In this document: piece after piece, positions 1 to 64,000 of the stretch | How the letters are laid out: every line of letters begins with the position of its first letter | Numbering within the stretch: position 1 is the stretch's first letter | Source of the DNA: a virus | Strand: one strand, 5' to 3' | IMG/VR virus record: IMGVR_UViG_3300024261_000009 | Span: 32,001 to 96,000 of that record | DNA: 64,000 nt | Notes under the pieces: model-generated | Databases searched by the model: none | The model's input: only the letters and a program-made list of their open reading frames with translations | Told to the model about the DNA's origin: nothing | Translations under genes and position numbers: made by a program

Positions 1-733
1 CCTCAGGGTACATTTGTGTAGGCGCGTTGAAGGACATCTCAGAGAGACATACGTCTCCCCCCAGCTGGCAGTCTCCGTGCATATGTTCTAATAATCTAGG
101 ACAAGCCCTGCAGGGCGGAGTGATGATATCATCAAGTATCTTTAACTCTGCGCTGTCGGGTACTATGGGAGCGCCTTTAAGAATCGCTTTGTGGGGCCAA
201 TCTATATCCCTCGCCCTGGAACCTCCGTTTTCTTTAGCACCTCCCCAGGTCCACTTCTCATTTGCTAGGTATGAGGGCCTAGAGTGGTTAGATCCCCCCT
301 TGCTAGATAGGTTCAATATGGGGATAAGAAGTCTCCAGTCCTCAGCGGTCCCGTCGTCTAAGGCCTGGCATAAAGCCTGTATCTCTGGAGATCCGCCCTC
401 CAAGTGTGGGAGTATTGACCTCCCCACCCCCGTGCGGGATCTTCCAGCCGAACCTCGTTTTTCTCGCCTTTTGTATTCGTTCTCGTTGGTAAGGATAATG
501 AAACCGGGAAGCTTTTTGGACGGACCTCTTCGACCCGCCTCTCTTGATACGGTTTCGTCAATGTGGAGCTTCTCCAGAAGGCTTCTAACAACCCCCTTAA
601 TAGGCAACACGAGGTTTATAGGGGTTAGGCTTTGAGCCCTGATTGTCGCCTCCTTGCGGAAAATATACACCCTGTCGAAGGGAAACTTTCGTCCGGCAGC
701 ATACCGCTTTATCTTTAGGCATATTATACTCAT
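1..733 (-). CDS. Hypothetical protein (>244 aa, runs off the window start), not in the ORF track
   Basis: My translation from ATG at 733, which overlaps the vWA gene stop as ATGA: MSIICLKIKRYAAGRKFPFDRVYIF...PPCRACPRLLEHMHGDCQLGGDVC... The frame is open to position 1 and explains the in-register antisense ORF 27..635(+). Confidence 0.65.
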   Translation of the reverse strand, partial: MSIICLKIKRYAAGRKFPFDRVYIFRKEATIRAQSLTPINLVLPIKGVVRSLLEKLHIDETVSREAGRRGPSKKLPGFIILTNENEYKRREKRGSAGRSRTGVGRSILPHLEGGSPEIQALCQALDDGTAEDWRLLIPILNLSSKGGSNHSRPSYLANEKWTWGGAKENGGSRARDIDWPHKAILKGAPIVPDSAELKILDDIITPPCRACPRLLEHMHGDCQLGGDVCLSEMSFNAPTQMYPE

Positions 734-2151
734 GTGTTTATCCTAACGACCCTCCCGTAGGAGCAGTCTTCGTCTTTTCTCCGAGAGCTCCAAGCGGACC
801 CTGGAACGGAACCCGAAGGAGTAACTACCCACACCACAGGGCACGGAGCTCTATTCTCTCTTCGGGGGAGAGGGCACTCACCGTCGGTTCCGTAAATTAT
901 AATGTCGGGTTTTAAGTCTTTAGCTCTTACGAAGACTTCGTTAAAGTCGGTTCCTCCACGCCCACTAAGAAGTGTTTGAGGAGTAGACCCAGGCTTCAAA
1001 GTATATTCCTTATGTATTCTAGTGTCCGCCTCTATCACCGTGATACTCATACACTCAGAGGCTTTTTGAACCCCCTGTATCTCGCTAAGACAGAGAAGCA
1101 TTTCCTCAACGCTCATGCTAGCGCTGGTATCGATGGCAAACAGTACATCAAACTTAGGACTCGTTTTTGTCCCTGGATAAGGGGACGCTTTCCCTCCAGA
1201 CTCTAGGAGTCTCCTCTTAGGCCGGGACATGCTTCTAACAGTACGAGTTTTCTTAGAATTAGTTATTAGTCTTCTAAGTAGATGATTCCAGGGGATAGTC
1301 GGGGGTCTAAGAAGGTCTTCAACAAGCTCCTGCACGTTCCCACTTAGCTTACCCCTGCCTTTTGTTGCTGCCTGAGCATTCTTGACAGTTTTCTTTATTT
1401 TCCTTTCTGATCTATCCGCAGCACCCTCTATCTCCGTAGTGGTCATTTTGGATAGTTCGGATTCAAGATCCGCGTGTGCGTTCAGGGGCGCTCCCTCCTT
1501 GTGGTACTCCTCTAGGATATCTGCCAGTTGGTCGGGAGTTAGGGTCACTTTTTGAGGCGGCGGTCCTTCCCCACCCTCTCTGTCCTCCGGACTAACCACG
1601 ATGCAATCCCCGAGGTCGGTTGTAGAGGCTCCCTCGCTCTGGTTCATCTGAGGCAAGTTGTGAACATTTTCTATTAGTTTGGCCGCGTACCATTCGTAGG
1701 ACTTGCCAAGGGGCAGCCCTGCGTCGGAGGGCAGTATGCCAGGCAACTTCCCAGGTCCCTCCTGACGAAATTGCGCCTCGGTACACTCCCTAGTGCTAAT
1801 TAGGAGGGAGTTTACCGCGTAGTCAGCAGCCACATTGCTGACCTTCATCAGTAGTTTTTTCCGGTGTTCCGGAGCCCCTGCGTAGAGTCTCATGGCTCGG
1901 GGGATGTGGTTTAGGACAAGATGTAAAACCTCATGGGTTATGATAAGAACCAGAGTATCAAAGTTAAGTTCTCGTATCAGTTTGGGGTTGTACATGAGTA
2001 CGTTAGCCCCTTCTTTGATTGTCACCGCCATGGTGCCTACGTCTGGGTCCTCTAGTTTAACCAAGCTATTAATAACCGTGGGGTAGAAAGTGTGTGTCTT
2101 TCCCCTCCCTGTAAGTAAATAGGCTAGAATCTGATCTAGACTAGCTTTCAT
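730..2151 (-). CDS. HExxH metallopeptidase-like domain + vWA domain protein (DUF2201-like), MoxR partner
   Basis: HEVLHLVLNH zincin motif in the N-half; acidic linker; C-terminal vWA with AIDTSASMS (DxSxS MIDAS) and GRGGTDF. Confidence 0.85.
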   Translation of the reverse strand: MKASLDQILAYLLTGRGKTHTFYPTVINSLVKLEDPDVGTMAVTIKEGANVLMYNPKLIRELNFDTLVLIITHEVLHLVLNHIPRAMRLYAGAPEHRKKLLMKVSNVAADYAVNSLLISTRECTEAQFRQEGPGKLPGILPSDAGLPLGKSYEWYAAKLIENVHNLPQMNQSEGASTTDLGDCIVVSPEDREGGEGPPPQKVTLTPDQLADILEEYHKEGAPLNAHADLESELSKMTTTEIEGAADRSERKIKKTVKNAQAATKGRGKLSGNVQELVEDLLRPPTIPWNHLLRRLITNSKKTRTVRSMSRPKRRLLESGGKASPYPGTKTSPKFDVLFAIDTSASMSVEEMLLCLSEIQGVQKASECMSITVIEADTRIHKEYTLKPGSTPQTLLSGRGGTDFNEVFVRAKDLKPDIIIYGTDGECPLPRRENRAPCPVVWVVTPSGSVPGSAWSSRRKDEDCSYGRVVRINT

Positions 2152-2181
2152 AAGTAATACCTCCTAGTATTAGCTCGACTG

Positions 2182-3174
2182 TTGGAAAGGCGAGCCGTGA
2201 TGATTGACCAGAATACTGATCCTACTTTTGACCTCTTTAAGAAGATTGTAGAAGAACGTCCTTCTTTGGGAGAACGAGTTAAAACTGCGCAAGTTGGTAG
2301 CGAGGTTAGAAACAGCCTTCCGGATTCTTCTTTTGCGAATCCTTCGGATAGGATCTTTCCCATACATACGCCTGAGGATGCCTTACTATCCATGGCGTAC
2401 GCTACAAAACAGGCGGGTGTCTCTTCTGAGACTTTGAACAAGATAGAAACCGCGATGGATCTCTACGGAGTAGAACTACCCGACCCCGTTGAAGTAAAGC
2501 AGGCTTCCTCTAACGTCAGGTATTTAGTACCAAACCAGAAGTTGTTCCCTATAAAGACTGCCGCGGATATTTCTGGGGCGGAGATAGCTCTCCACAGGAA
2601 CTCAAAAAAGCTTTCGCCAGATAGTATGGCGGTTGCGTCCGTTACGCTTATAAAGCAGGCGGCTTCCTACGGAATGAATGTCTCCAGGAAAACTCTTCAG
2701 GCCGCGGGTTTGATGCAGTGTGACCGGGATAAAGCTGCTGAGTGGATCGAGGCCCGTGCCATGGCTTCGGACACTAGTTCAGAGGCCTACCTCAAGTTAG
2801 CATCTGTGGTCCGGGGCTGCCCGGAAGACTCAACCCGAGAGGACTTGACAAAGATAGCAGGGGCTCTACAAGAGCTTGATTATAACGCAGGACTCACGAG
2901 ACACTATGGTAAGACCCTTCCCAGTCCGCAAGATACAGTCTTCAACTCCAAGGTGGCGATGGGGTCTTCCCTTGAGCTAGCAGGAGTCCCCATCCCCGTG
3001 AATAAGTTACTAGATATCTCCCCGGACATGTACGGAGACATTTTGGGAGAAGATATCGTTTCAGAGATATCTTCTGATGGGGAAGTTGATTTAGAAAACC
3101 TTCTAGCCATACTTCCAACCCTACCTTCAGACCTACAGGAACTCCTAGTCGGTAAACTAGGCCTAGATGGTTAG
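2182..3174 (+). CDS. Putative internal virion protein (K-x-A rich)
   Basis: 330-aa ORF with 9 K-x-A motifs (VKTAQ, TKQAG, VKQAS, IKTAA, IKQAA, DKAAE, LKLAS, TKIAG, SKVAM), like the head-cluster proteins. The start codon is uncertain. Confidence 0.6.
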   Translation: MERRAVMIDQNTDPTFDLFKKIVEERPSLGERVKTAQVGSEVRNSLPDSSFANPSDRIFPIHTPEDALLSMAYATKQAGVSSETLNKIETAMDLYGVELPDPVEVKQASSNVRYLVPNQKLFPIKTAADISGAEIALHRNSKKLSPDSMAVASVTLIKQAASYGMNVSRKTLQAAGLMQCDRDKAAEWIEARAMASDTSSEAYLKLASVVRGCPEDSTREDLTKIAGALQELDYNAGLTRHYGKTLPSPQDTVFNSKVAMGSSLELAGVPIPVNKLLDISPDMYGDILGEDIVSEISSDGEVDLENLLAILPTLPSDLQELLVGKLGLDG

Positions 3175-3820
3175 TTTAGACGCTAAGAGACTCCTCACGT
3201 CTACAGATGCTCACGGATTAACTTTAATGGTTGCCTGCGACGTCCTCACGTCTGGAGCTTGCTTTGCTTGGGAGACCGACACCTTGCTTACTTACCTGGA
3301 GTCGGAGAATTGTTTGCCTGATGAAGATAGTAGGGATCGACTGCTAGCAATGCTCGCGATAAGACTAAACCCAGCTCATCTATGGGACGGGTTTGTATTT
3401 TCTAATGTTGCCACGGCTCTTGCGGGCACTGCGTGTTTTCCAGAAATAATGGAGGAGTGCTCTGTTGCTGAGCTGTGCTGGGCCGTAACGGAGCTCCGAG
3501 AAATGTCAAATCAGTATACCCTATCCCACCCCGAGTACGGAGACGAGCCCGCAGTATACGCCGCAGCCGTGTGCTCAAAGAACAGCTTGGTGGTAATACC
3601 CCCCGAGCTTTCCTTCTGCGAACAATCTCTGGGGAGCATGCCCTCGGTGGAGGACCCCGCTTCCCTTAGAGAGAAGGTTATCCAGAAGTTATCCCAGGAT
3701 ATAGAGGTAGATGAGGAGTGTCCAGCTTGCACCCAGGCGATGGTCTTAAGAGAAGCTGGACACTATGTAGAGGTCAATAGGAGTAAGTTACTCTCGGACC
3801 TGGCTTTATTACGCGCGTAG
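3167..3820 (+). CDS. Hypothetical protein
   Basis: 217-aa ORF overlapping the upstream gene's stop (coupled); no recognisable motif. Confidence 0.6.
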   Translation: MVSLDAKRLLTSTDAHGLTLMVACDVLTSGACFAWETDTLLTYLESENCLPDEDSRDRLLAMLAIRLNPAHLWDGFVFSNVATALAGTACFPEIMEECSVAELCWAVTELREMSNQYTLSHPEYGDEPAVYAAAVCSKNSLVVIPPELSFCEQSLGSMPSVEDPASLREKVIQKLSQDIEVDEECPACTQAMVLREAGHYVEVNRSKLLSDLALLRA

Positions 3821-5593
3821 TTTCCACCGTCCCGCGTCCCATTTCCATTTACCCACGAAAGAGTTACCCCAGGCCTGCATAAACCAGGCGGGCAGGTACT
3901 TTGAACTCTTAGAAATAGCTCGAGCGGCGTTCGAGTCTAGTATATAGGTACTGCACCAGTCCTCCTTGTGGCGGCAACCTCTACCGTAGGCCTGAACTAG
4001 TGTTTGAGCCGCCTTTAAGTTGTACCAAGTATCTCCGTCTCTAAGTGCTCTCCGGGCATTAACCTTGCTGTCCCCCAGACTTGCGTAGGGTGTCTTGAGC
4101 AAAACCTGAACCCGAACTCGATCATCGATACCGTTCAGGCCTTCGGTAACGCTAGGTGATACTAACCAAGAATCCTGAGAGGCGAAAAATTTCTCTAACA
4201 GGTGATCCAGATCATCGTCTCTTTCATGCCAGATAAACCTGGCAGCTGCTCCGGGAGACATAAGCTCCTTTAAAGCGGCGGCATTAGAAAAGGAGTGAGT
4301 ATGTATAATCCCCTTGTTTCGTCCGTGTCTCTCAAGGATACCCTCTATAATTTTAGCTGCTTTTGGCAGAGTTTTTTCTAGAGACTTTCTTGACAAGCTT
4401 CCACAAAACTCAGCTATAAGAGGTCTGTTCTCCAGTTCAAAGGTGCTAGGAACGTCCAGAAAGCAAGCTATATCTCTCCCTCTAATCCCGAGGTCTCTTA
4501 AAAACGGGCCTGTGTCCACTGTAGCAGACATTAAGAGAACCCTACCTCCAAAGGAAAACAGGTACTTGTGCGCCAGGGACCCTGCGACTACAGGTTTAAA
4601 AGTCACCCTACCTTTCTCTAAGTAGTACACCCAGTTTTTAGGACTCTCTTTAACGGAGGCTATTAACCACCTAAGGTTGTCTATTAAGCACCCGATTTTT
4701 ATCAACCGGGTTTTGGTGTCATCGGATATCTCTACAGGTTTATCGGCCTCTACAAGAAGGCTGGGATTATCTTCTCTTAGAGATACCAGGGACTTGTCCA
4801 ACCCAGCCCCGGAGCCCTCCACTAGAATACCGAGCTTGCTGAACAAGTACGCGGACTTTCCGATAAGTTTCGGTAAGAGGAGCTCTTCTAGGTACTGACT
4901 CAAGTCGGTAACGGAGGGATCCGTTAAGCTCAGTATTTCTTTTACATGCCATTTCTCTAAATGCTCCCCCAGCCTAATGTTGACGCTAACGAAATCAGAC
5001 ACCCGGCTCTCGACTAGATGAGCCTCGTCAACTATTAAAAGATCTCGCTTATCAAAGGTGCCCGCTAAGTTAGCGTGAGTTAGGAAGCTTGCGTAGTTGT
5101 TAAGACTTAGAGAGGAGTTAACCGCCTCTCTCTTTGCCTGTATGTAGAGGCATTGGTCTCCGTCGTAGCGTTCTTTCGCCCTTGAAGAGCAGTTGTCTCG
5201 TATAAAGGAGAGTCGATCACTTGGAGTCGGTTCTTCGTCTGCTAAGCATCTGGAACAGTCCCTACGAGGGTTACCCCTTTTTACAGCGGTAGTGCAGGAG
5301 TAGTTAGCCTTTCCCCACAGGGAAGAAAGTCCCAAGGACTTGAAGTCCTCTACGTACTGATCCTGTAGGAACCGGTGAGACGCCAAAATGTGAACCTGAC
5401 CGCCAGACTCCCGCACCTTCTGGGCCAAACTAATAGCGACGGCTGATTTTCCGCAGCCTGTAGGCCCTCGAAGGACCATAAATTTTTTTTCTTTTGGTGC
5501 TTCTAGCCCCTCCTCAAGAGCCAGAAGCACGTCCCGTTGGTGAGCGTAAGGTTTCTTACCCTCCAACGGGAAGTGCTCTAGTATACTCTTCAT
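3809..5593 (-). CDS. dinG: DinG/Rad3/XPD-family SF2 helicase with Fe-S cysteines
   Basis: GPTGCGKS (I), GKANYSC plus further Cys, VDEAH (II), LLMSAT (III), QAYGRGCRH (VI). Confidence 0.85.
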   Translation of the reverse strand: MKSILEHFPLEGKKPYAHQRDVLLALEEGLEAPKEKKFMVLRGPTGCGKSAVAISLAQKVRESGGQVHILASHRFLQDQYVEDFKSLGLSSLWGKANYSCTTAVKRGNPRRDCSRCLADEEPTPSDRLSFIRDNCSSRAKERYDGDQCLYIQAKREAVNSSLSLNNYASFLTHANLAGTFDKRDLLIVDEAHLVESRVSDFVSVNIRLGEHLEKWHVKEILSLTDPSVTDLSQYLEELLLPKLIGKSAYLFSKLGILVEGSGAGLDKSLVSLREDNPSLLVEADKPVEISDDTKTRLIKIGCLIDNLRWLIASVKESPKNWVYYLEKGRVTFKPVVAGSLAHKYLFSFGGRVLLMSATVDTGPFLRDLGIRGRDIACFLDVPSTFELENRPLIAEFCGSLSRKSLEKTLPKAAKIIEGILERHGRNKGIIHTHSFSNAAALKELMSPGAAARFIWHERDDDLDHLLEKFFASQDSWLVSPSVTEGLNGIDDRVRVQVLLKTPYASLGDSKVNARRALRDGDTWYNLKAAQTLVQAYGRGCRHKEDWCSTYILDSNAARAISKSSKYLPAWFMQAWGNSFVGKWKWDAGRWKLRA

Positions 5594-5603
5594 ATAGTCT
5601 CTC

Positions 5604-6806
5604 CTAGAGACCTATTTCAGACTCCACAGCCTCCAGGGTCTGGCTTTGGTTCTTAATAGCCTCTATATAGTCTGGCGTTGTAGCCAGCCTTTTATTTAGT
5701 AACCGAAGATACTGTCGGTCTTCCTGAGACCCACAGGCTTGGTGAAACTCAGAGAACAGTTGTCCTCGAATTTGGTCTGGTAGATCCAGGCAGAATTTAC
5801 CTAGATTAGCGGCCAAACTCTTGCTTGGGTTGGGTTTATTGCTAACCATGACGCGGGCGATGTTTCCCACTAAGGTGGTCACCTTGTCTACCCCACCTTC
5901 CTCCAAAGCTAACTTAACTCTTTTTGGAAGATCTTCCTTGGAGCAATAATCTTCGATTATTTCCCGAGGCCCGATAACCATCTCCCTGTGCCGGATAAAG
6001 TCGAATAGACTATCGGTCATTCCCTGACCTATTAGGGACACCATGACAGTGTCTATTTCCGACAGGCTATCCCTAACTGCGCCTATTTCGCAATCAGTAT
6101 GCTGCATAAGAATACTTACGTCCTCCCACGCGGCAGGGTTTGAGTAAACTTGCTCAGCAGCTCGAGCGGCCGTGTCCAGCAAGTGGTTAGGATTAGTCTC
6201 GATATAGTCCACCACTATCGGGTGAAACTCATTCTCCCGAGCGTATTCAAGCCAAGCCCTGCTGTCTTCTCTAACACATAACCACTTGACCCTGCGTCGA
6301 AATGCGTGGTCAGTTTCCAGCTCATTGACTGAGTAGTCCCCACCACTTGGGTTCTGAGCGATTGCTATGTGCCACCCGTCAGGCAGCTTGAAGCTGCCCG
6401 TTCCACGTTGATCCATGAACGCGAATACCGCCGCAGCGGTGGGAGCGGAGGCTCTGTTAACCTCCTCGAAAACCAAGATGCCCTTGTCATGTTTCTTGGT
6501 CATCTCATGGAGACGAATGTCGATCAGGTTTTCGTAGTAGTTACCGTTCTCGGATCTCCAGGGAAGACCTGCGATATCCTCGGGGGGGACCACCTGGGAG
6601 TAGTAGTCAAGGTACCCCCAGCTGTTCTCCTCACAGATCTGCTTGTAAAGCTGGGTTTTGCCTATCCCAGCCTCACCGACTAAGCAGGGAACCTTATCAA
6701 TAGCAAATAGCTGTAGAACAGCCTTCTTTGCCTGCGGTAAACTCTTGATTCCCACGCCGAGTTTTTCCCAGAACTTGTTAACTGAGTCGCCATTTAAGTT
6801 AGACAT
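5604..6806 (-). CDS. MoxR-like AAA+ ATPase
   Basis: GEAGIGKT Walker A, LVFEEVNRA Walker B, AQNP sensor I, AFRRR arginine-finger region. Confidence 0.85.
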   Translation of the reverse strand: MSNLNGDSVNKFWEKLGVGIKSLPQAKKAVLQLFAIDKVPCLVGEAGIGKTQLYKQICEENSWGYLDYYSQVVPPEDIAGLPWRSENGNYYENLIDIRLHEMTKKHDKGILVFEEVNRASAPTAAAVFAFMDQRGTGSFKLPDGWHIAIAQNPSGGDYSVNELETDHAFRRRVKWLCVREDSRAWLEYARENEFHPIVVDYIETNPNHLLDTAARAAEQVYSNPAAWEDVSILMQHTDCEIGAVRDSLSEIDTVMVSLIGQGMTDSLFDFIRHREMVIGPREIIEDYCSKEDLPKRVKLALEEGGVDKVTTLVGNIARVMVSNKPNPSKSLAANLGKFCLDLPDQIRGQLFSEFHQACGSQEDRQYLRLLNKRLATTPDYIEAIKNQSQTLEAVESEIGL

Positions 6807-6955
6807 TTATTTATTCCTCTCTTGGAGTTAGAATATAGAACCGATTACTTTGAAAAATAGCCAAGCTATTTGACCCAGTATCGCGGAAACAACCAGGGGA
6901 AACTCGGACCCCATAGTTAGGATTAAAAGTAGTATGGAACCGAAGATAACGTCCC

Positions 6956-8584
6956 ATGGCCAATGATTATCTGATGAAAACACCTAAAGTCTCCTCGGAG
7001 AAGGGGGAGGATATCCCTCTTGACAGAAAGACTCTGGCGTCCAAATTGTTTCGTTTGGATGGAAAAGATTTTTCCCTAGCGAACTACCCTATGTATGACG
7101 CTATATACAAGGGCACGTGGAAGTCCACACTACTTAAGTGTGGGCGTCAGGTGGGTAAGAGCGTATCAGCAGCTAACTTTACTATTGCAGATAGCATAGC
7201 GATACCCTACTTCAAGACTTTGTACGTTTCGCCAACGTTAAAACAAACGAGTGGGTTCTCGAACACCAGAATCGCTAAAATCATGCGTCACTCGCCTCTA
7301 GTTAAGCATAATTTTATGGGCGACTCCCAGACGGATAATGTTTTCTTAAAGATATTGTCAAACGGAAGTGAAATGATATTCACCTACGCTTTTGATAACC
7401 CCGATAGAGCTCGAGGTTACACCGCGGACCGAGTTCATTACGACGAGGTCCAGGATATACTATATGACGAGGTGGTACCCGTCATTAACGAGTGCATGGC
7501 CAATTCTGACTATGCATACGTTGGTTACACAGGAACTCCTAAGACCATGGAAAACACCATTGAGTATATATGGCAGAATTCCACACAGTCGGAGTGGTGT
7601 ATTAAATGTGATTCTTGCGGGTCTTACTCCTTTTATATTGATGATAAGGGGCTCGGTAAGAAGGGGCTGGAGTGCATAAAATGCAGGAGCCAAGTTAATC
7701 CCAGAAACGGAACTTGGGTTGACATGAATCCCGTTCCTAAAGATACGGATCCGGCTGACCCCGCGTTCTACAGAACTAAGGGGTTTCACATACCCCAGTT
7801 AATACTTCCACTTAATAGTGAGTACCCCGATAGGTGGGCGCGCATACTAGATAAACACGACACCTACAGCCAAAACAAGTTTAAGAATGAGGTTCTAGGT
7901 GTATCTGACTCCATAGGAGCCCGGTTAATATCCCTAGAGGAGCTACATTCCTTCTGTACCCCACATTCTTTTGACTGGGCTCCTACCAAGCCTGTGGGGG
8001 TGGATACTCCTATCGTTGTAGGAGGGGTTGACTGGTCGGGCGGAGGATCCGCGGGTAAGTCTCGTACTGTAGGATGGATCTACGGAGTCCGTGGAGACAA
8101 GCTGAAAACCTTATGGTACAGAATTTACGATGTGGCAAACCCTGTTGATACCGTAGACGAGTTGGCCCGTGTGTTCAGTCTCTTTAATGTCTCCCTCGTT
8201 TTCGGAGATGCTGGGGAGGGGGCTTTAGCTAACAGTGTGCTCAGAAAGAAGCTAGGGGATACTAGGGTATTCCAGGTTCAGTACTCAGGGACGTCCTCCA
8301 GGGCTCCTATATACTGGAATAACCAGGACCGCTACATGGCGGACCGAACAGCGTGTATAGACAACTTTTTATTTGATGTGAAGAGCGGGAAGGTTACCTA
8401 CCCTACAGAGAAAATATCTAAGTTCGCTTTTAGTGACATGTTAAATGTCTTCGAAGAAGTAACCGTGACGGGAAGAAAGGTGTGGAAACACCCTCCAGGC
8501 CTTCCTGACGACGCTCTCCACGCCCAGGTATTCGCTTGGATTGCCGCCAGGGTTACTACTAAGAATCTCAAGTTCTACGCTTAA
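6956..8584 (+). CDS. terL: Terminase large subunit (gpA-like, with CxxC pairs)
   Basis: KCGRQVGKS Walker A, HYDEVQD Walker B, TGTP coupling motif, CDSC/CIKC, GGVDW and DDALH nuclease aspartates. Confidence 0.9.
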   Translation: MANDYLMKTPKVSSEKGEDIPLDRKTLASKLFRLDGKDFSLANYPMYDAIYKGTWKSTLLKCGRQVGKSVSAANFTIADSIAIPYFKTLYVSPTLKQTSGFSNTRIAKIMRHSPLVKHNFMGDSQTDNVFLKILSNGSEMIFTYAFDNPDRARGYTADRVHYDEVQDILYDEVVPVINECMANSDYAYVGYTGTPKTMENTIEYIWQNSTQSEWCIKCDSCGSYSFYIDDKGLGKKGLECIKCRSQVNPRNGTWVDMNPVPKDTDPADPAFYRTKGFHIPQLILPLNSEYPDRWARILDKHDTYSQNKFKNEVLGVSDSIGARLISLEELHSFCTPHSFDWAPTKPVGVDTPIVVGGVDWSGGGSAGKSRTVGWIYGVRGDKLKTLWYRIYDVANPVDTVDELARVFSLFNVSLVFGDAGEGALANSVLRKKLGDTRVFQVQYSGTSSRAPIYWNNQDRYMADRTACIDNFLFDVKSGKVTYPTEKISKFAFSDMLNVFEEVTVTGRKVWKHPPGLPDDALHAQVFAWIAARVTTKNLKFYA

Positions 8585-8595
8585 TACGAATTTTG

Positions 8596-8761
8596 TTGGA
8601 TCAGAGAACTCGAGCTCGGATCTAACCTATATTCGGGGCCCGGACGAGGCGAAGCCGAAGTCGCCTTACGGGCCCCAGTACTACTAAGGGAAAGTTACTT
8701 TCCCGGTATGGGAGTTAAAGCTATTAAGCACTTACTTATACCATAATAACGTATGTTATTA
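8596..8761 (+). other. Cluster of five tandem hairpins between convergent terL and polA (structured RNA, terminators or DNA signal)
   Basis: Stems at 8596-8625, 8635-8676 (GGGGCCCG/CGGGCCCC plus AGGCGA/TCGCCT), 8688-8704 (GGGAAAG/CTTTCCC), 8705-8742 and 8744-8761 (TAATAAC/GTTATTA). Confidence 0.6.
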
Positions 8762-8767
8762 CGGTCT

Positions 8768-11700
8768 CTAAAAGTCTTCCGTTTCCCCGTAAGACACTCC
8801 CACTAAGACATCGTAGGGCATGGGAACTATTATGTCCGGAAACTCTTTTTCTATATGCTGTGTTATGGACCTTTCCAGGAAGGAGCTTAAGTTGTCTAGC
8901 TCGCTCTCAGGGAACTCTGCGCAAATAGAGTCGTGAACAGTTAGCAGAAGCCTCCCTCTAATCTCGGGTAGCATTGTTGATATGTTCTTTAAACAGGACA
9001 TAACTATGTCGCTACAGTAGGACTGAACCAGGAAGTTAACTCCCTGTCTCTGGTTCTTGTTCCTAATTGATCGGTCCATATTTACCATGGGGAATCTTCT
9101 AACCCTGCCGTAGGGAGTAGACACCCTTTTATTAAGCATAATTTCCTTATGAGTCTCGTTTATGTACTCTCTTATTTTCGGAAACCTAGTCATTAGTTTG
9201 TCTATTATTTCTTGGGCCCACTGCTCCTCGAAGCCCATCCTGTCATGTAGTCCTTGAGCAGTGATCCCGTACAATGTGCCAAACACCACCTGCTTGGTCT
9301 CCTTGCGAAGTTTTACGAAGTTAGAGCCCGCTACCTTTCTTCCCTCGTTAACCTCCTCGTAAGAGTATCCGTGGATCTCTGCGGTCATCCAGGAGTGAAC
9401 ATCCAACCCGTCCCTAAGAGCACGTATCAAGCCTTCGTCTGGTGCGAATCTTGTCAAGACGCGCACCTCCGCGCCTGCAAAGTCGAAGTCTACCCAGATG
9501 AGCCTATCTTCCCTAGTCCAACCGTACTTACTGGCCAGACCTACGTTGTAAGCACTGCCCCACCAAGATTCCTTGTGGACGGGTGCGGGAATGAACAGCT
9601 TCTTTATACTCCTCTTTCCTTTTCTACTAGCCACGCTTGGAGGAGTGTTCTGTAGGTTGGGCGAAGAACTAGAGCTTCTCCCTGTCGCTGTTCCGTTTAA
9701 GTGTATAGACCCGTGTATCCTACCGTCTTCCGCGGACAGAGTTTTTAGTCGGTCAACGTATGTTGATTTAGCCTTGGAGACCTTCCGCAGCTCTACTATT
9801 TTTCCGGCTATCTCATAACCCTCTTCGGAGTATTCCTTAAGGACGTCCGCGGTCATCGAAGCCTGGCCCGTAGCGGTTTCCTTTTTTCGTGGCAAACCAT
9901 AGCCCCCGATAAGTACGTCCCCTAGAAACCGAGGGTTGTTTATAACCATGTCCTCCTTGGGTATCCCTAAGTCTTTATTTATCTGAGTCTTTATCTCTTC
10001 TTCGAGAACCAGGGACTCTTCCTGGAGATCCTCTGCTAGGGAAGTGGCGTACTCCTGGTCGAGATAAACTCCTTCAGACTGCATATCCGCAAGGACTTCT
10101 GTTAGGGGTAGGTAGTGCCTGTCCATAAGAGATATGAGATTATGTCTCCCAGTAATCTCCCTCCGCGTAGGATCTTCCTTATAAGCTCTTACCCTCTGCA
10201 TAACGGAGATGGACCTAGTTATGTCCGCATCTATCGCGGCGTACAGGCTTAGTAAATCTACATCCAAGTCCTCGTAGGTGGTCTGCTCTCCTTCTAAGGC
10301 CTGAGAAGATTTAACCTCCATTTTAGCCTCCTTCTCGTAGACCTTGGCCTCCTTCTTCAGGTGCCTAAGCCTCTTCCTGTAAGATTTTAACCATTGGTCG
10401 ATACCATTACGAAGCTCTCGTAGGTTGCTTAAGTTTACCTTTTGTTCCGGGGTTTTATTCTTCTCCTTAGTCAACTCTGATACTGACTTTTTAACCCGGT
10501 CCAGTTCTACCTTTCCGAGGCGAGCGACCTCTCCTTCTGAGGATCCCCTAGGGTATGAGAAAGAGGGCTCCCCTAGTTCGGAAGAGCTAGCTATAAATAC
10601 GGGGTCAACACTACTGGACAGATCCCCGAGTATCTTCTCGTTAGCCAGGGCGTTAAACCCCTCTTTTATGGACTCCTCGTACCCCGCGTACTCAGGTAGG
10701 TAGTTGGTAACTACGCTTTTAAGACTGTAAAAACCCTTACTATCTTCATTTATCATGTGCTCGCCCAGGAGCCCGTCCCACCGAGTATTATTGACACCGC
10801 TTTTTAGCAGTATGGTCTCGTAAGAGACTCCCACCACTCTCTCCAAATTATCCCGATACTGGTCGCTCGTACAAAGATCCCTGAGTTTCGGCATTAGAGC
10901 GTATTTAAACATCTGGTAGTCGTACTTCCAATTCCACCACCCTTTGGGGTGCCTGGACATCGTCATCTTTAGGACGTGCGGAAGAGCTTTTCGCCAGTCG
11001 TATTCTGCTTCTCGGTGGTTTAGCAGTATGGCGCACGCTTTCTTCTCCGCTACGCTGGCGGACACCATTATAATCTTGGCTTCCTGACTCCAAGGTTTCA
11101 GAGTGTTGGTTTCCGTGTCTAAAGCCATTAGAGTATTCCCTATACTCTTTCCGGGGAGAGAGTATGAAGAGTACGCGTCACAGACCGATTCCACTTCTTC
11201 TAGCGTTTTCGGGAGGTCATACCTCTCCCGGAGATGTTCTGGGTCCACAGACTCTAGATTGTCTTTGGCCGCCGCCTCCATAAATGCGGTTCTCATATCA
11301 GACTTAAACATCTCGTAGAGCCCCGCGCTGTCCTTAACCAGCTGTATGGGGGATATAGTCGGGATAACCGTGAAGGAACTCCCGCCAATACTAGCGGACA
11401 TAGCTTGACCCCTTATCTTACGGACACTGCCCGCTATGCCCAATGACTTTATGGGCGCGGATCCCATAGCAAATATAATCTTTGGAGATGCCTTTAAGAT
11501 GCTTCCGTGGGTCATACTTCTAGCGCAGTGAGATATTATCTCCTTATCTAAGGCTCCTGCAGAGCAGTGGACCGCGTACATTAGACGCTTGCCCTTGCTC
11601 ACTGCCTGGATAGGTCCCATCCGGTTAGTATACCGGGGGTCTCTTTTTTCTTCAGAAACTAGATCCTCAATGGCCCCTCGAACGATCCTTCCGGACCGGT

Positions 11701-11839
11701 CGGTAAAGAATCCTCCCCACCCCGGAGGAGAACCTCCCAGGATTAATATTGAGCAAGGGGAAGCCCCTTGACTTAGTTCCATGTTTTCTGATCCATACTC
11801 CCTACATCCAATGCAGGAGCTTGGTTTTATAACTCTCAT
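8768..11839 (-). CDS. polA: Family A DNA polymerase with N-terminal UDG-family-4-like domain and 3'-5' exonuclease
   Basis: ExoI LDTET, ExoII NWKYD, ExoIII YAAIDAD; motif A DFAGAEVR, motif B RKETKQVVFGTLYG, motif C TVHDS; N-terminal CIGC...VHC...SHC and KIIFAMG resemble UDG4. Confidence 0.93.
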   Translation of the reverse strand: MRVIKPSSCIGCREYGSENMELSQGASPCSILILGGSPPGWGGFFTDRSGRIVRGAIEDLVSEEKRDPRYTNRMGPIQAVSKGKRLMYAVHCSAGALDKEIISHCARSMTHGSILKASPKIIFAMGSAPIKSLGIAGSVRKIRGQAMSASIGGSSFTVIPTISPIQLVKDSAGLYEMFKSDMRTAFMEAAAKDNLESVDPEHLRERYDLPKTLEEVESVCDAYSSYSLPGKSIGNTLMALDTETNTLKPWSQEAKIIMVSASVAEKKACAILLNHREAEYDWRKALPHVLKMTMSRHPKGWWNWKYDYQMFKYALMPKLRDLCTSDQYRDNLERVVGVSYETILLKSGVNNTRWDGLLGEHMINEDSKGFYSLKSVVTNYLPEYAGYEESIKEGFNALANEKILGDLSSSVDPVFIASSSELGEPSFSYPRGSSEGEVARLGKVELDRVKKSVSELTKEKNKTPEQKVNLSNLRELRNGIDQWLKSYRKRLRHLKKEAKVYEKEAKMEVKSSQALEGEQTTYEDLDVDLLSLYAAIDADITRSISVMQRVRAYKEDPTRREITGRHNLISLMDRHYLPLTEVLADMQSEGVYLDQEYATSLAEDLQEESLVLEEEIKTQINKDLGIPKEDMVINNPRFLGDVLIGGYGLPRKKETATGQASMTADVLKEYSEEGYEIAGKIVELRKVSKAKSTYVDRLKTLSAEDGRIHGSIHLNGTATGRSSSSSPNLQNTPPSVASRKGKRSIKKLFIPAPVHKESWWGSAYNVGLASKYGWTREDRLIWVDFDFAGAEVRVLTRFAPDEGLIRALRDGLDVHSWMTAEIHGYSYEEVNEGRKVAGSNFVKLRKETKQVVFGTLYGITAQGLHDRMGFEEQWAQEIIDKLMTRFPKIREYINETHKEIMLNKRVSTPYGRVRRFPMVNMDRSIRNKNQRQGVNFLVQSYCSDIVMSCLKNISTMLPEIRGRLLLTVHDSICAEFPESELDNLSSFLERSITQHIEKEFPDIIVPMPYDVLVGVSYGETEDF

Positions 11840-14800
11840 CTAGATACTCCTGTGTCCCACTCCTCTAGCATTGGGCCGACGTCGTACACGGTGTAGTCTG
11901 AAGTGGCTACGCCTACCTTTAGGTACCTCTTTATACCTCCAGGAACGCGCCTTACGATGTCTTCAGACACGACCATTTCCACGTCAGAGTCTGCCAGTTG
12001 TTTTAGTCTGTTGGGAGTCTCCCTTCTATAAGTGGAAACTCCCCTAAGAACTCCGTGGAGCGCGTCTGCCCAAATAACCACTAACCAGCGATTGTCCTTA
12101 GTACCGTCCTTAGAGTCAAACTCTACGTATCTGACACCACTCTCAGTTTCGTTTAGCAGACTCCTCTCTGTGGGGTCGCTTAGGATAGACCTTACAGTAG
12201 AGTGCCTTATCTCGGAGGTGGGTCTGCTGTACTCGATTGGCGCGCTTAATATGTGCTCGAAAAGAGCATGCTTTTGCGTCCCCTGTATGACCTTCTTTAG
12301 GTACTCGGACTTCGCAATAACAAAGTCTCGTATGAAAACGTGGGGGTTTCTACCGGACAGCCACACCATTGCAGCAGCGATTATAACTCCGTCTAAGAAC
12401 CTACTAGGGATCTCTACCCCCGAGCTTCTCCCGAGCATATTCATGGCTAGGGGGTTGCTATAGGTAACTCTGAGTTCATGTATGTTTTTCAGTAGGTCTG
12501 GGGTGTGTCTAAATACCCCCGTTGTTATCTTTCGTCTAAATTCCCGAAATAAATCCGATCCATATTTTTCTCTAAGCACGACCTTAGGGTTCGGATGGCC
12601 TTCCCTGAGAACCGTGTGGATCTGTATGAAACGGGACACATCAGCTTCATCTCTGAGGTACTGAATTGCAGCGCACCAGAGTTGGCATCTCAGAGTATAA
12701 GACGTAACTTCTTTATTCTCTATATTGCCTCGGACGATTCGAGCTTCGGGGTTTGAAGTTAAAGATCTAACATCCCTCAGTATACCTCTAACGTGAGCAC
12801 TTTGTGCGTTCGACCCCGTGTCCTCGAATTCATCTAAAACAGCACCTAAGGAGCAATTATTCATCTCCTTTCGAAAGCCTGCGGTTGTATAGTTGTCCAT
12901 ACCGAAGGCTGATTCTAACAACCGGTGGTCACCGTCTGCTCCCGTAAGAAGCCCAAGGAACGAGCTTTTTCCGGATCCTCGGGTGCCATTTATTATAGTA
13001 TATAACTGGCGGGGTAGAGCAGAGCAGACGGGGTTTAGCATTATTGCCGCCGCTAAGTACTGACAATCGACGTCCTGATGTTTAAAGCACCACCCTGTGG
13101 ATATTGCTTCTACAAGAAACTCAAAAAGCTTAGGTAAGTCTGATTCGTTTCCCCCTTGAAGGTCCACCACACTAGACAGTTCTTCAGACCAGGAAGGCCT
13201 AATAAGATTAAAATAGTGCTTACCAAGTTTGGGTCCGTCCAGCCTATTCCACCGCAGTGTTCTATCAGTTTGTGACGACTCAGTCCCAACGTAGACATCG
13301 CTGCCGTTTACGATGCACCACCTGTTCTTCGTGGACTCCGCATCTTTATAGGGTATGTAGTGGCAACCGGCTTTCAGTTCTTTCAGCTCACTTAGAGGAG
13401 ACATCTCCTTGATGATCTCTTCGACCGCGATTTTAACGTACTTTTCCTGAAGGGCTTGTTGTTCTAGTAGTGTTAGTTCCCGGATACCATTAGCGGTTAT
13501 CCGCTGCGTTAGGAACTGAGGAACCCCCACCTGCTCTCGAGCCCAGAAGGTAATATTACCTAAGTCACTGCTCAGAGCCGCCTGAAGTTCTGCCGCTCGA
13601 GATGCGTTCCAGCTCCGCATCTCTCTCTTAATTTTATGCCATGCCAGGATTCTACCAACGCCTCCGGCAGTGTCTGTTCCAATAAACATGTATATTGTTC
13701 TTAAGGCTGTAGTAAGCCTACGCACGTACCCCTCTTCAGACTCTTCCTGCCCTATTATAAGCGCACTTATCTCCCCCTTGGAGATATCTGTAAGGATAGC
13801 AGCCTCTTCTACGTACTTGGCTTGCTCTGAAGGGTCCAGTAGGCAGGACCCTTCGTCTATTATGACTTCCCTAACAGCCCTAAGATCGTCTCTGTCCACA
13901 GACCCGAGTCGGTCGTGAAGCCTTTCCAGCACCCACTGATACGCGTACTGGTAGTTCCTTCTATGGCCCCCATCGGTTGCTCTCGCCATCGTGGCGTCTA
14001 ACCACTTAACGCCCCCGTACTTTACGATGGCCTCATCGGGATCCTTGGCACCGACACAGTCCGGCCACGTGAAAACGTGCATAGGTATTCGGTTGTTCCT
14101 AAGCAGGTTTTTTACAATAACGTCCCCGTTGTGCTCCGGTGAGTCCGCTGTCAGTAGACAGGTCTTTATGCCAAAATCTTTTAGTTTATCTAAGTTGGAT
14201 TCCGCAGCCCCCCCAGTAGCCAGGACTATATCGTACTGCATGCCCGCTTGGATTTGGTAGGCCATGTTCGCTATAGAGTCAAACTCGCCTTCCACAATTA
14301 TGGCACTAGAATTAACGGAACTATTAGTTCCTAGTTTAGCTATGTAGTGTTGGAGACCGAAAAACCCCAGGGCGTCATCGGTTTGATCGGACACTTTAAC
14401 AAAGTCTTTTCTCCCGTCGGGGCGTAAAAAATCCGCTCTAAGTTTAATAGCGGATATTTCCGTAGGGGTGCTGTGATACACAAAGGCTAAGGACCCTGTG
14501 TACTCCGCGGTGGTCCACTGTTTTAGATATTCCCGACACCTGTCTGATTCTAGTCCCAGAACCTCGTTCATTATCTTTATAGGAGGAACAACCCCGATAG
14601 GTAAGTGCCTCAGAATTTCGATGTCGTTTCGACAAGGAGCCGGACTTAACACGCCTCTCTTTCTCAGGTAATCTAAGCAAGGCTTAGCAAAATTAAAGGT
14701 GGGGTCCGCTTCCTCGTCCAAAGAAGCTTCAGCCGCCATTCTGAGACAAGTCTTAAGAGCATACTCTGTCGCCTCCCGGGTCTTCTGCATATCTTCGCGC

Positions 14801-15159
14801 TTTTGCAGTTCCTCCGTTACAGCGTTACTTATTGACTTTATTCGGTAGATTCTTTTTAGGTCTAAGGCTACGGAGGACCAATCCTTATTAGCTACCTTGG
14901 ATAGGAACTTTATGGGGTCCGCTTCGAACAACCCGGTAGAAAAACATTTTATAAACCCCTTAGTTGTTACTATATGGCAAGAGGGGGTGTTGTCCAACGT
15001 AGGTGAGTAGGGGCTGTGTCCTACTAGTGATTTACCCTTAACTTGCCACCCGGATCCTGGAGAATACCTTTCCAGAAGGGAGGCCCAATCGGACGTAGAT
15101 AGGGATCTCCACACGTCCTTGTATTTATACCCTCTTCTAGGGCTTCTTTTTTCCGCCAC
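11836..15159 (-). CDS. Primase-helicase fusion (TOPRIM primase + SF3-like P-loop ATPase)
   Basis: Degenerate Zn-binding N-terminus (TPSCH...FIKCFS), TOPRIM IVEGEFD/ATGG/ADS/KDPDE, C-terminal GTRGSGKS and AVLDEFE. Confidence 0.8.
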   Translation of the reverse strand: MAEKRSPRRGYKYKDVWRSLSTSDWASLLERYSPGSGWQVKGKSLVGHSPYSPTLDNTPSCHIVTTKGFIKCFSTGLFEADPIKFLSKVANKDWSSVALDLKRIYRIKSISNAVTEELQKREDMQKTREATEYALKTCLRMAAEASLDEEADPTFNFAKPCLDYLRKRGVLSPAPCRNDIEILRHLPIGVVPPIKIMNEVLGLESDRCREYLKQWTTAEYTGSLAFVYHSTPTEISAIKLRADFLRPDGRKDFVKVSDQTDDALGFFGLQHYIAKLGTNSSVNSSAIIVEGEFDSIANMAYQIQAGMQYDIVLATGGAAESNLDKLKDFGIKTCLLTADSPEHNGDVIVKNLLRNNRIPMHVFTWPDCVGAKDPDEAIVKYGGVKWLDATMARATDGGHRRNYQYAYQWVLERLHDRLGSVDRDDLRAVREVIIDEGSCLLDPSEQAKYVEEAAILTDISKGEISALIIGQEESEEGYVRRLTTALRTIYMFIGTDTAGGVGRILAWHKIKREMRSWNASRAAELQAALSSDLGNITFWAREQVGVPQFLTQRITANGIRELTLLEQQALQEKYVKIAVEEIIKEMSPLSELKELKAGCHYIPYKDAESTKNRWCIVNGSDVYVGTESSQTDRTLRWNRLDGPKLGKHYFNLIRPSWSEELSSVVDLQGGNESDLPKLFEFLVEAISTGWCFKHQDVDCQYLAAAIMLNPVCSALPRQLYTIINGTRGSGKSSFLGLLTGADGDHRLLESAFGMDNYTTAGFRKEMNNCSLGAVLDEFEDTGSNAQSAHVRGILRDVRSLTSNPEARIVRGNIENKEVTSYTLRCQLWCAAIQYLRDEADVSRFIQIHTVLREGHPNPKVVLREKYGSDLFREFRRKITTGVFRHTPDLLKNIHELRVTYSNPLAMNMLGRSSGVEIPSRFLDGVIIAAAMVWLSGRNPHVFIRDFVIAKSEYLKKVIQGTQKHALFEHILSAPIEYSRPTSEIRHSTVRSILSDPTERSLLNETESGVRYVEFDSKDGTKDNRWLVVIWADALHGVLRGVSTYRRETPNRLKQLADSDVEMVVSEDIVRRVPGGIKRYLKVGVATSDYTVYDVGPMLEEWDTGVSR

Positions 15160-15165
15160 GATTCG

Positions 15166-15984
15166 TCACTTCCTTGCTTGTCTAGCTTTTTCACGTCTTG
15201 CTTTTCTTTCTTCTAGGCACATAATCTTATATTGGCACCAGGAGCAATGCTTTCCTGGGAGTATCTCACCTGTCCCGGCTTCTGTCGCCGCTTTATTTAT
15301 AAACTCTACGGTGGGATGCTCTTCCCAGCCCCCGAAGGAGTTTCTCAGTATTTTATCTCCCCATAGAAGGTCTCCCGTAGAGGTAAAGTACAGGCCGGTT
15401 CTTACGGTATGAACAAAGTCCCAGGTGGTAAAGGCGAGGAGTGAATACGCGTCTAGTTGGTCCTTGGCGTACTTAAGGCTGGGGAATTTTCCTGTCTTAA
15501 GGTCTATTATTACGGCGACTCCGTCCTCAGTTATCAGCGCTCGGTCCATGACGCCTCTAAAGAAGACATCCTTACCGAAAAACCCTGTTGGAGTAAGCTC
15601 CGAGGTCATCCCGAGCCTTACTTCAACAAGGTCCTTCACGACTTTACTTGTTTTCTTGAAGGACTCTATTTTGTCGTTAAAAGCGTGGACGTTGTCCAGC
15701 ATCGATTTGAAATCGTCTTCCTCTTCGTGGACTAGTTGACCTTCCTCTAAGGCTATTATCTCCGCTATTGAAGCCTCCCTACCCCGGGCGGTTTCTTCAG
15801 CGTACTTATGAACCGAGGAACCAACGCGCAACTTAGCGTCATCCAACTCGAAGATTTTTTCTTTTGGGACCACAGTCTTATCTAAGTACTGGTTCTTGAA
15901 CTTCCAGGGGCACTGGATCCCGGTTTTTGCTTTTGAAAGGGACCACGGCGCAAAAGCGGTCGCTTCTGGTGTAAAGAAGGGCAT
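15166..15984 (-). CDS. PD-(D/E)xK nuclease, Cas4/RecB-like
   Basis: WSLSK...QCPWKF, RGVMDR...IIDLKTG, QLDAY, HCSWCQYKIMC. ATG at 15984 follows GGAG. Confidence 0.85.
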   Translation of the reverse strand: MPFFTPEATAFAPWSLSKAKTGIQCPWKFKNQYLDKTVVPKEKIFELDDAKLRVGSSVHKYAEETARGREASIAEIIALEEGQLVHEEEDDFKSMLDNVHAFNDKIESFKKTSKVVKDLVEVRLGMTSELTPTGFFGKDVFFRGVMDRALITEDGVAVIIDLKTGKFPSLKYAKDQLDAYSLLAFTTWDFVHTVRTGLYFTSTGDLLWGDKILRNSFGGWEEHPTVEFINKAATEAGTGEILPGKHCSWCQYKIMCLEERKARREKARQARK

Positions 15985-16261
15985 TATTATCTCCAATTTG
16001 TGGGGGAAAGTCTAGGTTGCCTCTGCGGAAGAATTTTGTCCAGACCTTCTTCCTATGCCGGACATTTTTTACCTTACGCGCCCTGAAGTTAGTAAGTTGT
16101 TGTAAGTGTCCCTATTACTATGTAGGTATATAACCACAGTGTAGTTTCTTGCGTTACCTGGTAGGTTACTGTAAGCAAATCTTGCCAGGGGAAAAAACTT
16201 CCTGTACGGGGGCAGCATCAAGTCTTTTGAAGATACCATCTTAGACACCTACTACAAGGCC

Positions 16262-17002
16262 TTGTCTACCGTAAAGGTTCTTGGAAGATCCGAAGAGATA
16301 TCCATGTTCCGTAGGTACAGGTCTTCTAGGGATCCTAAACTTAGGAGACTTCTTGTGGAGAGCTGCTTAAAGCTTGTCTTCTCCTTAGCCCGTAAGTACT
16401 GGCTAGACAGGGATCCTGAGTCTCTTCAGGCGTTAATATCCGCAGGAAACGTAGGGCTCATGGAGGCGGTTGACAAATTTGATCCTGACAGAGGAGCTAG
16501 GTTTGCTAGCTATGCTTCCTTCTGGATACTCATGCACGTTAGAACAGAGCTTACGACCCTGCACGACGTTGTTATTCCTTCTTCAAAGGCAAGAAAACTT
16601 CGCATGAGGGCGTCTTCAACAAGGAAAGAGATGGGGATAGAGGAAAGTCCTAGTCCTAGCTCAATGTACTCAAAGCTGGAAGATGTACCTGAGGCTCTGT
16701 CACGATCTACTTGTTCCGACCAAACCACAACTAGTAGTTACGTGCCCGGGCATTCTATACCCGGCGCAGACGTAACCAAGTTGTTTTCCCGTTGGTTTAG
16801 GTTCCTAACTGTCCGGGAACAGTTTGTACTCCGAGCCTACTACGGCCTTCTCGGAGAAGGAGAGGGTTTAAAGCTACGACAAATATCCTCACATTTAGGA
16901 CTCTCGAGTGAGCGGGTTAGGCAAATTAAGGCCTCTGCGCTAACTAAACTTCGCAGGTGGTTTTCCTACGATGGTGTGGATTGTCCTAGTGACGTCATTT
17001 AG
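16262..17002 (+). CDS. Sigma-70 family RNA polymerase sigma factor
   Basis: Region 2: LKLVFSLARKY...GNVGLMEAVDKFDPDRGARFASYASFWI. Region 4: LTVREQFVL...LGLSSERVRQIKASALTKLR. Confidence 0.92.
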   Translation: MSTVKVLGRSEEISMFRRYRSSRDPKLRRLLVESCLKLVFSLARKYWLDRDPESLQALISAGNVGLMEAVDKFDPDRGARFASYASFWILMHVRTELTTLHDVVIPSSKARKLRMRASSTRKEMGIEESPSPSSMYSKLEDVPEALSRSTCSDQTTTSSYVPGHSIPGADVTKLFSRWFRFLTVREQFVLRAYYGLLGEGEGLKLRQISSHLGLSSERVRQIKASALTKLRRWFSYDGVDCPSDVI

Positions 17003-17351
17003 TCTCGCACAGCTCCTTAACAAGGAGCCGTACTTGGTCTTCCGGCACCGGGTGATCCGGGTCAGAAACACATCGGACGGACACATCCGATGTAGAACTG
17101 ACAGTAAAAGACTCCCCGGGAACTAGGACCAGGTTTGCTTTAGCCGTAACCTCCAAGGGGCTCAGGCAGGTAGTACACACGGACGTGGCGTCAGCTATAT
17201 CAACCACCTCTGTAGCTTCCTGAATCAGTCGGGCAGTGGTTTTAAGTTTCTCCCACACTTCGTCAGGGTTGGTGCTCTCCAGTTCTTCCTCGGATTTGGC
17301 AGCAACAATCCCTACCCGTATTCTATGAACGGTTACCTGAAATAGTTTCAT
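16995..17351 (-). CDS. Hypothetical protein
   Basis: 118-aa ORF coupled within the minus-strand operon; contains CTTC. Confidence 0.55.
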   Translation of the reverse strand: MKLFQVTVHRIRVGIVAAKSEEELESTNPDEVWEKLKTTARLIQEATEVVDIADATSVCTTCLSPLEVTAKANLVLVPGESFTVSSTSDVSVRCVSDPDHPVPEDQVRLLVKELCETK

Positions 17352-17608
17352 AGTTGCTCCATCTGGCTAAGGAAGGTGCTCTCCAGTTCTTCCGTAGTAA
17401 TGAACCCCAAACCTACGTCCTTCGCATATTGTTTAAGCATTTCAAAATCCATTGGTTGGGGGAGGTTTTCTCCGATAAGAGCTCTAAGAAGCCACAGGTC
17501 CTCTTGTTCCAGCACTCGTTTGCGCATGTAAGCTAAGTACTCAGGGTCAATTTCCTGAAGGGCTTCCAAGAGCCGGGTTCCCGCCTCAAGTTCTTTTTCT
17601 CGAGTCAC
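17348..17608 (-). CDS. Hypothetical protein
   Basis: Probable GTG start at 17608 (GAGGA upstream, overlapping the parB stop); coupled to the next gene. Confidence 0.55.
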   Translation of the reverse strand: MTREKELEAGTRLLEALQEIDPEYLAYMRKRVLEQEDLWLLRALIGENLPQPMDFEMLKQYAKDVGLGFITTEELESTFLSQMEQL

Positions 17609-18489
17609 TAGTTCCTCTTCTCTGAAGAAAGTATATTCTTGTCTACTAGGGCCCACTGAAGTCCTTCTATGTAACCCTCCACCCTCGCTTTAACTTTTCC
17701 GTCAGTGATTAAGACCAGGTCCTTCTGGGAAGCTTCTATCTTAGATACCACCTCGGACACCGTTCTCATCCCAACGGATACGGCAGGTTTTTGCTTCCTA
17801 GGTTTTTTTCGCCGGGAAGTCGTAGCTCCCTCGGCTATAGCTTTATCTGCTAGCTCGGAGGCTCGGAGTTCTACCTGCCGAGAAGACAAGCCTTCCGTAA
17901 CAGCCTCCCGAACCAACTCTTCTCTAAGGGCCTTATCTGGAACAGAAATTATAGCTCTTGCGGAGCTGAAACTCAGCTCTTGCTCCACGAGCGCGTCCTT
18001 AACAAAGTCGTCCGCACTTAGAAGAGCCAGTCTCTGCTGTATAGCTTGTGCTCCAAGACCCATCTTGTCCTGGATATCCGGGGAATCCACCCCACCGTCT
18101 AGCAGTTTTTTAATATGTAAGGCCTGCTCATAGGCTGTCCAGGAGTTCTGAGAGGTATTTAGAGCCAACTGAGTTAACAGCCTTCTATCTCCATCGGAGT
18201 GTTCCGGCAGAACCTCAGCCCAAACGCTATGTAAATTGTGCCCCAAGTCGTCAACAGAAACCCCCTCTTCTAGAAGGCTCTCCAGCGCGGCTAAGCGTCT
18301 GTGCCCATCTTCTAAGGTATACTCTTTACCCTCAGGGTGATCAGCGACTTGCCGGACTCTAATTATGCCCTGAAGTCCAAAACTTTTTATTCTGAGAGCT
18401 AAGGTCTCTATGTCCCCGTAGTCCTTGCGGCTATTCTGGTGTGGATTCGTGTCGATAGATTCTATCTTTATTTCCGTTCGTGTAATCAT
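17608..18489 (-). CDS. parB: ParB/Spo0J-family protein
   Basis: NPHQNSRK box I, LEDGHRRLAAL box II (GxxR), central HTH, basic C-terminal linker. Confidence 0.85.
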   Translation of the reverse strand: MITRTEIKIESIDTNPHQNSRKDYGDIETLALRIKSFGLQGIIRVRQVADHPEGKEYTLEDGHRRLAALESLLEEGVSVDDLGHNLHSVWAEVLPEHSDGDRRLLTQLALNTSQNSWTAYEQALHIKKLLDGGVDSPDIQDKMGLGAQAIQQRLALLSADDFVKDALVEQELSFSSARAIISVPDKALREELVREAVTEGLSSRQVELRASELADKAIAEGATTSRRKKPRKQKPAVSVGMRTVSEVVSKIEASQKDLVLITDGKVKARVEGYIEGLQWALVDKNILSSEKRN

Positions 18490-18803
18490 GTTACCTTCTT
18501 TCTTGGAGTTTTAACTCTTGCGTCTTCAATAACGTTGTCGCAGTTAGTCTGGGTTTCTGTTCCCATTTCAGTTTCAGTTTCAGTTTCTATTCCAAGTTCA
18601 TCCTTCTCCGCGTCCTCAAGAGCTCGTTTTAATAAAGTACTCAGGGCGGGGGCAAGGAACAGGTTGGCCGCTCTTACAACAGGATTAGACTTAGCCAGTA
18701 AGCTGCCGCCTAGTTTAGCAGCAGCCACTATAATAAGGACTAAAGTCTCCCGAGGTATCTTCTTGAGGGTGAGGTATCTCTTCAAATCTTTTTCCCTCTG
18801 CAC
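18486..18803 (-). CDS. Hypothetical protein with (TE)n tract
   Basis: 105 aa, overlaps both neighbours, contains IETETETEMGTETQT. Confidence 0.5.
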   Translation of the reverse strand: MQREKDLKRYLTLKKIPRETLVLIIVAAAKLGGSLLAKSNPVVRAANLFLAPALSTLLKRALEDAEKDELGIETETETEMGTETQTNCDNVIEDARVKTPRKKVT

Positions 18804-19612
18804 TCAGACCAGTGCTGACAAAACCTCTCGCTGCACCACCAATTATCAGGACTGGTCTTTGGAAAAACCCCCGCGCTAATGCTTTCTGCTGCGTCCCGGA
18901 TAAGTTCCCCGGACCAGGTTACCTGCTGAGGGGTTAGGGTTGTTCTAACCTTATTAAACCTGGGAACTTTGCCCTTAATTATATTGTCGTACCCAACAGA
19001 AGCGCAGCCCTCCACATTTGCGTACAAGGCGAGCTGGAGGCTGTTCTCCGCGTCCCTGTCGGGCTTTTTCCTTTTGGTCACTTTAGTATCAATGACCTCA
19101 ACCCCGTTAGCTCCGTCTATCAAGTCTATAACTCCTCGAGTTAGGACTCCCTTAACAGGAACCTCAAAGCTTTTCTCAACGGCTAGAGGCACTATCTCTG
19201 GAGCACGGATCTTATGCCACAGTTTATACGCGGCCCTAACTTTGTCGAGCCAGTGGCCTACGGGTTTCTGTTCCCCGGTATCCGGGTCCTCAAGGGAGTC
19301 CAGTTCCGAAAAGTCAGCACTTACGATAGTGCTGGCTTCGTCCAAGGCTTCCTCTAACTCTCTAAGGGTATTAGTTTCCTGCTTAACTCTGAGAGTGTCT
19401 TCTATGATCTTATGTACGCTACGCCCCGTAGCGGTGGCTACACTACCGCCCCCTCGCTTACCTAGGACATAGGTATGGTAGTATCTCCACCCGCACATAT
19501 AGTACTGACTAACCTGGCTAACAGATATGTAGCCTCGGGGTAGGTTTAGCGAGGAGTCTACCTCGGGCGTGTCTAGATCTGATAATTTTATCTTTTTGAA
19601 GTGTTCTGACAT
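18782..19612 (-). CDS. Second PD-(D/E)xK nuclease, Cas4/RecB-like
   Basis: SVSQVSQYYMCGWRYY, RGVIDLID, IDTKVT, QLALY, WWCSERFCQHWSEC. ATG at 19612 follows GGAGG. Confidence 0.85.
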   Translation of the reverse strand: MSEHFKKIKLSDLDTPEVDSSLNLPRGYISVSQVSQYYMCGWRYYHTYVLGKRGGGSVATATGRSVHKIIEDTLRVKQETNTLRELEEALDEASTIVSADFSELDSLEDPDTGEQKPVGHWLDKVRAAYKLWHKIRAPEIVPLAVEKSFEVPVKGVLTRGVIDLIDGANGVEVIDTKVTKRKKPDRDAENSLQLALYANVEGCASVGYDNIIKGKVPRFNKVRTTLTPQQVTWSGELIRDAAESISAGVFPKTSPDNWWCSERFCQHWSECRGKKI

Positions 19613-20031
19613 AAATCCTCCAGTACTTTTGCCGCTCGAGGTCCGCCCTCTGCCAGTGCGTCTGCCCACTTTGCTTTGGGAGACTCTCTAGGGTGCCAAC
19701 GAAATCGGACTTGGTTTAAATTACGGACACGGTCTAACGCTCTCTGGTGTAGGGGTTTTAGTCCCTTGCTCTTTACGCGGTATACCCCACGAAGTTGCCT
19801 ATCCACCAATTGGCTATCAGTGTAGAGAGTAACTGTCTGGGCTCCTAGAGACTTTGCTTCCTCTAAGCCCCGTATTACGGCTAGGTACTCTGCTACGTTA
19901 TTAGACCCTACTCCGGCTTTCTCGGAGATAGCCGCCATAACGGTACCCTCCGAGTCTCGTATTAAAACGCCTATCCCCATTTTCCCGGGGTTAGGTTTAG
20001 CCTCCCCATCCGTTATAATTTCTAAGTGCAT
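19588..20031 (-). CDS. rnhA: Ribonuclease HI
   Basis: TDGEAKPNPG, NNVAEYLA, TDSQLV, WADALA (D-E-D-D catalytic set). Confidence 0.92.
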   Translation of the reverse strand: MHLEIITDGEAKPNPGKMGIGVLIRDSEGTVMAAISEKAGVGSNNVAEYLAVIRGLEEAKSLGAQTVTLYTDSQLVDRQLRGVYRVKSKGLKPLHQRALDRVRNLNQVRFRWHPRESPKAKWADALAEGGPRAAKVLEDLCQNTSKR

Positions 20032-20097
20032 ACTCTCCCCTTAAGGTCTTCTGTCATTTTTTGGTACCTGTTTTTTGTTACCAACAAGTCCGCTCCT

Positions 20098-21984
20098 TTA
20101 TATTTTGTTCGTGCTTACCGTCGCTTTAGACGCGCTTTTAGAGAACTTGCACGCAGGTTCGTAGGGCTTTACCCCTGCAGCTAGGCACTCCAGGGAACGA
20201 TCACAACTAACGCACTCCGGGGTCCGGGTGACCATAGCCGCCACATCTATCTTGGCCGTTAGTAGTTTGCGCGTTGCATCCATAACCGACCCTCGGATTG
20301 CAATAGTTTGAACTAGAAGTTGTTTAAACCCCTTGGCGCGTATACCAAAGTTTCTGTCTAACGACTGTAGCCAGTGATCCAGTCTCCAGTCTAGTTCGGC
20401 GTATATCATAGCAGGGGCCTTAAAGGTCACCCCTATCCCCATCGATATCTGTCCCACCAGAACTCGAGTCTTAGAGTCTTCGTTAAAAGACTTCTCTGCC
20501 GCCTTTAAATCTGGAGTAGTGCTATCATACCGCACCGAGTTAAGCCCCAAGGGATCTAGTACGGATTGTGAGAGCTCGTGAAGGGCATTAAGCATGGCTA
20601 CATGTTTTGCCCAGATAATTACTTTCCTTCCTTCAGCAAGATGGCCTTCTAGAAGCTCCCTAACGGCGTCCACTACAGGGTTTTTTCCGGAGAAGGTTAT
20701 GAGAGAGTTTCCAGGATCCCTTGTCTCCACCTTGCAAGCCTTAGTGTAGGGCTTTACCCCCTCCGCCACGCACTGGTTTAGCCTGGGACAGCCGTCACAT
20801 ATCGTGGGGTTCTTTTTAGACAGGTACAAAAAGCCGCTAGAAAGTTGCGACAACTTACTAAGTGCTACTATTTTTTCCTCTACGTTTAGAGTCCTGTTTT
20901 CTCCGGCAGAGTCTTTTATCTTGACCACTTTTCCGTCTACAATCTGGTTGTACACTTTCCTTAGCGCAGGCGTGGGCTCTATAGTTATGTGGTCAAAACT
21001 TCGTGGAGGAAGCTCAAGGCAGTCTTCAGCCTCTAAAGTTAGGGCTAAGGTTTCGACTTGCTTAGAAAGCAGGTGCATATTCTTAAAGCCTGAGACGGCA
21101 TGCTCGTGGTACCGGGACGGTATAGTGTACCTAGACTTAAAATCCCAGTAACTCGGAACTACGAACTTCCCGAGAAACCTTAGTTGGCCCCACAGGTGGC
21201 GTGGGTCTCCCAAGGACGCGGTCCCGGTTAGTAGCAACCTTCTGGAGGCCTTTTTAGCTAAGTAGTGGACCGCCTTGGTCTGCTGTGACTTGTAACCTCT
21301 CAGCCGATGAGACTCGTCTGCAACTATCATAGTGTAGGGGACCTGCGCGTATATTAGCTCGGAGGCTACTCGAGCCGTGTCATAGGTTATGACTAGAATG
21401 TCGGGAGGGTCTTTTAGTATATCTTTTAGCTTCTTAGCTCTCTGCTTAGGCCCGCTAGCAACCAAGGGTTCCGCCCTAAGCTCTCCTGCAGAATGAATGT
21501 CAGCTTCCTCTTTCCAGGTGTAGATGTTTACGCGTAGCGCGATTACCAAGCAAAGCTGTCTTCGAGAAGGGTCCTTGTTCTTTAGGTGCCTAACGAGGTC
21601 TACCACAATCTTTGTTTTACCGAGGCCTCTTCCTAGAAAGAGCCCATACCGTAGATTCCACAAGGCGTGGCAAAAGGCTGTCTTCTGGTGCGGATAAAAC
21701 GGCGTAACAGGCTCATACCCGTCCGTGTCTTCTCGCTCCATCAATAGAGGCACTCGGTCCTCTTTGGAGACGTGGTCTAAGACCTCCTCGGGGATAACCA
21801 CCGCAGGCAAAACTTTTCCTATATCCTCTACTACCTTTTGGTGGTAAGGGTAGAAAGCTGGGTACGCCCACCTTCCAGAAGGGGTTCGGACGGCACCGTA
21901 TATTTTCTTTTGGGCGGGGGACAAAGCCTCCATTATTATTACTGGAAGGCCGTTATTAAGCATTTCTACTCTAATAGTAGTCAT
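20098..21984 (-). CDS. SNF2-family SF2 helicase with duplicated 4-Cys motif
   Basis: GRGLGKT, ADESHRL, LLTGT, QSLDRNFGI; CxxC-x5-C-GVKPY-xxACK occurs twice. Confidence 0.85.
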   Translation of the reverse strand: MTTIRVEMLNNGLPVIIMEALSPAQKKIYGAVRTPSGRWAYPAFYPYHQKVVEDIGKVLPAVVIPEEVLDHVSKEDRVPLLMEREDTDGYEPVTPFYPHQKTAFCHALWNLRYGLFLGRGLGKTKIVVDLVRHLKNKDPSRRQLCLVIALRVNIYTWKEEADIHSAGELRAEPLVASGPKQRAKKLKDILKDPPDILVITYDTARVASELIYAQVPYTMIVADESHRLRGYKSQQTKAVHYLAKKASRRLLLTGTASLGDPRHLWGQLRFLGKFVVPSYWDFKSRYTIPSRYHEHAVSGFKNMHLLSKQVETLALTLEAEDCLELPPRSFDHITIEPTPALRKVYNQIVDGKVVKIKDSAGENRTLNVEEKIVALSKLSQLSSGFLYLSKKNPTICDGCPRLNQCVAEGVKPYTKACKVETRDPGNSLITFSGKNPVVDAVRELLEGHLAEGRKVIIWAKHVAMLNALHELSQSVLDPLGLNSVRYDSTTPDLKAAEKSFNEDSKTRVLVGQISMGIGVTFKAPAMIYAELDWRLDHWLQSLDRNFGIRAKGFKQLLVQTIAIRGSVMDATRKLLTAKIDVAAMVTRTPECVSCDRSLECLAAGVKPYEPACKFSKSASKATVSTNKI

Positions 21985-22078
21985 ATCGGTAAACCTCCTC
22001 TATAGTTATCGGGAATACAGTGTGTACCAGTCATATACTTATGCCAGCAAAAACGCTTTTATTTAAGGAGGTTTTACC

Positions 22079-23815
22079 ATGCCCTTAGCTGACGATCTGC
22101 TCGGCGTTTCTATAAACACGGCCCGACAGTACCAAGACCCCTTTAAGCTGTGGTCTGGCAATAACACGCCTAAGGATCTTAAATCCCTGTTTAAGTGGAC
22201 TGAATACCTCTACTACAATAGTGCCCAAATATACGCGGGCGTGAAGAAATTCGCTGAATACCCCATTACAGAAATACGTTACTTAACGACCAGTCCAAAA
22301 ATACGCGACCGCTACAAAGAGCTCCTGGAAGAAGTTATTGGGATAAAGAGCTGCTTAATACGCTCCTCCCTAGACCTCCATGTGTACGGGAATAGTTTTT
22401 CTTCCGTCCACATCCCGTTTAAGAGGTTCCTTGTCTGTGACTCCTGCGGTCATAAGTCAGATATAAGAAGCGTTGATTACACGCTAAAGTTAGATAAGCT
22501 AGCTTTCAAGGGACACTGCTCCTCCTGTAACAGCACTCGAAAGATGACCGTTGAGGACCAGCGCATCTTGGACGTGGAAAAAGTTAACCTGATACGGTGG
22601 GACCCTAAGTGCATCACTATCTCCCACAACCCCGTAACGGGGGACAGTCAGTACTACTTAGACGTACCCGAAGACTTGGTCTCCTCAATAAAGAAAGCCG
22701 ACGAACACCTTATAGCGTCAACTCCTTACAGCATACTGCAGGCCGTTTCTGAAGGATCGACTTTTAAGTTCGCTTCCGGGGAACTCTTTCACATGAAGTC
22801 AGATTCCCCCGCAGGGGTTGAGGGCGGGTGGGGCTACCCAAGTCTAATGGCCGCTATGCACCTTTTTTATCACGCGTCAGTTATGCGAAAAGCGAATGAG
22901 GCCATCGCGCTTGAGAGAATTGTTCCTATGCGAATACTTCACCCGGCAGCCACATCGGGTAATGGGGATCCCATCATGTCAATGTCCATCTCTAGTTGGA
23001 TAGACGATATGAAAACTTCTGTAAAAGAATGGAGGAAGGACCCTAACCACATGGTTTTCGCTCCTGTGGCTGTTGGAGTATCTCAGATCGGCGGCGATGC
23101 CCGGGCTCTTATGGTAGACTCAGAAATACAAAGAGCCGAGGACAACATAATAGCATCCATGGGGTTACCTAAGGAGTTCATCTACGGAGGACTGTCCTTT
23201 ACAGGATCCGGAGTCACACTTAGGATGCTAGAAAACCAGCTTGAGAGCTCCCTATTTCAGATAAACAACCTTCTTCAGTGGACCACGGACAAACTCTCTA
23301 AATACCTTAGTTGGGACAGCTGCAAGGTAGCTCTGGGAGACTTTAAAATGGTGGACGATGTGCAACAGAAGGGAATCTTTCTCAACTTGTGGCAGAGCGG
23401 AGTTGTCTCAAAAACAACTCTGGCGGAGGCCAACGGGATAGACCTCGCTGAGGAGCGGGAAAGAATGAAACAAGAGCAGCTTGAAGACGCTCAGTTGCAG
23501 AGGGAGATCCAGATGTCTATACAGGAGATGCAAAACACCTTAGCGGACCAAGCTCGAGCAGAGGTCCAAATGGGTAATCCCGGGCAGCAAGCTCAAGGTT
23601 CTCAGTACGACCAGCAAGCGGTAATAGCCCAGGCAGAGAATATAGCCCTTCAGATGCTACAGATGGACCCCAATATGAGAAGATCTCAGCTGTCCTCACT
23701 GCAGTCAGAAGACTACGTTATGTACTCCGTGGTCATCCAGAGATTAGAACAACTTCAACTGGACCAGAAGAACCAAGCAGCGCAGGCCAACCTGCAGCAG
23801 ATGGGAGTAAACTAG
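22079..23815 (+). CDS. Portal protein with Zn-ribbon insertion
   Basis: 578 aa at the head of the plus-strand virion block with strong RBS AAGGAGG; portal-like segments (LIRWDPKCI, ELFHMK, GWGYPSL); CDSC...CSSC; Gln-rich C-terminus. Assigned by pattern and position. Confidence 0.7.
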   Translation: MPLADDLLGVSINTARQYQDPFKLWSGNNTPKDLKSLFKWTEYLYYNSAQIYAGVKKFAEYPITEIRYLTTSPKIRDRYKELLEEVIGIKSCLIRSSLDLHVYGNSFSSVHIPFKRFLVCDSCGHKSDIRSVDYTLKLDKLAFKGHCSSCNSTRKMTVEDQRILDVEKVNLIRWDPKCITISHNPVTGDSQYYLDVPEDLVSSIKKADEHLIASTPYSILQAVSEGSTFKFASGELFHMKSDSPAGVEGGWGYPSLMAAMHLFYHASVMRKANEAIALERIVPMRILHPAATSGNGDPIMSMSISSWIDDMKTSVKEWRKDPNHMVFAPVAVGVSQIGGDARALMVDSEIQRAEDNIIASMGLPKEFIYGGLSFTGSGVTLRMLENQLESSLFQINNLLQWTTDKLSKYLSWDSCKVALGDFKMVDDVQQKGIFLNLWQSGVVSKTTLAEANGIDLAEERERMKQEQLEDAQLQREIQMSIQEMQNTLADQARAEVQMGNPGQQAQGSQYDQQAVIAQAENIALQMLQMDPNMRRSQLSSLQSEDYVMYSVVIQRLEQLQLDQKNQAAQANLQQMGVN

Positions 23816-23816
23816 T

Positions 23817-24176
23817 ATGTCCTCTAACGACCCTATAAAGGATTTTTCTCAGAGTATAGGGGGAGGACTTGACGCACCGAACCCTTTTAAAGAGGGTTTA
23901 GGGAAGACTAATGGTTTTGAAAAAGACCTATTCGAAGGAACTCCCCATGAGGCTAGTAAGCCTGCGACCCTAAAGTGGCGGCCGAAAGCGCGGGTGTTTA
24001 TCATTGATGAAGACGGCAACGAGGAGTACGAGGACATATTGGCGCAGGGGGCCAACGGGGAAGTCATGTTGGGCCGAAAGGAGATAGTGGATCTTAAAGG
24101 TTCTATTTCCTACAAGGTGTACTTGGAGTGGATGATACCTATTCGACCAGCTAAAAAGAAGCAGACTAACTCGTAG
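23817..24176 (+). CDS. Hypothetical protein
   Basis: 119 aa directly after the portal gene. Confidence 0.6.
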   Translation: MSSNDPIKDFSQSIGGGLDAPNPFKEGLGKTNGFEKDLFEGTPHEASKPATLKWRPKARVFIIDEDGNEEYEDILAQGANGEVMLGRKEIVDLKGSISYKVYLEWMIPIRPAKKKQTNS

Positions 24177-24261
24177 TCTGCTCCTCAAGGACGTCCTTAC
24201 TTTCTTCTCTTTGGCTTAGAACTTAGTTTCTTTAGCGCGCTTCTCTTTGTGTATATTGGTC

Positions 24262-24774
24262 CTACTCGCATCTTAACTCCGTTAAATTATTATTAAGTGC
24301 CTCGGGACTACTAACTGCCGCCTTAAGCAGTTTCCGAGACGTTTCCTCTTTAAGGTCCGCGGTTCTCCTCTGTTTTCTGGACTTTCTACAGGGAGTACAC
24401 ACGGGCCTAACCGCGAGACTACGAAACTTGTTTCCCCGAGCCGAAGCCACGGCGTTGTACCTCTCGACCTGATTTTTCCACCGGAAGAGCATCCCGATGG
24501 TTATGTCTATAAGTGCCTTTTCTCCGGGACACCTAACACAACTAGCCATCCCAACTATAACGTCGGTAGGATCCAGATCTGAGGTTCTTCTATCTATCCA
24601 CTCCCCGCTAGGAGGTTCTGTCATCAGGCCTTCTTCACAGCTTTTCGGAGCGCCCTGCTCCGCAAGAATTCTCGCCAGATAATTATATAAATACACTATT
24701 TTTTGCCTTTCTTTATTGTGGTTAGTGCTATTTGCATGAACACTACATGTGCCTTGCATATACTTGTGACACAA
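24262..24774 (-). CDS. Hypothetical Zn-binding protein (start probably ATG 24624)
   Basis: CVRC and CTPC pairs plus a basic C-terminal helix; the 5' extension lies in AT-rich, promoter-like DNA. Confidence 0.5.
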   Translation of the reverse strand: MCHKYMQGTCSVHANSTNHNKERQKIVYLYNYLARILAEQGAPKSCEEGLMTEPPSGEWIDRRTSDLDPTDVIVGMASCVRCPGEKALIDITIGMLFRWKNQVERYNAVASARGNKFRSLAVRPVCTPCRKSRKQRRTADLKEETSRKLLKAAVSSPEALNNNLTELRCE

Positions 24775-24805
24775 TTAGGGGCGGTATTTTTGCTCCGATG
24801 CCCGC

Positions 24806-27800
24806 TTGGAGACCCTGATGAAAGATTTAACCCCCGTTGTAATGAACCCCTACGACCGTAGGGATAAAATCAGAACCTCCGCCATCCAAGGAGTGGAAAG
24901 CCTATTTCCAATTCTAGGAGACCATAGAGATCTAGAGGTAAACAACCTTCGGGTAGATAAGAAAGACTACTCCGCTTCAGATATAAAGGACGCTGTTTTA
25001 TCTGGGAGAACTCTTGGGGAGCAACTGAAAGCGGACGTGACTATCCGGGATAAAAACGGGCAGGTTATAGACGTAAAAAAGAACCACTCTCTAATGAGAG
25101 TACCCTACTTCACCCCGCAGAACACTTTCGTGGTCAAGGGAAACGAGTACGTAGTTAGACACCAGCTGAGGACTATGCCTGGGGTATACACTCGAAAAAG
25201 AGGGAATGGTGAACTTGAGGCTAGCTTTAACTTAGCTAAGGGCTCCAATTTTCGTCTTAGTATGGACCCGGAAAAAGGTCACATGAACATGGAGTACGGA
25301 TCTTCGAAAATACCCTTGTATCCGGTACTTAGAGGCATGGGAATGACTCACACGGATATATCAAAGCAGTGGGGTTCTGGTGTAGCCAACCAAAACCAGG
25401 ATGCGTTTGACCCTAAGAGGGACAAACACGTAGACCGGCTGTATAAGAAACTGGTACCGCAGAGGAAGGTGGACTCTTCCCTAAATACAGGGGAAAAGGT
25501 TTCTGTTATACTGGATAAGTATTCCAACACACTCTTAGATAAAGAGACTACTAAGAAAACTTTGGGGGAAGCCCACACTAGCGTCACTCCCAGGAGCTTA
25601 CTCGCGGCAAGCAAAAAATTACTGCGAGTATACAAGGGGGAGGCGACCTCGGACGAGAGAGACAGCCTCGAGTACCAGACTCTCCACTCCCCTGAAGATT
25701 TCATCAGGGAACGCTTAGAGCATTCGGGCAGAAATATGCGGTGGAAGTTGAAATCAAAGCTAGACTTAACGTCTAAGCCGGAAATTAGTAAGGTTCTGCC
25801 CTCGTCTACGTTCACAAAGCCTGTGGACTCCTTCATAACCACCTCTCAGATAACCACCTCCCCGACTCAGATAAACCCCATTGCGTTAATTAACGATGCC
25901 AGCAGCATTACCCGATTCGGGGAAGGGGGTATCGGAAGTGAGAGAGCTATCCCCGCGGACGTCCGAACTTTACACGCGTCCCACCTGGGAGCTTTGGACC
26001 CCTTCGGCACTCCAGAGAGCAGCAAATCCGGAGTAGATGTTCGGGCGGCTCAGCATTTATATAAGGATGATAGGGGGCGTCTTCACACCATACTCAAAAA
26101 CGTCAGGACTTCTAAGAACCAGTTTGTTCCCGTGTCGGAAATACCTAGGTCCACTGTGGCGTTTTCTAACCAGAACACCCTTTCGGGTAGTGTGGACGTA
26201 CTGCACAAGGGCAAGGTAACCAAGGTGTCCCCGGGTAAGGTTGATTACCAGGTACCCCACTCCTCGGTTCTATACGGAGTATCGACTAATCTTATACCTT
26301 TCCTAGATTCTACTCAGGGGAACCGGGCAATAATGGCCTCAAAACACGTAGCCCAGGCTGTGCCTCTGATCGGACGAGAAGCGCCTTTAATCCAGGTCGG
26401 GGCCCCCGAAAACAGTGGGTACTCCTCGATAGAGGAACTGGTGGCTAAAACTATCGTCTTGCCCACATCTCCGGTGTCGGGAAGGGTTACGCGCGTAGAC
26501 GATGATTTCATCCATATAAGAGATTCAAAAGGATCTCCCCACAAGGTTGTCCGATTCAAAGACTATCCCCTTGCGTCAAAGACGCATATAAACGAAACAC
26601 CTGTGGTCCGCAGGGGTGATAAAGTAAAGAAGGGCCAGGTTCTTTCTGACAATAACTACACGGTAGACGGGGTCCTAGCCCTGGGCAAAAACCTAAACGT
26701 GGGCTACATGGCCTACAGAGGTTTAAACTCAAATGACGCAGTGGTTATCTCAGATGCAGCCGCGGATAAGCTTACCTCGGAGCATATGGTCAAACGAGTC
26801 CTAGTGCTGGATAACGACCTCTCCCTAGGGGACAAGAAGCACGCGGCAAACTTCGCTTCGAGGTTTACTCGGGATCAGTATAGTAACTTGAAATCCGGCG
26901 TTGTTACTCCAGGAACCGTCTTGAGAAGTGGGGACCCTATAGCAACCGCAGTTAGAAAAGCCCCTCCTAGCGTTGAAAATGAAATGTTTGGTAGGATACA
27001 TAAGTCCTTGAGAAGAGAGTACGTGGACGACAGTCTCGTCTGGGAGGATCCCGAAGACGGAGAGGTTGTTGATGTAAAACAAACGGGCAACAGGTTAGCA
27101 GTAACTATAAAGTCCAAAAAAAGGATGAAGGTTGGTGATAAACTAACGAATCGGTACGGGGCTAAGGGCGTAGTATCTAAAATAATTCCCGATGCAGAGA
27201 TGATCCAGGATGCTTCGGGGAGCCCTATTGACCTACTATGGTCTTCCTCGGGTGTCATAAGTCGAATAAATCCAGGCCAGATTGTGGAGACCGCTGCCGC
27301 TAAGGTGGCTAAGAAGCAGGGCAAACCAATCGTTGTCCAAAACTTTTCCAACAGAGATAACGTTCAGTGGGCCAAAAAGTTACTAAAGGATAATGGCCTA
27401 ACCGACAAGGAAGAGGTTACCGATCCAATCACGGGAAAGAAGATACCAAATATCATGGTGGGTCCTCAGTATGTCTATAAGGGCTTTAAGTCTACGGATA
27501 CTAATTTCTCTGCTCGAGGGGCGGGAGGGTCGTACGACATTAACCAGCAGCCTGGGAGAGGAGGCATCTCTGGTGCCAAGGGGATGGGCAGGATGGAAAT
27601 TAACGGACTGCTTGCACACAACGCACGAGACATCCTAAGGGAAAATGCGGTTATAAAGGGCACCAGAAACACTGAGTACTGGAATGCGGTTAGACTCGGG
27701 CTACCCATCCCTTCTGCGACGGCTCCTTTCGCGCACAATAAGTTTGTTTCTATGCTTACCGGAGCCGGTATGCGAATGAATCGAGAGGGAAACCAGGTCA

Positions 27801-29167
27801 GCATGGCCCCTCTGACAAATAGAGATATAAGGAAGATGTCTTCCGGGGTTATTACTTCCGGGAAGATGGTTCGAGCCAAGGACCTGCGTCCCGAAGCGGG
27901 AGGACTCTTTGACCCTGGCGTGACAGGAGGGTTAACGGGGCAGAAGTGGTCTCACATAGAGTTAGACGAGCCCGTAGTCAGTCCTGTTTACCGGGACAGT
28001 GTCCGAAGAATACTGGGCTTTACTAACACAGAGCTCCAGGATACCGTGGAAAAAAAGGGCGGGGGGTTCATTAGAGAATCTCTTAAGTCTATAGATATCG
28101 ACGGTAAGATAAAATCTCTCACTAGGGAAGTTAGAACCAGATCTCCTGGGTCCTCTCAAGATGATGCTCTTAAGCAACTCAAGGCGTTTAAGGCCTTGAA
28201 GTCCCGAGGCGTTCGGCCCGAGGATGCCTACATTCTGGACGCGTTTCCCGTTTTGCCTCCTCAGTTTAGGCCTATAGTGCCAGGGCCTAAAGGAGACCTC
28301 TTAGTATCCGACGTTAACCACCTGTATAAGGACCTAGCCTTAGCTAATGAAAAGATGAAGGAAGCTAAGTCCTTAGGTCTTCCTGATAAAGATATAGGGG
28401 CCATGAGAGCCCATCTTTCAGACGCTGTTGGAGCTGTCGCGGGGCTTAACGATCCCGTTACCGACAAATCTCGTGCCGCGGCCAAGAAGGGGATTATTAA
28501 TACAATAGCGGGAACAAAAAGAGGCTTTTATAACGGGAAACTTATTAGTAAAAGATTAGATCTAACTGGGAGAGGAACCGCTGCACCAGACCCTTCCCTA
28601 GGTCTGGATGAAGTGGGTCTTCCCGAGGAGATGGCTTGGTCTATGTACCAGCCCTTTACGATAGGTAACCTGGTTAGGAGAGGGCACAAAGCTGTCCGGG
28701 CTAAAGAACTCGTAGAAAATAGGGACCCTATAGCCCGGGAGGCTTTATCTAGAGAGATTTCTCAAAGACCCGTGATTCTTAACAGAGCTCCCAGTCTGCA
28801 TAAGTACAGCCTAGTTTCCGCGTACCCCAAGATGATCCCCGGAAAAACTATAAAGGTTAACCCCTTCATTGAGGCGGGCATGAATTTGGACTACGATGGG
28901 GACGCGCTTCAGTTGCACCTACCAGCAACTCCTGGGGGAGTATCTGATGCTAAGAAGATGTTAATATCGGAAAACATCATGGGAACAAGGAATCGAGACT
29001 CTGTTCAGGTATTTCCAGAACTAGAATCCGTTATTGGACTGTATAAGGGGACAACGGGAACCTCCAGCAGGCCTATGCAAACGTTCTCTTCGCGCCGGGA
29101 GGCACTGGAAGCATACCGTAAGGGAGATATTTCTTTAAAAGACCCTGTAAGGCTAGTAAACGATTAA
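24806..29167 (+). CDS. rpoB/rpoC: Phage multisubunit RNA polymerase: beta fused to N-half of beta-prime (contains the catalytic DxDxD)
   Basis: Beta motifs: FVVKGNEYVVRHQL, HASHLGALDPFGTPE, LIPFLDSTQGNRAIM, VGDKLTNRYGAKGVV, SRINPGQ, GRMEINGL. Beta-prime motifs: WSHIEL, PVLPPQFRP, SKRLDLTGRG, LNRAPSLH, NLDYDGD (28883-28903). Confidence 0.96.
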   Translation: METLMKDLTPVVMNPYDRRDKIRTSAIQGVESLFPILGDHRDLEVNNLRVDKKDYSASDIKDAVLSGRTLGEQLKADVTIRDKNGQVIDVKKNHSLMRVPYFTPQNTFVVKGNEYVVRHQLRTMPGVYTRKRGNGELEASFNLAKGSNFRLSMDPEKGHMNMEYGSSKIPLYPVLRGMGMTHTDISKQWGSGVANQNQDAFDPKRDKHVDRLYKKLVPQRKVDSSLNTGEKVSVILDKYSNTLLDKETTKKTLGEAHTSVTPRSLLAASKKLLRVYKGEATSDERDSLEYQTLHSPEDFIRERLEHSGRNMRWKLKSKLDLTSKPEISKVLPSSTFTKPVDSFITTSQITTSPTQINPIALINDASSITRFGEGGIGSERAIPADVRTLHASHLGALDPFGTPESSKSGVDVRAAQHLYKDDRGRLHTILKNVRTSKNQFVPVSEIPRSTVAFSNQNTLSGSVDVLHKGKVTKVSPGKVDYQVPHSSVLYGVSTNLIPFLDSTQGNRAIMASKHVAQAVPLIGREAPLIQVGAPENSGYSSIEELVAKTIVLPTSPVSGRVTRVDDDFIHIRDSKGSPHKVVRFKDYPLASKTHINETPVVRRGDKVKKGQVLSDNNYTVDGVLALGKNLNVGYMAYRGLNSNDAVVISDAAADKLTSEHMVKRVLVLDNDLSLGDKKHAANFASRFTRDQYSNLKSGVVTPGTVLRSGDPIATAVRKAPPSVENEMFGRIHKSLRREYVDDSLVWEDPEDGEVVDVKQTGNRLAVTIKSKKRMKVGDKLTNRYGAKGVVSKIIPDAEMIQDASGSPIDLLWSSSGVISRINPGQIVETAAAKVAKKQGKPIVVQNFSNRDNVQWAKKLLKDNGLTDKEEVTDPITGKKIPNIMVGPQYVYKGFKSTDTNFSARGAGGSYDINQQPGRGGISGAKGMGRMEINGLLAHNARDILRENAVIKGTRNTEYWNAVRLGLPIPSATAPFAHNKFVSMLTGAGMRMNREGNQVSMAPLTNRDIRKMSSGVITSGKMVRAKDLRPEAGGLFDPGVTGGLTGQKWSHIELDEPVVSPVYRDSVRRILGFTNTELQDTVEKKGGGFIRESLKSIDIDGKIKSLTREVRTRSPGSSQDDALKQLKAFKALKSRGVRPEDAYILDAFPVLPPQFRPIVPGPKGDLLVSDVNHLYKDLALANEKMKEAKSLGLPDKDIGAMRAHLSDAVGAVAGLNDPVTDKSRAAAKKGIINTIAGTKRGFYNGKLISKRLDLTGRGTAAPDPSLGLDEVGLPEEMAWSMYQPFTIGNLVRRGHKAVRAKELVENRDPIAREALSREISQRPVILNRAPSLHKYSLVSAYPKMIPGKTIKVNPFIEAGMNLDYDGDALQLHLPATPGGVSDAKKMLISENIMGTRNRDSVQVFPELESVIGLYKGTTGTSSRPMQTFSSRREALEAYRKGDISLKDPVRLVND

Positions 29168-29219
29168 CTGGTAATGCAAACCTCGTAGTCCTATTTTAAA
29201 ACAGTCAGGAGAATATGAA

Positions 29220-29693
29220 ATGTCGCAACCCAAGTTAATACCACTAGTCCTGCTTTTCGCAACCCTATCGGTCCCTTTCGTAGCCACATCCCAAGACGGG
29301 GGCGCTAATGATTCCGGTACAGCCTCCTCTGCGGGCGAAGAATCTCCAGTGACAACAGCGCTTGGAGATCCCGAAACTGTAGAGCAGGCAATCCAATTAG
29401 TGTCTCAAGCCTTTGACATGGCCCTAGCGGGCCAGTGGCTCTTGCTAGCAATACTCCTGATACAGCTGGGGGTGTTCCTCATCAAAAGATACGCTCCGAG
29501 CGGTTACATGAAGGCCTGGGGGTCCGTTACTGTGGGCGCTCTGGCGGCTTTGATAGCAGTCCTATCCGGCTTATCCGGGGGATTGTCTTGGCAGGAATGC
29601 CTCGTAGTGTTCCTCTCGGGCCCGGCCTCGTCTCTAGCAGTAGACTTCTTGCACGCTATGGGCTGGCTTAAAAGAAAGACTCTCGATGCTTAG
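29220..29693 (+). CDS. Membrane protein (signal peptide + about 3-4 TM; possibly holin-like)
   Basis: Hydrophobic N-terminus, low-complexity linker, several hydrophobic helices, basic C-terminus; RBS AGGAG. Confidence 0.55.
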   Translation: MSQPKLIPLVLLFATLSVPFVATSQDGGANDSGTASSAGEESPVTTALGDPETVEQAIQLVSQAFDMALAGQWLLLAILLIQLGVFLIKRYAPSGYMKAWGSVTVGALAALIAVLSGLSGGLSWQECLVVFLSGPASSLAVDFLHAMGWLKRKTLDA

Positions 29694-29943
29694 TACTGCG
29701 TATAAAATCGGTAGTGTCACCGCTGTTGCTGACTTTCTAGCTAAGGCAGCCTCCTCGGAAACCTCTGAGTCGGGGGTGGCGGAAAACTTCATTGCCCGGA
29801 TCAACCAAATAACAGTGGGCTCTTCTGAAGAAGATGCCTCTCAGGCCAAACGAACGGGGAATGAGGTGTCTGCCTCAAGCCCCTCAACACGTCAAGCGGT
29901 AAGCTGGACGTCTCCCACGATAATTCATTCTGGAAGGCCTTAG
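29686..29943 (+). CDS. Small putative internal head protein (AYKxG leader)
   Basis: MLSTAYKIGS...FLAKAAS. Confidence 0.55.
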   Translation: MLSTAYKIGSVTAVADFLAKAASSETSESGVAENFIARINQITVGSSEEDASQAKRTGNEVSASSPSTRQAVSWTSPTIIHSGRP

Positions 29944-29946
29944 TAA

Positions 29947-30720
29947 ATGCTTAGTAGAGCCTACAAAGCCGGAAGTTACGAAGCTGAAGAGGCCTTTCTC
30001 GAGCGGCTATCCGGGGACCCGTCCTTTGAAAAGGTATCGTGGGCGGCACTCCGTACTATAGGATCCTCCCTCATGGGTACTGGGGCTAGGGCAGGGACAT
30101 CCTCAATAATGTCCGGCGTGGGCTCCGGAGCAAGGGCTGCTTGGGGTGCGGGCATGGCATCCAGACCCGTGTCTGCAGCTAAGTTCATGTTAGGCATGGG
30201 CGGAAAAACTAGGCTTGGAAAGAACCTCTCTTTTTGGGGAGCTTCTCCACTAACCTTCGGGGGTGTTGGTGCCGCTACGGCCGAAGAGGGAGAGAGGGGC
30301 GAAGCCTTCATGAAGGGTGTCGCTGGCGGCCTACTGTTCAACGTAGGTATGCGCGGAGGGGAAAAACTAGTGGGTGGGGGCTTACTGAAGGCCCTGAAAC
30401 CTAAGGCGGGCATTGGGTTGAACGCTTTTACAAAGCACACCGCAAAGAGTGTAAAAGCACACAAGGGTCTTATGCCAAAGGGGGTCCCGCCCCCGCAAGC
30501 AGGAGAATACGCCGTTGGTTTTAAACAGCTGGGAGCGGCGGATAAGTTACGGAGAGGCTCGGTAGCTACGGGCACCGCTCTCGGCGGGATGGCAGGCGGC
30601 TTCGGACTTTCGATGGCAGCAGACCCCCTGGTGAACATTTTCTCTAAGAAGAACGTTCCCTACAAGGTCCCTCCAATGACACACGTAAATAACCCGTATA
30701 ACCCGGTATACTACAGGTGA
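29947..30720 (+). CDS. Gly-zipper putative internal/ejection protein (AYKxG leader)
   Basis: MLSRAYKAGS...FEKVS; GxxxG-rich hydrophobic stretches. Confidence 0.6.
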   Translation: MLSRAYKAGSYEAEEAFLERLSGDPSFEKVSWAALRTIGSSLMGTGARAGTSSIMSGVGSGARAAWGAGMASRPVSAAKFMLGMGGKTRLGKNLSFWGASPLTFGGVGAATAEEGERGEAFMKGVAGGLLFNVGMRGGEKLVGGGLLKALKPKAGIGLNAFTKHTAKSVKAHKGLMPKGVPPPQAGEYAVGFKQLGAADKLRRGSVATGTALGGMAGGFGLSMAADPLVNIFSKKNVPYKVPPMTHVNNPYNPVYYR

Positions 30721-30724
30721 GTAG

Positions 30725-31081
30725 ATGTTAGATATTGCATACAGGATAGGTTCTCGAAGGGCAGAAGAGGAGGCTCTTTTAAAGCATTCCTCGCTGGCTA
30801 AGAGTTTAGCAGCAGCAGGCGTGTCCGGGAGCGTTATAGGTTCCGTAGGAAGCCAGTTGAGTTCCAGAGATGACGGTTCCCTATTCCTAGACCCCAAGCA
30901 GGTGTCCGGCCAGGCTATCACAGAGGGGGCCGCTACAGGACTAGGCGCAATGGGGGGGTTAGCCGCGGGTAGAACCTTCGGAAAAGGCTTTTGGCCCAGC
31001 GTTCTGGGAATGGCTCTGGGAGGTACTATAGCCCCTACCGCTGTAAGAAACCTAGGTTCGAGTAGAAACAATGTCTATTAG
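30725..31081 (+). CDS. Gly-zipper putative internal/ejection protein (AYRxG leader)
   Basis: MLDIAYRIGS; GAATGLGAMGGLAAG and LGMALGGTIA. Confidence 0.6.
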   Translation: MLDIAYRIGSRRAEEEALLKHSSLAKSLAAAGVSGSVIGSVGSQLSSRDDGSLFLDPKQVSGQAITEGAATGLGAMGGLAAGRTFGKGFWPSVLGMALGGTIAPTAVRNLGSSRNNVY

Positions 31082-32849
31082 TGGGCCTCTAGGGAGTGTA
31101 TTGGTCAACTCACTGCTTCCCGAAGTTCACCGAATTTCGGGGCCTCTGGATAAGAAAAACCTTCGGACCAGTTTAAAAGAGTACGCGCGTAAAGACCCAA
31201 GAGGGTACGCCGAAAAAGTTACGGATATTAAGAATCTGGGGGATGAGTTTGCTACTTACGAGGGCGTGTCCGTCGGCCTAGACGATATAGAACCTCAGTA
31301 CAGGGTCCGGGACCCTATCCTGAAGAACGCTCGAAAACAGTTCTGGTCGGCAAAGTCCGAGGACGAAAAGACTAAGGTGCTCCTAGCAACGCAAGATAAG
31401 CTGAAGGGCATAACTGGGTCCCACCCGGGCGACTTGGGTCTTATGGCTCGTTCCGGGGGTCGGGGAAACTTGGCTCAGATGATGAAGGCAACAGCCTCCC
31501 CTGTGGTGATTGGCGATTACCACGGAGCGCCGGTTCCCTACTTAATATCGAGGGGCTACTCGGAAGGACTAGCTCCAGCAGAGCATTGGATAGCGGGAGA
31601 CGAGAGTCGCGCTCAGGTTATTAAGGGTCAGTTAGGGACGGCGGACCCTGGGGAACTTGGGAATATAATGGCCGCAATGATGTCCTCTCAGGTTATCTCG
31701 TCAGAAGACTGTGGGACAGACAATGGGCTTCTACTAAAGTCTGGGGATACAAACTCTCTAGGCCGGTTTGAGGCGGGAACGAACAGAATAGTAGACTCCC
31801 GGATATTAAAAGCTGTAGGTAGGACCGGGGGCATTAAAGTTCGCTCCCCAATGACCTGCGAGCTCCCCTCTGGAGTGTGCAAAAAGTGTCAGGGAACGAA
31901 CAACTACGGAGAACTCGAGGAAATAGGTTCCAACGTAGGAGTAGCTTCTGCCCAAGCTTTGGGTGAACCTCTAACCCAACTAACGCTGTCTTCAAAGCAC
32001 GGTATAAGTTTTGTTGAAGGGGATCGGGATATACCCCGAGGCGTGGCTGCAGTTAGACAATTTCTAGAGACGCCCTCTTCCTTTATGGCCAAGGCAACTT
32101 TGGCCCAGAACAACGGAACGGTTACTCATATAAGCAGGGCCCCTCAAGGGGGGCACGATATTAATGTCTCAGGCACCTCTCACTATGTCCCTCCCAGTAG
32201 GGGTATACGAGTGTCAGTTGGCGACAGAGTATCCCCCGGGGACACTCTAACTAACGGGGTCCCGTCTCCGGTGGAAGTCGTTAAGTACAAGGGTTTGGGA
32301 GAAGGTCGAAAGTATCTTACGGATGCGATGCATAAGGTTTACGGGGACTCCGGAGTAAATATAGACAAGCGTCACCTAGAGAACTTGGTGAAAGCCCAGT
32401 TAGGGTACTACAAGGTAACAGGAAGCGGCATAGGACAGCACCTACCTGGAGAAGTGATAACCTCTAAGGAGGTAGAAGCGGCCTACCAGGTGAGAGCTAA
32501 AAAGTTTCCAGTATCCGGGGCAAGCGGTAAAATATTAGCTAAGCAGACTCTCCACCACCTCCCAGGGACTCCTATAGACTCCGGAATGGTCAACCAGTTT
32601 AGAGAGGCGAAACTTCCATCTGTTTACGCGGTGGAGGAGGACCCGAACGTGGAGCCCTTCGTTACTTCGGCTTCAAGGGTTCCGCTGCTAAATCCTGACT
32701 GGCTCCAGAGACTCGGACATAGATACCAAAAGGATACTCTGCTTCAGGCAGCTAACTACGGGGAAAAGTCAGACATACACTCGCATAATCCAGTCCCAGC
32801 CCTTATTTTCGGTACAGAGATAAGAAAAGGACCTGAAGGGAAGTACTAA
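31071..32849 (+). CDS. rpoC: Phage RNA polymerase beta-prime C-terminal half (bridge helix, trigger loop, jaw)
   Basis: RSGGRGN (SGARG), YSEGL...GTADPGEL bridge helix, EDCGT, VRSPMTC..GVCKKCQG, VGVASAQALGEPLTQLTLSSKH trigger loop, IDKRHLENLV. Confidence 0.95.
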   Translation: MSISGPLGSVLVNSLLPEVHRISGPLDKKNLRTSLKEYARKDPRGYAEKVTDIKNLGDEFATYEGVSVGLDDIEPQYRVRDPILKNARKQFWSAKSEDEKTKVLLATQDKLKGITGSHPGDLGLMARSGGRGNLAQMMKATASPVVIGDYHGAPVPYLISRGYSEGLAPAEHWIAGDESRAQVIKGQLGTADPGELGNIMAAMMSSQVISSEDCGTDNGLLLKSGDTNSLGRFEAGTNRIVDSRILKAVGRTGGIKVRSPMTCELPSGVCKKCQGTNNYGELEEIGSNVGVASAQALGEPLTQLTLSSKHGISFVEGDRDIPRGVAAVRQFLETPSSFMAKATLAQNNGTVTHISRAPQGGHDINVSGTSHYVPPSRGIRVSVGDRVSPGDTLTNGVPSPVEVVKYKGLGEGRKYLTDAMHKVYGDSGVNIDKRHLENLVKAQLGYYKVTGSGIGQHLPGEVITSKEVEAAYQVRAKKFPVSGASGKILAKQTLHHLPGTPIDSGMVNQFREAKLPSVYAVEEDPNVEPFVTSASRVPLLNPDWLQRLGHRYQKDTLLQAANYGEKSDIHSHNPVPALIFGTEIRKGPEGKY

Positions 32850-32851
32850 CA

Positions 32852-33676
32852 ATGAACCTCGTAGATCTAGTGGCGATGCCCGATAGTTTTGATAAGACCT
32901 CCTCCGTAGCCCAAAGCGCGTTAGGCAGGATACTGCTTGGCAACAAAAACCTGACAAAGGCCCAGCTTAGAGAAGGTAGGAAGTACGTTACTAGAAGCGG
33001 TTATGAGAAGTTGGACCCTAACAAGGGCATGATTAGGTCCCTCTTGATGGGGTCCGGGAAAAACCCGCTCAAGACCCTGGGGGCTAGGTTTCGTCAAGGG
33101 GGCGTCTTGGGTAAGGGCGGACTTCTAAGGGGAGAAATGGCCTTGAACCCCCTATTGTCAAGGAGCTACCTAAGAATTAAGCGGGGCGGGGGAACTGCGG
33201 CGGACTATAAAAACCTGGCAGTTTACGGAGGTGGGGGTGGCGCTATGAATGCTCTTCTTGTTGGGCTCCCTGCAGCGTCTATTTACAGCTCAGCAACAGA
33301 CCCGAATGTCCGAGCTCCTGGAGCGTCCGTTGGGATGGAGCTAGGAACAACCCTAGGATACCTCTTAGGGGGTCCTCTCGGTGCTATAGGCTCAATTGGA
33401 GCAGGCATGGCCGGAGGTTTTTCTGGGGGTTACGTAGGATCCCACTTAGACGGCAAGCCTATACAGCAGGTTAGTGACTTCGCGGATATCCCCGCAGGGC
33501 CCTATAATAGAGTAAGCAATTACCAAGAATCCTTATACGATCCTTACCAGAATCGGTACGGCGGTCCGGGTTCCTATACCAGCGTGGGACTTGCCCCTTT
33601 ACCCCAGCAAAACGCATATAGTTACGAATTAAGTCCTGAAAATGGCAATAATGGTCTTGCACTAGGCAGCTATTAG
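32852..33676 (+). CDS. Gly-zipper putative internal/ejection protein
   Basis: N-terminal SFDKTSS; basic N-half; GTTLGYLLGGPLGAIGSIGAGMAGGFSGG. Confidence 0.6.
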   Translation: MNLVDLVAMPDSFDKTSSVAQSALGRILLGNKNLTKAQLREGRKYVTRSGYEKLDPNKGMIRSLLMGSGKNPLKTLGARFRQGGVLGKGGLLRGEMALNPLLSRSYLRIKRGGGTAADYKNLAVYGGGGGAMNALLVGLPAASIYSSATDPNVRAPGASVGMELGTTLGYLLGGPLGAIGSIGAGMAGGFSGGYVGSHLDGKPIQQVSDFADIPAGPYNRVSNYQESLYDPYQNRYGGPGSYTSVGLAPLPQQNAYSYELSPENGNNGLALGSY

Positions 33677-33765
33677 GTACATCCTTCCAGAGGTTATATT
33701 TAAACGAGGGGGAAGTACGCCCCCGCTAAGTACAGAACGCCCCCAAGGGCTGAGGAGAACCGCTA

Positions 33766-34815
33766 ATGAGCGTTATTTTTAAGGTAGCTTACGCGCGTGG
33801 CGTACAGAACGCCCTGGTTAACACCGGTGCAATCGGTAAGTACGCAAACGAAGAAATGGCTGATGTTGCTGCGGAGATAGCAGCAGAGGAGATGTCCGAG
33901 GACGTTGAGCCTGTTGAGGGTCCCGTTGCTGCTGACGAAACAGCAGATGTTGCTGCTAAGCTCATAGAGCTTTCCCAGGCATCTTCGGAGACTGCAGAAG
34001 CAGCTGCAGAGCAAGCTGATGTTGCTGCTGAAGCAGCGGCGGCCGTAGCCTCTATGAAGGCTGCTTCTTCTGAGCTTGTTCATGCATCCGGAGGAGGCGC
34101 GCTGGCACCGAACACGATAACCTCGGCAGCCGCAATAACCGCAGAAGGCTCTATGGAAGCCGCAGCTCGACCTGAAGGATACGCGGAGAACCGACCCTCT
34201 CCCCAGGCTCCTTCAGCCCAACAGGGTATACAGCAACCCCACCCGGGAGCTATGACAACCACTGACGTAACTAAGGGAGCTTCCGCAGCGGCGATTCTGC
34301 GAAAGTTAGCCGAAGGAGACTTCGATCATACGACCGGTGGTGCGGGACCCAACGCTGTTGAAGACGCCCCCTCTGCCGAAGGAAAGATGGAAGCAGCAGC
34401 TCGACCTTCAGGTTACGCTGAGACAGGGCCCGCAGTAAGCGAGCCTGTAGCCCAGCAAGGCGAAGAGCAAGCCCACCCCGGATCACCCACAGGCGAAACT
34501 CTCGAGGGTAAGGTTGCCTCTGCGTTTGACGTCCTGTTCAACAAGACAGCTGAGGAAGTGGTTCCTCACCTTCCCTATGGGCTGACACAAGAGCAAAAGG
34601 TTGCCGCAGTTCGAACCATGATAGGTATGACCACGCCAGAACGCGCACAGTACATATCAAGAATCAAATCTGCTATGGAGTCCGAGGACGAAATGTCTGA
34701 GGAGGAGCGACAAGGAGCCAAGGAAGTCGCTGAAGAAGTTGTGGAGGAAAAGTTAGACGGGGAGGAAGCTAAGGAAGCTGCCGCTATTCTTCGACGTCTA
34801 GGCTTTGGTGTCTAG
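33766..34815 (+). CDS. Acidic Ala-rich core/scaffold-like protein with internal duplication
   Basis: 10 of 14 Lys are in K-x-A; AEGxMEAAARPxGYAE repeated; AAAILR(K/R)L occurs twice; RBS GAGGAG. Confidence 0.65.
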   Translation: MSVIFKVAYARGVQNALVNTGAIGKYANEEMADVAAEIAAEEMSEDVEPVEGPVAADETADVAAKLIELSQASSETAEAAAEQADVAAEAAAAVASMKAASSELVHASGGGALAPNTITSAAAITAEGSMEAAARPEGYAENRPSPQAPSAQQGIQQPHPGAMTTTDVTKGASAAAILRKLAEGDFDHTTGGAGPNAVEDAPSAEGKMEAAARPSGYAETGPAVSEPVAQQGEEQAHPGSPTGETLEGKVASAFDVLFNKTAEEVVPHLPYGLTQEQKVAAVRTMIGMTTPERAQYISRIKSAMESEDEMSEEERQGAKEVAEEVVEEKLDGEEAKEAAAILRRLGFGV

Positions 34816-34873
34816 TAGTAAATGTTAACCCCTCTGGGCACCTGAACGGGGGGCTATAAAGGGTCCCTATACT

Positions 34874-35542
34874 ATGCCCTCTGAATTAAGTTTAGCCGAT
34901 TACCTGTCGGCAAATCCCGCCACCCAAAGTGGGAGTATAAAGAGCACTCCTGGTTTGAGGTTCGGTGACCTGGCCTCAAACCCAGGCGTCTCTAAGTTCC
35001 TTAACGCCTTAGGCGGAAGCCCCGAACTATCCCCCGAGATAAAAGCTTTAGCTATAAAGTACCTCGAACAAGACCCTACTCTTAGGGACATGGAGATAGG
35101 AAAAGTTCCTAAGGGGAGAGACGCCTTTAACTGGGGAACGGGAAGACTCGCCGTTAGTAGTCCAGACCCAGATATACTATCTCACGAGGCTTCCCACGCA
35201 AAGATGTTACGGGAAGAGAGTCTTTATAGAGACATACTAGGTATGTCTAAACGCATAGTAGGGCTAAATAATCTAGCTAGTATTCCCGCTATTCTAGGAA
35301 TAAGATCATTTCTCGGGGATTCTGACACAGGAAATACTATCTTAAAGACACTGGCGGGGGCGTCCATATTGGCGGCAGCCCCCAATATTATAGAAGAGAC
35401 AAGAGCTACAGCGGAGGCTTTGGCTAAAAGTGACGATAAGTTAAGAACGGCTATAGCGTTGGGGCCTGGTCTGGCTTCACACTACGCGCATGACTTAGTC
35501 GCTCCAACAGCCTACTATTTGGCAGGAAGTAAACTGGATTAG
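34874..35542 (+). CDS. Putative virion Zn metallopeptidase (HExxH...E)
   Basis: ILSHEASHA, downstream IIEETRAT, hydrophobic helices in between. Confidence 0.65.
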   Translation: MPSELSLADYLSANPATQSGSIKSTPGLRFGDLASNPGVSKFLNALGGSPELSPEIKALAIKYLEQDPTLRDMEIGKVPKGRDAFNWGTGRLAVSSPDPDILSHEASHAKMLREESLYRDILGMSKRIVGLNNLASIPAILGIRSFLGDSDTGNTILKTLAGASILAAAPNIIEETRATAEALAKSDDKLRTAIALGPGLASHYAHDLVAPTAYYLAGSKLD

Positions 35543-35545
35543 AAC

Positions 35546-37576
35546 ATGTTAAAATTATCAGCAATATCTCCTAGAACCAACGCTTTTATGAGCCCTGAGT
35601 CTTCGGACACACCCGAGGAATCCGCATTCAGCAGAATATTTACTAATCTATCCTATGGGACGTTAGAGACCAAGGCTCCGAAATCTCTGCGAGAGGTAAT
35701 AACCTTTAAGATTCTTGAAGCGGACCTGGAGTCCGGGACTGCTACAGGGGTATTCATATGCCAGAGGGGAAAGGCTGTTTACTATATACCGATGGTACTT
35801 ACCGACAGCACAGTAGTCCCTCCAGAGATGTTGTATAGTAAAGAAGTGGACGCTTTTCTTCCTCTTAAAGAAGGGTGGTTGGACGAACTACAGACTGATT
35901 CTATGGGATCTCTGGGATCTCCTAGTGATATTCCTGAAGGGATGTCCGAGGGTCTCAATCTCTCGGGGATCCTTTCTCCCCCTTCGCAGGGCAGGGTATC
36001 CTACGCTAGTTTTAGTGGGCGGGGTGTACCTCTGGTACCCCTACTGGAAAGGTCTCCTAACACGGTCAAAAAAGCGTTTGCTACGTTTCTTCGAAACAAC
36101 CCAAGCAGCTTGGATACCGCTATCAAGTACCACGGCCCCACTCTGGTTGCGGCCCTTCAGGAGAAGACTGCCGAGGCGGTTCCTCAAAGGGTCTCTTGGG
36201 CGGTTCTCACCACGCAGGACAGCTCCGAGGACTTTAGGACCCATTTCGGTTCTCTTTCCGGTGACGCCTTCAAGGTAGCTGCCGCGGAAGGTTCTGTTAT
36301 ACGAGACACTAGGTCAGACGCGGGGATTCCTATAAGGGTAGAGACCCAGATAAAGCCCCTAGTGCCTGGTGAAAGTGGAGGTTACCGAGTAATTGATACT
36401 AAGGGATCTGTCCACTCCGTGGCTGTATTCGTTAACCCTTCTGATATATCAGGCAACGAAGAAAATCCTGATAAGTACCTTGTACTATTCGAGGGAGGGG
36501 ACTTTATCCGTACAAAGGATTTAGTTGCGCTAGACCATGAGGAAAGCCTGCCGAGGTTTTTATCTAAAGCACTTTCTGAGAAGGGATCTCCTCTAAAGAG
36601 GGGCCGTCAGATTCTGGTCAAGGGAGGAAAATCTCCGTCCGCAACGCTGCCGGTAGGCTTATCCAGTATAGCTGTCTCTGGCGATACAGAGCGGGCTGTC
36701 ATAACAGGTCCTTATTCCAACAGCTCTTTGGTTAGAACTTCAAAAGCTCCCATGGCAGTTCCTCACAGACCTAAGGGGTCAAAAACGGTATTCGTTCCTG
36801 CCAAGTATACCAGTGTTCCTGTAGCGAAAGAGAGGTCTGCAAGCACGTTAGTGACGGACGCGACAACCTTCTTGGAAATGGTAAACACCGGTGTGGCTAA
36901 ACTAGCCTCCCGGAGGATGTCTGTTAAGTCCTCTCTAGCGGGGGAGTGGTCCATAGATGGAAAAAGATCCGGGGACTTCCTGCAGACTGTTAGAAAGATG
37001 GCTTCAGAAGGGCTGCGGGCCGATGCTTCCGCACAATTACTAAAAGATACGCCGTTGGGCGGGGTCATTAACACATACGTAGTCCCAGCCTCTAAACTCA
37101 GCTCCGTAGGGAGCATATTCGCAAAGGGTGCTCAAATGGACCCTTCTATGATGGGCGGCCAAATGGACCCTTCTATGATGGGCGGCCAAATGGACCCTTC
37201 TATGATGGGCGGCCAAATGGACCCTTCTATGATGGGTGCTCAGGTAAACCCTCAGTTTATGCAAGATGCCTCTGCTCTTAATGACCAAGGCGTTTTTGAT
37301 GTAGCCGCAGCAGCTTCAGTGCTCCAGTCTCCGGACCTGCGGGACATCGTGTCTAGTTACTTACCCGACCTTCAAAAAAGCCTAGATAGCTTAGGCCGAA
37401 TACTACTAGCAGTAGGTGTTAGAAAGTCTCATCTAGTCGAACAACTAGGCGAAGAAGAGTATTCTTCTTTAAGGAAGAAGATTAAGCGTGTATTTAATAC
37501 ACTGGGGGACATTGTCCTTAAACTAGACAAGCAGAACAACATAGACCAAGACACTCAGGAAGAGTTACCGTACTAA
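35546..37576 (+). CDS. Large putative internal head protein
   Basis: 676 aa; EKTAE, FKVAA, AKLAS, RKMAS; QMDPSMMGG repeats; helical C-terminus. Confidence 0.65.
   Translation: MLKLSAISPRTNAFMSPESSDTPEESAFSRIFTNLSYGTLETKAPKSLREVITFKILEADLESGTATGVFICQRGKAVYYIPMVLTDSTVVPPEMLYSKEVDAFLPLKEGWLDELQTDSMGSLGSPSDIPEGMSEGLNLSGILSPPSQGRVSYASFSGRGVPLVPLLERSPNTVKKAFATFLRNNPSSLDTAIKYHGPTLVAALQEKTAEAVPQRVSWAVLTTQDSSEDFRTHFGSLSGDAFKVAAAEGSVIRDTRSDAGIPIRVETQIKPLVPGESGGYRVIDTKGSVHSVAVFVNPSDISGNEENPDKYLVLFEGGDFIRTKDLVALDHEESLPRFLSKALSEKGSPLKRGRQILVKGGKSPSATLPVGLSSIAVSGDTERAVITGPYSNSSLVRTSKAPMAVPHRPKGSKTVFVPAKYTSVPVAKERSASTLVTDATTFLEMVNTGVAKLASRRMSVKSSLAGEWSIDGKRSGDFLQTVRKMASEGLRADASAQLLKDTPLGGVINTYVVPASKLSSVGSIFAKGAQMDPSMMGGQMDPSMMGGQMDPSMMGGQMDPSMMGAQVNPQFMQDASALNDQGVFDVAAAASVLQSPDLRDIVSSYLPDLQKSLDSLGRILLAVGVRKSHLVEQLGEEEYSSLRKKIKRVFNTLGDIVLKLDKQNNIDQDTQEELPY
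37133..37240 (+). repeat. 4 x 27-bp coding tandem repeat (QMDPSMMGG)
   Basis: Unit CAAATGGACCCTTCTATGATGGGCGGC: three perfect copies; the fourth ends GGTGCT. Confidence 0.97.
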
Positions 37577-38313
37577 TGGCATCTAAGGGCACCAAAAAGA
37601 GAGCTGAACCTACGCCTAGACTTAGGTCTCCAGATTTTAGGTCTAAGCAGGTGCGCCTAGACAAAGTAAAACCGGAAGACTGTATTGACCCGTACATGCG
37701 GGAGTTTTCCGAGATACTTTGGGGACAAGAAGACAAGGCCTCCGACGGTGTGTACTACGCCTACCTGATTGACCAGGTTCCCTACGCCCGGGCCGTAACA
37801 AGATCCCTACTACTAAGTAAGGCTCCCGTTGAGGCTTTTGTGAACATCCTAGATATGGGCGAGGAGACACTCCTTGCTTACTCTAGGCTCTTCTTTGATG
37901 TCGGGGTTTTCCCGAACAGGCTCTTTAAGGACGTCTATGTTAGACAGCTGTCCGAAATAGGTCCGGAAGACAAGTTTGAGCGTGATATGATGCTCTGGGG
38001 ACTTCAGCTAGGCTGGAAGTACATCTTATGGAAAATCGCGGGGAGCGCCTGTGCGGCAGACCCCGCAGAGGCCCTACAGGGCATGCTAACTGATGCGGTA
38101 TGGAGAAGTAGAGAGCATATTCTCAGCACCGCTACGGACCAGAGAGCAGCGGCGGCTCGTGCCTGGATGCCGCAGGCTCTAAAGGCTCTTGAGATATCTG
38201 AAAAAATTAGTCCGAATAGGGTGAATTCTTTAGAAGAACTCCGTATTCGTTTAGTGGGCGCTGATATTACCCGATCTATAGAAGATTTAGGAAATATAAA
38301 CGTCGTTTCTTAG
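37576..38313 (+). CDS. Hypothetical protein
   Basis: 245 aa, TAATG-coupled to the upstream gene. Confidence 0.65.
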   Translation: MASKGTKKRAEPTPRLRSPDFRSKQVRLDKVKPEDCIDPYMREFSEILWGQEDKASDGVYYAYLIDQVPYARAVTRSLLLSKAPVEAFVNILDMGEETLLAYSRLFFDVGVFPNRLFKDVYVRQLSEIGPEDKFERDMMLWGLQLGWKYILWKIAGSACAADPAEALQGMLTDAVWRSREHILSTATDQRAAAARAWMPQALKALEISEKISPNRVNSLEELRIRLVGADITRSIEDLGNINVVS

Positions 38314-38326
38314 GTAGAGGACACAC

Positions 38327-39163
38327 ATGCGTCGAGCAGATTACGAGCGCAAAGCAGATGAAGCAGTTCAAGGTTTTGTTACCGAGGGTGTCCCTCTTGA
38401 GAGGACTATCGTTAAGATAGCCCGAAGAGACTCTCTTAACCCTGAACAAATTCGGCGGGTCGTGGAGATGGCAAACACGGGAACTTTCTTAGAGTTATTT
38501 AACAAGACCGCTGGAGAAGACGACCGTATGGTGGAATTCTCCGTAGCTGATCCAGAGTCGGTTATAGAACAATTCTACGAGAGCTCTCCAGAGAAGTTAA
38601 GTAAGGTGGCTGCGTTGAGGACTCCTATTTCTGAAGAAGCTTATTACGCCTCTGTAGAGGACGAAAACACCCCGAGAGAAGCGCTCACTAAAGCGGCCTC
38701 GAAGGAGGAATCCGGAGTGGAGGACCCACGGAAGCTCGTTCCCTGGCAGGTTGCTCTGGAGCGAAGCCGAAAGGTCGCCAGTTCTCTAGAGGACAAGATC
38801 TGTGAAGCGGATATCCTGGCGGGGGAGTTAGCCGATAAAGTCGCTTCTAGTTTCCGAGGTATCTATTCTCGGGAAGAGTATCCCAAGTTTGAGAAAGAAG
38901 CATTCCTGTTATACGGGTCAGATGCTGCCATACCCGCCATTGCTATACGAAGGAGACTGGGGATGCCCTCACTGGAAGTTGTGCCCTCAGCAGAATCGCT
39001 GAAGACAGCCTCCTACTACGCTGTTGTTGACAAGACTTCCAAAGGAATGCCCGAGGTGGGAGAGTACCTAAAGCAGGCGGGGGTTGTGTCTGAGTGTACT
39101 CAGGCTCTTGAAGCGATCTCTGCTCGGATAAACAAACTTCAATGGGGCAAGTACCGTGGCTAA
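38327..39163 (+). CDS. Putative internal head protein (K-x-A rich)
   Basis: 9 K-x-A motifs, e.g. FNKTAG, SKVAA, RKVAS, LKTAS. Confidence 0.65.
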   Translation: MRRADYERKADEAVQGFVTEGVPLERTIVKIARRDSLNPEQIRRVVEMANTGTFLELFNKTAGEDDRMVEFSVADPESVIEQFYESSPEKLSKVAALRTPISEEAYYASVEDENTPREALTKAASKEESGVEDPRKLVPWQVALERSRKVASSLEDKICEADILAGELADKVASSFRGIYSREEYPKFEKEAFLLYGSDAAIPAIAIRRRLGMPSLEVVPSAESLKTASYYAVVDKTSKGMPEVGEYLKQAGVVSECTQALEAISARINKLQWGKYRG

Positions 39164-39806
39164 CTACCGTGACAAACTGGCGTCCTGGGACAAATCCCTA
39201 GGGCAGGAAAAGATGGCTACGGACCTAGCCGAGGTGGCTTTATTAGGCTCGATGATGGGGTCTAACCAGGGGTCCGCTGCGACCCAAAGCAAGATGCTTC
39301 TGAACAAGACGCCTTACCTACTGGGGGCTAAGGCCCTTAACACGACAGACCCCGCGTTTGACACACTAGGCTATCGCCTTAACAGGTTCTTCCACGGGGG
39401 CTTCAAGGGCCTGATGGACCGAGTAAAGGCAGACGAGATCTTTGCTAAGACGGTTGTTGACGGACTTTCACAAACGACCTTTGAAGTTGCTAAGGATACG
39501 CTAGCGGATTCTTTTTCCTCGGCGTCAAAAGCGATGTACGAACGTAACGTAGCAAGCCCAACCAGAGTTGCCATCTTGGACCAACTTAAAAAAGAAGACG
39601 ACATAATTGGTGCCGCGGGTCAGAAGAACCTACTAGAGGCGTACCATACTATGAAGACATTCGCTCCCAGCCTCTCCATAGACAAGAACGCCGTTAAATC
39701 CTTCCTGAGGCAGGCCGTACAGCACGAAGGCGGAATAGACTATGTTAGTATCAAGGGACTGGCGGAAGCAGAGAACGCAATAACAGGAAAACCGAGGGAT
39801 CGATAG
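39156..39806 (+). CDS. Putative internal head protein
   Basis: GTG start overlapping the upstream gene; DKLAS, EKMAT. Confidence 0.6.
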   Translation: MANYRDKLASWDKSLGQEKMATDLAEVALLGSMMGSNQGSAATQSKMLLNKTPYLLGAKALNTTDPAFDTLGYRLNRFFHGGFKGLMDRVKADEIFAKTVVDGLSQTTFEVAKDTLADSFSSASKAMYERNVASPTRVAILDQLKKEDDIIGAAGQKNLLEAYHTMKTFAPSLSIDKNAVKSFLRQAVQHEGGIDYVSIKGLAEAENAITGKPRDR

Positions 39807-39807
39807 T

Positions 39808-40047
39808 ATGTTAGAAGAACTTTTATCCAGACCAGAGGTCCTAGCTAAACTCCCAGAGACAATCAAGCAGGCTTCTAGAAACAGAACCTTGGACCAACTA
39901 GTACTAGAAAAAATGGCGTCTGAGGGGGTGCTCGTAAGAGAGTTTACTCCTACAGAGGCTCTAAAAGACCTGGGCAAAAAGATATACTTAAAGAACGCCC
40001 AGTGGACCCTTGTAAGAAATGGTCTACTAGCTCTAGAGGAGGTCTAA
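39808..40047 (+). CDS. Small putative internal head protein
   Basis: IKQAS, EKMAS; tightly packed with neighbours. Confidence 0.6.
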   Translation: MLEELLSRPEVLAKLPETIKQASRNRTLDQLVLEKMASEGVLVREFTPTEALKDLGKKIYLKNAQWTLVRNGLLALEEV

Positions 40048-40728
40048 ATGTCTCTCCAAGTATTAGCAAACTACCCCTTAGTAGTACTTTACGCGCGTAA
40101 GTCTAGAGAACTAGGTAAACTTGCTTCCGTGGTACAGGGGAGCCAGACTAAGAACACCCTACTAAAGAAAGCGGCTGTTGACGCACTCCTTGTAAGAGAA
40201 TTAGAGAAGACTGCTTCAAGTATTCTTTCTAGATTCAAAAGTTTGGGTGCGGCGGCGAAGATGAAAGAGGGATCCTTGGGTTTAGGAAAAGGGTTGGCTA
40301 TAGGTACTGGAATAGCTGTGCCCACGTTAGCCGCTGGAGGATACCTCATTGACCGGTCGGGCCAAGAAACCGAAGACCGTATGAACAGTATCCTTACCCG
40401 AGGCAGCTTGCTCGCGGGTGGCGTAGGCGCGGGCCTACTAGGTCTTAACCAGCTAGGAAAACATCTCGACTCCAAGAGTCGGATGCAGGAGAGGTCCCAC
40501 TCAGCAGGACTCCAAGCTTCCCTAGAAGCTTTAAGAGCAAAGAGAGCTCAGGATGACACGGTACTTTTTGAGAAAGCGTCGGCCTGTTACTCTGCCATAG
40601 AGGTACTCAGAAAGACAATAGACACCAATGAGCACAGCGAGTCCCTCTGTAAAAGGGCCGCTGAGGTTCTGGTAGTGGCTAACGGCCACTTAGCAGATAT
40701 CGCAGGGGATATCCTTTTAGGAGAATAA
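40048..40728 (+). CDS. Gly-zipper putative internal/ejection protein
   Basis: GKLAS, EKTAS; GLGLGKGLAIGTG and AGGVGAGLLG. Confidence 0.6.
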   Translation: MSLQVLANYPLVVLYARKSRELGKLASVVQGSQTKNTLLKKAAVDALLVRELEKTASSILSRFKSLGAAAKMKEGSLGLGKGLAIGTGIAVPTLAAGGYLIDRSGQETEDRMNSILTRGSLLAGGVGAGLLGLNQLGKHLDSKSRMQERSHSAGLQASLEALRAKRAQDDTVLFEKASACYSAIEVLRKTIDTNEHSESLCKRAAEVLVVANGHLADIAGDILLGE

Positions 40729-40731
40729 GCC

Positions 40732-42501
40732 TTGGATAAAATCATAGAAGTGTCGAAGATGCTATCTTCCAAGCATCTTATGACCCTAGAACCCTCTGTA
40801 CAAATAATCACTCCCGGGACTTCCAGGGGGCTATCTGAAAAAGTAGCCTCTGAGGCGGCCTCGTGGGCTAGACAGGTTACGCCTGAGCCTGGGAAGACCT
40901 TTATCCTGGTGTTAGCTCTGGGTGCCAGCGAATACTACGGTCCTAACAGAAACGGCGATGGGTTTAAGGACTCAGAACTTAGAAAGTCCTACAAGACTTT
41001 TGAGGATCTGGCGCATGTGTACATGCACCACAAGAATAAGGATCCAGAGAAGTCTGTTGGGTCTGTGGTGAAGTCTTTCTATAACCCAGATATGCGCCGA
41101 GTCGAGCTGATACTTAAGCTCGATAATAAAAAGGCTCCAGACGTAGCGGATAAAATAGCCAAGGGGCAAACTGTAGCGGTAAGCATGGGCTGTAGGATAA
41201 AGAAAGACGTGTGCTCTATCTGCGGACACGAGGCTGCGAACAGATCGCAGTACTGTGACCATGCTAAATTTCAAATGAACGACATCCTCCCAGACGGCAG
41301 GATTGTGTTTGTGGACAACCCTAGTCCTAAATTCTTCGATATTTCCATTGTTTGGAGACCCGCGGATAAGACAGGTTACATGCTAAAAAAGGTTGCCTAT
41401 GACATGTCTCAGAGGGATGTCGGAGAACCCTCAACTGTCCTAGCCGAAAAGCTTGCTCGAAAGAACGTGCTCAGCTCCTACATACAGAAAGCCGCTGATA
41501 TAGATAAAATAGTACAGGGCATAGGCTTTGGTGCACCCCAGGAAGAGAGAGGACGAAGTCTTCATAGCGAGTGGCTTAAGCACATTGTTCCTAAGATAGT
41601 GTCGGACTATAAGCCCCTGGCTAACCGGGACCTAAAATGGTTGTCCGGAAAAAGTTTTCCTAAGGTACTAAAAGCCTTGTCAAGTATGGGAATCCTACTA
41701 ACGACGCCAGAGTTCCTAAACCTTTTCTTTATGAAAACGACGGGCAAGCCTGCGCCAGAAGGAGCGGCTGATAAACTAGTGGCCCTTCAGGGCGACATTT
41801 TTGACCTGATGGCTAACCACCCAGAACTTACTGAGGTGGTGGTTAACTCAGGAGTCCTCCCAGAGGAAGGGGAGACAAAGGAAGCAGAATTACTGAGCAG
41901 GATGGGCAAGTACTATAGTAGCAGGTCTCTGGAGAAAGATAACCTCTTAAAGAAGAGTGCGTCTATAACGTATACTCCTATGACTCCCCGACTTAGCGAG
42001 TACATGAATAAAGCCCGACTAGAGGGGGACATGGCCACCCTTACATATACTGATCCAAACTCAGGCAAGGTTCACTACACCGATAGAGGTTCTGCTAGAG
42101 CGGCTCGTAGCGCTCGTAAGGAACAGGCTAAACTACTGGGCTCCTTGGGAGCGGCTGCTATGAGTTTAATAGCTTACCGAGGTCTCAGAGGTCTGGGTCG
42201 GGCTCGAGCGGCCGCCCCTGTAGGCCTTATTGGTGGTAGTACAGGCCTCGGGATATATGGGGCAACTACCGCGGGCAAGAAAATTAGGACCGACCAAGGC
42301 GTATTAGTTGACCCATCGTTAACTTTTAATGTTAAACAGGGATCGGCCAAATTAAGTCTTGCCTTATCGATAGATTACGCGCGTAATGGCTCGATAAAGA
42401 CGGCCTCAACTTCTAACGGACTAAGGGACTTGGTGGGTTCGTCCGAAGATTTAGATTTCAATTTCGTGGCCCAGAGCATTGGAAGGGCTATTTTAGAATA
42501 A
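40732..42501 (+). CDS. Prohead (maturation) protease with long C-terminal extension
   Basis: GPNRNGDGF, HVYMHH (catalytic His), VAVSMGC (catalytic Ser), CSICG...YCDH, FFDISIV..PAD: HK97/assemblin-type fold. Located upstream of the scaffold and MCP genes. Confidence 0.8.
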   Translation: MDKIIEVSKMLSSKHLMTLEPSVQIITPGTSRGLSEKVASEAASWARQVTPEPGKTFILVLALGASEYYGPNRNGDGFKDSELRKSYKTFEDLAHVYMHHKNKDPEKSVGSVVKSFYNPDMRRVELILKLDNKKAPDVADKIAKGQTVAVSMGCRIKKDVCSICGHEAANRSQYCDHAKFQMNDILPDGRIVFVDNPSPKFFDISIVWRPADKTGYMLKKVAYDMSQRDVGEPSTVLAEKLARKNVLSSYIQKAADIDKIVQGIGFGAPQEERGRSLHSEWLKHIVPKIVSDYKPLANRDLKWLSGKSFPKVLKALSSMGILLTTPEFLNLFFMKTTGKPAPEGAADKLVALQGDIFDLMANHPELTEVVVNSGVLPEEGETKEAELLSRMGKYYSSRSLEKDNLLKKSASITYTPMTPRLSEYMNKARLEGDMATLTYTDPNSGKVHYTDRGSARAARSARKEQAKLLGSLGAAAMSLIAYRGLRGLGRARAAAPVGLIGGSTGLGIYGATTAGKKIRTDQGVLVDPSLTFNVKQGSAKLSLALSIDYARNGSIKTASTSNGLRDLVGSSEDLDFNFVAQSIGRAILE

Positions 42502-42586
42502 CCAGCCTTGTTGTGGGTTGTCACTTTTTCTAAACTTGTGGCGTGGATGCTAGTGCCCGCCAAATAAAGATAATGGAGCGTTACAG

Positions 42587-43135
42587 ATGGAGCTTTCTCA
42601 AATTTTAAATTCTCTCGGAGCAACCGGCGCTGAGAAAACGGCGGAAGACATGTCTGCTACCAGCGAAACTGGTACAGACACGAAGCTTTCTGAGGCCCTT
42701 AACATTGCCCTAAACGAGGTTGCTCAGGAAAAGGTTGCCCACGTGCAAACTACTCCTACGGAGGACTTGACCAAGATTGCAACCCGACTAGCCAGCGCAG
42801 AACAAGAGGCTTTAGTTAAAGAAGCTGAACTGTACGGAGCGGCTCTATGTGACGGTTTCATGTCTAGAATGGGCCAGTATGATAATACAGCCGTTTCGAC
42901 CAAGACAGCCTCTGAAGACACCTTTGAAAAGTTCGCAGCAGAGAACCCCAGTCTAGTTAAGCAGGCTGCTGACCTAGGGTACCGAGAGACAACTTACCAA
43001 TTGGAAAAGTTGGCTCAGGACTCCTACGAGGAAGGCTACGCTAAGACTGCGGGTCTCATTAAGACTGCCGCTATTAAGTGTGCCTCCCGAGGAGAGAACG
43101 ACACTTACAACCTGCTGGCAGCACTCGGTAACTAA
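42587..43135 (+). CDS. Scaffold/core protein (K-x-A rich)
   Basis: Acidic and helical; 11 of 12 lysines are in K-x-A. Confidence 0.65.
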   Translation: MELSQILNSLGATGAEKTAEDMSATSETGTDTKLSEALNIALNEVAQEKVAHVQTTPTEDLTKIATRLASAEQEALVKEAELYGAALCDGFMSRMGQYDNTAVSTKTASEDTFEKFAAENPSLVKQAADLGYRETTYQLEKLAQDSYEEGYAKTAGLIKTAAIKCASRGENDTYNLLAALGN

Positions 43136-43803
43136 TGTCAAGAACAGCATCCGATATTTACTTTGATCTCTTTGATAAGACCTCCTCCCTCTGGGAAGGG
43201 TCTTCAGAAGATTTCGATAAGATTGCGCGGGGGGGAGCCGTTAGGTCCTACCTAGGCGGCTTACTTCAGAGAGCTGGTGGAAGAACGGGGAATATAGGAA
43301 CAAAGCTTACTCAACACGGTAACCGTGCTGGGGGCGAAATGGTCCTGCATCCCCGCACGCAGGAGGCGGTTCATTTTAACCGCCTAGGCAAGCTTGATCA
43401 GCAAGAAGTTCTGAGGAACCAAGTCAACCAGTATACGGACGATTTGGCGAAGGCGAAGGCGAAGCTTAAGCCAAAACCCGAGACTAAGGTAGACACACAA
43501 ACCCCAACCAAGGGTCTGGGCGAGAAGGTTGTAGCACCTACAGAGGCAGCTACACCCCGTAATCGACTTAGGTCCTTGCTTATTGGGGGTGGGTTAGCCG
43601 CGGCGGGTGGTGCGGGCGCATACCAGCTGGGCCGAGTCTCCGGAGAAGAAGGGGCTTCTAATAATAGAAACCTAGCCTTCGGCGGCGGACTAGCAGCGGG
43701 GTTGGCGGCACCACACGTACTAACAGGCATTAATAGGATAGTGGCTAATCAGGGACTACTACCCTCAGGGCAGTACTCCCCCAGCAACTTCCAGAGGATC
43801 TAA
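43135..43803 (+). CDS. Gly-zipper putative internal/ejection protein
   Basis: LFDKTSS, FDKIAR; IGGGLAAAGGAGA and FGGGLAAGLAA. Confidence 0.6.
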   Translation: MSRTASDIYFDLFDKTSSLWEGSSEDFDKIARGGAVRSYLGGLLQRAGGRTGNIGTKLTQHGNRAGGEMVLHPRTQEAVHFNRLGKLDQQEVLRNQVNQYTDDLAKAKAKLKPKPETKVDTQTPTKGLGEKVVAPTEAATPRNRLRSLLIGGGLAAAGGAGAYQLGRVSGEEGASNNRNLAFGGGLAAGLAAPHVLTGINRIVANQGLLPSGQYSPSNFQRI

Positions 43804-43805
43804 GT

Positions 43806-44015
43806 ATGAGCAAACTCCAGAAAGAGGTTACCGAAATCCTCGAGTCTGTCAGAAGCGGGACTATCGAAATTACCAAGGTTGCTTCCACAGAGGCGCTATC
43901 GATTGAGACTAACCCTGTTAGCGGGGGACTGAGAAAGTTGGCTGAAGCGGTTCGTGTCGTGGACACCAGTCCTACTTACGACGACATATTCTTTCTAGTA
44001 GGGAGGAATAAGTAA
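43806..44015 (+). CDS. Small putative head protein
   Basis: TKVAS, RKLAE. Confidence 0.6.
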   Translation: MSKLQKEVTEILESVRSGTIEITKVASTEALSIETNPVSGGLRKLAEAVRVVDTSPTYDDIFFLVGRNK

Positions 44016-44173
44016 TGGGGTCCTATACTGATAAAACGGAGGATCTGAAGAAGCTCGCAGGGCTTGTCAGAACCTACGCGGAGAGGTTAGACGCGGATAA
44101 GCGGAAAAAGACGGCCTCCTTATTAGTTGCGGCTACGGGCCTTGCTATTCTAACTGAAAAATTAAGGGGCTAG
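44015..44173 (+). CDS. 52-aa small head protein, not in the ORF track
   Basis: MGSYTDKTEDLKKLAGLVRTYAERLDADKRKKTASLLVAATGLAILTEKLRG. It is TAATG-coupled, has GGAGG upstream and fills the gap exactly. Confidence 0.7.
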   Translation: MGSYTDKTEDLKKLAGLVRTYAERLDADKRKKTASLLVAATGLAILTEKLRG

Positions 44174-44174
44174 G

Positions 44175-44525
44175 ATGAATACAAAATTCTTACTTAAAGT
44201 GGCAGATGTTCTGGATTCTCTCGCAGAAGAAAATTCTAAGCTCTCCCAAGAAAAAGAAGCGAACGAAAGAAAGCACCGGGAACAGATCATTGCGCCCTTT
44301 CTTAGTAAGCTTTCCTTTTTGTCTGGAGAAGAACCTGAGGTTCTTAAGCAAAAACTGGCTAGTGCTGATCCAGAAGTTCTGGAGATGTTGTCTAAGGTTG
44401 CCGGTTCGAATACAGTTTCAGAGCTAGGAAGTCCTAGTAATATTAAATCCGCCTCGGCACCGCTTAGCAAGAGAGAAACTTTTGCAGCAGCAGAGGATAA
44501 TTTTGCACGCTGGTGCGTATCTTAA
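44175..44525 (+). CDS. Scaffold-like coiled-coil protein
   Basis: LKVAD, QKLAS, SKVAG, IKSAS; located just upstream of the capsid genes. Confidence 0.6.
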   Translation: MNTKFLLKVADVLDSLAEENSKLSQEKEANERKHREQIIAPFLSKLSFLSGEEPEVLKQKLASADPEVLEMLSKVAGSNTVSELGSPSNIKSASAPLSKRETFAAAEDNFARWCVS

Positions 44526-44540
44526 AGGAGAAAACGGAAT

Positions 44541-45068
44541 ATGGCTATTCTAGATTCCAAATTCGATATCCTCAGAGGGTGGCCAAATGGCAGTGCCGTC
44601 GCAGAGGAATTCAAGCTAACAACCACTAACAATACCGGCAATCAAAAAGCCGGTAAGTGGGTACCCATAGCAGACGGCATGGCCGTATCTGACGCGGTGG
44701 CTACTAGCTCGGGCGGAGCAGCATGCGCCCTAGTTATTGAAGGACGAGAAGACGAGAGCCACAAGCTCTCTGGAACTTGTACAGCCCTTCTTGGCGGCGG
44801 ATATGTTGTGCGGCTTGAGAATGTGACTGCGGACAGTGAGCAGTTTACTAGTGTTGGTTTGACTACTGGCTCAGCCGTTGCGGTTGCTGGCAGCATTATT
44901 GTTGCAGCAGTTGGCGCGGACATCGCAGTTGACCTTGCGGTTGCTGCTGATGCAGCCCAAGTGGCACGTAACGTGGCGGACCCGCTCGGTAGCGTTGTTG
45001 GGTTTGTTCTCGACGCTAGCAAAATCGCAAACAACGGTACAGGCACCGTTGACGTTTACATCCGATAA
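44541..45068 (+). CDS. Probable capsid decoration/cement protein
   Basis: Small beta-rich protein immediately upstream of the MCP, strong RBS AAAGGAG, high-expression codon usage. Assigned by position. Confidence 0.55.
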   Translation: MAILDSKFDILRGWPNGSAVAEEFKLTTTNNTGNQKAGKWVPIADGMAVSDAVATSSGGAACALVIEGREDESHKLSGTCTALLGGGYVVRLENVTADSEQFTSVGLTTGSAVAVAGSIIVAAVGADIAVDLAVAADAAQVARNVADPLGSVVGFVLDASKIANNGTGTVDVYIR

Positions 45069-45092
45069 ACTCGGCACTGAAGGAGAAAGAAG

Positions 45093-46010
45093 ATGCCAAA
45101 GATTGAGACATCTGAGCTCAGTGCTCAGTTCATAAATCAAAATTTCGTTCGTAAGCTCGAGGAAGGCCGCACTAAAGAAGCGGCTGACGAAGGCTCACGA
45201 TTTATTCGTTCTAAGATGCGTCAAGACTCGTTCGCTCGAGAAATCCTTGAACCCGTTGAGTTGGGTCCAGACGAGATCGACCGAGACGAGAACACTGACC
45301 AGCCTAAGAAGATCATCGAGAAGGAGCCGGATAGCACAGCGACTTTCGCTACTTTTAAGGGCACAGGCCAGCGGACCTTCTTCAAGGGTCCACGCTACTC
45401 TGTTCCTTTTGGTAAGGTAGAGAGCCAGCACTTCACGAAGTCGAAGTTTGAACTTCTGACTTACCAGAACGATATCCGCAAGATCTTGACCGATAACTCG
45501 GTTAAGGACATGGCTGAGCAAGAAGACCAGAAGTTCATGGATCTTGTAAATGCTGCTATTGGTGTTAGTTCTAACAGTGCAAACGGTGGTGCTGATTTCA
45601 ACGGTGCTGGTCACATCAAGCAAGGTATCCAAATGCTGCTTAATAAGCAGATCCCTTGTGGTAAGATCCTCATGAGTAAGCATCTGTACTATGAGATCCT
45701 GGATTGGACTCAGACGACCTTCGGGGACACAGTTGCTGGTCGTCACTATGACGATGGCATCGAGGGTGAGAAAACACTCTTTGGTTTCCCTGTTATCACG
45801 ACTATCCGACGTGACATGCTCAAGGTCAATAATGATGACGCGATGTACTTCTTCGCTCCAGAGAATTACCTCGGTAATTTCTTCTTGTTGCAAGATGCTA
45901 CCCTGTTCATCAAACAGGAAGCGGACATGATCGAATTCTGGAGCTATAGCGCCCCAGGCATCGGCATCGGTAATACCAACGCAGTTGCTCGAGTGATTGT
46001 TAAAGACTAA
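45093..46010 (+). CDS. Major capsid protein (HK97 fold, short encapsulin-like type)
   Basis: 305 aa, RBS AAGGAG, optimised codons, follows the protease/scaffold genes and precedes a strong terminator; capsid-like C-terminus (EFWSYSAPGIGIGN). Confidence 0.75.
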   Translation: MPKIETSELSAQFINQNFVRKLEEGRTKEAADEGSRFIRSKMRQDSFAREILEPVELGPDEIDRDENTDQPKKIIEKEPDSTATFATFKGTGQRTFFKGPRYSVPFGKVESQHFTKSKFELLTYQNDIRKILTDNSVKDMAEQEDQKFMDLVNAAIGVSSNSANGGADFNGAGHIKQGIQMLLNKQIPCGKILMSKHLYYEILDWTQTTFGDTVAGRHYDDGIEGEKTLFGFPVITTIRRDMLKVNNDDAMYFFAPENYLGNFFLLQDATLFIKQEADMIEFWSYSAPGIGIGNTNAVARVIVKD

Positions 46011-46037
46011 ACCTACTTAGTTTTTAAGTTGTGTACT

Positions 46038-46073
46038 AAGAGCCGTAGGGGTTATTATCCTCTACGGCTTTTT
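46038..46073 (+). terminator. Rho-independent terminator after the MCP gene
   Basis: AGCCGTAGGGG-TTATTAT-CCTCTACGGCT followed by TTTT. Confidence 0.85.
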
Positions 46074-46090
46074 AGTTTGAGGAAAATAAA

Positions 46091-46453
46091 ATGAAGATTA
46101 AAATAATAAATAAGAGCTCAGAACCAATTAAGATTGGTCCTACCCGGGTTCCTGCTTCAGGCGAAACCTGGGTAGACATGGGCAGTTTACCCCGAGCAAA
46201 GAAGGCTGCTGCCCGAGGAGAGCTAGTTCTTCTCTACTGCCCTCGTGAAGACTGCAACCCAGTGTGTGAACCCAAGGCTGAGGAACCCAAGGCTGAGGAA
46301 CCCAAGGCTGAGGAACCCAAGGCTGAGGAACCCAAGGCTGAGGAACCCAAGGCTGAGGAACCCAAGGCTGAGGAACCCAAGGCTGAGGAACCCCCAGCAC
46401 CTCGGAGACGAAGAGGTCGTAGAAAGAAGTCTGAAATTTCGGAGGAGGACTGA
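46091..46453 (+). CDS. Small protein with (PKAEE)8 linker and Arg-rich tail
   Basis: Short beta N-domain, repeat, then PRRRRGRRKKS. Confidence 0.7.
   Translation: MKIKIINKSSEPIKIGPTRVPASGETWVDMGSLPRAKKAAARGELVLLYCPREDCNPVCEPKAEEPKAEEPKAEEPKAEEPKAEEPKAEEPKAEEPKAEEPPAPRRRRGRRKKSEISEED
46271..46390 (+). repeat. 8 x 15-bp perfect coding tandem repeat (PKAEE)
   Basis: CCCAAGGCTGAGGAA x8. Confidence 0.98.
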
Positions 46454-46770
46454 TGACAACCGGGGTGAGACTAGTTAATAACACAGAAGCTCAGATAGTG
46501 ATATTCGGGGTAAAATTCACACCTGGAAAACCTACGTTTATCTCAGAGGACCTACTTAGGAAGTCTGAAACCTCCTACTACCTTAGTAAGGGCATACTTA
46601 CTCCGTACGAAAATACGCGCGTAGCTGCATCCGAGGAGGTTAAGGAGTCCCCTAAGGTTAAGGAGTCCCCCGTAAAAGAGGAACCCAAGACAGAATCCTC
46701 TAAAGAGGAGGTTAAAAAACCTCGCAGACGCAGAAGAACGAGAAAACCCGCAGCCAACAAGAAAGAGTAG
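46453..46770 (+). CDS. Small protein of the same architecture (N-domain, KESP/EEPK linker, Arg-rich tail)
   Basis: VKESPKVKESPVKEEPK...PRRRRRTRKP. Confidence 0.7.
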   Translation: MTTGVRLVNNTEAQIVIFGVKFTPGKPTFISEDLLRKSETSYYLSKGILTPYENTRVAASEEVKESPKVKESPVKEEPKTESSKEEVKKPRRRRRTRKPAANKKE

Positions 46771-46773
46771 TCT

Positions 46774-47583
46774 GTGACTCTGAAGCTAAGACCCTTAGTT
46801 TCCGCAAAGAAGGAAACAACAGAAACGATACCGGTAACTAACGCGTCAGCGGTAGACGTGCCGTCCGCTATGGCTGTGCGTATATCCAGCGTTGGGGCTC
46901 TCGAGCTGGCCAGCGCTGCCTCGGCGGGTACCAGCGATGTACTGGGCTTTATAGCCGAGAGTGTTACCGCCAACTCTGCGGCACGGATAATAACCCAGGG
47001 AACCACCCCCTACACTCTCGAGGTCGTTACGCCCCCAGCCCAAGAATTTACTTTATACTCGGGCCAAGAATTGTTCCTGTCGGACTCCCAACCGGGGCAC
47101 TTGACGCCTATAGCCCCCACAGGGGCGGCGTCCCAGGTGGTATCCGTGGGTAGGGCCCTAGGAGGCCTTTTGATAATAGCCATAAATAGGTCCCGGGAAG
47201 TTGTTATAGGAGAAGCGTTATACCTGGAAAACTCTTCATCAGCAGACATCCCCGCAGGAGTCGCTCTGTACGTTGATTCGAACGGGGATGTACAATACGC
47301 GGACGCTTCGACAGAGCCTACCTCCAGGATTATAGGTGTTACCGGGGAAACAGTGTTGGCGGGTCAATCTGGGATGGTTCGTCCCTCAGGTCTGTCAGGA
47401 TTTACGCTAGCTAGTGACAGCGCAGAAGCTTTGCCCGGGGAGATGTTATTTCTGTCTTCTACGGAGCCTGGAAAATTAACAAAATCCCCCCCAACGGGTC
47501 CCGGTAATGTTATTGTCCCCGTCGGAAGACTGGTTAACAGTAAAGTACTTCTGGAAATACAATCCGGAATCGTTTTAGGCTAA
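46774..47583 (+). CDS. Structural protein with two copies of a cement/decoration-type beta domain
   Basis: LFLSDSQPGHLTPIAPT / LFLSSTEPGKLTKSPPT, each preceded by a VLGF/IIGV segment. Confidence 0.6.
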   Translation: MTLKLRPLVSAKKETTETIPVTNASAVDVPSAMAVRISSVGALELASAASAGTSDVLGFIAESVTANSAARIITQGTTPYTLEVVTPPAQEFTLYSGQELFLSDSQPGHLTPIAPTGAASQVVSVGRALGGLLIIAINRSREVVIGEALYLENSSSADIPAGVALYVDSNGDVQYADASTEPTSRIIGVTGETVLAGQSGMVRPSGLSGFTLASDSAEALPGEMLFLSSTEPGKLTKSPPTGPGNVIVPVGRLVNSKVLLEIQSGIVLG

Positions 47584-47606
47584 AAAATCAATAGGAGAAT
47601 TTAACA

Positions 47607-47990
47607 ATGTCTAATGAACAAGAAGAACTATTTAACGCGTGGCTCGAGCTTAGATCCTACGCAAGAACAGCTATTGGAGCGTACTCCCAGGATAAGGCCC
47701 GAATAGAGGAACAAACTCAAGCCTTCTCCAACAAGTGGGATTCTATTAAGGACGAGGAGAAGGGCTGGAATACCCTACTGGCGGTCGCAGAACAGAAGAA
47801 GAACAACGTGTTCGCCGCTCAACAAAATAAGGACGCTCCTTTCCCCGACCTATCCTTGAGTACCGAGGAGATCCTCAAGGCTATTGGAGATTTTATCTCA
47901 GGGGTTAGGCCTGTGCTCGTGGGTCCGCAGCCAGAGGAAGCTGTCGCTCAAGAGGCGGTACCGAGCGACCCAGATTCTTCAGAAGAGTAA
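47607..47990 (+). CDS. Hypothetical protein (helical; possibly a fibre chaperone)
   Basis: RBS AGGAG; 127 aa. Confidence 0.6.
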   Translation: MSNEQEELFNAWLELRSYARTAIGAYSQDKARIEEQTQAFSNKWDSIKDEEKGWNTLLAVAEQKKNNVFAAQQNKDAPFPDLSLSTEEILKAIGDFISGVRPVLVGPQPEEAVAQEAVPSDPDSSEE

Positions 47991-48146
47991 CTTTTTCTCT
48001 TCGTTGTTGGGCTTTAAAAAGTCTAACGCCCACCTCCTAAATAAGAGCAAATATTATCCATGGCCTAAAGCCTTTAACCTACCCATAGTTGTGTGGGAGG
48101 CCCTGGAAAACCTCGATATTTAACCCTCTTTAGGAGAGAACGAAGA

Positions 48147-51100
48147 ATGCCTAAGTATATAGTATTTGATCAGACCACAGGTGTCCGTAAGGAATCTGGA
48201 GTCACCTCGGAAGACGCTGACCTTAACTTGCTCGACGGTTCCTCGGTCGGGACCGTAGCTAATAGTAAAGCTGTTATTTACAGTGCCGCGGGCAACGTAG
48301 CGGCAACGACCTTAAGCTCTACAGGAGCTGCTACTCTTGATTCGGGTGGTGCTGGCTCAAGTTTTGGCGGTGCACTTGCTTTGGGCGGTGCTCTTAGTGG
48401 TGTAACCACTCTCGGTTCTAGTGGTGCGGCTACTCTTGACTCCGGCGGAGCTGGTTCGAGTTTTGGCGGTGCGCTTGCCGTAACGGGCACTATCTCAGCC
48501 GCTACTGCCTCGTCTGTTGGTAACATAACCCTAGCTAACGGCAGTATTACTGACTCCAGTGGTGCTATCAGCTTTGGTAATGAAAACCTAAGTACTACGG
48601 GTACTCTTGGTTGTGGTGTCCTAACCGCAGCTACCGGCTCTGCCGTAGGTAACTTGACCCTGGCTAACGGCAGCATCACTGACTCCAGTGGCGCTATCAG
48701 CTTTGGTAACGAGAATCTCAGTACTTCAGGCACGCTAGCTTCTGGTAACTTGAGTGTCACGGGTACTGCGGGTGTCTCTGGTGCAGCAACGATGAGCGGA
48801 AGCCTCACTGTTGTGGGAGAGGCGGTCTTTACCGCAGAAGTACTCCCCGCTTCAACATCGGCCAATACCGACATTGGTGGTGAGTATGGAACTAGCGGTA
48901 CTTTCCAAGAGTATAGTAGCGTAACGTGGTACTCTGACTCGAGTCTCAGCACCCAAGTCAGCGTTGTTAGTGCCATCTACCCTACAGCTACTTTCTACTC
49001 GGACAGCTTTGGTGGAACAGTAGTATCTTCTTCAGGACAGACCTCAACCTTAATGCGGCTCTCTTGGAGTTCCGGCAATGTTGATGCTTCCTCGGATTTT
49101 CTTTGGGCAGAGATGAGCAGTGCCAAGATGGCCGTCTCTTCCTCCTCTATAGACCGCGCTAACAACCGCATTGACGTTACCCTGTCCAGCGCATTCACCC
49201 ACCAAGGATACTCCCCTTCAGTTACGGCACAGTTCTCTGCAACGAGTACTGCGCAGTACGCCAAGGTCCCTGTCAATGACTACAACGAAGGCTACCACAG
49301 CTTTAGCACCAGTACGGTGTTCACTGACGCAGTCGTAGCTATAGGGTCTAGTGATACGCATGACTTCGGCACTCCCTCTGCTTTTGACTATACCGACGGC
49401 TCAGGGGACGCGAACTACATAAAGGTTTCTTGGGGGTCTGCGTTTAAGCCAGCCTCACAAGGTCTTAAGGTAACCTACGGTGCTACTGAGACTCGCTATT
49501 TCCGAGACGTTCTTGCTAAGAGAGCCTTTCGCCTTAAGAATCTCGAAAGTGGGTCGGCTCCTTCGCTCCTAGCGTCGGGAACAGACTCGGCTCTGTATGT
49601 TAAAGACGCAGACAGCAAGGGTGAGCTTCACTTCTTGAATCCCGAAGGTGACGCGGCGGTTCAAATTACGGCTGGTGGTAAGATCAACGCTGGTGCCATG
49701 GAGCTCGCTTCTACAAGTGCTCTCCAGGACAACAGTGGTTTAGACCTTAAGGGCAGCTTGGCTGGCACCGGTCTTAGTATGGCTTCTCAGGTGCTTAGTG
49801 TTGACGCGTCTCAGGCGCAGATCACTACGCTGGTAGGCCTTGCAAGCGCGGGTGTCTCGGGGTCTGATGTAGACTTCGCCGGTAATGTAATAGTTTCCGA
49901 GGACCTCACGGTCCAGGGTAACTTGACCATCACAGGTGATATCGACTCCTACAGTGTCACGGTACTTGATGTAGCCGACAAGGAGATCCGACTAAACTCG
50001 GGTCAGACAGGTTCCGCAGGCCTAGACGGTGCGATTGTTGTCGAGCGTGGTGACGATACTAACGCTAAACTACTCTGGAAAGAATCAGACGACAAGTGGT
50101 ACCAGGACCGAGCAGGCACAGAGACCGTCGTTGCTATCAGCACTGACGAGCTTGCTGAAGGTTCTAGTTCACTATACTTCACTGATGCACGTGCCCGAGC
50201 CGCAATAAGTGCCACGGATAACTCAGCCTCTAGTCGAGGCGCTCTTAGCTACAACAGCACCTCTGGTGTGTTAACCTACGAGGGTATCTCGGCTGCAGAA
50301 GTACGTGGAGATATCTCGGTAACCGACGCGGGCGGTGACGGTAGCTTAGCCTACAACAGCACGTCGGGTGTTATCACCTACACAGGTCCTAGTGCTGCTG
50401 AGGTTCGTGCTCACCTCTCTGCGGGTGAAGGTATTGATATCTCAAGCGGAGAGATCTCCGGTGAAGATGCGACCGACGCTAACAAGGGTATCGCAAGCTT
50501 TGCTTCGGCAGACTTCAGCGTAGCAAGCGGTGCTGTTAGCCTTGTTGACCTAACGGTCGCTCACATGGCTGCGGACTCTATAGTACTAGAGGCTGAGGGA
50601 ATCGGGAGTAACGATAGTGACTCCATGCTTCCTTCAGCTGCTGCTGTTAAGGACTACGTTGACGCGCAGGTTACTGCTCAGGATCTAGACTTTCAGGGTG
50701 ATTCTGGCGGTGCTCTTAGCATCGACCTGGATTCGGAAACCTTGATCCTAGCTGGCGGAACAGGCATCGATTCCTCGGGCTCTTCGAACACGCTGACCTT
50801 TGCTATTGACAGCACTGTTTGCACCCTTACGGATGCTCAGACCTTGACCAACAAGGTGATGACTAGCCCAGACCTTAACACTCCTGACATTGACGGGGGT
50901 TCTATTGACTCGGCTATAATCGGTGGTTCTACGGCCGCTGCAGGTGCTTTCACTGAGCTGAAGTACCACAAGGACAACGGTCTTTGGATAGAGGGCTTCT
51001 CCGGCTCTTTTACTAGCGGTGACAAAAAGGTTGTCTACTTCTCAGCGGACAACACACTATCTGCTGCTGATGCTGATGAGACCGCACAAGCACCAGCGGG

Positions 51101-51368
51101 TGTTTGGCACCAGGGCGCTTCCTCAGGCAAATTCTGCGCCGAAGGTGTGGTTGAGGTTGAGGTTGAGTCAGCAGTCGAAATCGCTGTTGGTAAGGCAGTA
51201 TACTTATCAGCTTCGGGAACCGGAGAAGGTAAGGTTTGTCTGTATGACGATCTGTCTTCTGGTGACTTAGTAGTTAGACTAGGTACCTCGGTAGCCGCGA
51301 ATGCCTCGGCAGGCGCTAATGTTAAGATCCTGCTTAATATTGCTACAGACCCGTACATCAAGGGCTAA
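48147..51368 (+). CDS. Long fibre / structural protein with internal repeats
   Basis: ATG 48147 follows AGGAG; S/G/T/A-rich; duplicated GAATLDSGGAGSSFGGALA, LANGSITDSSGAISFGNENLST and YNSTSGV(L/I)TY..SAAEVR blocks; C-terminal cement-type domain. Confidence 0.75.
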   Translation: MPKYIVFDQTTGVRKESGVTSEDADLNLLDGSSVGTVANSKAVIYSAAGNVAATTLSSTGAATLDSGGAGSSFGGALALGGALSGVTTLGSSGAATLDSGGAGSSFGGALAVTGTISAATASSVGNITLANGSITDSSGAISFGNENLSTTGTLGCGVLTAATGSAVGNLTLANGSITDSSGAISFGNENLSTSGTLASGNLSVTGTAGVSGAATMSGSLTVVGEAVFTAEVLPASTSANTDIGGEYGTSGTFQEYSSVTWYSDSSLSTQVSVVSAIYPTATFYSDSFGGTVVSSSGQTSTLMRLSWSSGNVDASSDFLWAEMSSAKMAVSSSSIDRANNRIDVTLSSAFTHQGYSPSVTAQFSATSTAQYAKVPVNDYNEGYHSFSTSTVFTDAVVAIGSSDTHDFGTPSAFDYTDGSGDANYIKVSWGSAFKPASQGLKVTYGATETRYFRDVLAKRAFRLKNLESGSAPSLLASGTDSALYVKDADSKGELHFLNPEGDAAVQITAGGKINAGAMELASTSALQDNSGLDLKGSLAGTGLSMASQVLSVDASQAQITTLVGLASAGVSGSDVDFAGNVIVSEDLTVQGNLTITGDIDSYSVTVLDVADKEIRLNSGQTGSAGLDGAIVVERGDDTNAKLLWKESDDKWYQDRAGTETVVAISTDELAEGSSSLYFTDARARAAISATDNSASSRGALSYNSTSGVLTYEGISAAEVRGDISVTDAGGDGSLAYNSTSGVITYTGPSAAEVRAHLSAGEGIDISSGEISGEDATDANKGIASFASADFSVASGAVSLVDLTVAHMAADSIVLEAEGIGSNDSDSMLPSAAAVKDYVDAQVTAQDLDFQGDSGGALSIDLDSETLILAGGTGIDSSGSSNTLTFAIDSTVCTLTDAQTLTNKVMTSPDLNTPDIDGGSIDSAIIGGSTAAAGAFTELKYHKDNGLWIEGFSGSFTSGDKKVVYFSADNTLSAADADETAQAPAGVWHQGASSGKFCAEGVVEVEVESAVEIAVGKAVYLSASGTGEGKVCLYDDLSSGDLVVRLGTSVAANASAGANVKILLNIATDPYIKG

Positions 51369-51388
51369 TCCCACAGAGCCCCTTAAGT

Positions 51389-51416
51389 AGCCCTCCACTT
51401 TAAATAGTGGGGGGCT
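51389..51416 (+). terminator. Stem-loop terminator after the fibre gene
   Basis: AGCCCTCCACT-TTAAAT-AGTGGGGGGCT; weak U-tract. Confidence 0.55.
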
Positions 51417-51474
51417 TCTCCCCCTCCCCTATATTTAGATTGCTTAGTTATAACCAATATCTTAGGGTCATTTT

Positions 51475-51864
51475 ATGTCTAATATACGTCGAAGAAAGAG
51501 GTCCTCGGAGGAGCTGCCCCTGGGGGATGCCATCGAAAGACTTTTCCGTGTCCTAAACACCATATCTAGAGCGGGGCCCCATGAGGACCACACGAGGCTA
51601 ACTACCGAGAAGTCTCAGTTAGTCCAAGCCTTGAATGCCATCTCTGTGGAGATGGGCTTTGAGTGTAGAATAGACTTAAGCGGTCCCAACCCCAACCTGG
51701 TTGAAGAGGCTGAGCTCAGCGAGGTACCTACTGCGCTGGAGCTCATAAAACAGGGGGCAGAGTCCTCTTGCTGCCGAATAACAAAAGCTAAGGTTGCTAA
51801 TAGAGCAGAACCAGTAAACAAATCCCGCTCCAGGAGCGGGAGCACAAATAAGAGCAGGGGATAA
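51475..51864 (+). CDS. Hypothetical protein
   Basis: 129 aa. Confidence 0.55.
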   Translation: MSNIRRRKRSSEELPLGDAIERLFRVLNTISRAGPHEDHTRLTTEKSQLVQALNAISVEMGFECRIDLSGPNPNLVEEAELSEVPTALELIKQGAESSCCRITKAKVANRAEPVNKSRSRSGSTNKSRG

Positions 51865-51867
51865 TAT

Positions 51868-52197
51868 ATGTTTGACGCAGGACCCGTTACTTTTGGGCAG
51901 GTGATATTTATTAGTATGTTCTTTTACGGGACTACCTTCCTGATTAAGGACAGCACTATTCTTAAGAAGCCTCGGGAATGGGTATGTAGGGCCCCCTTCG
52001 TAGAGGCTCTATTGTCCTGCAGCTTTTGTACCGGTGTTTGGGTCGGCGGACTCTGGGGTGTCTGGAAGGGTAGCACACTTAAACTAGGCGCATGCGATTT
52101 TGTTGAAGCTATTGTAGTGTTCTCCATGGTGTCTGCCACCGCTTGCTATATAATTGATTTGATCACCCAACTAGCTGAGAAACGTCTGGAAGAGTAG
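51868..52197 (+). CDS. DUF1360-like membrane protein
   Basis: TM segments flanking LLSCSFCTGVWVG (CxxCxxxW). Confidence 0.65.
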   Translation: MFDAGPVTFGQVIFISMFFYGTTFLIKDSTILKKPREWVCRAPFVEALLSCSFCTGVWVGGLWGVWKGSTLKLGACDFVEAIVVFSMVSATACYIIDLITQLAEKRLEE

Positions 52198-52199
52198 TT

Positions 52200-53141
52200 A
52201 TGGCAAACCTTACCGCGCAGTTAGTACAGCCCCCAGGGCGAGCGTACGTAGCTTACTTGCGTAGGAACACGGACGAATTCTACTGGAACCCCACGACCTC
52301 CCAATTCAGTGCTCTTAACCTTAGTTCTGCGAATAACGCTACTAAGGACCCTTTCCGAATATCTTATGTAGAAGACGGAGCCAACCCCGGAAACTATAGT
52401 TGGAGTCTGGTAGTAGACGCCTTCATAGATGGGTCCTACACCTACGTAAGTCGGGAGCTTGTCGGTGGAGCGAACGGGACCGAGTACCCTGACGAGCAGG
52501 TTAAGACCGTTACTATAGCGAACGGGGTCGTGTCTGGGAGTGAGCTCAGCGCTGAAATTATATACTCAATAAACCGGTCGATATTTTCCTTTATTAAAAG
52601 GAATAGTGATGGAGCGTTTTATAACGCCGGTCAGGATAGGTTTGAACTATTCAACTCTGTGACGTCCCCCGAGGCCACCCGAGCCCCTTTTAGGGTTGTC
52701 TTCACGGAGGACCCTGCAGGTACGTATAAGTGGACTTTAGACGCCTCAGACTTTCTAGACGGAACCTACACCCTCAACACTAGGGAACTAAGCGCCGGTC
52801 TGGAATCCCTAGTAGCCGCTGACTACACAGTGACTGTTACAAAGGGTTCTGTTATCGAGGGAGCTGTTCTAGGGGAAGTAGCTTTGTCGCAAGATTCCGG
52901 GGGAATTGACAATTTACGATATGTTACTCCCGAGGGAGCTGCTATCGAAGGGGCCTCTATACGAGTTTATGCTCGAGAAGACTGGGAGGCCGGTAACTTT
53001 TCTTTAGTAAAGGGCGTTTCTTACACAGATGCTCTCGGTAAGTGGCAAGTAGCGGTGTTCGTAGACTCGGGCAGAACGTACACGGTTGTGTTTAGTAAGC
53101 CCGGTTACTATGGACCAGACACCGTAGAAATAGTAGTATAG
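52200..53141 (+). CDS. Structural protein with tandem duplicated domain and C-terminal Ig/carboxypeptidase-regulatory-like domain
   Basis: RRNTDEF..PFRISY..DGSYTYVSREL vs KRNSDGA..PFRVVF..DGTYTLNTREL. Confidence 0.6.
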   Translation: MANLTAQLVQPPGRAYVAYLRRNTDEFYWNPTTSQFSALNLSSANNATKDPFRISYVEDGANPGNYSWSLVVDAFIDGSYTYVSRELVGGANGTEYPDEQVKTVTIANGVVSGSELSAEIIYSINRSIFSFIKRNSDGAFYNAGQDRFELFNSVTSPEATRAPFRVVFTEDPAGTYKWTLDASDFLDGTYTLNTRELSAGLESLVAADYTVTVTKGSVIEGAVLGEVALSQDSGGIDNLRYVTPEGAAIEGASIRVYAREDWEAGNFSLVKGVSYTDALGKWQVAVFVDSGRTYTVVFSKPGYYGPDTVEIVV

Positions 53142-53150
53142 GAAGTAGGT

Positions 53151-53618
53151 ATGCCCGTACAAGGAACCCCCGTTGCTCCCAAGAACTCTGAGGAAATATC
53201 TCCGGAAGAGGTTAGGCAATTTCTTCGGGACTACTCAGGCATGAACCCCCTATTAGATGATGTAGAATTCTCTAAGGAGGAGTGCGAGGTAGCTTTATCC
53301 AGGGCAGTTGATCTGAGTAATGTCTTGGCCCGGCCCACCTCTTGGACTGTGAGTAAATTCCCTAACAGGTATGTCCTGCTCATAGGGGCGACCTCACATC
53401 TGCTTAGGAGCGAGTCATTTAGGCAGCTTAGGAACCAGGCTACCTACCAGGACGGTAATATGCAGCCTATAGGAATTGATGATAAGCAATCATTATACGC
53501 GTCTCTCGGTGCGGCTCTGAGGAACGAGTTCGAACAGCTAGTTACCACCATGAAGGTCTCCCAAAATATGCAGGCGTGGAGTAACCTAAGGTCTCCCCTG
53601 TACTCGAGGTACAGCTAA
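53151..53618 (+). CDS. Head-tail adaptor (neck) protein
   Basis: About 155-aa helical protein at the start of the neck block; assigned by position and size. Confidence 0.55.
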   Translation: MPVQGTPVAPKNSEEISPEEVRQFLRDYSGMNPLLDDVEFSKEECEVALSRAVDLSNVLARPTSWTVSKFPNRYVLLIGATSHLLRSESFRQLRNQATYQDGNMQPIGIDDKQSLYASLGAALRNEFEQLVTTMKVSQNMQAWSNLRSPLYSRYS

Positions 53619-54401
53619 GTGGAACCTAGGATAACTAGAGTAATACCTCTTTACCCGAAGACCCACTTTGTTCAGTGGACACTAGACGATCCGGATAACC
53701 AGGTGGCCAGTTTCTCGTTACTTAGGTCTGGTAGTCCTGAAGGTCCTTTTGACACTGTGGTGTCAGGTCTAATGCCCAGCACCTTCTTCTTTAGTGATGA
53801 CTCCTTGGTTATGTCAGGACTAACCTCCAAGGTGTGGTACGTAGTCCAGGCAGTGCCCCTGACGGGGGCCATTAACAGCGTACTTAGTCTCCCCTTTTCA
53901 GTATCTTCAAACAAGTATGAAGCTAAGAACAAGATTCTTCGTAAGGCTCGGAGAGACCTAAAGATAACTCTGTCGAAACTTTCAGGGGTCCGCATAGTTG
54001 TCCTCAAGCGGAAAAGGTTTGGGGATAGGTGTACTAGCTGCTTTAACCCCGTGACCAAAGATGTTGTCACCTCCAGATGCTCTCTTTGCTACGGGACGGG
54101 TTACGAAGGGGGGTATCACCATGGGTACCCTACCTGGGGCAAGGTTGACCCTCCCTCCGTTCAAGAGATCTTTGATCGGTCGGGCGCTTCAGAGGTGTCC
54201 TTGTTTGGAATAACTATGCCAGACTACCCGCTAGTAGAGCTAGACGACGTAATCGTGGAAGTAGACACTAACCGTAGGTTTGTCGTTAAAAGGAAGTCCA
54301 GCACAGAGTCAAGAGGGTCCGTAGTGCATCAAGACTTACACGTTTCTGAACTTTCTAGATCTGCTGTAGAGTATTCAATCCCCGTGGAGTTAGCTAAGTA
54401 A
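53619..54401 (+). CDS. Neck/head-closure protein with Zn finger
   Basis: RCTSC...CSLCYGTGYEGGY; Fn3-like N-terminus. Confidence 0.55.
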   Translation: MEPRITRVIPLYPKTHFVQWTLDDPDNQVASFSLLRSGSPEGPFDTVVSGLMPSTFFFSDDSLVMSGLTSKVWYVVQAVPLTGAINSVLSLPFSVSSNKYEAKNKILRKARRDLKITLSKLSGVRIVVLKRKRFGDRCTSCFNPVTKDVVTSRCSLCYGTGYEGGYHHGYPTWGKVDPPSVQEIFDRSGASEVSLFGITMPDYPLVELDDVIVEVDTNRRFVVKRKSSTESRGSVVHQDLHVSELSRSAVEYSIPVELAK

Positions 54402-55039
54402 TGTCCTCTAACCACTCACTTATATTATCCAAGTCTCCTTTAGACATACTGGGTCTATTCCTAACGGTAATTAGAGCTCGGTTTACAAGCGTGCCCGAAG
54501 ACTTTCCGTGGGAGTGGAACGAGTCTGATTCACAAACGTCTGTCTATATAGAGGTTGGGGCTGGGGATGAAGTGGGTCTGAAAGATGTTAGACCGGCTAT
54601 ATACGTTGATCGAGGGCCCGTGGTGTTTCCAAAGGTTGTGATAGGAGACTTCGCTGGAGGACAGCTTCACACAGGGAAAAAAGCTTACTACACGGCCGCT
54701 ACGGGGCAGATAAACATTGACTGTGTGTCTAAAAACAGAGGAGAGAGCGCTATCTTAGGGGAATTAGTGCAATCTTTTGTGCTGATGTCTTCCGACCTTA
54801 TACTACGGACCTATAATTTGAGGGACGTTACGCCGGTCACCCTAGGCGGAACGGAAGTGTGGGAGAAGGATGATAGATTGTTTAATACGCGCGTAACTTC
54901 ACAAATATCTTATGATGTAAAGTGGGGAATATCCCCCGACAGTGGAAAAATTGCAGAGATTGTAGCTAATCTTCTTAGTCAGGATGGAAATATCTTGTCT
55001 ACGGTGGCTTCTACATCCTTAAACAGAGTTAAAAAATAA
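54401..55039 (+). CDS. Tail terminator/completion protein
   Basis: Located immediately upstream of the sheath gene; alpha/beta pattern. Confidence 0.55.
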   Translation: MSSNHSLILSKSPLDILGLFLTVIRARFTSVPEDFPWEWNESDSQTSVYIEVGAGDEVGLKDVRPAIYVDRGPVVFPKVVIGDFAGGQLHTGKKAYYTAATGQINIDCVSKNRGESAILGELVQSFVLMSSDLILRTYNLRDVTPVTLGGTEVWEKDDRLFNTRVTSQISYDVKWGISPDSGKIAEIVANLLSQDGNILSTVASTSLNRVKK

Positions 55040-55136
55040 ACGAAGACCAAGACGCAAATGAATAGCGTCCTCGGTTGATCTTGCTTACGCCCACCCTAAT
55101 ATTGAATCGTCAGGGTGCCATATAGGAGTTTTTAGG

Positions 55137-57377
55137 ATGCCTCGCCCATCAGTACAAATTTTTCAGCAGGTTTTAAATACCACGGTTGTTCCTGCTGACC
55201 CGGAGCAGGCCACGTGTATAGTGGGGCCTGCCTATGCTTTTTTTAACGCGTCAAGCGATTCTGCATCTCACGCAGGGTACTCCTGGTCCAACTCAGACAA
55301 TGATATCTCGTTGTCTCACTACGGTTGGACAGCAGGAACTCATGAGCTAGATGTGGATACCGGGAGTACTTACTACCCGAGTATCGTAGCCTCAAGCATG
55401 AAGATTCTTAGGGGCTCTGCCTCTGACGGAGCTTGTGCAGACGGATTAACCGTTACGGGAACCTTCGCCCCCTCGGGGCCTGCTGTAGGTAATCGTTTGC
55501 GCATTAAAGGTACCTTACTACAACAGCTTGTCTTGGATGCGGACTGGTTGGCTCAAACTGGATACACCCCTGCGGTGGGAGACAGTATCACGAGCGACCT
55601 AGACGGAAACGGTAACGTGGCATATCGAGTCGTGGCCTTGACCTCGGAGGGTGTCCTACTAGAGGATAACACAGCCAAACTTATCGCTTTGCGGCCCTCC
55701 GCTGTTCCAGCAAAGAAACCCATCGCCGTTGTCACTCGGGCAGGCGACGGGTACAGTTCTGGTGCGGATGCCGTAGCCCAGCTAGGCGCTCCTGCTAGTG
55801 ACTACTTCGAGGAAGTTACTGTTCGGTCTGTAACAGGCGGTATAAAATCAGCCAGCCCGATATTTACTCTAGGAGCAACCTTCGCAGCGGACCCCAATAA
55901 TAACCTTGCAGAGGAAGTGCACGAACTGGCTATCGATGTAATTTCTGATTTGGCGGGAACAGCAACACTGGTACCTTCGAGTGCCAATGCTACAACTGGC
56001 GCGGTCACAATTCCAAGAACTAATGGTGTCGTGGTTATAGCCACCAGCTCAGGCAATCAGACTCTTGCTAGCGCCACGGTTCATGTATCTTGGAGAGGGG
56101 TAATTAATAACCTCCCAGATATCTACGAGATAAGCAGTATCCCAGAGAACTCAATCTTCCCAGATATCGGCAAGATCGATCCAAGAAACCCCCTTGCAAT
56201 GGGTGTCGCTTGTGCAGTGTCAAACTCAGGCAATACTAAGATCAAGGTCCTTCCTATCTCCGCGGACACTGCTGCGGGCTACGTGGGTGCGCTTAACAAG
56301 CTAAACTCCGCTACGGATGTCTACGCTATTATTCCTATGAGTACCGACATCTCAGGTGTTATTGCGCCTTACAAGGCTGCGGCGGAAGCCATGAGTCAGC
56401 CAGCAAAGAGCCGGTGGAGAATCGTTATCGGGGCGTCTTCAGGGGCTCCCGAGTTCGCTTTCGTAGGTCCTAGTACTGGTGCAGAAACCGAGACGGGCGT
56501 CACAACCGGAAATAGTAAAGTATTAACAGATGCGGACGCCACTTTCGTGGTCTCAAAGGTTGTGGCGGGCGATAAGGTCGTTAAGTCGGACGGGACTGTT
56601 ATAGGAACCGTAGCGTCCGTGGAGAGTGATGTTCAGTTGACCCTAGTAGCTAACGCTGCTAACGGAGCTGGACAAACCATTTCCTACACTGTTCAGAGAA
56701 GCATCTCAGGGAACACAGGTCTGCAAGTAGCCGAATTGAAGGCTCGGATAAAGAGCCTAGCTAGTAAGCGGCTAGTTATGCTTTACCCGGGTTCTTGCAC
56801 AGCAATGGGCTTCTCAGGACAGCCGGGCACTTACATAGCTGCGGCCTTGGGCGGACTAATGGCAGGCACTCCCTCTCACCAGCCCCTAAACCAGGTGGGT
56901 CTTGGGGCGATAAGCCAAATCTTTGATAGCAACCTACTTTTCTCGGATTCCGAGATAGACGATCTTGGAGACAATGGGTACTTCGTGTTGGTCCAGGATT
57001 CCCTAACAGGCGCGCCCTACACAGTGCACCAGGTTACCACGGGGCAAATATCAATGCCCGGTGTTCAGGAGTTCTCAGAAGTAAGCGTTGTCTCTAACTT
57101 TGACTTCGTGGCCTCAAGCCTTAAGAAAAGGTTGGACCCTTACGTGGGTGTCTGGAACGTTATCCCCGAGGCTATAGCTAGCATATCGTCTAGTCTCGAA
57201 GGTGGGTTGGATGATCTAAGAACCCGGAGTAGACCTCGTATCGGTTCTCCTCTAGTTAGTGGGGCTGTTCTATCGGTACAGAAGAACGCTGCAGACGCTG
57301 GACGGCTTGATGTTAGCGTAGAAGTAGAAATACCTAAGGTACTTAACAAACTCGTAGTGTACCTGACCTCAATTTAA
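55137..57377 (+). CDS. Contractile tail sheath protein
   Basis: 746 aa, MPRPSVQIFQ start, IAAALGGLMAG, QVTT, SVVSNFDFV and EIPKVLNKLVV sheath C-terminal motifs; followed by the tube gene. Confidence 0.85.
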   Translation: MPRPSVQIFQQVLNTTVVPADPEQATCIVGPAYAFFNASSDSASHAGYSWSNSDNDISLSHYGWTAGTHELDVDTGSTYYPSIVASSMKILRGSASDGACADGLTVTGTFAPSGPAVGNRLRIKGTLLQQLVLDADWLAQTGYTPAVGDSITSDLDGNGNVAYRVVALTSEGVLLEDNTAKLIALRPSAVPAKKPIAVVTRAGDGYSSGADAVAQLGAPASDYFEEVTVRSVTGGIKSASPIFTLGATFAADPNNNLAEEVHELAIDVISDLAGTATLVPSSANATTGAVTIPRTNGVVVIATSSGNQTLASATVHVSWRGVINNLPDIYEISSIPENSIFPDIGKIDPRNPLAMGVACAVSNSGNTKIKVLPISADTAAGYVGALNKLNSATDVYAIIPMSTDISGVIAPYKAAAEAMSQPAKSRWRIVIGASSGAPEFAFVGPSTGAETETGVTTGNSKVLTDADATFVVSKVVAGDKVVKSDGTVIGTVASVESDVQLTLVANAANGAGQTISYTVQRSISGNTGLQVAELKARIKSLASKRLVMLYPGSCTAMGFSGQPGTYIAAALGGLMAGTPSHQPLNQVGLGAISQIFDSNLLFSDSEIDDLGDNGYFVLVQDSLTGAPYTVHQVTTGQISMPGVQEFSEVSVVSNFDFVASSLKKRLDPYVGVWNVIPEAIASISSSLEGGLDDLRTRSRPRIGSPLVSGAVLSVQKNAADAGRLDVSVEVEIPKVLNKLVVYLTSI

Positions 57378-57398
57378 GCCCGTCTAGGAGATAAAGAA

Positions 57399-58064
57399 AT
57401 GGCAGCTACTACTAGCTTAGAAAACTGGAAATACCAGGACAACTACGTAGAACGGATAATGGAGAATGCGGCGTACACTGCCGCACACCCCGATGATACA
57501 TTAGTTCTTGCGGGACCTCCTAGGCAAAAGGACGCGGCGGCTACCCTGTTCCCCATAGGGATGATGCAAGCCTTCCAATGTTCGAGTCAGAAACCCGTTG
57601 TACCGGTTCAAACGATAGGCTCTGGCCGGTCGTTTTTTCTGTCGGGTAAAGGAGCCAATAGTTGGAGCATGGGGCGACTCTTTGTTAAAGGTAACAACCT
57701 TTTAAAGGCGCTTCATAACAACGCTATTGACGCAGGAATTGCCGCTGGGAAGGGCGATATGGACGAACATGCCTACGCTGAGGGCAATAAAAATTATCTG
57801 GTCAACCTTGACTCAGAGCTATTCCTAGTTCCTTTTGGCCTTCAAGTTATCTTCCGAGACAAAGCCCACAACCCCCTAGGAGGGTTCTATATGGAGCTGT
57901 GTGTTATAAACAGCTTCGCTATGGGCGTCCAAGCGGGGCAAAACATGATCATGGAGAACGTTACAGGCCTCTGTGACAGGATTTTACCGATTCACGTTGA
58001 CGCCGCAGGAGCTCCAGGGAGATCCGACGGGTGGGACACCGCGGTAGGTTTTACTAACCCATAG
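57399..58064 (+). CDS. Tail tube protein
   Basis: Follows the sheath gene; IGMMQAFQ..Q..V..IGS tube-like pattern; RBS AGGAG. Confidence 0.7.
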   Translation: MAATTSLENWKYQDNYVERIMENAAYTAAHPDDTLVLAGPPRQKDAAATLFPIGMMQAFQCSSQKPVVPVQTIGSGRSFFLSGKGANSWSMGRLFVKGNNLLKALHNNAIDAGIAAGKGDMDEHAYAEGNKNYLVNLDSELFLVPFGLQVIFRDKAHNPLGGFYMELCVINSFAMGVQAGQNMIMENVTGLCDRILPIHVDAAGAPGRSDGWDTAVGFTNP

Positions 58065-58144
58065 GGTTCTAAACCTAAAATTTCTCGTGAGAATTGGCTT
58101 GGGAAGGGTTAAGATTACCCCACCCAAGCCTCTCAGGAGAATTT

Positions 58145-59725
58145 ATGTCATCCCTCGTAATGGGCAGAGTAGTAGATGTCCACCCAAGAACCCACACAAT
58201 AGACGTGGATATAAACGGGGAACTACTCCACGGCGTAGTCCTTCTCCTAGTTAGTCACGACCCTGACCTGGGTGGCGGGACAACAATCTTACCAAAGATA
58301 GGAAGCACCGCAGTCATAGACACGGGTCCCTTTGAAGACATGCCGGGGCTGTGTATTGGCTATGTTAAGGGTGGGCACGAGTCCATTAGGACAGCTCCCG
58401 GAGACGAGTCTAATGACGCCCCGACATCACCTACCGCGGAGAACTCAGAGATAGCAGCCAAGAATGTTTCCCCTCTTACGCAAGGACCTAAGGGTGCTGA
58501 AGACGCTCTGCTGGGAGCAAGCGGGGAAGAGTCCAGAACCGAGGGAGACCCTGGGGACGCTTACCCGGGAGATTTTATACACCGAGCTTCTTCAGGTAAT
58601 GCTATTGGGGTGCTTGAGGGAGGCGTAAACATATTCAAGGCCAGTGACCTGGCTAAGATAGAGGCTAATGCTCTAGATGACCTAATCAGAATAGTGGCCC
58701 GAAACTTTGAACTGGAAACAGAACTAGGTAGTTTACGAATAGGTTCTAATAAAGGTAAGGCCTTTCTTAAGTTTACAGGTAACGAGAACGTTACTCAGAA
58801 CCAAAAGGGGGAGTACACTATAGAATTCGGAGTGTTTCCAAGCTTTGCGGATTCCCCCAAAGGTTCCGATATATTTAACTTTACTGTTACGGCTCAGGGT
58901 GGGCGAGACACCTTGGTAGATTTCCGCGTCAGCGGTACTGGAGATATCTCGGTTGGGGGACACTCCATCACCACCCGGGAAAGTCTTAGCTCAGATGTTC
59001 ACACTCACGCGTGTCACCAGAAGGACATATACGTAGAAAATGGTTCCTTAGAGCGGAATAGGGGCTCCTCAAGACTTGGATCTGAGTCTATAGTCCTGTA
59101 CACAGACCCTGACGAGATACCCGAAGTGGGTGTTGGGGAAGTTTTGATAGGCGGAACCCAGAGCGTAAGCCTAGTTAGTTCGGGCGCGGTAAGCACAGCC
59201 TCCGGAAAATCTTTCGAGTCTGTTATGGGGTATGTCCCCGGCAAGGATATGCTACCGATACCAGGAACTACTGCGAAAAGCATTGAGGTAGCTAACGGAG
59301 ATTTTGTTACCAATGTAGGTAGCCCTTTTGCTATGGGGTTGCCCTCCTTTATGTCCACCTACGAAGTAAACACCTGGTCTGGGGATATTAGACTAAACGC
59401 AGGTCCTATGGGATCCGTTATCATAAACAGCTACGGAGCGCCGTCCCCAAAGGGTTCTTCCTCACAGCACGGAATACATTTAAACGCCTTAAGTGTCATG
59501 ATTGGTGCGCCTCCTACGGGGCCCATTTGTGCGGCTCCACCTAAACTATTTCAGGCTGTTCTATTTGAGCCCCTACAGCAGTACCTGACCCAGCTGCATC
59601 TTTGGTTAGATACGCATGTACACCCCACCGCGGTAGGTCCTAGCGGTCCCCCGGCAGCTCCCTCAAGCACCCTTTCGGGCCTACACGCTGCTTTTATGTC
59701 TAAGATAGTTCAATTAGGAGGTTAG
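58145..59725 (+). CDS. Baseplate central spike (OB-fold + beta-helix, HxH tip)
   Basis: GRVVDV...P.IGS OB-fold start; C-terminal DTHVHPTAVGPSGPP metal-binding tip. ATG 58145 follows AGGAG. Confidence 0.75.
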   Translation: MSSLVMGRVVDVHPRTHTIDVDINGELLHGVVLLLVSHDPDLGGGTTILPKIGSTAVIDTGPFEDMPGLCIGYVKGGHESIRTAPGDESNDAPTSPTAENSEIAAKNVSPLTQGPKGAEDALLGASGEESRTEGDPGDAYPGDFIHRASSGNAIGVLEGGVNIFKASDLAKIEANALDDLIRIVARNFELETELGSLRIGSNKGKAFLKFTGNENVTQNQKGEYTIEFGVFPSFADSPKGSDIFNFTVTAQGGRDTLVDFRVSGTGDISVGGHSITTRESLSSDVHTHACHQKDIYVENGSLERNRGSSRLGSESIVLYTDPDEIPEVGVGEVLIGGTQSVSLVSSGAVSTASGKSFESVMGYVPGKDMLPIPGTTAKSIEVANGDFVTNVGSPFAMGLPSFMSTYEVNTWSGDIRLNAGPMGSVIINSYGAPSPKGSSSQHGIHLNALSVMIGAPPTGPICAAPPKLFQAVLFEPLQQYLTQLHLWLDTHVHPTAVGPSGPPAAPSSTLSGLHAAFMSKIVQLGG

Positions 59726-59726
59726 T

Positions 59727-59960
59727 ATGTCCAACGACAAGCATAAAGACGGAGAGAAGGACAGCACCAACGCCGTATTCGGAGAGAAGAAATGGGCGAA
59801 GGACGGGAGCCCCCCTCCCCTGGCAGACTTCCTAAAGATGAGTACCGACGTGATGGCAGACTCCCTTGAGAAAGGGATACTGGCCTTACTAAGTAAGCAC
59901 CACGAGACTTTAAAACTTGCCGAGATGATGGCTAAGGCTAAACGTAATGAGCGAAAATAA
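59727..59960 (+). CDS. Hypothetical protein
   Basis: 77 aa, coupled to neighbours. Confidence 0.55.
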   Translation: MSNDKHKDGEKDSTNAVFGEKKWAKDGSPPPLADFLKMSTDVMADSLEKGILALLSKHHETLKLAEMMAKAKRNERK

Positions 59961-62223
59961 TAACGACAAGTATAGTCGTAGTCCTATACGAAGGGGCACC
60001 TCCACGAAAAAGACCGGTAGGGATGCTCTCCAGGGGTTCTCCGAAGAGATGGAACCCTTGTATGGCATGAGTGCCAAACTAAATGATAAGACCACAGAAG
60101 TCTTAGGTCTGGACGCTAATAACCAGCCCATCATTACCAGCGTTAGTGTATCCGTTGACGGGTCTGGGGCCCACACCTTGGAGGACGTACTTGAGGGCAA
60201 GTTTACAGATGCCTATAAGTGGTACGGAGCGGGGCTGTCGCTAGACCCCCTGAAACCGATCCTACTGGTGCTCGAAGGAATTGCTGACGTAGTGGTCCTT
60301 GTACTAGAAGCGACCCTAATGATATTCGATGCGATGTTGCTGCTTATTGCGAGTCTAGACAACCTACTAAGAGCTGTTGTGGAGGCTGTTATTGAGCAGA
60401 TAAGGGAGATACTTGGGATATTCACCAAGACGGGTATCTACTGGACATTTATTCCCCCACAGTTCCCTCCCCAAGGGGCCAGCGCTGAAAGAACAAAACT
60501 TTTAAAGTCCGCAAAGGTGTGGATGCGCCCCACCAAACTAGACGAAAACGGGGAGGAGGTCATAGACCTCGACAAGACTAATGCTGCTCAAGAGTTCGGG
60601 TTTCTTCCCGCGGATATAAACATCTCATCTAAGGGAGGCATGGAAGGCTTCGTAGACACCCTAGAGGCCTCAATGAACGACGAGGAAGACCCTAGAAGAC
60701 CGCAGTTTGACAATAACGACTGGGTAGCAGGTTTCGTAGGGGTCTTCGGAGGTAGGGATATAACACTGTTTTTAGACTGGTGGGCTAACGTAAAGAAGCT
60801 TTTCGGAAAAGCTATGAAGCCCGAGGAGAATAAGTTTCTTCCTCCGACTCCCTCGGGAATCCGGTACGAGGTTCTTGGGGCCAAAGCCGTCGCGGAAAGG
60901 GGATCTATCCCATATATAAGCGTGTCTTGGGGCCCTCCAAGGATCAACATTAAGTCTCCCTGGACAGCGGTTGAGGATTTTGTTTACCGGGTTAAGGACA
61001 AGACCTCCATGACTTCAGAAGAATTCGATAACCATACTTACTACAACGACTTTGAGTCGGGGACCTGGACGGGAGCTCTCGTAGGCGGGGGGCAAGTTTA
61101 TAGAGCCAAGATGCTGCGTACTTATGTGGACACCTCCTTAGAGGAAGCTGATCTGGGAAAAACGTACAGATACCGTGTTGCTCGAGCGTACCAATACACT
61201 AACCCAACCACGCGCGCACCTGGGGCGAAGCTGGTGTACGTGTTCTCCCGAATCATAGACGTTAAAGTTCCTATAAAGGCGGTTCCTCTGGCTACGGGGG
61301 TTCCTCCCAACTGGACCTCGGGAACTCTAGCCACGCTGTTCCCCCCTCTAGACCGGTGGGTCTCGTTTCTAGTAGCAAAACTCCGAGCTATACTGGGGGT
61401 ACTTCCGGACCTGACAGGGTACTTAAAACAGATAGTTCAGCAGATAGCTTCGGAGATTAGTAAATGGTTAGGTTTGGCCCGCCAGATACGTAGCCTGGTC
61501 TACCAGTTCACGGATTTAATGGAGATGCAATTCGGGGCACACGCAATGACCTTTATTGGAAAAGGCGGCAATCAATATGTATTAGACCTGCTGAGAGACT
61601 CTGTGAGCCTTGCTCGAGCGGAGGAGGCCAAGAGCGCGGAGGAGGCCACACTACTTCAAGTAGTTAGCACTCAAGATGGGGACAGCCTGAGTTTTGACAT
61701 GGAGAATGTCCCTATCGAGAAATTTGATCTCGCAGCGAACTTTGAGAAAGTGTCCTTTAAAGATTTTGTTTCTGCGAACCCCGTACCAACCTACGGGGAT
61801 AAGGATATAACTGGAGGCTTTGTTCTTCTTGGAGGAGACGGAAGCTTAACAGGGGCTCAAACAGCCCTGGAGCTTTTTAGAATGTTCTTCCCAGGGCCCT
61901 CAGAAGAGACTACTCAGGAATCAGTCTCCTCGGTAACCAGGGCACTGACCACCGTTAGTTCTGCCGCTGCGGCGAAGGCGGCCGAAGCTCTGGGGGGAGT
62001 ATCTGCGGAGGAGGAGACCAGAAAATCACCCTTAGCGGCGACAGAAACGTTGGAGTCTGCTACGCCCCCCGAGGCAGTAATAGGCTTTACCGAAGGGTTT
62101 ACCCCCGTGAGGACTACTACTCCATCAGGAGTGGCTGCTTCCACGGACCGCGCAGCCGCCGAGAGAGCCGCTGAGAACCAGGATGCGACACTAACTGCTA
62201 ATGATATCGAGGAGTCTTGTTAA
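59947..62223 (+). CDS. Large baseplate-associated protein (amphipathic helices + Fn3-like domain)
   Basis: ISVSWGPP...YVDT...TYRYRV Fn3-like pattern; located after the spike gene. Confidence 0.5.
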   Translation: MSENNNDKYSRSPIRRGTSTKKTGRDALQGFSEEMEPLYGMSAKLNDKTTEVLGLDANNQPIITSVSVSVDGSGAHTLEDVLEGKFTDAYKWYGAGLSLDPLKPILLVLEGIADVVVLVLEATLMIFDAMLLLIASLDNLLRAVVEAVIEQIREILGIFTKTGIYWTFIPPQFPPQGASAERTKLLKSAKVWMRPTKLDENGEEVIDLDKTNAAQEFGFLPADINISSKGGMEGFVDTLEASMNDEEDPRRPQFDNNDWVAGFVGVFGGRDITLFLDWWANVKKLFGKAMKPEENKFLPPTPSGIRYEVLGAKAVAERGSIPYISVSWGPPRINIKSPWTAVEDFVYRVKDKTSMTSEEFDNHTYYNDFESGTWTGALVGGGQVYRAKMLRTYVDTSLEEADLGKTYRYRVARAYQYTNPTTRAPGAKLVYVFSRIIDVKVPIKAVPLATGVPPNWTSGTLATLFPPLDRWVSFLVAKLRAILGVLPDLTGYLKQIVQQIASEISKWLGLARQIRSLVYQFTDLMEMQFGAHAMTFIGKGGNQYVLDLLRDSVSLARAEEAKSAEEATLLQVVSTQDGDSLSFDMENVPIEKFDLAANFEKVSFKDFVSANPVPTYGDKDITGGFVLLGGDGSLTGAQTALELFRMFFPGPSEETTQESVSSVTRALTTVSSAAAAKAAEALGGVSAEEETRKSPLAATETLESATPPEAVIGFTEGFTPVRTTTPSGVAASTDRAAAERAAENQDATLTANDIEESC

Positions 62224-62224
62224 G

Positions 62225-62416
62225 ATGGAAAAGTACGGCGTACTAACTACAGAAGTTGAGGAACCTAAAAAAGAAGAGGTGCTCCTCAAGGATTTGCTGA
62301 AAAAGCAGCGGGAAATAGACAGGGGTAAAGTTGCTAAAAAAAGTAGGGAGAATGTCCCCCCAGGTCCCAGCGTTATGCCTGGGAACTCTGGGAAGAAAGG
62401 GCCTAGACGAGGCTAG
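62225..62416 (+). CDS. Small hypothetical protein
   Basis: ATG 62225 immediately after the upstream stop. Confidence 0.55.
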   Translation: MEKYGVLTTEVEEPKKEEVLLKDLLKKQREIDRGKVAKKSRENVPPGPSVMPGNSGKKGPRRG

Positions 62417-62634
62417 TGACAGCAGTCGTTAGCGGGTAAGGGCAAAGAATTAAGCGCCCTAATAAGGGGGAAGAAGGCCTTCGGGTCAGGATTCTTCTTC
62501 AGGAAGTACACCTGTACATAGTCGGCGTCCTTGGAGTCGGTCTTGGGCAGGGGAGTTACCAGGTACACTTCTTCGTTTTCGCAGAAGTTTAGGTGCCCTA
62601 CGGCCTCTCCAAGGGAAGTATTATCTAGAAACAT
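62413..62634 (-). CDS. Hypothetical protein
   Basis: 73 aa, RBS GAGGAGG, coupled to the exonuclease gene. Confidence 0.6.
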   Translation of the reverse strand: MFLDNTSLGEAVGHLNFCENEEVYLVTPLPKTDSKDADYVQVYFLKKNPDPKAFFPLIRALNSLPLPANDCCH

Positions 62635-63161
62635 TATTCCTCCTCAGTCGATACTAGGTCCATAGTGTCCTGTATCCTTTCGTATAGTAACCTGCACCTC
62701 TCAGCATCCGCAAGAGCTGTGTGGGCCCCTTCATTAGAGATACCTAATTTAGAGCAAAGGTACGACAAGGAATACCGCTTGGCATCGGGAAAAGCTACGT
62801 GGGCCAAACTCACAGTGTCTACCCAGTGGTGGGGTATCTTATGTCCTAGTACGGCTTTTTCTATAAAGGATTTATCAAAGCTAGCATTGTGTGCCACAGG
62901 GGTAGAGTCCTGTAGTAGTGCAACTAGGGTGGGGATAATTTCTTCAATATCTTTAGCTCCCACCCAATCTTCCTCACAGTACTGGTTTATCTCCAGCGCC
63001 TTAGGGTGCGCCAAGTCTATCCTCTTAGGAGCTACCTTACATTCCCAAGTGCTAGTAACCCCCTCTGGAGTACAACTAATTACAGCTATCTCTATGATCT
63101 CGTGCTTATTGGGGTCTAGACCTGTAGTTTCTATGTCTATAAAAGAAAGAGTTTTGTGCAT
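62634..63161 (-). CDS. DEDDh 3'-5' exonuclease (DnaQ-like)
   Basis: FIDIETTG, AHNASFD, VDTVSL, HTALADA. Start ATG 63161. Confidence 0.92.
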   Translation of the reverse strand: MHKTLSFIDIETTGLDPNKHEIIEIAVISCTPEGVTSTWECKVAPKRIDLAHPKALEINQYCEEDWVGAKDIEEIIPTLVALLQDSTPVAHNASFDKSFIEKAVLGHKIPHHWVDTVSLAHVAFPDAKRYSLSYLCSKLGISNEGAHTALADAERCRLLYERIQDTMDLVSTEEE

Positions 63162-63180
63162 GGATAACCTCTGTTGGAGG

Positions 63181-63456
63181 TTATTCCTCCGACTCTTGTT
63201 GTTGGGGGCCTTTTTTAGAACCTGTTCTAGTAACAGCATTCCTCAGAACAAGGTCTATTTCAAGAACCCTCTTGTGGGCTCTGTTTAAAACGATGTCCCG
63301 CTCAGAAAGAGCCTTACTGACTCTTTTATAGGTGGGTATTATCTTAGGCTGGGCCGGGGGGCTCGAAGAAAGCCCGCTAAGTATAATCAGAACTACCGTG
63401 CTGAATACCAGAAGGGTGAGTGAATTATTCGGCTCGGAGCCTCTTTGAGTTTTCAT
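63181..63456 (-). CDS. Small membrane-anchored protein
   Basis: N-terminal hydrophobic segment plus coiled coil. Confidence 0.5.
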   Translation of the reverse strand: MKTQRGSEPNNSLTLLVFSTVVLIILSGLSSSPPAQPKIIPTYKRVSKALSERDIVLNRAHKRVLEIDLVLRNAVTRTGSKKGPQQQESEE

Positions 63457-63664
63457 AAATAAGCTCCAACTTGGTCTCTATGGTCCCTAACTTTACCTGC
63501 TGCCTGTGGATGGTATCCACTAGCTTCTCTAAGTTGTTAGCTGTCTTAGTAGCCTCGGCCAACTCGCGGTCATGTACCGCTAAACGGGTCTCTAATCGAA
63601 CACCCCACAGCAGCACAGGTATTACCAAGATGGTCAGGGCATCTCTTAATTTATCCCAGGACAT
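63425..63664 (-). CDS. Small single-TM coiled-coil protein
   Basis: LTILVIPVLLWGV followed by a heptad coiled coil. Confidence 0.6.
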   Translation of the reverse strand: MSWDKLRDALTILVIPVLLWGVRLETRLAVHDRELAEATKTANNLEKLVDTIHRQQVKLGTIETKLELIYENSKRLRAE

Positions 63665-63729
63665 CTATAGGGTCTCCAAGTCGGTTCATCCTAATAATAG
63701 GACTACGCGTCGATAGGGCGAGAAGTATA

Positions 63730-63903
63730 CTAGCTATTACTGGACTGGACTTCCGAGCGGAGTTCCTTTATTCCATGGACAACCGCCTGTGAGCCTACTC
63801 GGACTCGAGTGCCCGCGCTTTTATTTCCTTTGTCCGCTTTTCTAGCGTCACTCATTAGCCCCTGAAGAGCGTCTATGAGCTCCTGTAGTTTCTTCTCGAC
63901 CAT
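63730..63903 (-). CDS. Hc1 (histone H1-like) family small protein, 57 aa, not in the ORF track
   Basis: My translation: MVEKKLQELIDALQGLMSDARKADKGNKSAGTRVRVGSQAVVHGIKELRSEVQSSNS. KGNKSAGTRVR matches the Hc1 signature KGNKAAGTRAR; AGGAG lies 7 nt upstream. Confidence 0.75.
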   Translation of the reverse strand: MVEKKLQELIDALQGLMSDARKADKGNKSAGTRVRVGSQAVVHGIKELRSEVQSSNS

Positions 63904-64000
63904 TCTAAGACTCCTGCAACTGAGATCGCATTTTCAAAAATTTTCTAAACAAGGAAGTGAACTCATCACTGGACATCCTGTGAGAGCTCAGCCTACTATT

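Follow-up and report, generated by a model that had tools for sequence, protein, structure and literature searches.

The locus described here raises the question of whether a phage can pair a multisubunit RNA polymerase (RNAP) core of its own with a sigma factor of its own. Reviews published up to 2026 present these as opposite strategies, with RNAP-encoding phages lacking sigma factors and sigma-encoding phages lacking an RNAP (PMC7824862, PMC7598289, PMC13282480). The locus lies in a stretch of 64,000 nucleotides, positions 32,001 to 96,000 of the 117-kb virus record IMGVR_UViG_3300024261_000009, which we refer to as the window. A first-pass annotation of this DNA had remarked that a phage core together with a phage sigma factor would be unusual, and this is borne out, the pairing being clade-wide and contrary to the reviews. 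The phage almost certainly belongs to a large and mostly uncultured Arash-like clade (278 IMG/VR contigs), of which Salmonella phage Arash and the three Vibrio phages D69, D148 and D181 are members; it carries an ortholog of the clade's fused RNAP gene in synteny with portal and structural genes, together with sigma factors of the types of Arash gp196 and gp10. The polymerase genes and their neighbours are laid out as follows.

20098-21984, minus strand: SNF2-family helicase (Pfam SNF2-rel_dom, 7.9e-22).
22079-23815, plus strand: portal protein, directly upstream of the RNAP gene and on the same strand, recognised by similarity to Arash gp204.
24806-29167, plus strand: RNAP large polypeptide, a full beta and the N-terminal half of beta' (to about E. 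coli (Ec) beta' residue 548), from Pfam and PDB matches.
28889-28903, plus strand: catalytic Mg-binding motif DYDGD, within NLDYDGD (bacterial NADFDGD), from the clade alignment.
29220-31081, plus strand: four small ORFs (157, 85, 257 and 118 aa, the 85-aa one at 29686-29943) between the RNAP genes, variable cargo.
31071-32849, plus strand: RNAP small polypeptide, the C-terminal half of beta' with bridge helix and trigger loop (Pfam Rpb1_5, 1.2e-17).

The core is built from two polypeptides, but not in the way first supposed. What had been read as two RNAP chains at 24806-29167 is one single ORF of 1453 aa, in which beta is fused to the N-terminal half of beta' (beta'N). Pfam finds Rpb2 domains 2, 3 and 6 (Rpb2_2/_3/_6) followed by Rpb1 domains 1 and 2 (Rpb1_1/_2), with 163 bits for PF00562 (the beta double-psi barrel, Rpb2 domain 6) and 79 bits for PF00623, and in a PDB search residues 25-975 correspond to bacterial beta (2e-65) and residues 1083-1450 to Ec beta' 179-548 (2e-48). 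The ATG at 24818 is the likely start, which gives 1449 aa, the length of an identical database protein, and the fusion shares 33% identity with Arash gp206 over 99% of its length. In an alignment of 18 diverse clade members D1362, Y1363, D1364, G1365 and D1366 are invariant, as is NLDYDGD as a whole. The beta' N-terminal zinc-binding domain (Ec C70, C72, C85 and C88) is replaced by a 32-column gap in all clade members shown against Ec RpoC, and the rifampicin pocket is altered. The remainder of beta' (beta'C) is a separate gene of 592 aa that lies beyond the region covered by the first-pass annotation (16262-29167). It scores 64.7 bits with PF04998, its residues 49-465 match B. subtilis beta' 638-1096 (2e-40), and its residue 38 aligns with residue 27 of Synechocystis RpoC2; the split point of beta' is thus nearly that of cyanobacterial rpoC1/rpoC2, within about 10-15 residues. 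A homolog of beta'C occurs in 63 of 80 related loci, and the protein is 31% identical to Arash gp216. Fusion of rpoB to rpoC is found in Helicobacter and Wolbachia, the former resembling the phage enzyme in the tethering of beta to beta', and a split rpoC1/rpoC2 is found in cyanobacteria and plastids. These cellular enzymes retain alpha2, omega and the beta' zinc-binding domain, and no cellular enzyme is known to have both the fusion and the split.

The absence of alpha and omega genes noted earlier for the window holds across the whole 117-kb record. The search for alpha in the rest of the genome that the first reading had called for (PF01000, PF01193) gave nothing over cut-off there, nor did PF01192 for omega, and the same three profiles were equally silent in five complete relatives. 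The four small ORFs between the RNAP genes were considered as alpha- or omega-like subunits and rejected: they are not conserved, with homologs in none to three of the 80 related loci, and the three ORFs that were scanned (157, 257 and 118 aa) have no Pfam or PHROG match. At this position Arash has different genes, mostly on the opposite strand. The portal gene is present in 78 of the 80 loci, and its product is 31% identical to the Arash gp204 portal (E 2e-93), with weak PHROG portal matches.

Of the sigma factors, the one encoded within the window is as follows.

16262-17002, plus strand: sigA, a sigma-70-family factor of 246 aa from the first canonical start, with Pfam regions 2 and 4.

It had been described as an intact protein with sigma regions 2 and 4, and Pfam agrees, with Sigma70_r2 (PF04542) at 1.3e-11 and Sigma70_r4 (PF04545) at 3.5e-11; the scores are 44.5 and 42.9 bits, where the cut-offs are 24 and 24.1. 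The protein consists of a region 1.2-like segment with sigma2, a disordered linker of about 40 aa and sigma4; sigma3 (region 3) is absent by both Pfam and the AF2 model. The true start is probably slightly upstream of 16262, because an in-frame region 1.2-like LDTYYKAL found there is shared by relatives and forms a helix of high confidence in the model; the frame is open from 16175, with CTG 16202 or ATC 16217 as candidate starts. Among NCBIfam models only that of the sigma-70 superfamily passes, the best partial matches being RpoS, RpoH and RpoD, and the AF2 model (pLDDT 79, above 90 in the sigma2 part) has sigma32, sigmaS and sigmaA as its top Foldseek matches. The clade alignment shows an invariant Y104 and a near-invariant W108, equivalent to Ec Y430 and W434 of region 2.3, which act in -10 melting, together with the GN-GL motif of region 2.2 and the E-R-x-R-Q motif of region 4.2, and because these features are conserved sigA looks functional. 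Residues of region 2.2 (Ec D403, Q406, E407 and N409) contact the core in bacterial sigma factors (PMC8321222, PMC3326312). The equivalents of N409 and M413 are retained in a region that is otherwise very bacterial-like, but the Q406-E407 pair has become S/A-A in 16 of 18 clade sigA sequences and in Arash gp196, as sampled.

The pairing of this gene with the core gene is found across the clade. Complete members have exactly one core, one syntenic sigma gene of the sigA type and a second, divergent sigma gene in the virion module. A single Rpb2_6 gene is found in the record itself and in all five complete relatives; Sigma70_r2 was detected in the records of 29 of 35 relatives (six of six complete ones), its gene always being on the strand of the RNAP gene and 9-14 kb upstream of it, and a sigA-type factor was found in 42 of the 80 related loci, for which a 10-kb flank was considered. 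Arash (OQ632216) has the same order of exonuclease, sigma, SNF2 helicase, portal, beta-beta'N, beta'C and structural genes, and orthologs of both sigma types, gp196 being that of sigA. It differs in that its proteins are only 28-37% identical and its intervening genes are different, in the greater length of gp196 (345 aa), and in that the present genome has a third, ECF-type sigma. Co-occurrence of this kind is no proof of physical partnership, because the clade is one vertically inherited group.

Two segments of the fusion are homologous to surfaces at which sigma factors dock on bacterial RNAP.

26963-27001, plus strand: homolog of beta's flap-tip helix, PPSVENEMFGRIH, fusion residues 720-732.
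28307-28438, plus strand: homolog of the beta' clamp helices (coiled-coil), SDVNHLYKDL...LSDAVGAV, fusion residues 1168-1211.

Both peptides had been placed at the sigma-binding sites of bacterial RNAP, and a MAFFT alignment with E. coli RpoB and RpoC puts them at Ec beta ~897-910 and Ec beta' 263-307. The further claim that the docking surfaces are kept stands in part: the segments are homologous and conserved in the clade, but R275 is replaced by Ala and E295 by Met, and the beta' zinc-binding domain is missing. In the flap tip L901, L902 and I905 stay hydrophobic (M/I/L, F/L and I/V/L), F906 becomes H or S, and all 18 clade members aligned have the same G729 and L735. The clamp helices have an invariant D-x-N-x-x-Y-x-D motif, yet two of the three residues that contact sigma70 in E. 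coli are replaced, R275 by A1180 (Ala, Thr, Leu or Val across the clade, never R or K) and E295 by M1200; only A302 is retained, as A1207. Few parts of the phage enzyme are as conserved as these two segments, and this implies that a partner binds there, but their retention is poor evidence for the use of a sigma factor, because every multisubunit RNAP has them. Nor was covariation of a compensatory kind, between region 2.2 of sigma and the clamp helices, counted as evidence, there being almost no variation within the clade.

The second sigma factor common to the clade lies outside the window.

G000:C1:13810-14514: gp10-type sigma, divergent and three-domain, in the virion module, ortholog of Arash gp10.

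Its gene, which the Pfam region 2 model misses, occupies an equivalent structural-module context here and in Arash. The AF2 model has a pLDDT of 82, and its top 50 Foldseek matches are all sigma factors, over the full length. The gene occurs in all five complete relatives, and in a set of 50,697 phage records the four phages with a full-length fusion RNAP are the only ones to have it. The ECF-type gene, which is the record's second Pfam-detected sigma, was rejected as the gp10 ortholog since direct BLAST found no orthology, the true ortholog being the third gene. As a side observation, a reading of the consensus by eye suggests that the gp10-type factor has retained Glu at position 407.

In mass spectrometry of Arash virions the fusion protein gave the largest number of spectra, and beta'C and gp10 were also detected, while gp196 is not listed among the 116 virion proteins (PMC10585845). 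Those 116, out of 272 Arash proteins, include RNA ligases as well as ribonucleotide reductases, purification was by sucrose gradient only, and the authors allow for carry-over (PMC10585845). The same paper annotates the genes and places products in the virion proteome but does not propose a sigma-dependent phage holoenzyme (PMC10585845). On these data packaging of the core in the virion is likely, and the gp10-type sigma is a better candidate than sigA for a packaged holoenzyme.

The explanation that we favour, by a modest degree, is a virion-carried, sigma-dependent phage RNAP with sigA serving a later gene class. The window would then hold the greater part of the transcription equipment of a lytic tailed phage of the Arash type, with a single bacterial-type catalytic core formed from beta-beta'N and beta'C without alpha or omega, the beta-beta' tether presumably taking the place of the alpha dimer as assembly platform. 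This core, whose genes belong to the portal and structural module, would probably be packaged, injected and used to transcribe the early genes, the gp10-type sigma probably being co-packaged for early promoters; sigA would be made after infection and switch transcription to a later promoter class. Because a bacterial-type core alone cannot find promoters, the clade-conserved sigma-70-family proteins are likely specificity subunits, and it is fairly probable that at least one of them works on the phage core; for sigA itself, the choice between phage core and host core is evenly poised. The fullest version, a first sigma-dependent viral multisubunit RNAP in a non-jumbo tailed-phage clade, packaged with its early sigma and reprogrammed by sigA for late genes, so that phage transcription would need no host RNAP at any stage and would not respond to rifampicin, is offered only tentatively. 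Against the favoured explanation we count the absence of the sigA ortholog from the Arash virion proteome and the possible carry-over in that proteome, the replaced sigma70-contact residues, the universality of the clamp helices and flap, and the want of a promoter consensus. On this last point, a search for enriched k-mers over 54 upstream regions from the 117-kb genome produced weak signals only (TAAATAA 5 against 0.5 expected, AGTATTA 6 against 0.6), the class TTGA[AC]N was not enriched, the repeated TATNTTTAGATTGC stood at chance level, and sigA upstream regions pooled from 39 relatives shared no motif beyond a coding TACTAC, so that no phage consensus could be extracted from these searches. 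In favour of the explanation, on the other hand, host-type sigma70 promoters were not enriched, 16 being found between 14 and 34 kb where 15 +/- 4 were expected.

An alternative is a hybrid strategy, in which the phage RNAP that is injected, whether or not the gp10-type sigma accompanies it, acts early only and sigA redirects the host core (alpha2-beta-beta'-omega) to middle and late promoters, as T4 gp55 and SPO1 gp28/gp34 redirect the host core and as N4 returns to host RNAP for its late genes. Because the only core genes sit in the late, structural module, few phage cores would be at hand when late transcription must start, and the host core with sigA could begin it. Such a role would also suit the missing sigA ortholog in Arash virions, the bacterial-like remainder of region 2.2, and the treatment of phage sigmas as host-core redirectors in the reviews (PMC7824862, PMC7598289, PMC13282480). 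Against it are the strict synteny, throughout the clade, of sigA and the phage RNAP module, the loss from sigA of a near-universal core-contact pair (Q406-E407), which fits a non-host partner, and the strong conservation of clamp helices and flap tip in the phage core, and we regard this strategy as rather unlikely, if the most serious competitor of the virion-carried, sigma-dependent enzyme. It is improbable that the phage core instead relies on intrinsic recognition or on a non-sigma specificity factor like phiKZ gp68 or AR9 gp226, with the phage sigmas acting on host RNAP or elsewhere. Every phage multisubunit RNAP characterised so far sets a precedent for this, and beside the RNAP genes there are several clade-conserved proteins without assigned function (33766-34815 and 35546-37576 among them), but the enzyme resembles bacterial RNAP much more than do those of phiKZ and AR9 (the best 60 PDB matches listed for the fusion are all cellular beta or beta' chains, with no phage RNAP chain), the gp10-type sigma and the fusion RNAP have identical phyletic distributions across the 50,697 phages, and gp10 was reported in the same Arash virion preparation as the core. 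That the polymerase genes are mere relics, in decay or without function, and their pairing with sigma meaningless, considered solely for the split beta', the missing zinc-binding domain and the absent alpha and omega, has a negligible probability and is effectively refuted by conservation, given intact ORFs, the invariant DYDGD and many other invariant columns over 18 diverse members, 2931 homologs of the fusion at E<1e-20 and abundant peptides of its Arash ortholog.

Among systems already described, T4 gp55, SPO1 gp28/gp34 and the sigmas of RNAP-less jumbo phages are likewise phage sigma-70-family proteins that presumably specify a temporal promoter class, but those phages encode no RNAP core, whereas in the present case sigma and core genes are constant neighbours; sigA, in which regions 1.2, 2 and 4 are present, also differs from the minimal T4 gp55. 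The mReC phages (Weinheimer & Aylward 2020, PMC7481178) resemble the present one in being metagenomic tailed phages with beta and beta' detectable by the COG0085 and COG0086 models, on contigs of up to ~200 kb from aquatic sources, and their description mentions neither a fusion/split architecture nor a sigma factor (PMC7481178). The T4-type capsid marker of mReC, PF07068, has no match in the candidate head proteins here, and TerL scores 19.4 bits with PF03237, below the cut-off of 22, its best match being GpA_ATPase; this capsid and TerL criterion is weak, a capsid call having been made in only 8 of 97 mReC contigs, and the comparison is one of description and markers. Should the phage core use sigma-family factors, it would offer a minimal, alpha-less model of the sigma-core partnership. 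Since the related mReC enzymes form a branch that is sister to Bacteria, such a model would be relevant to how bacterial transcription initiation arose. One core with swapped phage sigmas would, moreover, be a third way for a phage to run its temporal programme, and the question is directly testable in the cultured clade members of Salmonella and Vibrio.

The RNAPs of phiKZ and AR9/PBS2 are phage beta/beta'-type enzymes that also lack alpha and omega, include a virion-packaged early enzyme and have an associated helicase gene. They differ in comprising two enzyme sets of very divergent sequence, the beta and beta' of each set together being divided into four or five polypeptides, and in having no sigma homologs, gp68 or gp226 being the specificity subunit (PMC7824862, PMC7598289, PMC13282480); the present phage has a single set of bacterial-like sequence, in which an unbroken beta is joined to beta'N, and two sigma-family genes that are conserved. 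The SNF2-family helicase of the window, which is similar to Arash gp198c, is a conserved neighbour of the RNAP and portal module, with a homolog in 67 of the 80 related loci, and may possibly have a RapA-like role on the polymerase.

The virus record from which the window is taken (IMG/VR; 117,232 bp, CheckV completeness 73%) encodes one bacterial-type RNA polymerase (RNAP) core of two polypeptides, without recognisable alpha or omega, in its virion module, and two sigma-family genes are co-inherited with this core across the clade. The window covers bases 32001-96000 of the record. The features concerned are as follows.

Transcription genes and their setting (window coordinates; C1, coordinates on the whole record)
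Minus strand of the window: replication genes (family A DNA polymerase, primase-helicase, PD-(D/E)XK exonucleases, ParB-like protein, RNase H, SNF2 helicase)
Plus strand of the window: TerL and a sigma gene; from 22079 on, portal, RNAP, head protease, head and tail genes
16262-17002 (+): sigA, the window sigma gene, ortholog of Salmonella phage Arash gp196
24806-29167 (+): RNAP beta plus N-terminal half of beta'
25832-25921 and 26000-26050: Rif cluster I region of beta (beta residues 343-372 and 399-414)
29686-29943: 85-aa ORF between the RNAP genes
31071-32849 (+): beta'C, C-terminal half of beta', 592 aa
C1:13810-14514 (+) (locus L110:811-1515): gp10-type sigma, among the virion structural genes, 18 kb before window base 1
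C1:2098-2754 (-) (locus L003:1213-1869): ECF-type sigma

The first-pass annotation had read two RNAP chains in 24806-29167, but this is one ORF, with similarity to bacterial beta at residues 25-975 (E 2e-65) and to E. coli beta' 179-548 at residues 1083-1450 (E 2e-48), and it is therefore a beta-beta'N fusion. Its start is likely ATG 24818, since a database entry of identical sequence is 1449 aa long. The bridge helix and trigger loop (Rpb1_5) lie in the separate beta'C gene, beyond the stretch first annotated, and the split falls ~10-15 residues or less from that of cyanobacterial rpoC1/rpoC2. Four ORFs lie between the two genes; a family scan of those with 157, 257 and 118 aa gave no matches, and all four are variable cargo, being conserved in just 0-3 of 80 related loci. 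The reported lack of alpha and omega in the window extends to the whole record and five complete relatives, where RNA_pol_A_bac, RNA_pol_L and Rpb6 all stayed below cut-off in sequence-based searches; each of these five relatives has exactly one Rpb2_6 gene. The tether between beta and beta' would replace the alpha platform. The beta' zinc-binding domain is deleted throughout the clade, and Rif cluster I differs from that of E. coli at six positions (Q513T, D516T, H526D, R529S, S531T, L533F). Rifampicin binds at these positions, and on that basis the enzyme is predicted from its sequence to be insensitive to the drug.

Homologs of the fusion are numerous (2931 at E<1e-20, many with inteins; 278 IMG/VR contigs), and among 50,697 phage records the full-length form occurs only in Salmonella phage Arash and Vibrio phages D69, D148 and D181. 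Arash shares the gene order exonuclease, sigma (gp196), SNF2 helicase, portal (gp204), fusion (gp206), beta'C (gp216) and structural genes. Inteins (PF14528, PF14890) or homing endonucleases interrupt many of the clade's fusion genes, and acetyltransferase (PF00583) or PF18823 insertions occur in others, examples being P0009, P0053, P0069, P0079 and others, and Vibrio phages D181/D148 (H1, H2).

The window sigma was correctly recognised at first pass as having regions 2 and 4, both Sigma70_r2 and Sigma70_r4 of Pfam exceeding their cut-offs, and region 3 was not detected. The sigma-70 superfamily is the only NCBIfam model passed, with partial similarity best to RpoS, RpoH and RpoD. An AF2 model built with 19 clade sequences has confident sigma2 and sigma4 domains joined by a disordered linker of ~40 residues, and its top Foldseek matches are sigma32, sigmaS and sigmaA. 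The frame stays open 5' to 16175 and there encodes LDTYYKAL, modelled as a helix (pLDDT 85-93) and corresponding to a region-1.2-like LxxYYxxL found in all relatives; as this conserved stretch holds no ATG, GTG or TTG, the true start is likely CTG (16202) or ATC (16217). Sigma70_r2 occurs in 29 of 35 related records (6/6 of those at least 90% complete), always on the strand of the RNAP gene and 9-14 kb upstream of it. In some orthologs (L088, L089, L090, L092, L099), zinc-ribbon-like CxxC...CxxC insertions separate region 1.2 from region 2.1 and also follow region 2.4, which is of note given that phage beta' itself lacks its zinc-binding domain.

The second clade-wide gene, orthologous to Arash gp10 (28% identity, full length), encodes a divergent sigma factor of three domains, and as in Arash it is flanked by gp8-like and gp13-like genes in the structural module. 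Pfam recovers only a weak region 3 and misses region 2; the AF2 model (pLDDT 82) has sigma factors as all of its top 50 Foldseek matches, over the whole length. It is present in 5/5 complete relatives and, among cultured phages, only in the four with the full-length fusion. The ECF-type sigma, a lone minus-strand gene found by Pfam (r2 and r4_2; RpoE/SigW-like), retains the Q-E pair of region 2.2 and is probably a lineage-specific, recent acquisition, since none of 35 relatives searched had a second Sigma70_r2 match.

The two peptides quoted at first pass as sigma-docking surfaces do align with the flap-tip helix and clamp helices of E. coli RpoB/RpoC, and among 18 diverse members of the clade both show strong conservation. 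Clamp helices and flap are present in every multisubunit RNAP, so finding them is by itself poor evidence of sigma binding. Substitution of E. coli clamp-helix residues R275, E295 and A302 disrupts holoenzyme formation (PMC8321222). Phage beta' retains only A302, position 275 being Ala here and Arg or Lys in none of the relatives sampled.

Sucrose-gradient-purified Arash particles contained by LC-MS gp206 (most spectra), gp216 and sigma gp10 (100% coverage), with gp196 missing from the table, and the authors remark that such enzymes may act in early transcription or be carry-over (PMC10585845). This is moderate evidence for packaging, because 116 of 272 Arash proteins were detected in the preparation and carry-over is allowed for (PMC10585845). 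The gp10-type sigma is probably packaged together with the RNAP; core and sigma would then be injected and transcribe early genes, and sigA would be made post-infection and set a later promoter class. The sigA gene stands alone on the plus strand amid replication genes, and the odds that it partners the phage core or the host core are near even. Since the late module holds the only core genes, a return to host RNAP of the N4 kind must be taken seriously as an alternative. Host-type sigma70 promoters were not enriched around the locus, and no phage promoter consensus emerged. What was observed at first pass is partly confirmed, and its reading as a possible self-contained holoenzyme is partly supported.

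This kind of RNAP has already been described, in mReC and Arash. The mReC paper mentions sigma nowhere, we found no later literature on transcription in Arash-like phages, and reviews describe RNAP-encoding phages without sigma homologs and phage sigmas that serve host cores (PMC7824862, PMC7598289, PMC13282480). The clade-wide combination of a bacterial-like phage core and two dedicated sigma-family genes, of which one is apparently virion-borne, is undiscussed in the literature searched and contradicts this textbook dichotomy.

Several neighbouring features deserve mention. The SNF2-family helicase (20098-21984, minus strand) adjoins the RNAP/portal module, is kept in 67 of 80 loci and could conceivably work with the phage polymerase in a RapA-like way. 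A 630-bp gap (24177-24805) separates the portal module from the RNAP gene; its sole ORF (24262-24774, minus strand, TTG start, 170 aa) has a homolog in 0/80 related loci, and the stretch may be non-coding, regulatory or an ORFan. The replication module has at its edge a large HNH endonuclease-like ORF (730-2151, minus strand; PHROG 1314, 2.4e-55), and an intergenic stretch outside the window (C1 ~105250-105350) looks tRNA-like by eye in the upstream-region listing, with a CAT anticodon.

Follow-up and report, generated by a model that had tools for sequence, protein, structure and literature searches.

The stretch of marine phage DNA analysed here (hereafter the window: 64,000 nt, positions 32,001 to 96,000 of IMG/VR record IMGVR_UViG_3300024261_000009) very probably encodes, judging by its sequence, a multisubunit RNA polymerase of bacterial type that belongs to the phage itself and is produced as two chains, which would assemble into one catalytic core. 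Chain 1 would comprise beta and beta-prime to just past the catalytic barrel, and chain 2 the remaining beta-prime. Both chains keep catalytic and structural signatures, and a very large family of phages has retained the fusion as well as the split. The polymerase locus holds the following features:

24818..29167, + strand: beta::beta-prime-N fusion gene, 1449 aa (Pfam, PDB phmmer, ribosome-binding site, database protein)
27773..27811, + strand: fusion junction, about residues 990-1002 (alignment to three bacterial rpoB/rpoC products)
27899..27964, + strand: site of the deleted beta-prime zinc ribbon, GGLFDPGVTGGLTGQKWSHIEL (alignment to bacterial beta-primes)
28883..28903, + strand: catalytic metal-binding loop NLDYDGD, residues 1360-1366 (aligned to bacterial NADFDGD)
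29220-29693, + strand: gap gene 1, 157 aa, with AGGAG ahead of ATG 29220
29686-29943, + strand: gap gene 2, 85 aa
29947-30720, + strand: gap gene 3, 257 aa
30725-31081, + strand: gap gene 4, 118 aa
31071..32849, + strand: beta-prime-C gene, 592 aa (Pfam Rpb1 domain 5, alignment to bacterial beta-prime)

The open frame of the fusion gene (24806-29167, +) begins with TTG at 24806 and runs for 1453 codons without a stop; ATG 24818, which has GGAG ahead of it, is the likely start codon, and a database protein of 1449 aa (P0003) is 100% identical to the product. As originally predicted, beta continues without a stop into beta-prime and through NLDYDGD: a Pfam search placed Rpb2 domains 2, 3 and 6 at residues 153-919 and, in the same frame, Rpb1 domains 1 and 2 at residues 1098-1386. 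By phmmer against the PDB, residues 25-975 align to cyanobacterial beta (2e-65) and residues 1083-1450 to E. coli beta-prime 179-548 (2e-48), the whole chain amounting to entire beta plus beta-prime to about E. coli residue 550 and ending at 29167, past the NLDYDGD loop. That the best PDB beta matches are cyanobacterial probably reflects a lack of lineage insertions, not ancestry. Both double-psi barrels, proposed from the outset to share one chain, are carried by this 1449-aa protein. In the beta barrel the lysine motif GDK...GxKG is present, GDKLTNRYGAKG aligning to bacterial GDKxAGRHGNKG, and is invariant in 20 homologues (Pfam Rpb2_6, 1.4e-47), as are D1362, D1364 and D1366 of the NLDYDGD loop in the beta-prime barrel (Pfam Rpb1_2, 5.6e-22). 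Because nearly all rifampicin-pocket residues are replaced in the alignment to bacterial subunits, the enzyme is predicted to be rifampicin-insensitive.

At the junction, the end of beta (...GMRMNREG) is joined directly to beta-prime (NQVSMAPLT...), with the beta C-terminal tail and about 15 first beta-prime residues absent; the alignment locates it at about 27773-27811, in agreement with the predicted position near 27780. Deletion of the beta-prime zinc ribbon is likewise confirmed, since about 30 residues with four cysteines in three bacterial beta-primes have become a short loop and the fusion protein contains no cysteine at all. The enzyme lacks this first zinc ribbon and is slimmed down, as had been proposed. 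The accompanying claim of shortened beta N-terminal lobes stands in mild form only: where the two align, the beta part falls about 55 residues short of cyanobacterial beta. The description "permuted" does not apply: the segments are colinear with bacterial rpoB-rpoC and the chain boundaries alone have moved, through fusion at the beta/beta-prime boundary and a break newly placed behind the beta-prime barrel. Fused rpoB-rpoC genes occur in Helicobacter and Wolbachia, where the beta C-terminus is likewise in frame with the beta-prime N-terminus and colinear with the rpoBC operon; these are cellular enzymes whose beta-prime is full-length, has the zinc ribbon and is not broken a second time, and which use alpha and omega.

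The beta-prime-C gene begins 1903 nt beyond the fusion gene. Its product matches Pfam Rpb1_5 (1.2e-17), aligns to B. subtilis beta-prime 638-1096 and comprises the bridge helix, the second zinc site, a trigger loop without insertion and the C-terminal conserved region; it has exactly four cysteines (214, 263, 270 and 273), all at the positions expected for the second zinc site. The open reading frames and the Rpb1 domain 5 match thus support the predicted stop before the bridge helix, with a second gene 1.9 kb on and four genes between. These four are tightly packed across 29220..31081 (+), the last overlapping the start of beta-prime-C by 11 nt. Neither they nor the downstream neighbours had a match in Pfam, PHROGs or PADLOC, and the 257-aa gene, the sole gap gene put to the ESM Atlas, gave weak nameless matches only. 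Across 80 related loci, three of the genes have no homologue and one has homologues in 3 loci. These sequence comparisons mark the gap as an island of variable cargo rather than a group of conserved subunits of the polymerase. A promoter and terminator scan of 21800-34000 gave counts equal to the shuffled-sequence level.

The break itself falls in a variable loop after the beta-prime barrel. It lies about 10-20 residues from the cyanobacterial gamma/beta-prime break, fusion residue 1444 aligning to gamma residue 551 of 624 and beta-prime-C residue 38 to RpoC2 residue 27. Beta-prime of cyanobacteria and plastids (gamma/RpoC1 and RpoC2) is broken after the catalytic barrel in the same variable-loop region, but at another peptide bond, gamma being about 64 residues longer and RpoC2 beginning at about residue 11 of the phage chain; moreover, cyanobacterial beta is separate, whereas that of the window is fused to beta-prime-N. 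A break at the same site after the beta-prime barrel has been reported for phiKZ-type polymerases (PMC7598289). In those enzymes, however, beta is also split, sigma is lacking and the sequences are far more divergent, whereas here beta is intact and fused, sigma genes are present and the 117-kb record holds one polymerase set.

This layout is not peculiar to one genome. More than 120 clusters of about 1450 aa have the same Pfam architecture as the fusion protein, at least 400 IMG/VR stretches encode a relative of it, and six MAG contigs carry the phage gene. In every kept IMG/VR locus with enough flank, beta-prime-C follows downstream on the same strand after a gap of 0.58-5.7 kb. Alongside these split forms, four loci (L084-L087) have single ORFs of 2018-2159 aa encoding an uninterrupted beta::beta-prime, and there are many further one-chain representatives of 2000-2100 aa. 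Such relatives (e.g. IMGVR_UViG_3300031576_000004 and 3300028914_000059) share the junction, the zinc-ribbon deletion and the head-module context of the window but are unbroken after the beta-prime barrel, keep the canonical NADFDGD and are 35-37% identical to the window enzyme; the bridge-helix and trigger-loop residues of the split chain are more diverged than theirs. In our trees, which come from a quick search under a site-homogeneous model with three bacterial outgroups, one mReC genome and no cyanobacterial sequence, the split forms come out as a single clade (SH-aLRT 97) within a grade of deeper-branching one-chain forms, the family's paraphyletic stem, an arrangement that needs one change. 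The bacterial outgroup sequences were taken from the host genomes of the six MAGs with phage genes. Because the split clade nests among one-chain forms in this bacteria-rooted tree, we conclude from the sequences compared that the split is secondary and arose once, from a one-chain ancestor. Since the split, the gap has turned into a slot for variable cargo genes.

Cultured phages have the same organization. Salmonella phage Arash, with Gp206 (1525 aa) and Gp216 (606 aa) (OQ632216; PMC10585845), and Vibrio phages D69, D148 and D181 (OZ195729, OZ196545, OZ196140) show the same two-chain partition and fall within the split clade. As in the window, the portal gene is immediately upstream, genes lie between the polymerase genes and a sigma gene is found about 9 kb upstream. 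Their enzymes are only about 33% identical to that of the window, and Arash has nine intervening genes, mostly on the opposite strand, compared with four on the same strand here. The Arash paper names the proteins 'beta' and 'beta-prime' without mentioning a fusion (PMC10585845), while the Vibrio genes are annotated as hypothetical, the fusion gene of D148 and D181 being interrupted by a homing endonuclease. The window fits the family layout of a chain of about 1450-1525 aa adjoining the portal gene and a downstream chain of about 590-610 aa, and on the loci compared this layout is real and occurs in uncultured phages by the hundred as well as in a few that have been cultured. No description of the fusion-plus-split layout was found in full-text literature outside subscription journals, including PMC7481178, PMC10585845 and jumbo-phage reviews.

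To place the polymerase in its genomic context, the following further genes are relevant:

22079..23815, + strand: portal protein gene (weak PHROG portal match; conserved just upstream of the polymerase genes)
40732..42501, + strand: head maturation protease gene, bounding a head-gene block with the polymerase genes
45093-46010: major head protein, weak match
16262..17002, + strand: phage factor of the sigma-70 family, 246 aa (Pfam Sigma70_r2 and r4, both above cut-off)
G000:C1:2113-2529, - strand: second sigma gene, outside the window in the same record (Pfam)

Delivery of the polymerase with the virion is likely, because its genes are flanked by those for the portal and the head protease and the Arash chains are abundant in virions. 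A portal homologue lies upstream of the polymerase in 77 related loci, its Arash counterpart being the annotated portal gp204. The case for packaging draws on one proteome, from purified virions of Arash, whose enzyme is 33% identical: Gp206 gave more spectra than any other protein there, the major capsid protein included, and Gp216 is abundant too (PMC10585845). The enzyme would be loaded into the capsid, delivered with the DNA and start transcription independently of the host polymerase. The Arash authors do allow that abundant infection-phase proteins may contaminate particles (PMC10585845), which leaves some room for a polymerase that is real but synthesized once infection is under way, to serve middle or late transcription as the phiKZ-type non-virion polymerase does, early genes being read by the host enzyme, perhaps redirected by phage sigmas. 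Two phage sigma genes could indeed serve the host core instead, and there is a single polymerase set here, as against separate virion and non-virion enzymes in phiKZ-type phages. In view of the Arash spectra and of the position within the head block, adjoining the portal, we regard such a post-infection role as unlikely, if the most credible of the alternatives. Gp10, the sigma detected in Arash virions, is not the counterpart of the window sigma, which is homologous to gp196 instead.

The window sigma (PHROG sigma factor match, 5.5e-31) is likely the specificity subunit and would direct the enzyme to phage promoters. The record carries two sigma genes, and all five family genomes searched, which are complete or nearly so, carry one or more. 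By contrast with sigma, no alpha (PF01000) match was obtained in the record or in those five genomes, a search that divergent analogues would escape; the record is 73% complete, and an alpha-like or other subunit could sit in the missing part. For omega, the record gave only a 12.5-bit match below cut-off, inside a 633-aa frame, which we took as chance. The two phage chains might then be only part of an enzyme, a hybrid completed by host alpha (and omega), given that neither subunit was found in the phage and that every cellular polymerase of such type has an alpha-like platform (PMC7598289). We consider this improbable: the phiKZ and AR9 non-virion cores function without alpha (PMC7598289), a packaged enzyme would need host alpha to be taken into the capsid, and the covalent link would take away the main need for a platform. 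In the assembly that we favour, the alpha-dimer platform would be replaced by the covalent beta-beta-prime link.

The original prediction also raised membership of mReC (Weinheimer and Aylward 2020, PMC7481178), an idea with this in its favour: both polymerases are phage-encoded, compact, detectably similar to cellular beta and beta-prime, and from environmental metagenomes. Our comparisons speak strongly against it. The mReC entries compared have a beta of 997-1521 aa and a beta-prime of 899-1391 aa, in separate genes (PMC7481178). Among these entries of the RNAP table (Supplementary Data 2), none couples a beta near 1450 aa to a beta-prime near 590 aa, and six metagenome IDs with fused-family contigs that were looked up are not in the table. 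The mReC1 contig was recovered with a back-translated NADFDGDQM pattern, bacterial beta-prime alignment having yielded bacterial-like contigs only. Both polymerase sets on it have beta-prime ahead of beta; separate genes in this order, with two sets on some contigs, differ from the fusion and C-fragment of the window. By BLAST, the window enzyme scores 192-266 bits against bacterial subunits but 83-163 bits against mReC1, and in the tree, with one mReC genome, the fused family is its own fully supported clade, apart from both mReC1 sets. Given another gene order and partition, weaker similarity and a separate clade, it is very unlikely that the window enzyme is a member of the mReC lineage as published.

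Inteins and homing endonucleases are frequent in the fused-polymerase gene family, and the two ORFs could accordingly be imagined as one gene with a spliced element (an intron or a trans split intein) that matures to a single chain. We give this hardly any credence. The gap had no Rfam match, whether to an intron or to any other family. In the alignment to one-chain relatives the break has cost no residues, no signature of an intein or intron is seen, and the chain ends, lacking extra intein-like residues, come within a few residues of positions contiguous in those relatives. The four gap ORFs have their own ribosome-binding sites, gap content is wholly different between relatives, and Arash proteomics shows two separate proteins (PMC10585845).

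An assembly error or a recent disabling mutation (pseudogene), for which nothing was found in favour, is refuted by Logan contigs from four independent seawater runs that are 100% identical over the junction (27750-27965 and 27698-27848), the fusion stop and next start (29146-29514) or the beta-prime-C start (30725-31097 and 31014-31400), by boundaries kept in hundreds of loci at 35-67% identity and by invariant catalytic residues. No RNA runs were among the runs listed as holding the stretch.

In conclusion, the current view is that the two large subunits of cellular-type RNA polymerases come together only with the help of an alpha-like platform, and the fused family appears to manage without alpha, by linking them covalently. 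Going further, and more tentatively, this may be a natural self-assembling, alpha-independent polymerase, of one chain in the deep branches and of two in the split clade, with its own sigma and injected with the phage DNA; the single ancient break would persist because the gap offers fast-changing cargo genes a slot in which they are co-transcribed with the polymerase. Similarity to bacterial enzymes (E about 1e-65) suffices for confident modelling, and sigma dependence appears to be kept; structural and synthetic studies would gain a compact enzyme that depends on sigma. The series from one chain to two chains, and possibly to further-split and intein-bearing forms, shows where a polymerase tolerates fusion and fission. 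With cultured members (Arash, Vibrio D69/D148/D181) these ideas are directly testable, and the family would add to the phiKZ type and mReC a third lineage of multisubunit polymerases in phages, and a very common one.

In the window, RNA polymerase is encoded by two genes, the first joining beta to the N-terminal part of beta-prime (beta-prime-N) and the second encoding beta-prime-C:

24806-29167, plus strand: open frame of the beta::beta-prime-N fusion gene, 1453 codons
Between the two polymerase genes: four tightly packed ORFs of 157, 85, 257 and 118 aa
31071-32849, plus strand: beta-prime-C gene, 592 aa, with an Rpb1 domain 5 match
33766-34815: first of three genes downstream of beta-prime-C, kept, like the next two, in 14-42 related loci
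34874-35542: second downstream gene
35546-37576: third downstream gene

The source IMG/VR record is 117 kb long and 73% complete by CheckV estimate; the window covers its bases 32001-96000. The fusion gene most likely starts at ATG 24818, preceded seven bases upstream by GGAG; a protein on record (P0003, 1449 aa) has the length given by this codon. By Pfam, residues 153-919 of the fusion protein comprise Rpb2 domains 2, 3 and 6, and residues 1098-1386 Rpb1 domains 1 and 2. Compared with solved structures, its residues 25-975 align with a cyanobacterial beta in a single stretch (2e-65) and its residues 1083-1450 with E. coli beta-prime 179-548 (2e-48), and the beta-prime-C chain aligns with B. 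subtilis beta-prime 638-1096. When the chains are aligned with the rpoB/rpoC products of three bacteria, the end of beta is directly continuous with beta-prime; the tail of beta and some 15 residues from the start of beta-prime are absent, and a short Gly-rich loop takes the place of the four-Cys zinc ribbon of bacterial beta-prime. The phage chains retain the lysine motif of beta, the NLDYDGD metal loop, the bridge helix and a trigger loop free of insertions. Cysteine is entirely absent from the fusion protein; beta-prime-C has exactly four cysteines, which fall on the second zinc site of beta-prime. ORF, Pfam and alignment data confirm the fusion, the stop, the second gene, the four intervening genes and the zinc-ribbon deletion of the original prediction; the beta lobes, described there as shortened, are only slightly shorter than those of a compact bacterial beta.

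Four seawater metagenome runs, each of a different study, have Logan contigs that match the window without any difference and span the fusion junction, the first-gene stop with the next-gene start, and the point where the beta-prime-C gene starts. As these independent contigs bridge the three places, fusion and split are upheld and the layout is not an assembly artefact, for which conservation across the family is stronger evidence still. The Pfam architecture is common to more than 120 protein clusters of ~1450 aa (45-67% identity; JGI, ENA, Logan, Tara and NCBI), and an alignment-based scan found relatives of the fusion protein encoded on at least 400 IMG/VR stretches. Wherever a kept locus had enough DNA downstream, it had the beta-prime-C gene on the same strand, 0.58 to 5.7 kb further on, and a portal gene upstream of the polymerase genes is kept in 77 related loci. 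Among GenBank phages, tblastn identified the full-length fusion, at ~33% identity, in the cultured Salmonella phage Arash and Vibrio phages D69, D148 and D181. Just before Arash gp206 (1525 aa, annotated 'RNA polymerase subunit beta') comes the portal gene, gp204; gp216 (606 aa) lies beyond gp206, after nine intervening genes. The fusion gene also occurs on MAG contigs (L088, 169,868 bp; L089, 130,957 bp; L090) from bins assigned to Gemmatimonadaceae, Acidimicrobiaceae and Mailhella. L088 and L089 are as large as whole phage genomes of the fused polymerase family; such contigs probably come from phages and were mis-binned as bacterial, or they possibly hint at hosts.

The split is not universal among relatives of this enzyme. 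Among IMG/VR relatives, the four least similar (35-37% identity) encode beta and the whole of beta-prime in a single ORF of 2018-2159 aa. When 1.84 billion representatives were searched by HMMER with the beta-prime-N part, the matches listed all belonged to the fused polymerase family, and among them were ~1450-aa forms in which the match reaches the C-terminus, many one-chain forms of 2000-2100 aa, and longer forms, several with intein or LAGLIDADG domains. In representatives of ~1200 aa (P0190, P0191, P0198, P0209, P0222) the query matches at residues 200-630, suggesting another partition, in which a C-terminal piece of beta would be joined to whole beta-prime. The fusion gene is a frequent target of selfish elements: many homologues are 1800-2900 aa long with intein and LAGLIDADG domains, or are broken by a homing endonuclease gene (proteins P0008, P0063, P0075, P0082, P0098 and P0122; loci L039, L046-L048, L052, L078 and L081), the latter also interrupting the fusion gene of Vibrio phages D181 and D148. 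A maximum-likelihood tree was built from 55 sequences over 1399 columns, with beta + beta-prime concatenates of three bacteria as the root. In it the 26 split forms (Arash, D69 and the window among them) make up a single clade (SH-aLRT 97) inside a grade of one-chain forms, an outcome unchanged with thinned rows and mReC added. Since the split clade is nested in this way, a single change suffices for the distribution of the split.

Nothing is missing at the break: chain 1 ends and chain 2 begins no more than a few residues from sites that adjoin in one-chain forms. The break falls in a loop of variable length among bacteria, directly before the conserved TTxGR...LP motif. Cyanobacterial gamma residue 551 (of 624) aligns with fusion protein residue 1444, and RpoC2 residue 27 with beta-prime-C residue 38, so that the cyanobacterial gamma|beta-prime break is near that of the phage, if not identical. 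For phiKZ-type phages, a review puts the break of beta-prime at that site too, after the barrel (PMC7598289). With both breaks falling nearby, the loop after the beta-prime barrel seems to tolerate breakage and to have been used for it repeatedly. Mobile DNA could have made the break, and occasional homing endonucleases in the gap would fit this without proving it; Rfam found no intron in the gap. Positions contiguous in one-chain relatives flank the break too closely to leave space for split-intein halves.

Of the gap genes, the first is preceded by a ribosome-binding site, and the last shares 11 nt with the start of the beta-prime-C gene. Among 80 related loci three of the four have no homologue and the fourth was found in only three; none matched Pfam, PHROGs or PADLOC, and ESM Atlas gave no convincing family for the 257-aa product. 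In 13-17 loci the relatives' gap holds one ~500-aa gene combining the primase-polymerase and 3'-phosphoesterase domains of LigD (L024:14359-15945; same position in L027, L031, L033, L038, L041, L042, L051, L058, L072 and others), an end-joining-type repair module inside the polymerase operon. Other relatives carry ferritin-like proteins, a GIY-YIG/NUMOD3 homing endonuclease, endonuclease VII, PTH2 or acetyltransferases. The gap genes are not conserved polymerase subunits; the gap is a slot for variable cargo genes.

Membership in mReC, the lineage of deep-branching multisubunit RNAPs from uncultured Caudovirales (PMC7481178), had been entertained for this polymerase. The mReC supplement gives separate genes, with products of 997-1521 aa for beta and 899-1391 aa for beta-prime; among the entries examined, none pairs a ~1450-aa beta with a ~590-aa beta-prime, and six metagenome IDs holding fused-family contigs are absent from the mReC RNAP table. 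The mReC1 contig (IMGVR_UViG_3300017989_000062, 149,482 bp; L240, L241), retrieved from IMG/VR via a back-translated NADFDGDQM pattern, carries two polymerase sets of separate genes (beta-prime 1005 aa with beta 1371 aa; beta-prime 900 aa with beta 1069 aa), in both of which beta-prime precedes beta, whereas bacteria have rpoB before rpoC. The window enzyme scores 192-266 bits against bacterial subunits and only 83-163 bits against mReC1. The fused family forms a fully supported clade apart from bacteria and mReC1 in a tree of one mReC genome and three bacteria, a sampling whose scope stops short of placing it relative to Bacteria as a whole. On these grounds the enzyme does not belong to mReC.

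Helicobacter and Wolbachia are known to have beta fused to beta-prime; cyanobacteria, plastids and phiKZ-type phages are known to have beta-prime broken after its barrel, and phages with multisubunit polymerases are known as such. Full-text literature searches found no description of the combination seen in this family: a recognisably bacterial-type core that has sigma but lacks alpha, is produced either as a single chain or as a re-partitioned pair, and is encoded among the head genes of a very large group of phages.

Two sigma-70-family proteins are encoded in the record, one of them in the window at 16262-17002; no alpha homologue was found in the record, and omega gave a sub-threshold match only. 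Sigma was found, and alpha was not, in each of five family genomes that are complete or nearly so: Arash, D69, a one-chain member, a 160.9-kb genome with terminal repeats and another of 197.8 kb. The 117-kb record holds a single polymerase set. The beta-prime clamp helices, the sigma-binding element in bacteria, align well with their bacterial counterparts. With most aligned residues of the rifampicin-resistance cluster unlike those of two bacterial sequences, the known E. coli resistance positions would predict insensitivity to rifampicin.

Upstream, at window ~21000-24000, gene orientation changes from minus to plus near 22 kb, where AT skew changes sign and cumulative GC skew is at its minimum; this is a divergent transcription point and possibly a replication origin. 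The 640-nt stretch before the fusion gene (24177-24817) has as its sole ORF a minus-strand frame at 24262-24774 (170 aa) without homologue in 80 related loci, and might be regulatory DNA instead of a gene.

The polymerase genes lie between those for the portal and the head maturation protease. In purified Arash virions, Gp206 yielded the most spectra (3516), with 1210 for Gp216 and 467 for the sigma factor Gp10, in a study that nowhere mentions the fusion (PMC10585845). The window sigma is a homologue of Arash gp196 (5e-15), not of virion-detected Gp10. Directly after beta-prime-C, Arash encodes a virion-detected 'DNA helicase'; the three genes downstream of beta-prime-C in the window matched no known family and could encode further packaged or polymerase-associated proteins. 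Head-module location and the Arash virion proteome together favour a mode of use in which the polymerase would, most likely, be packaged in the virion and co-injected with the phage DNA.
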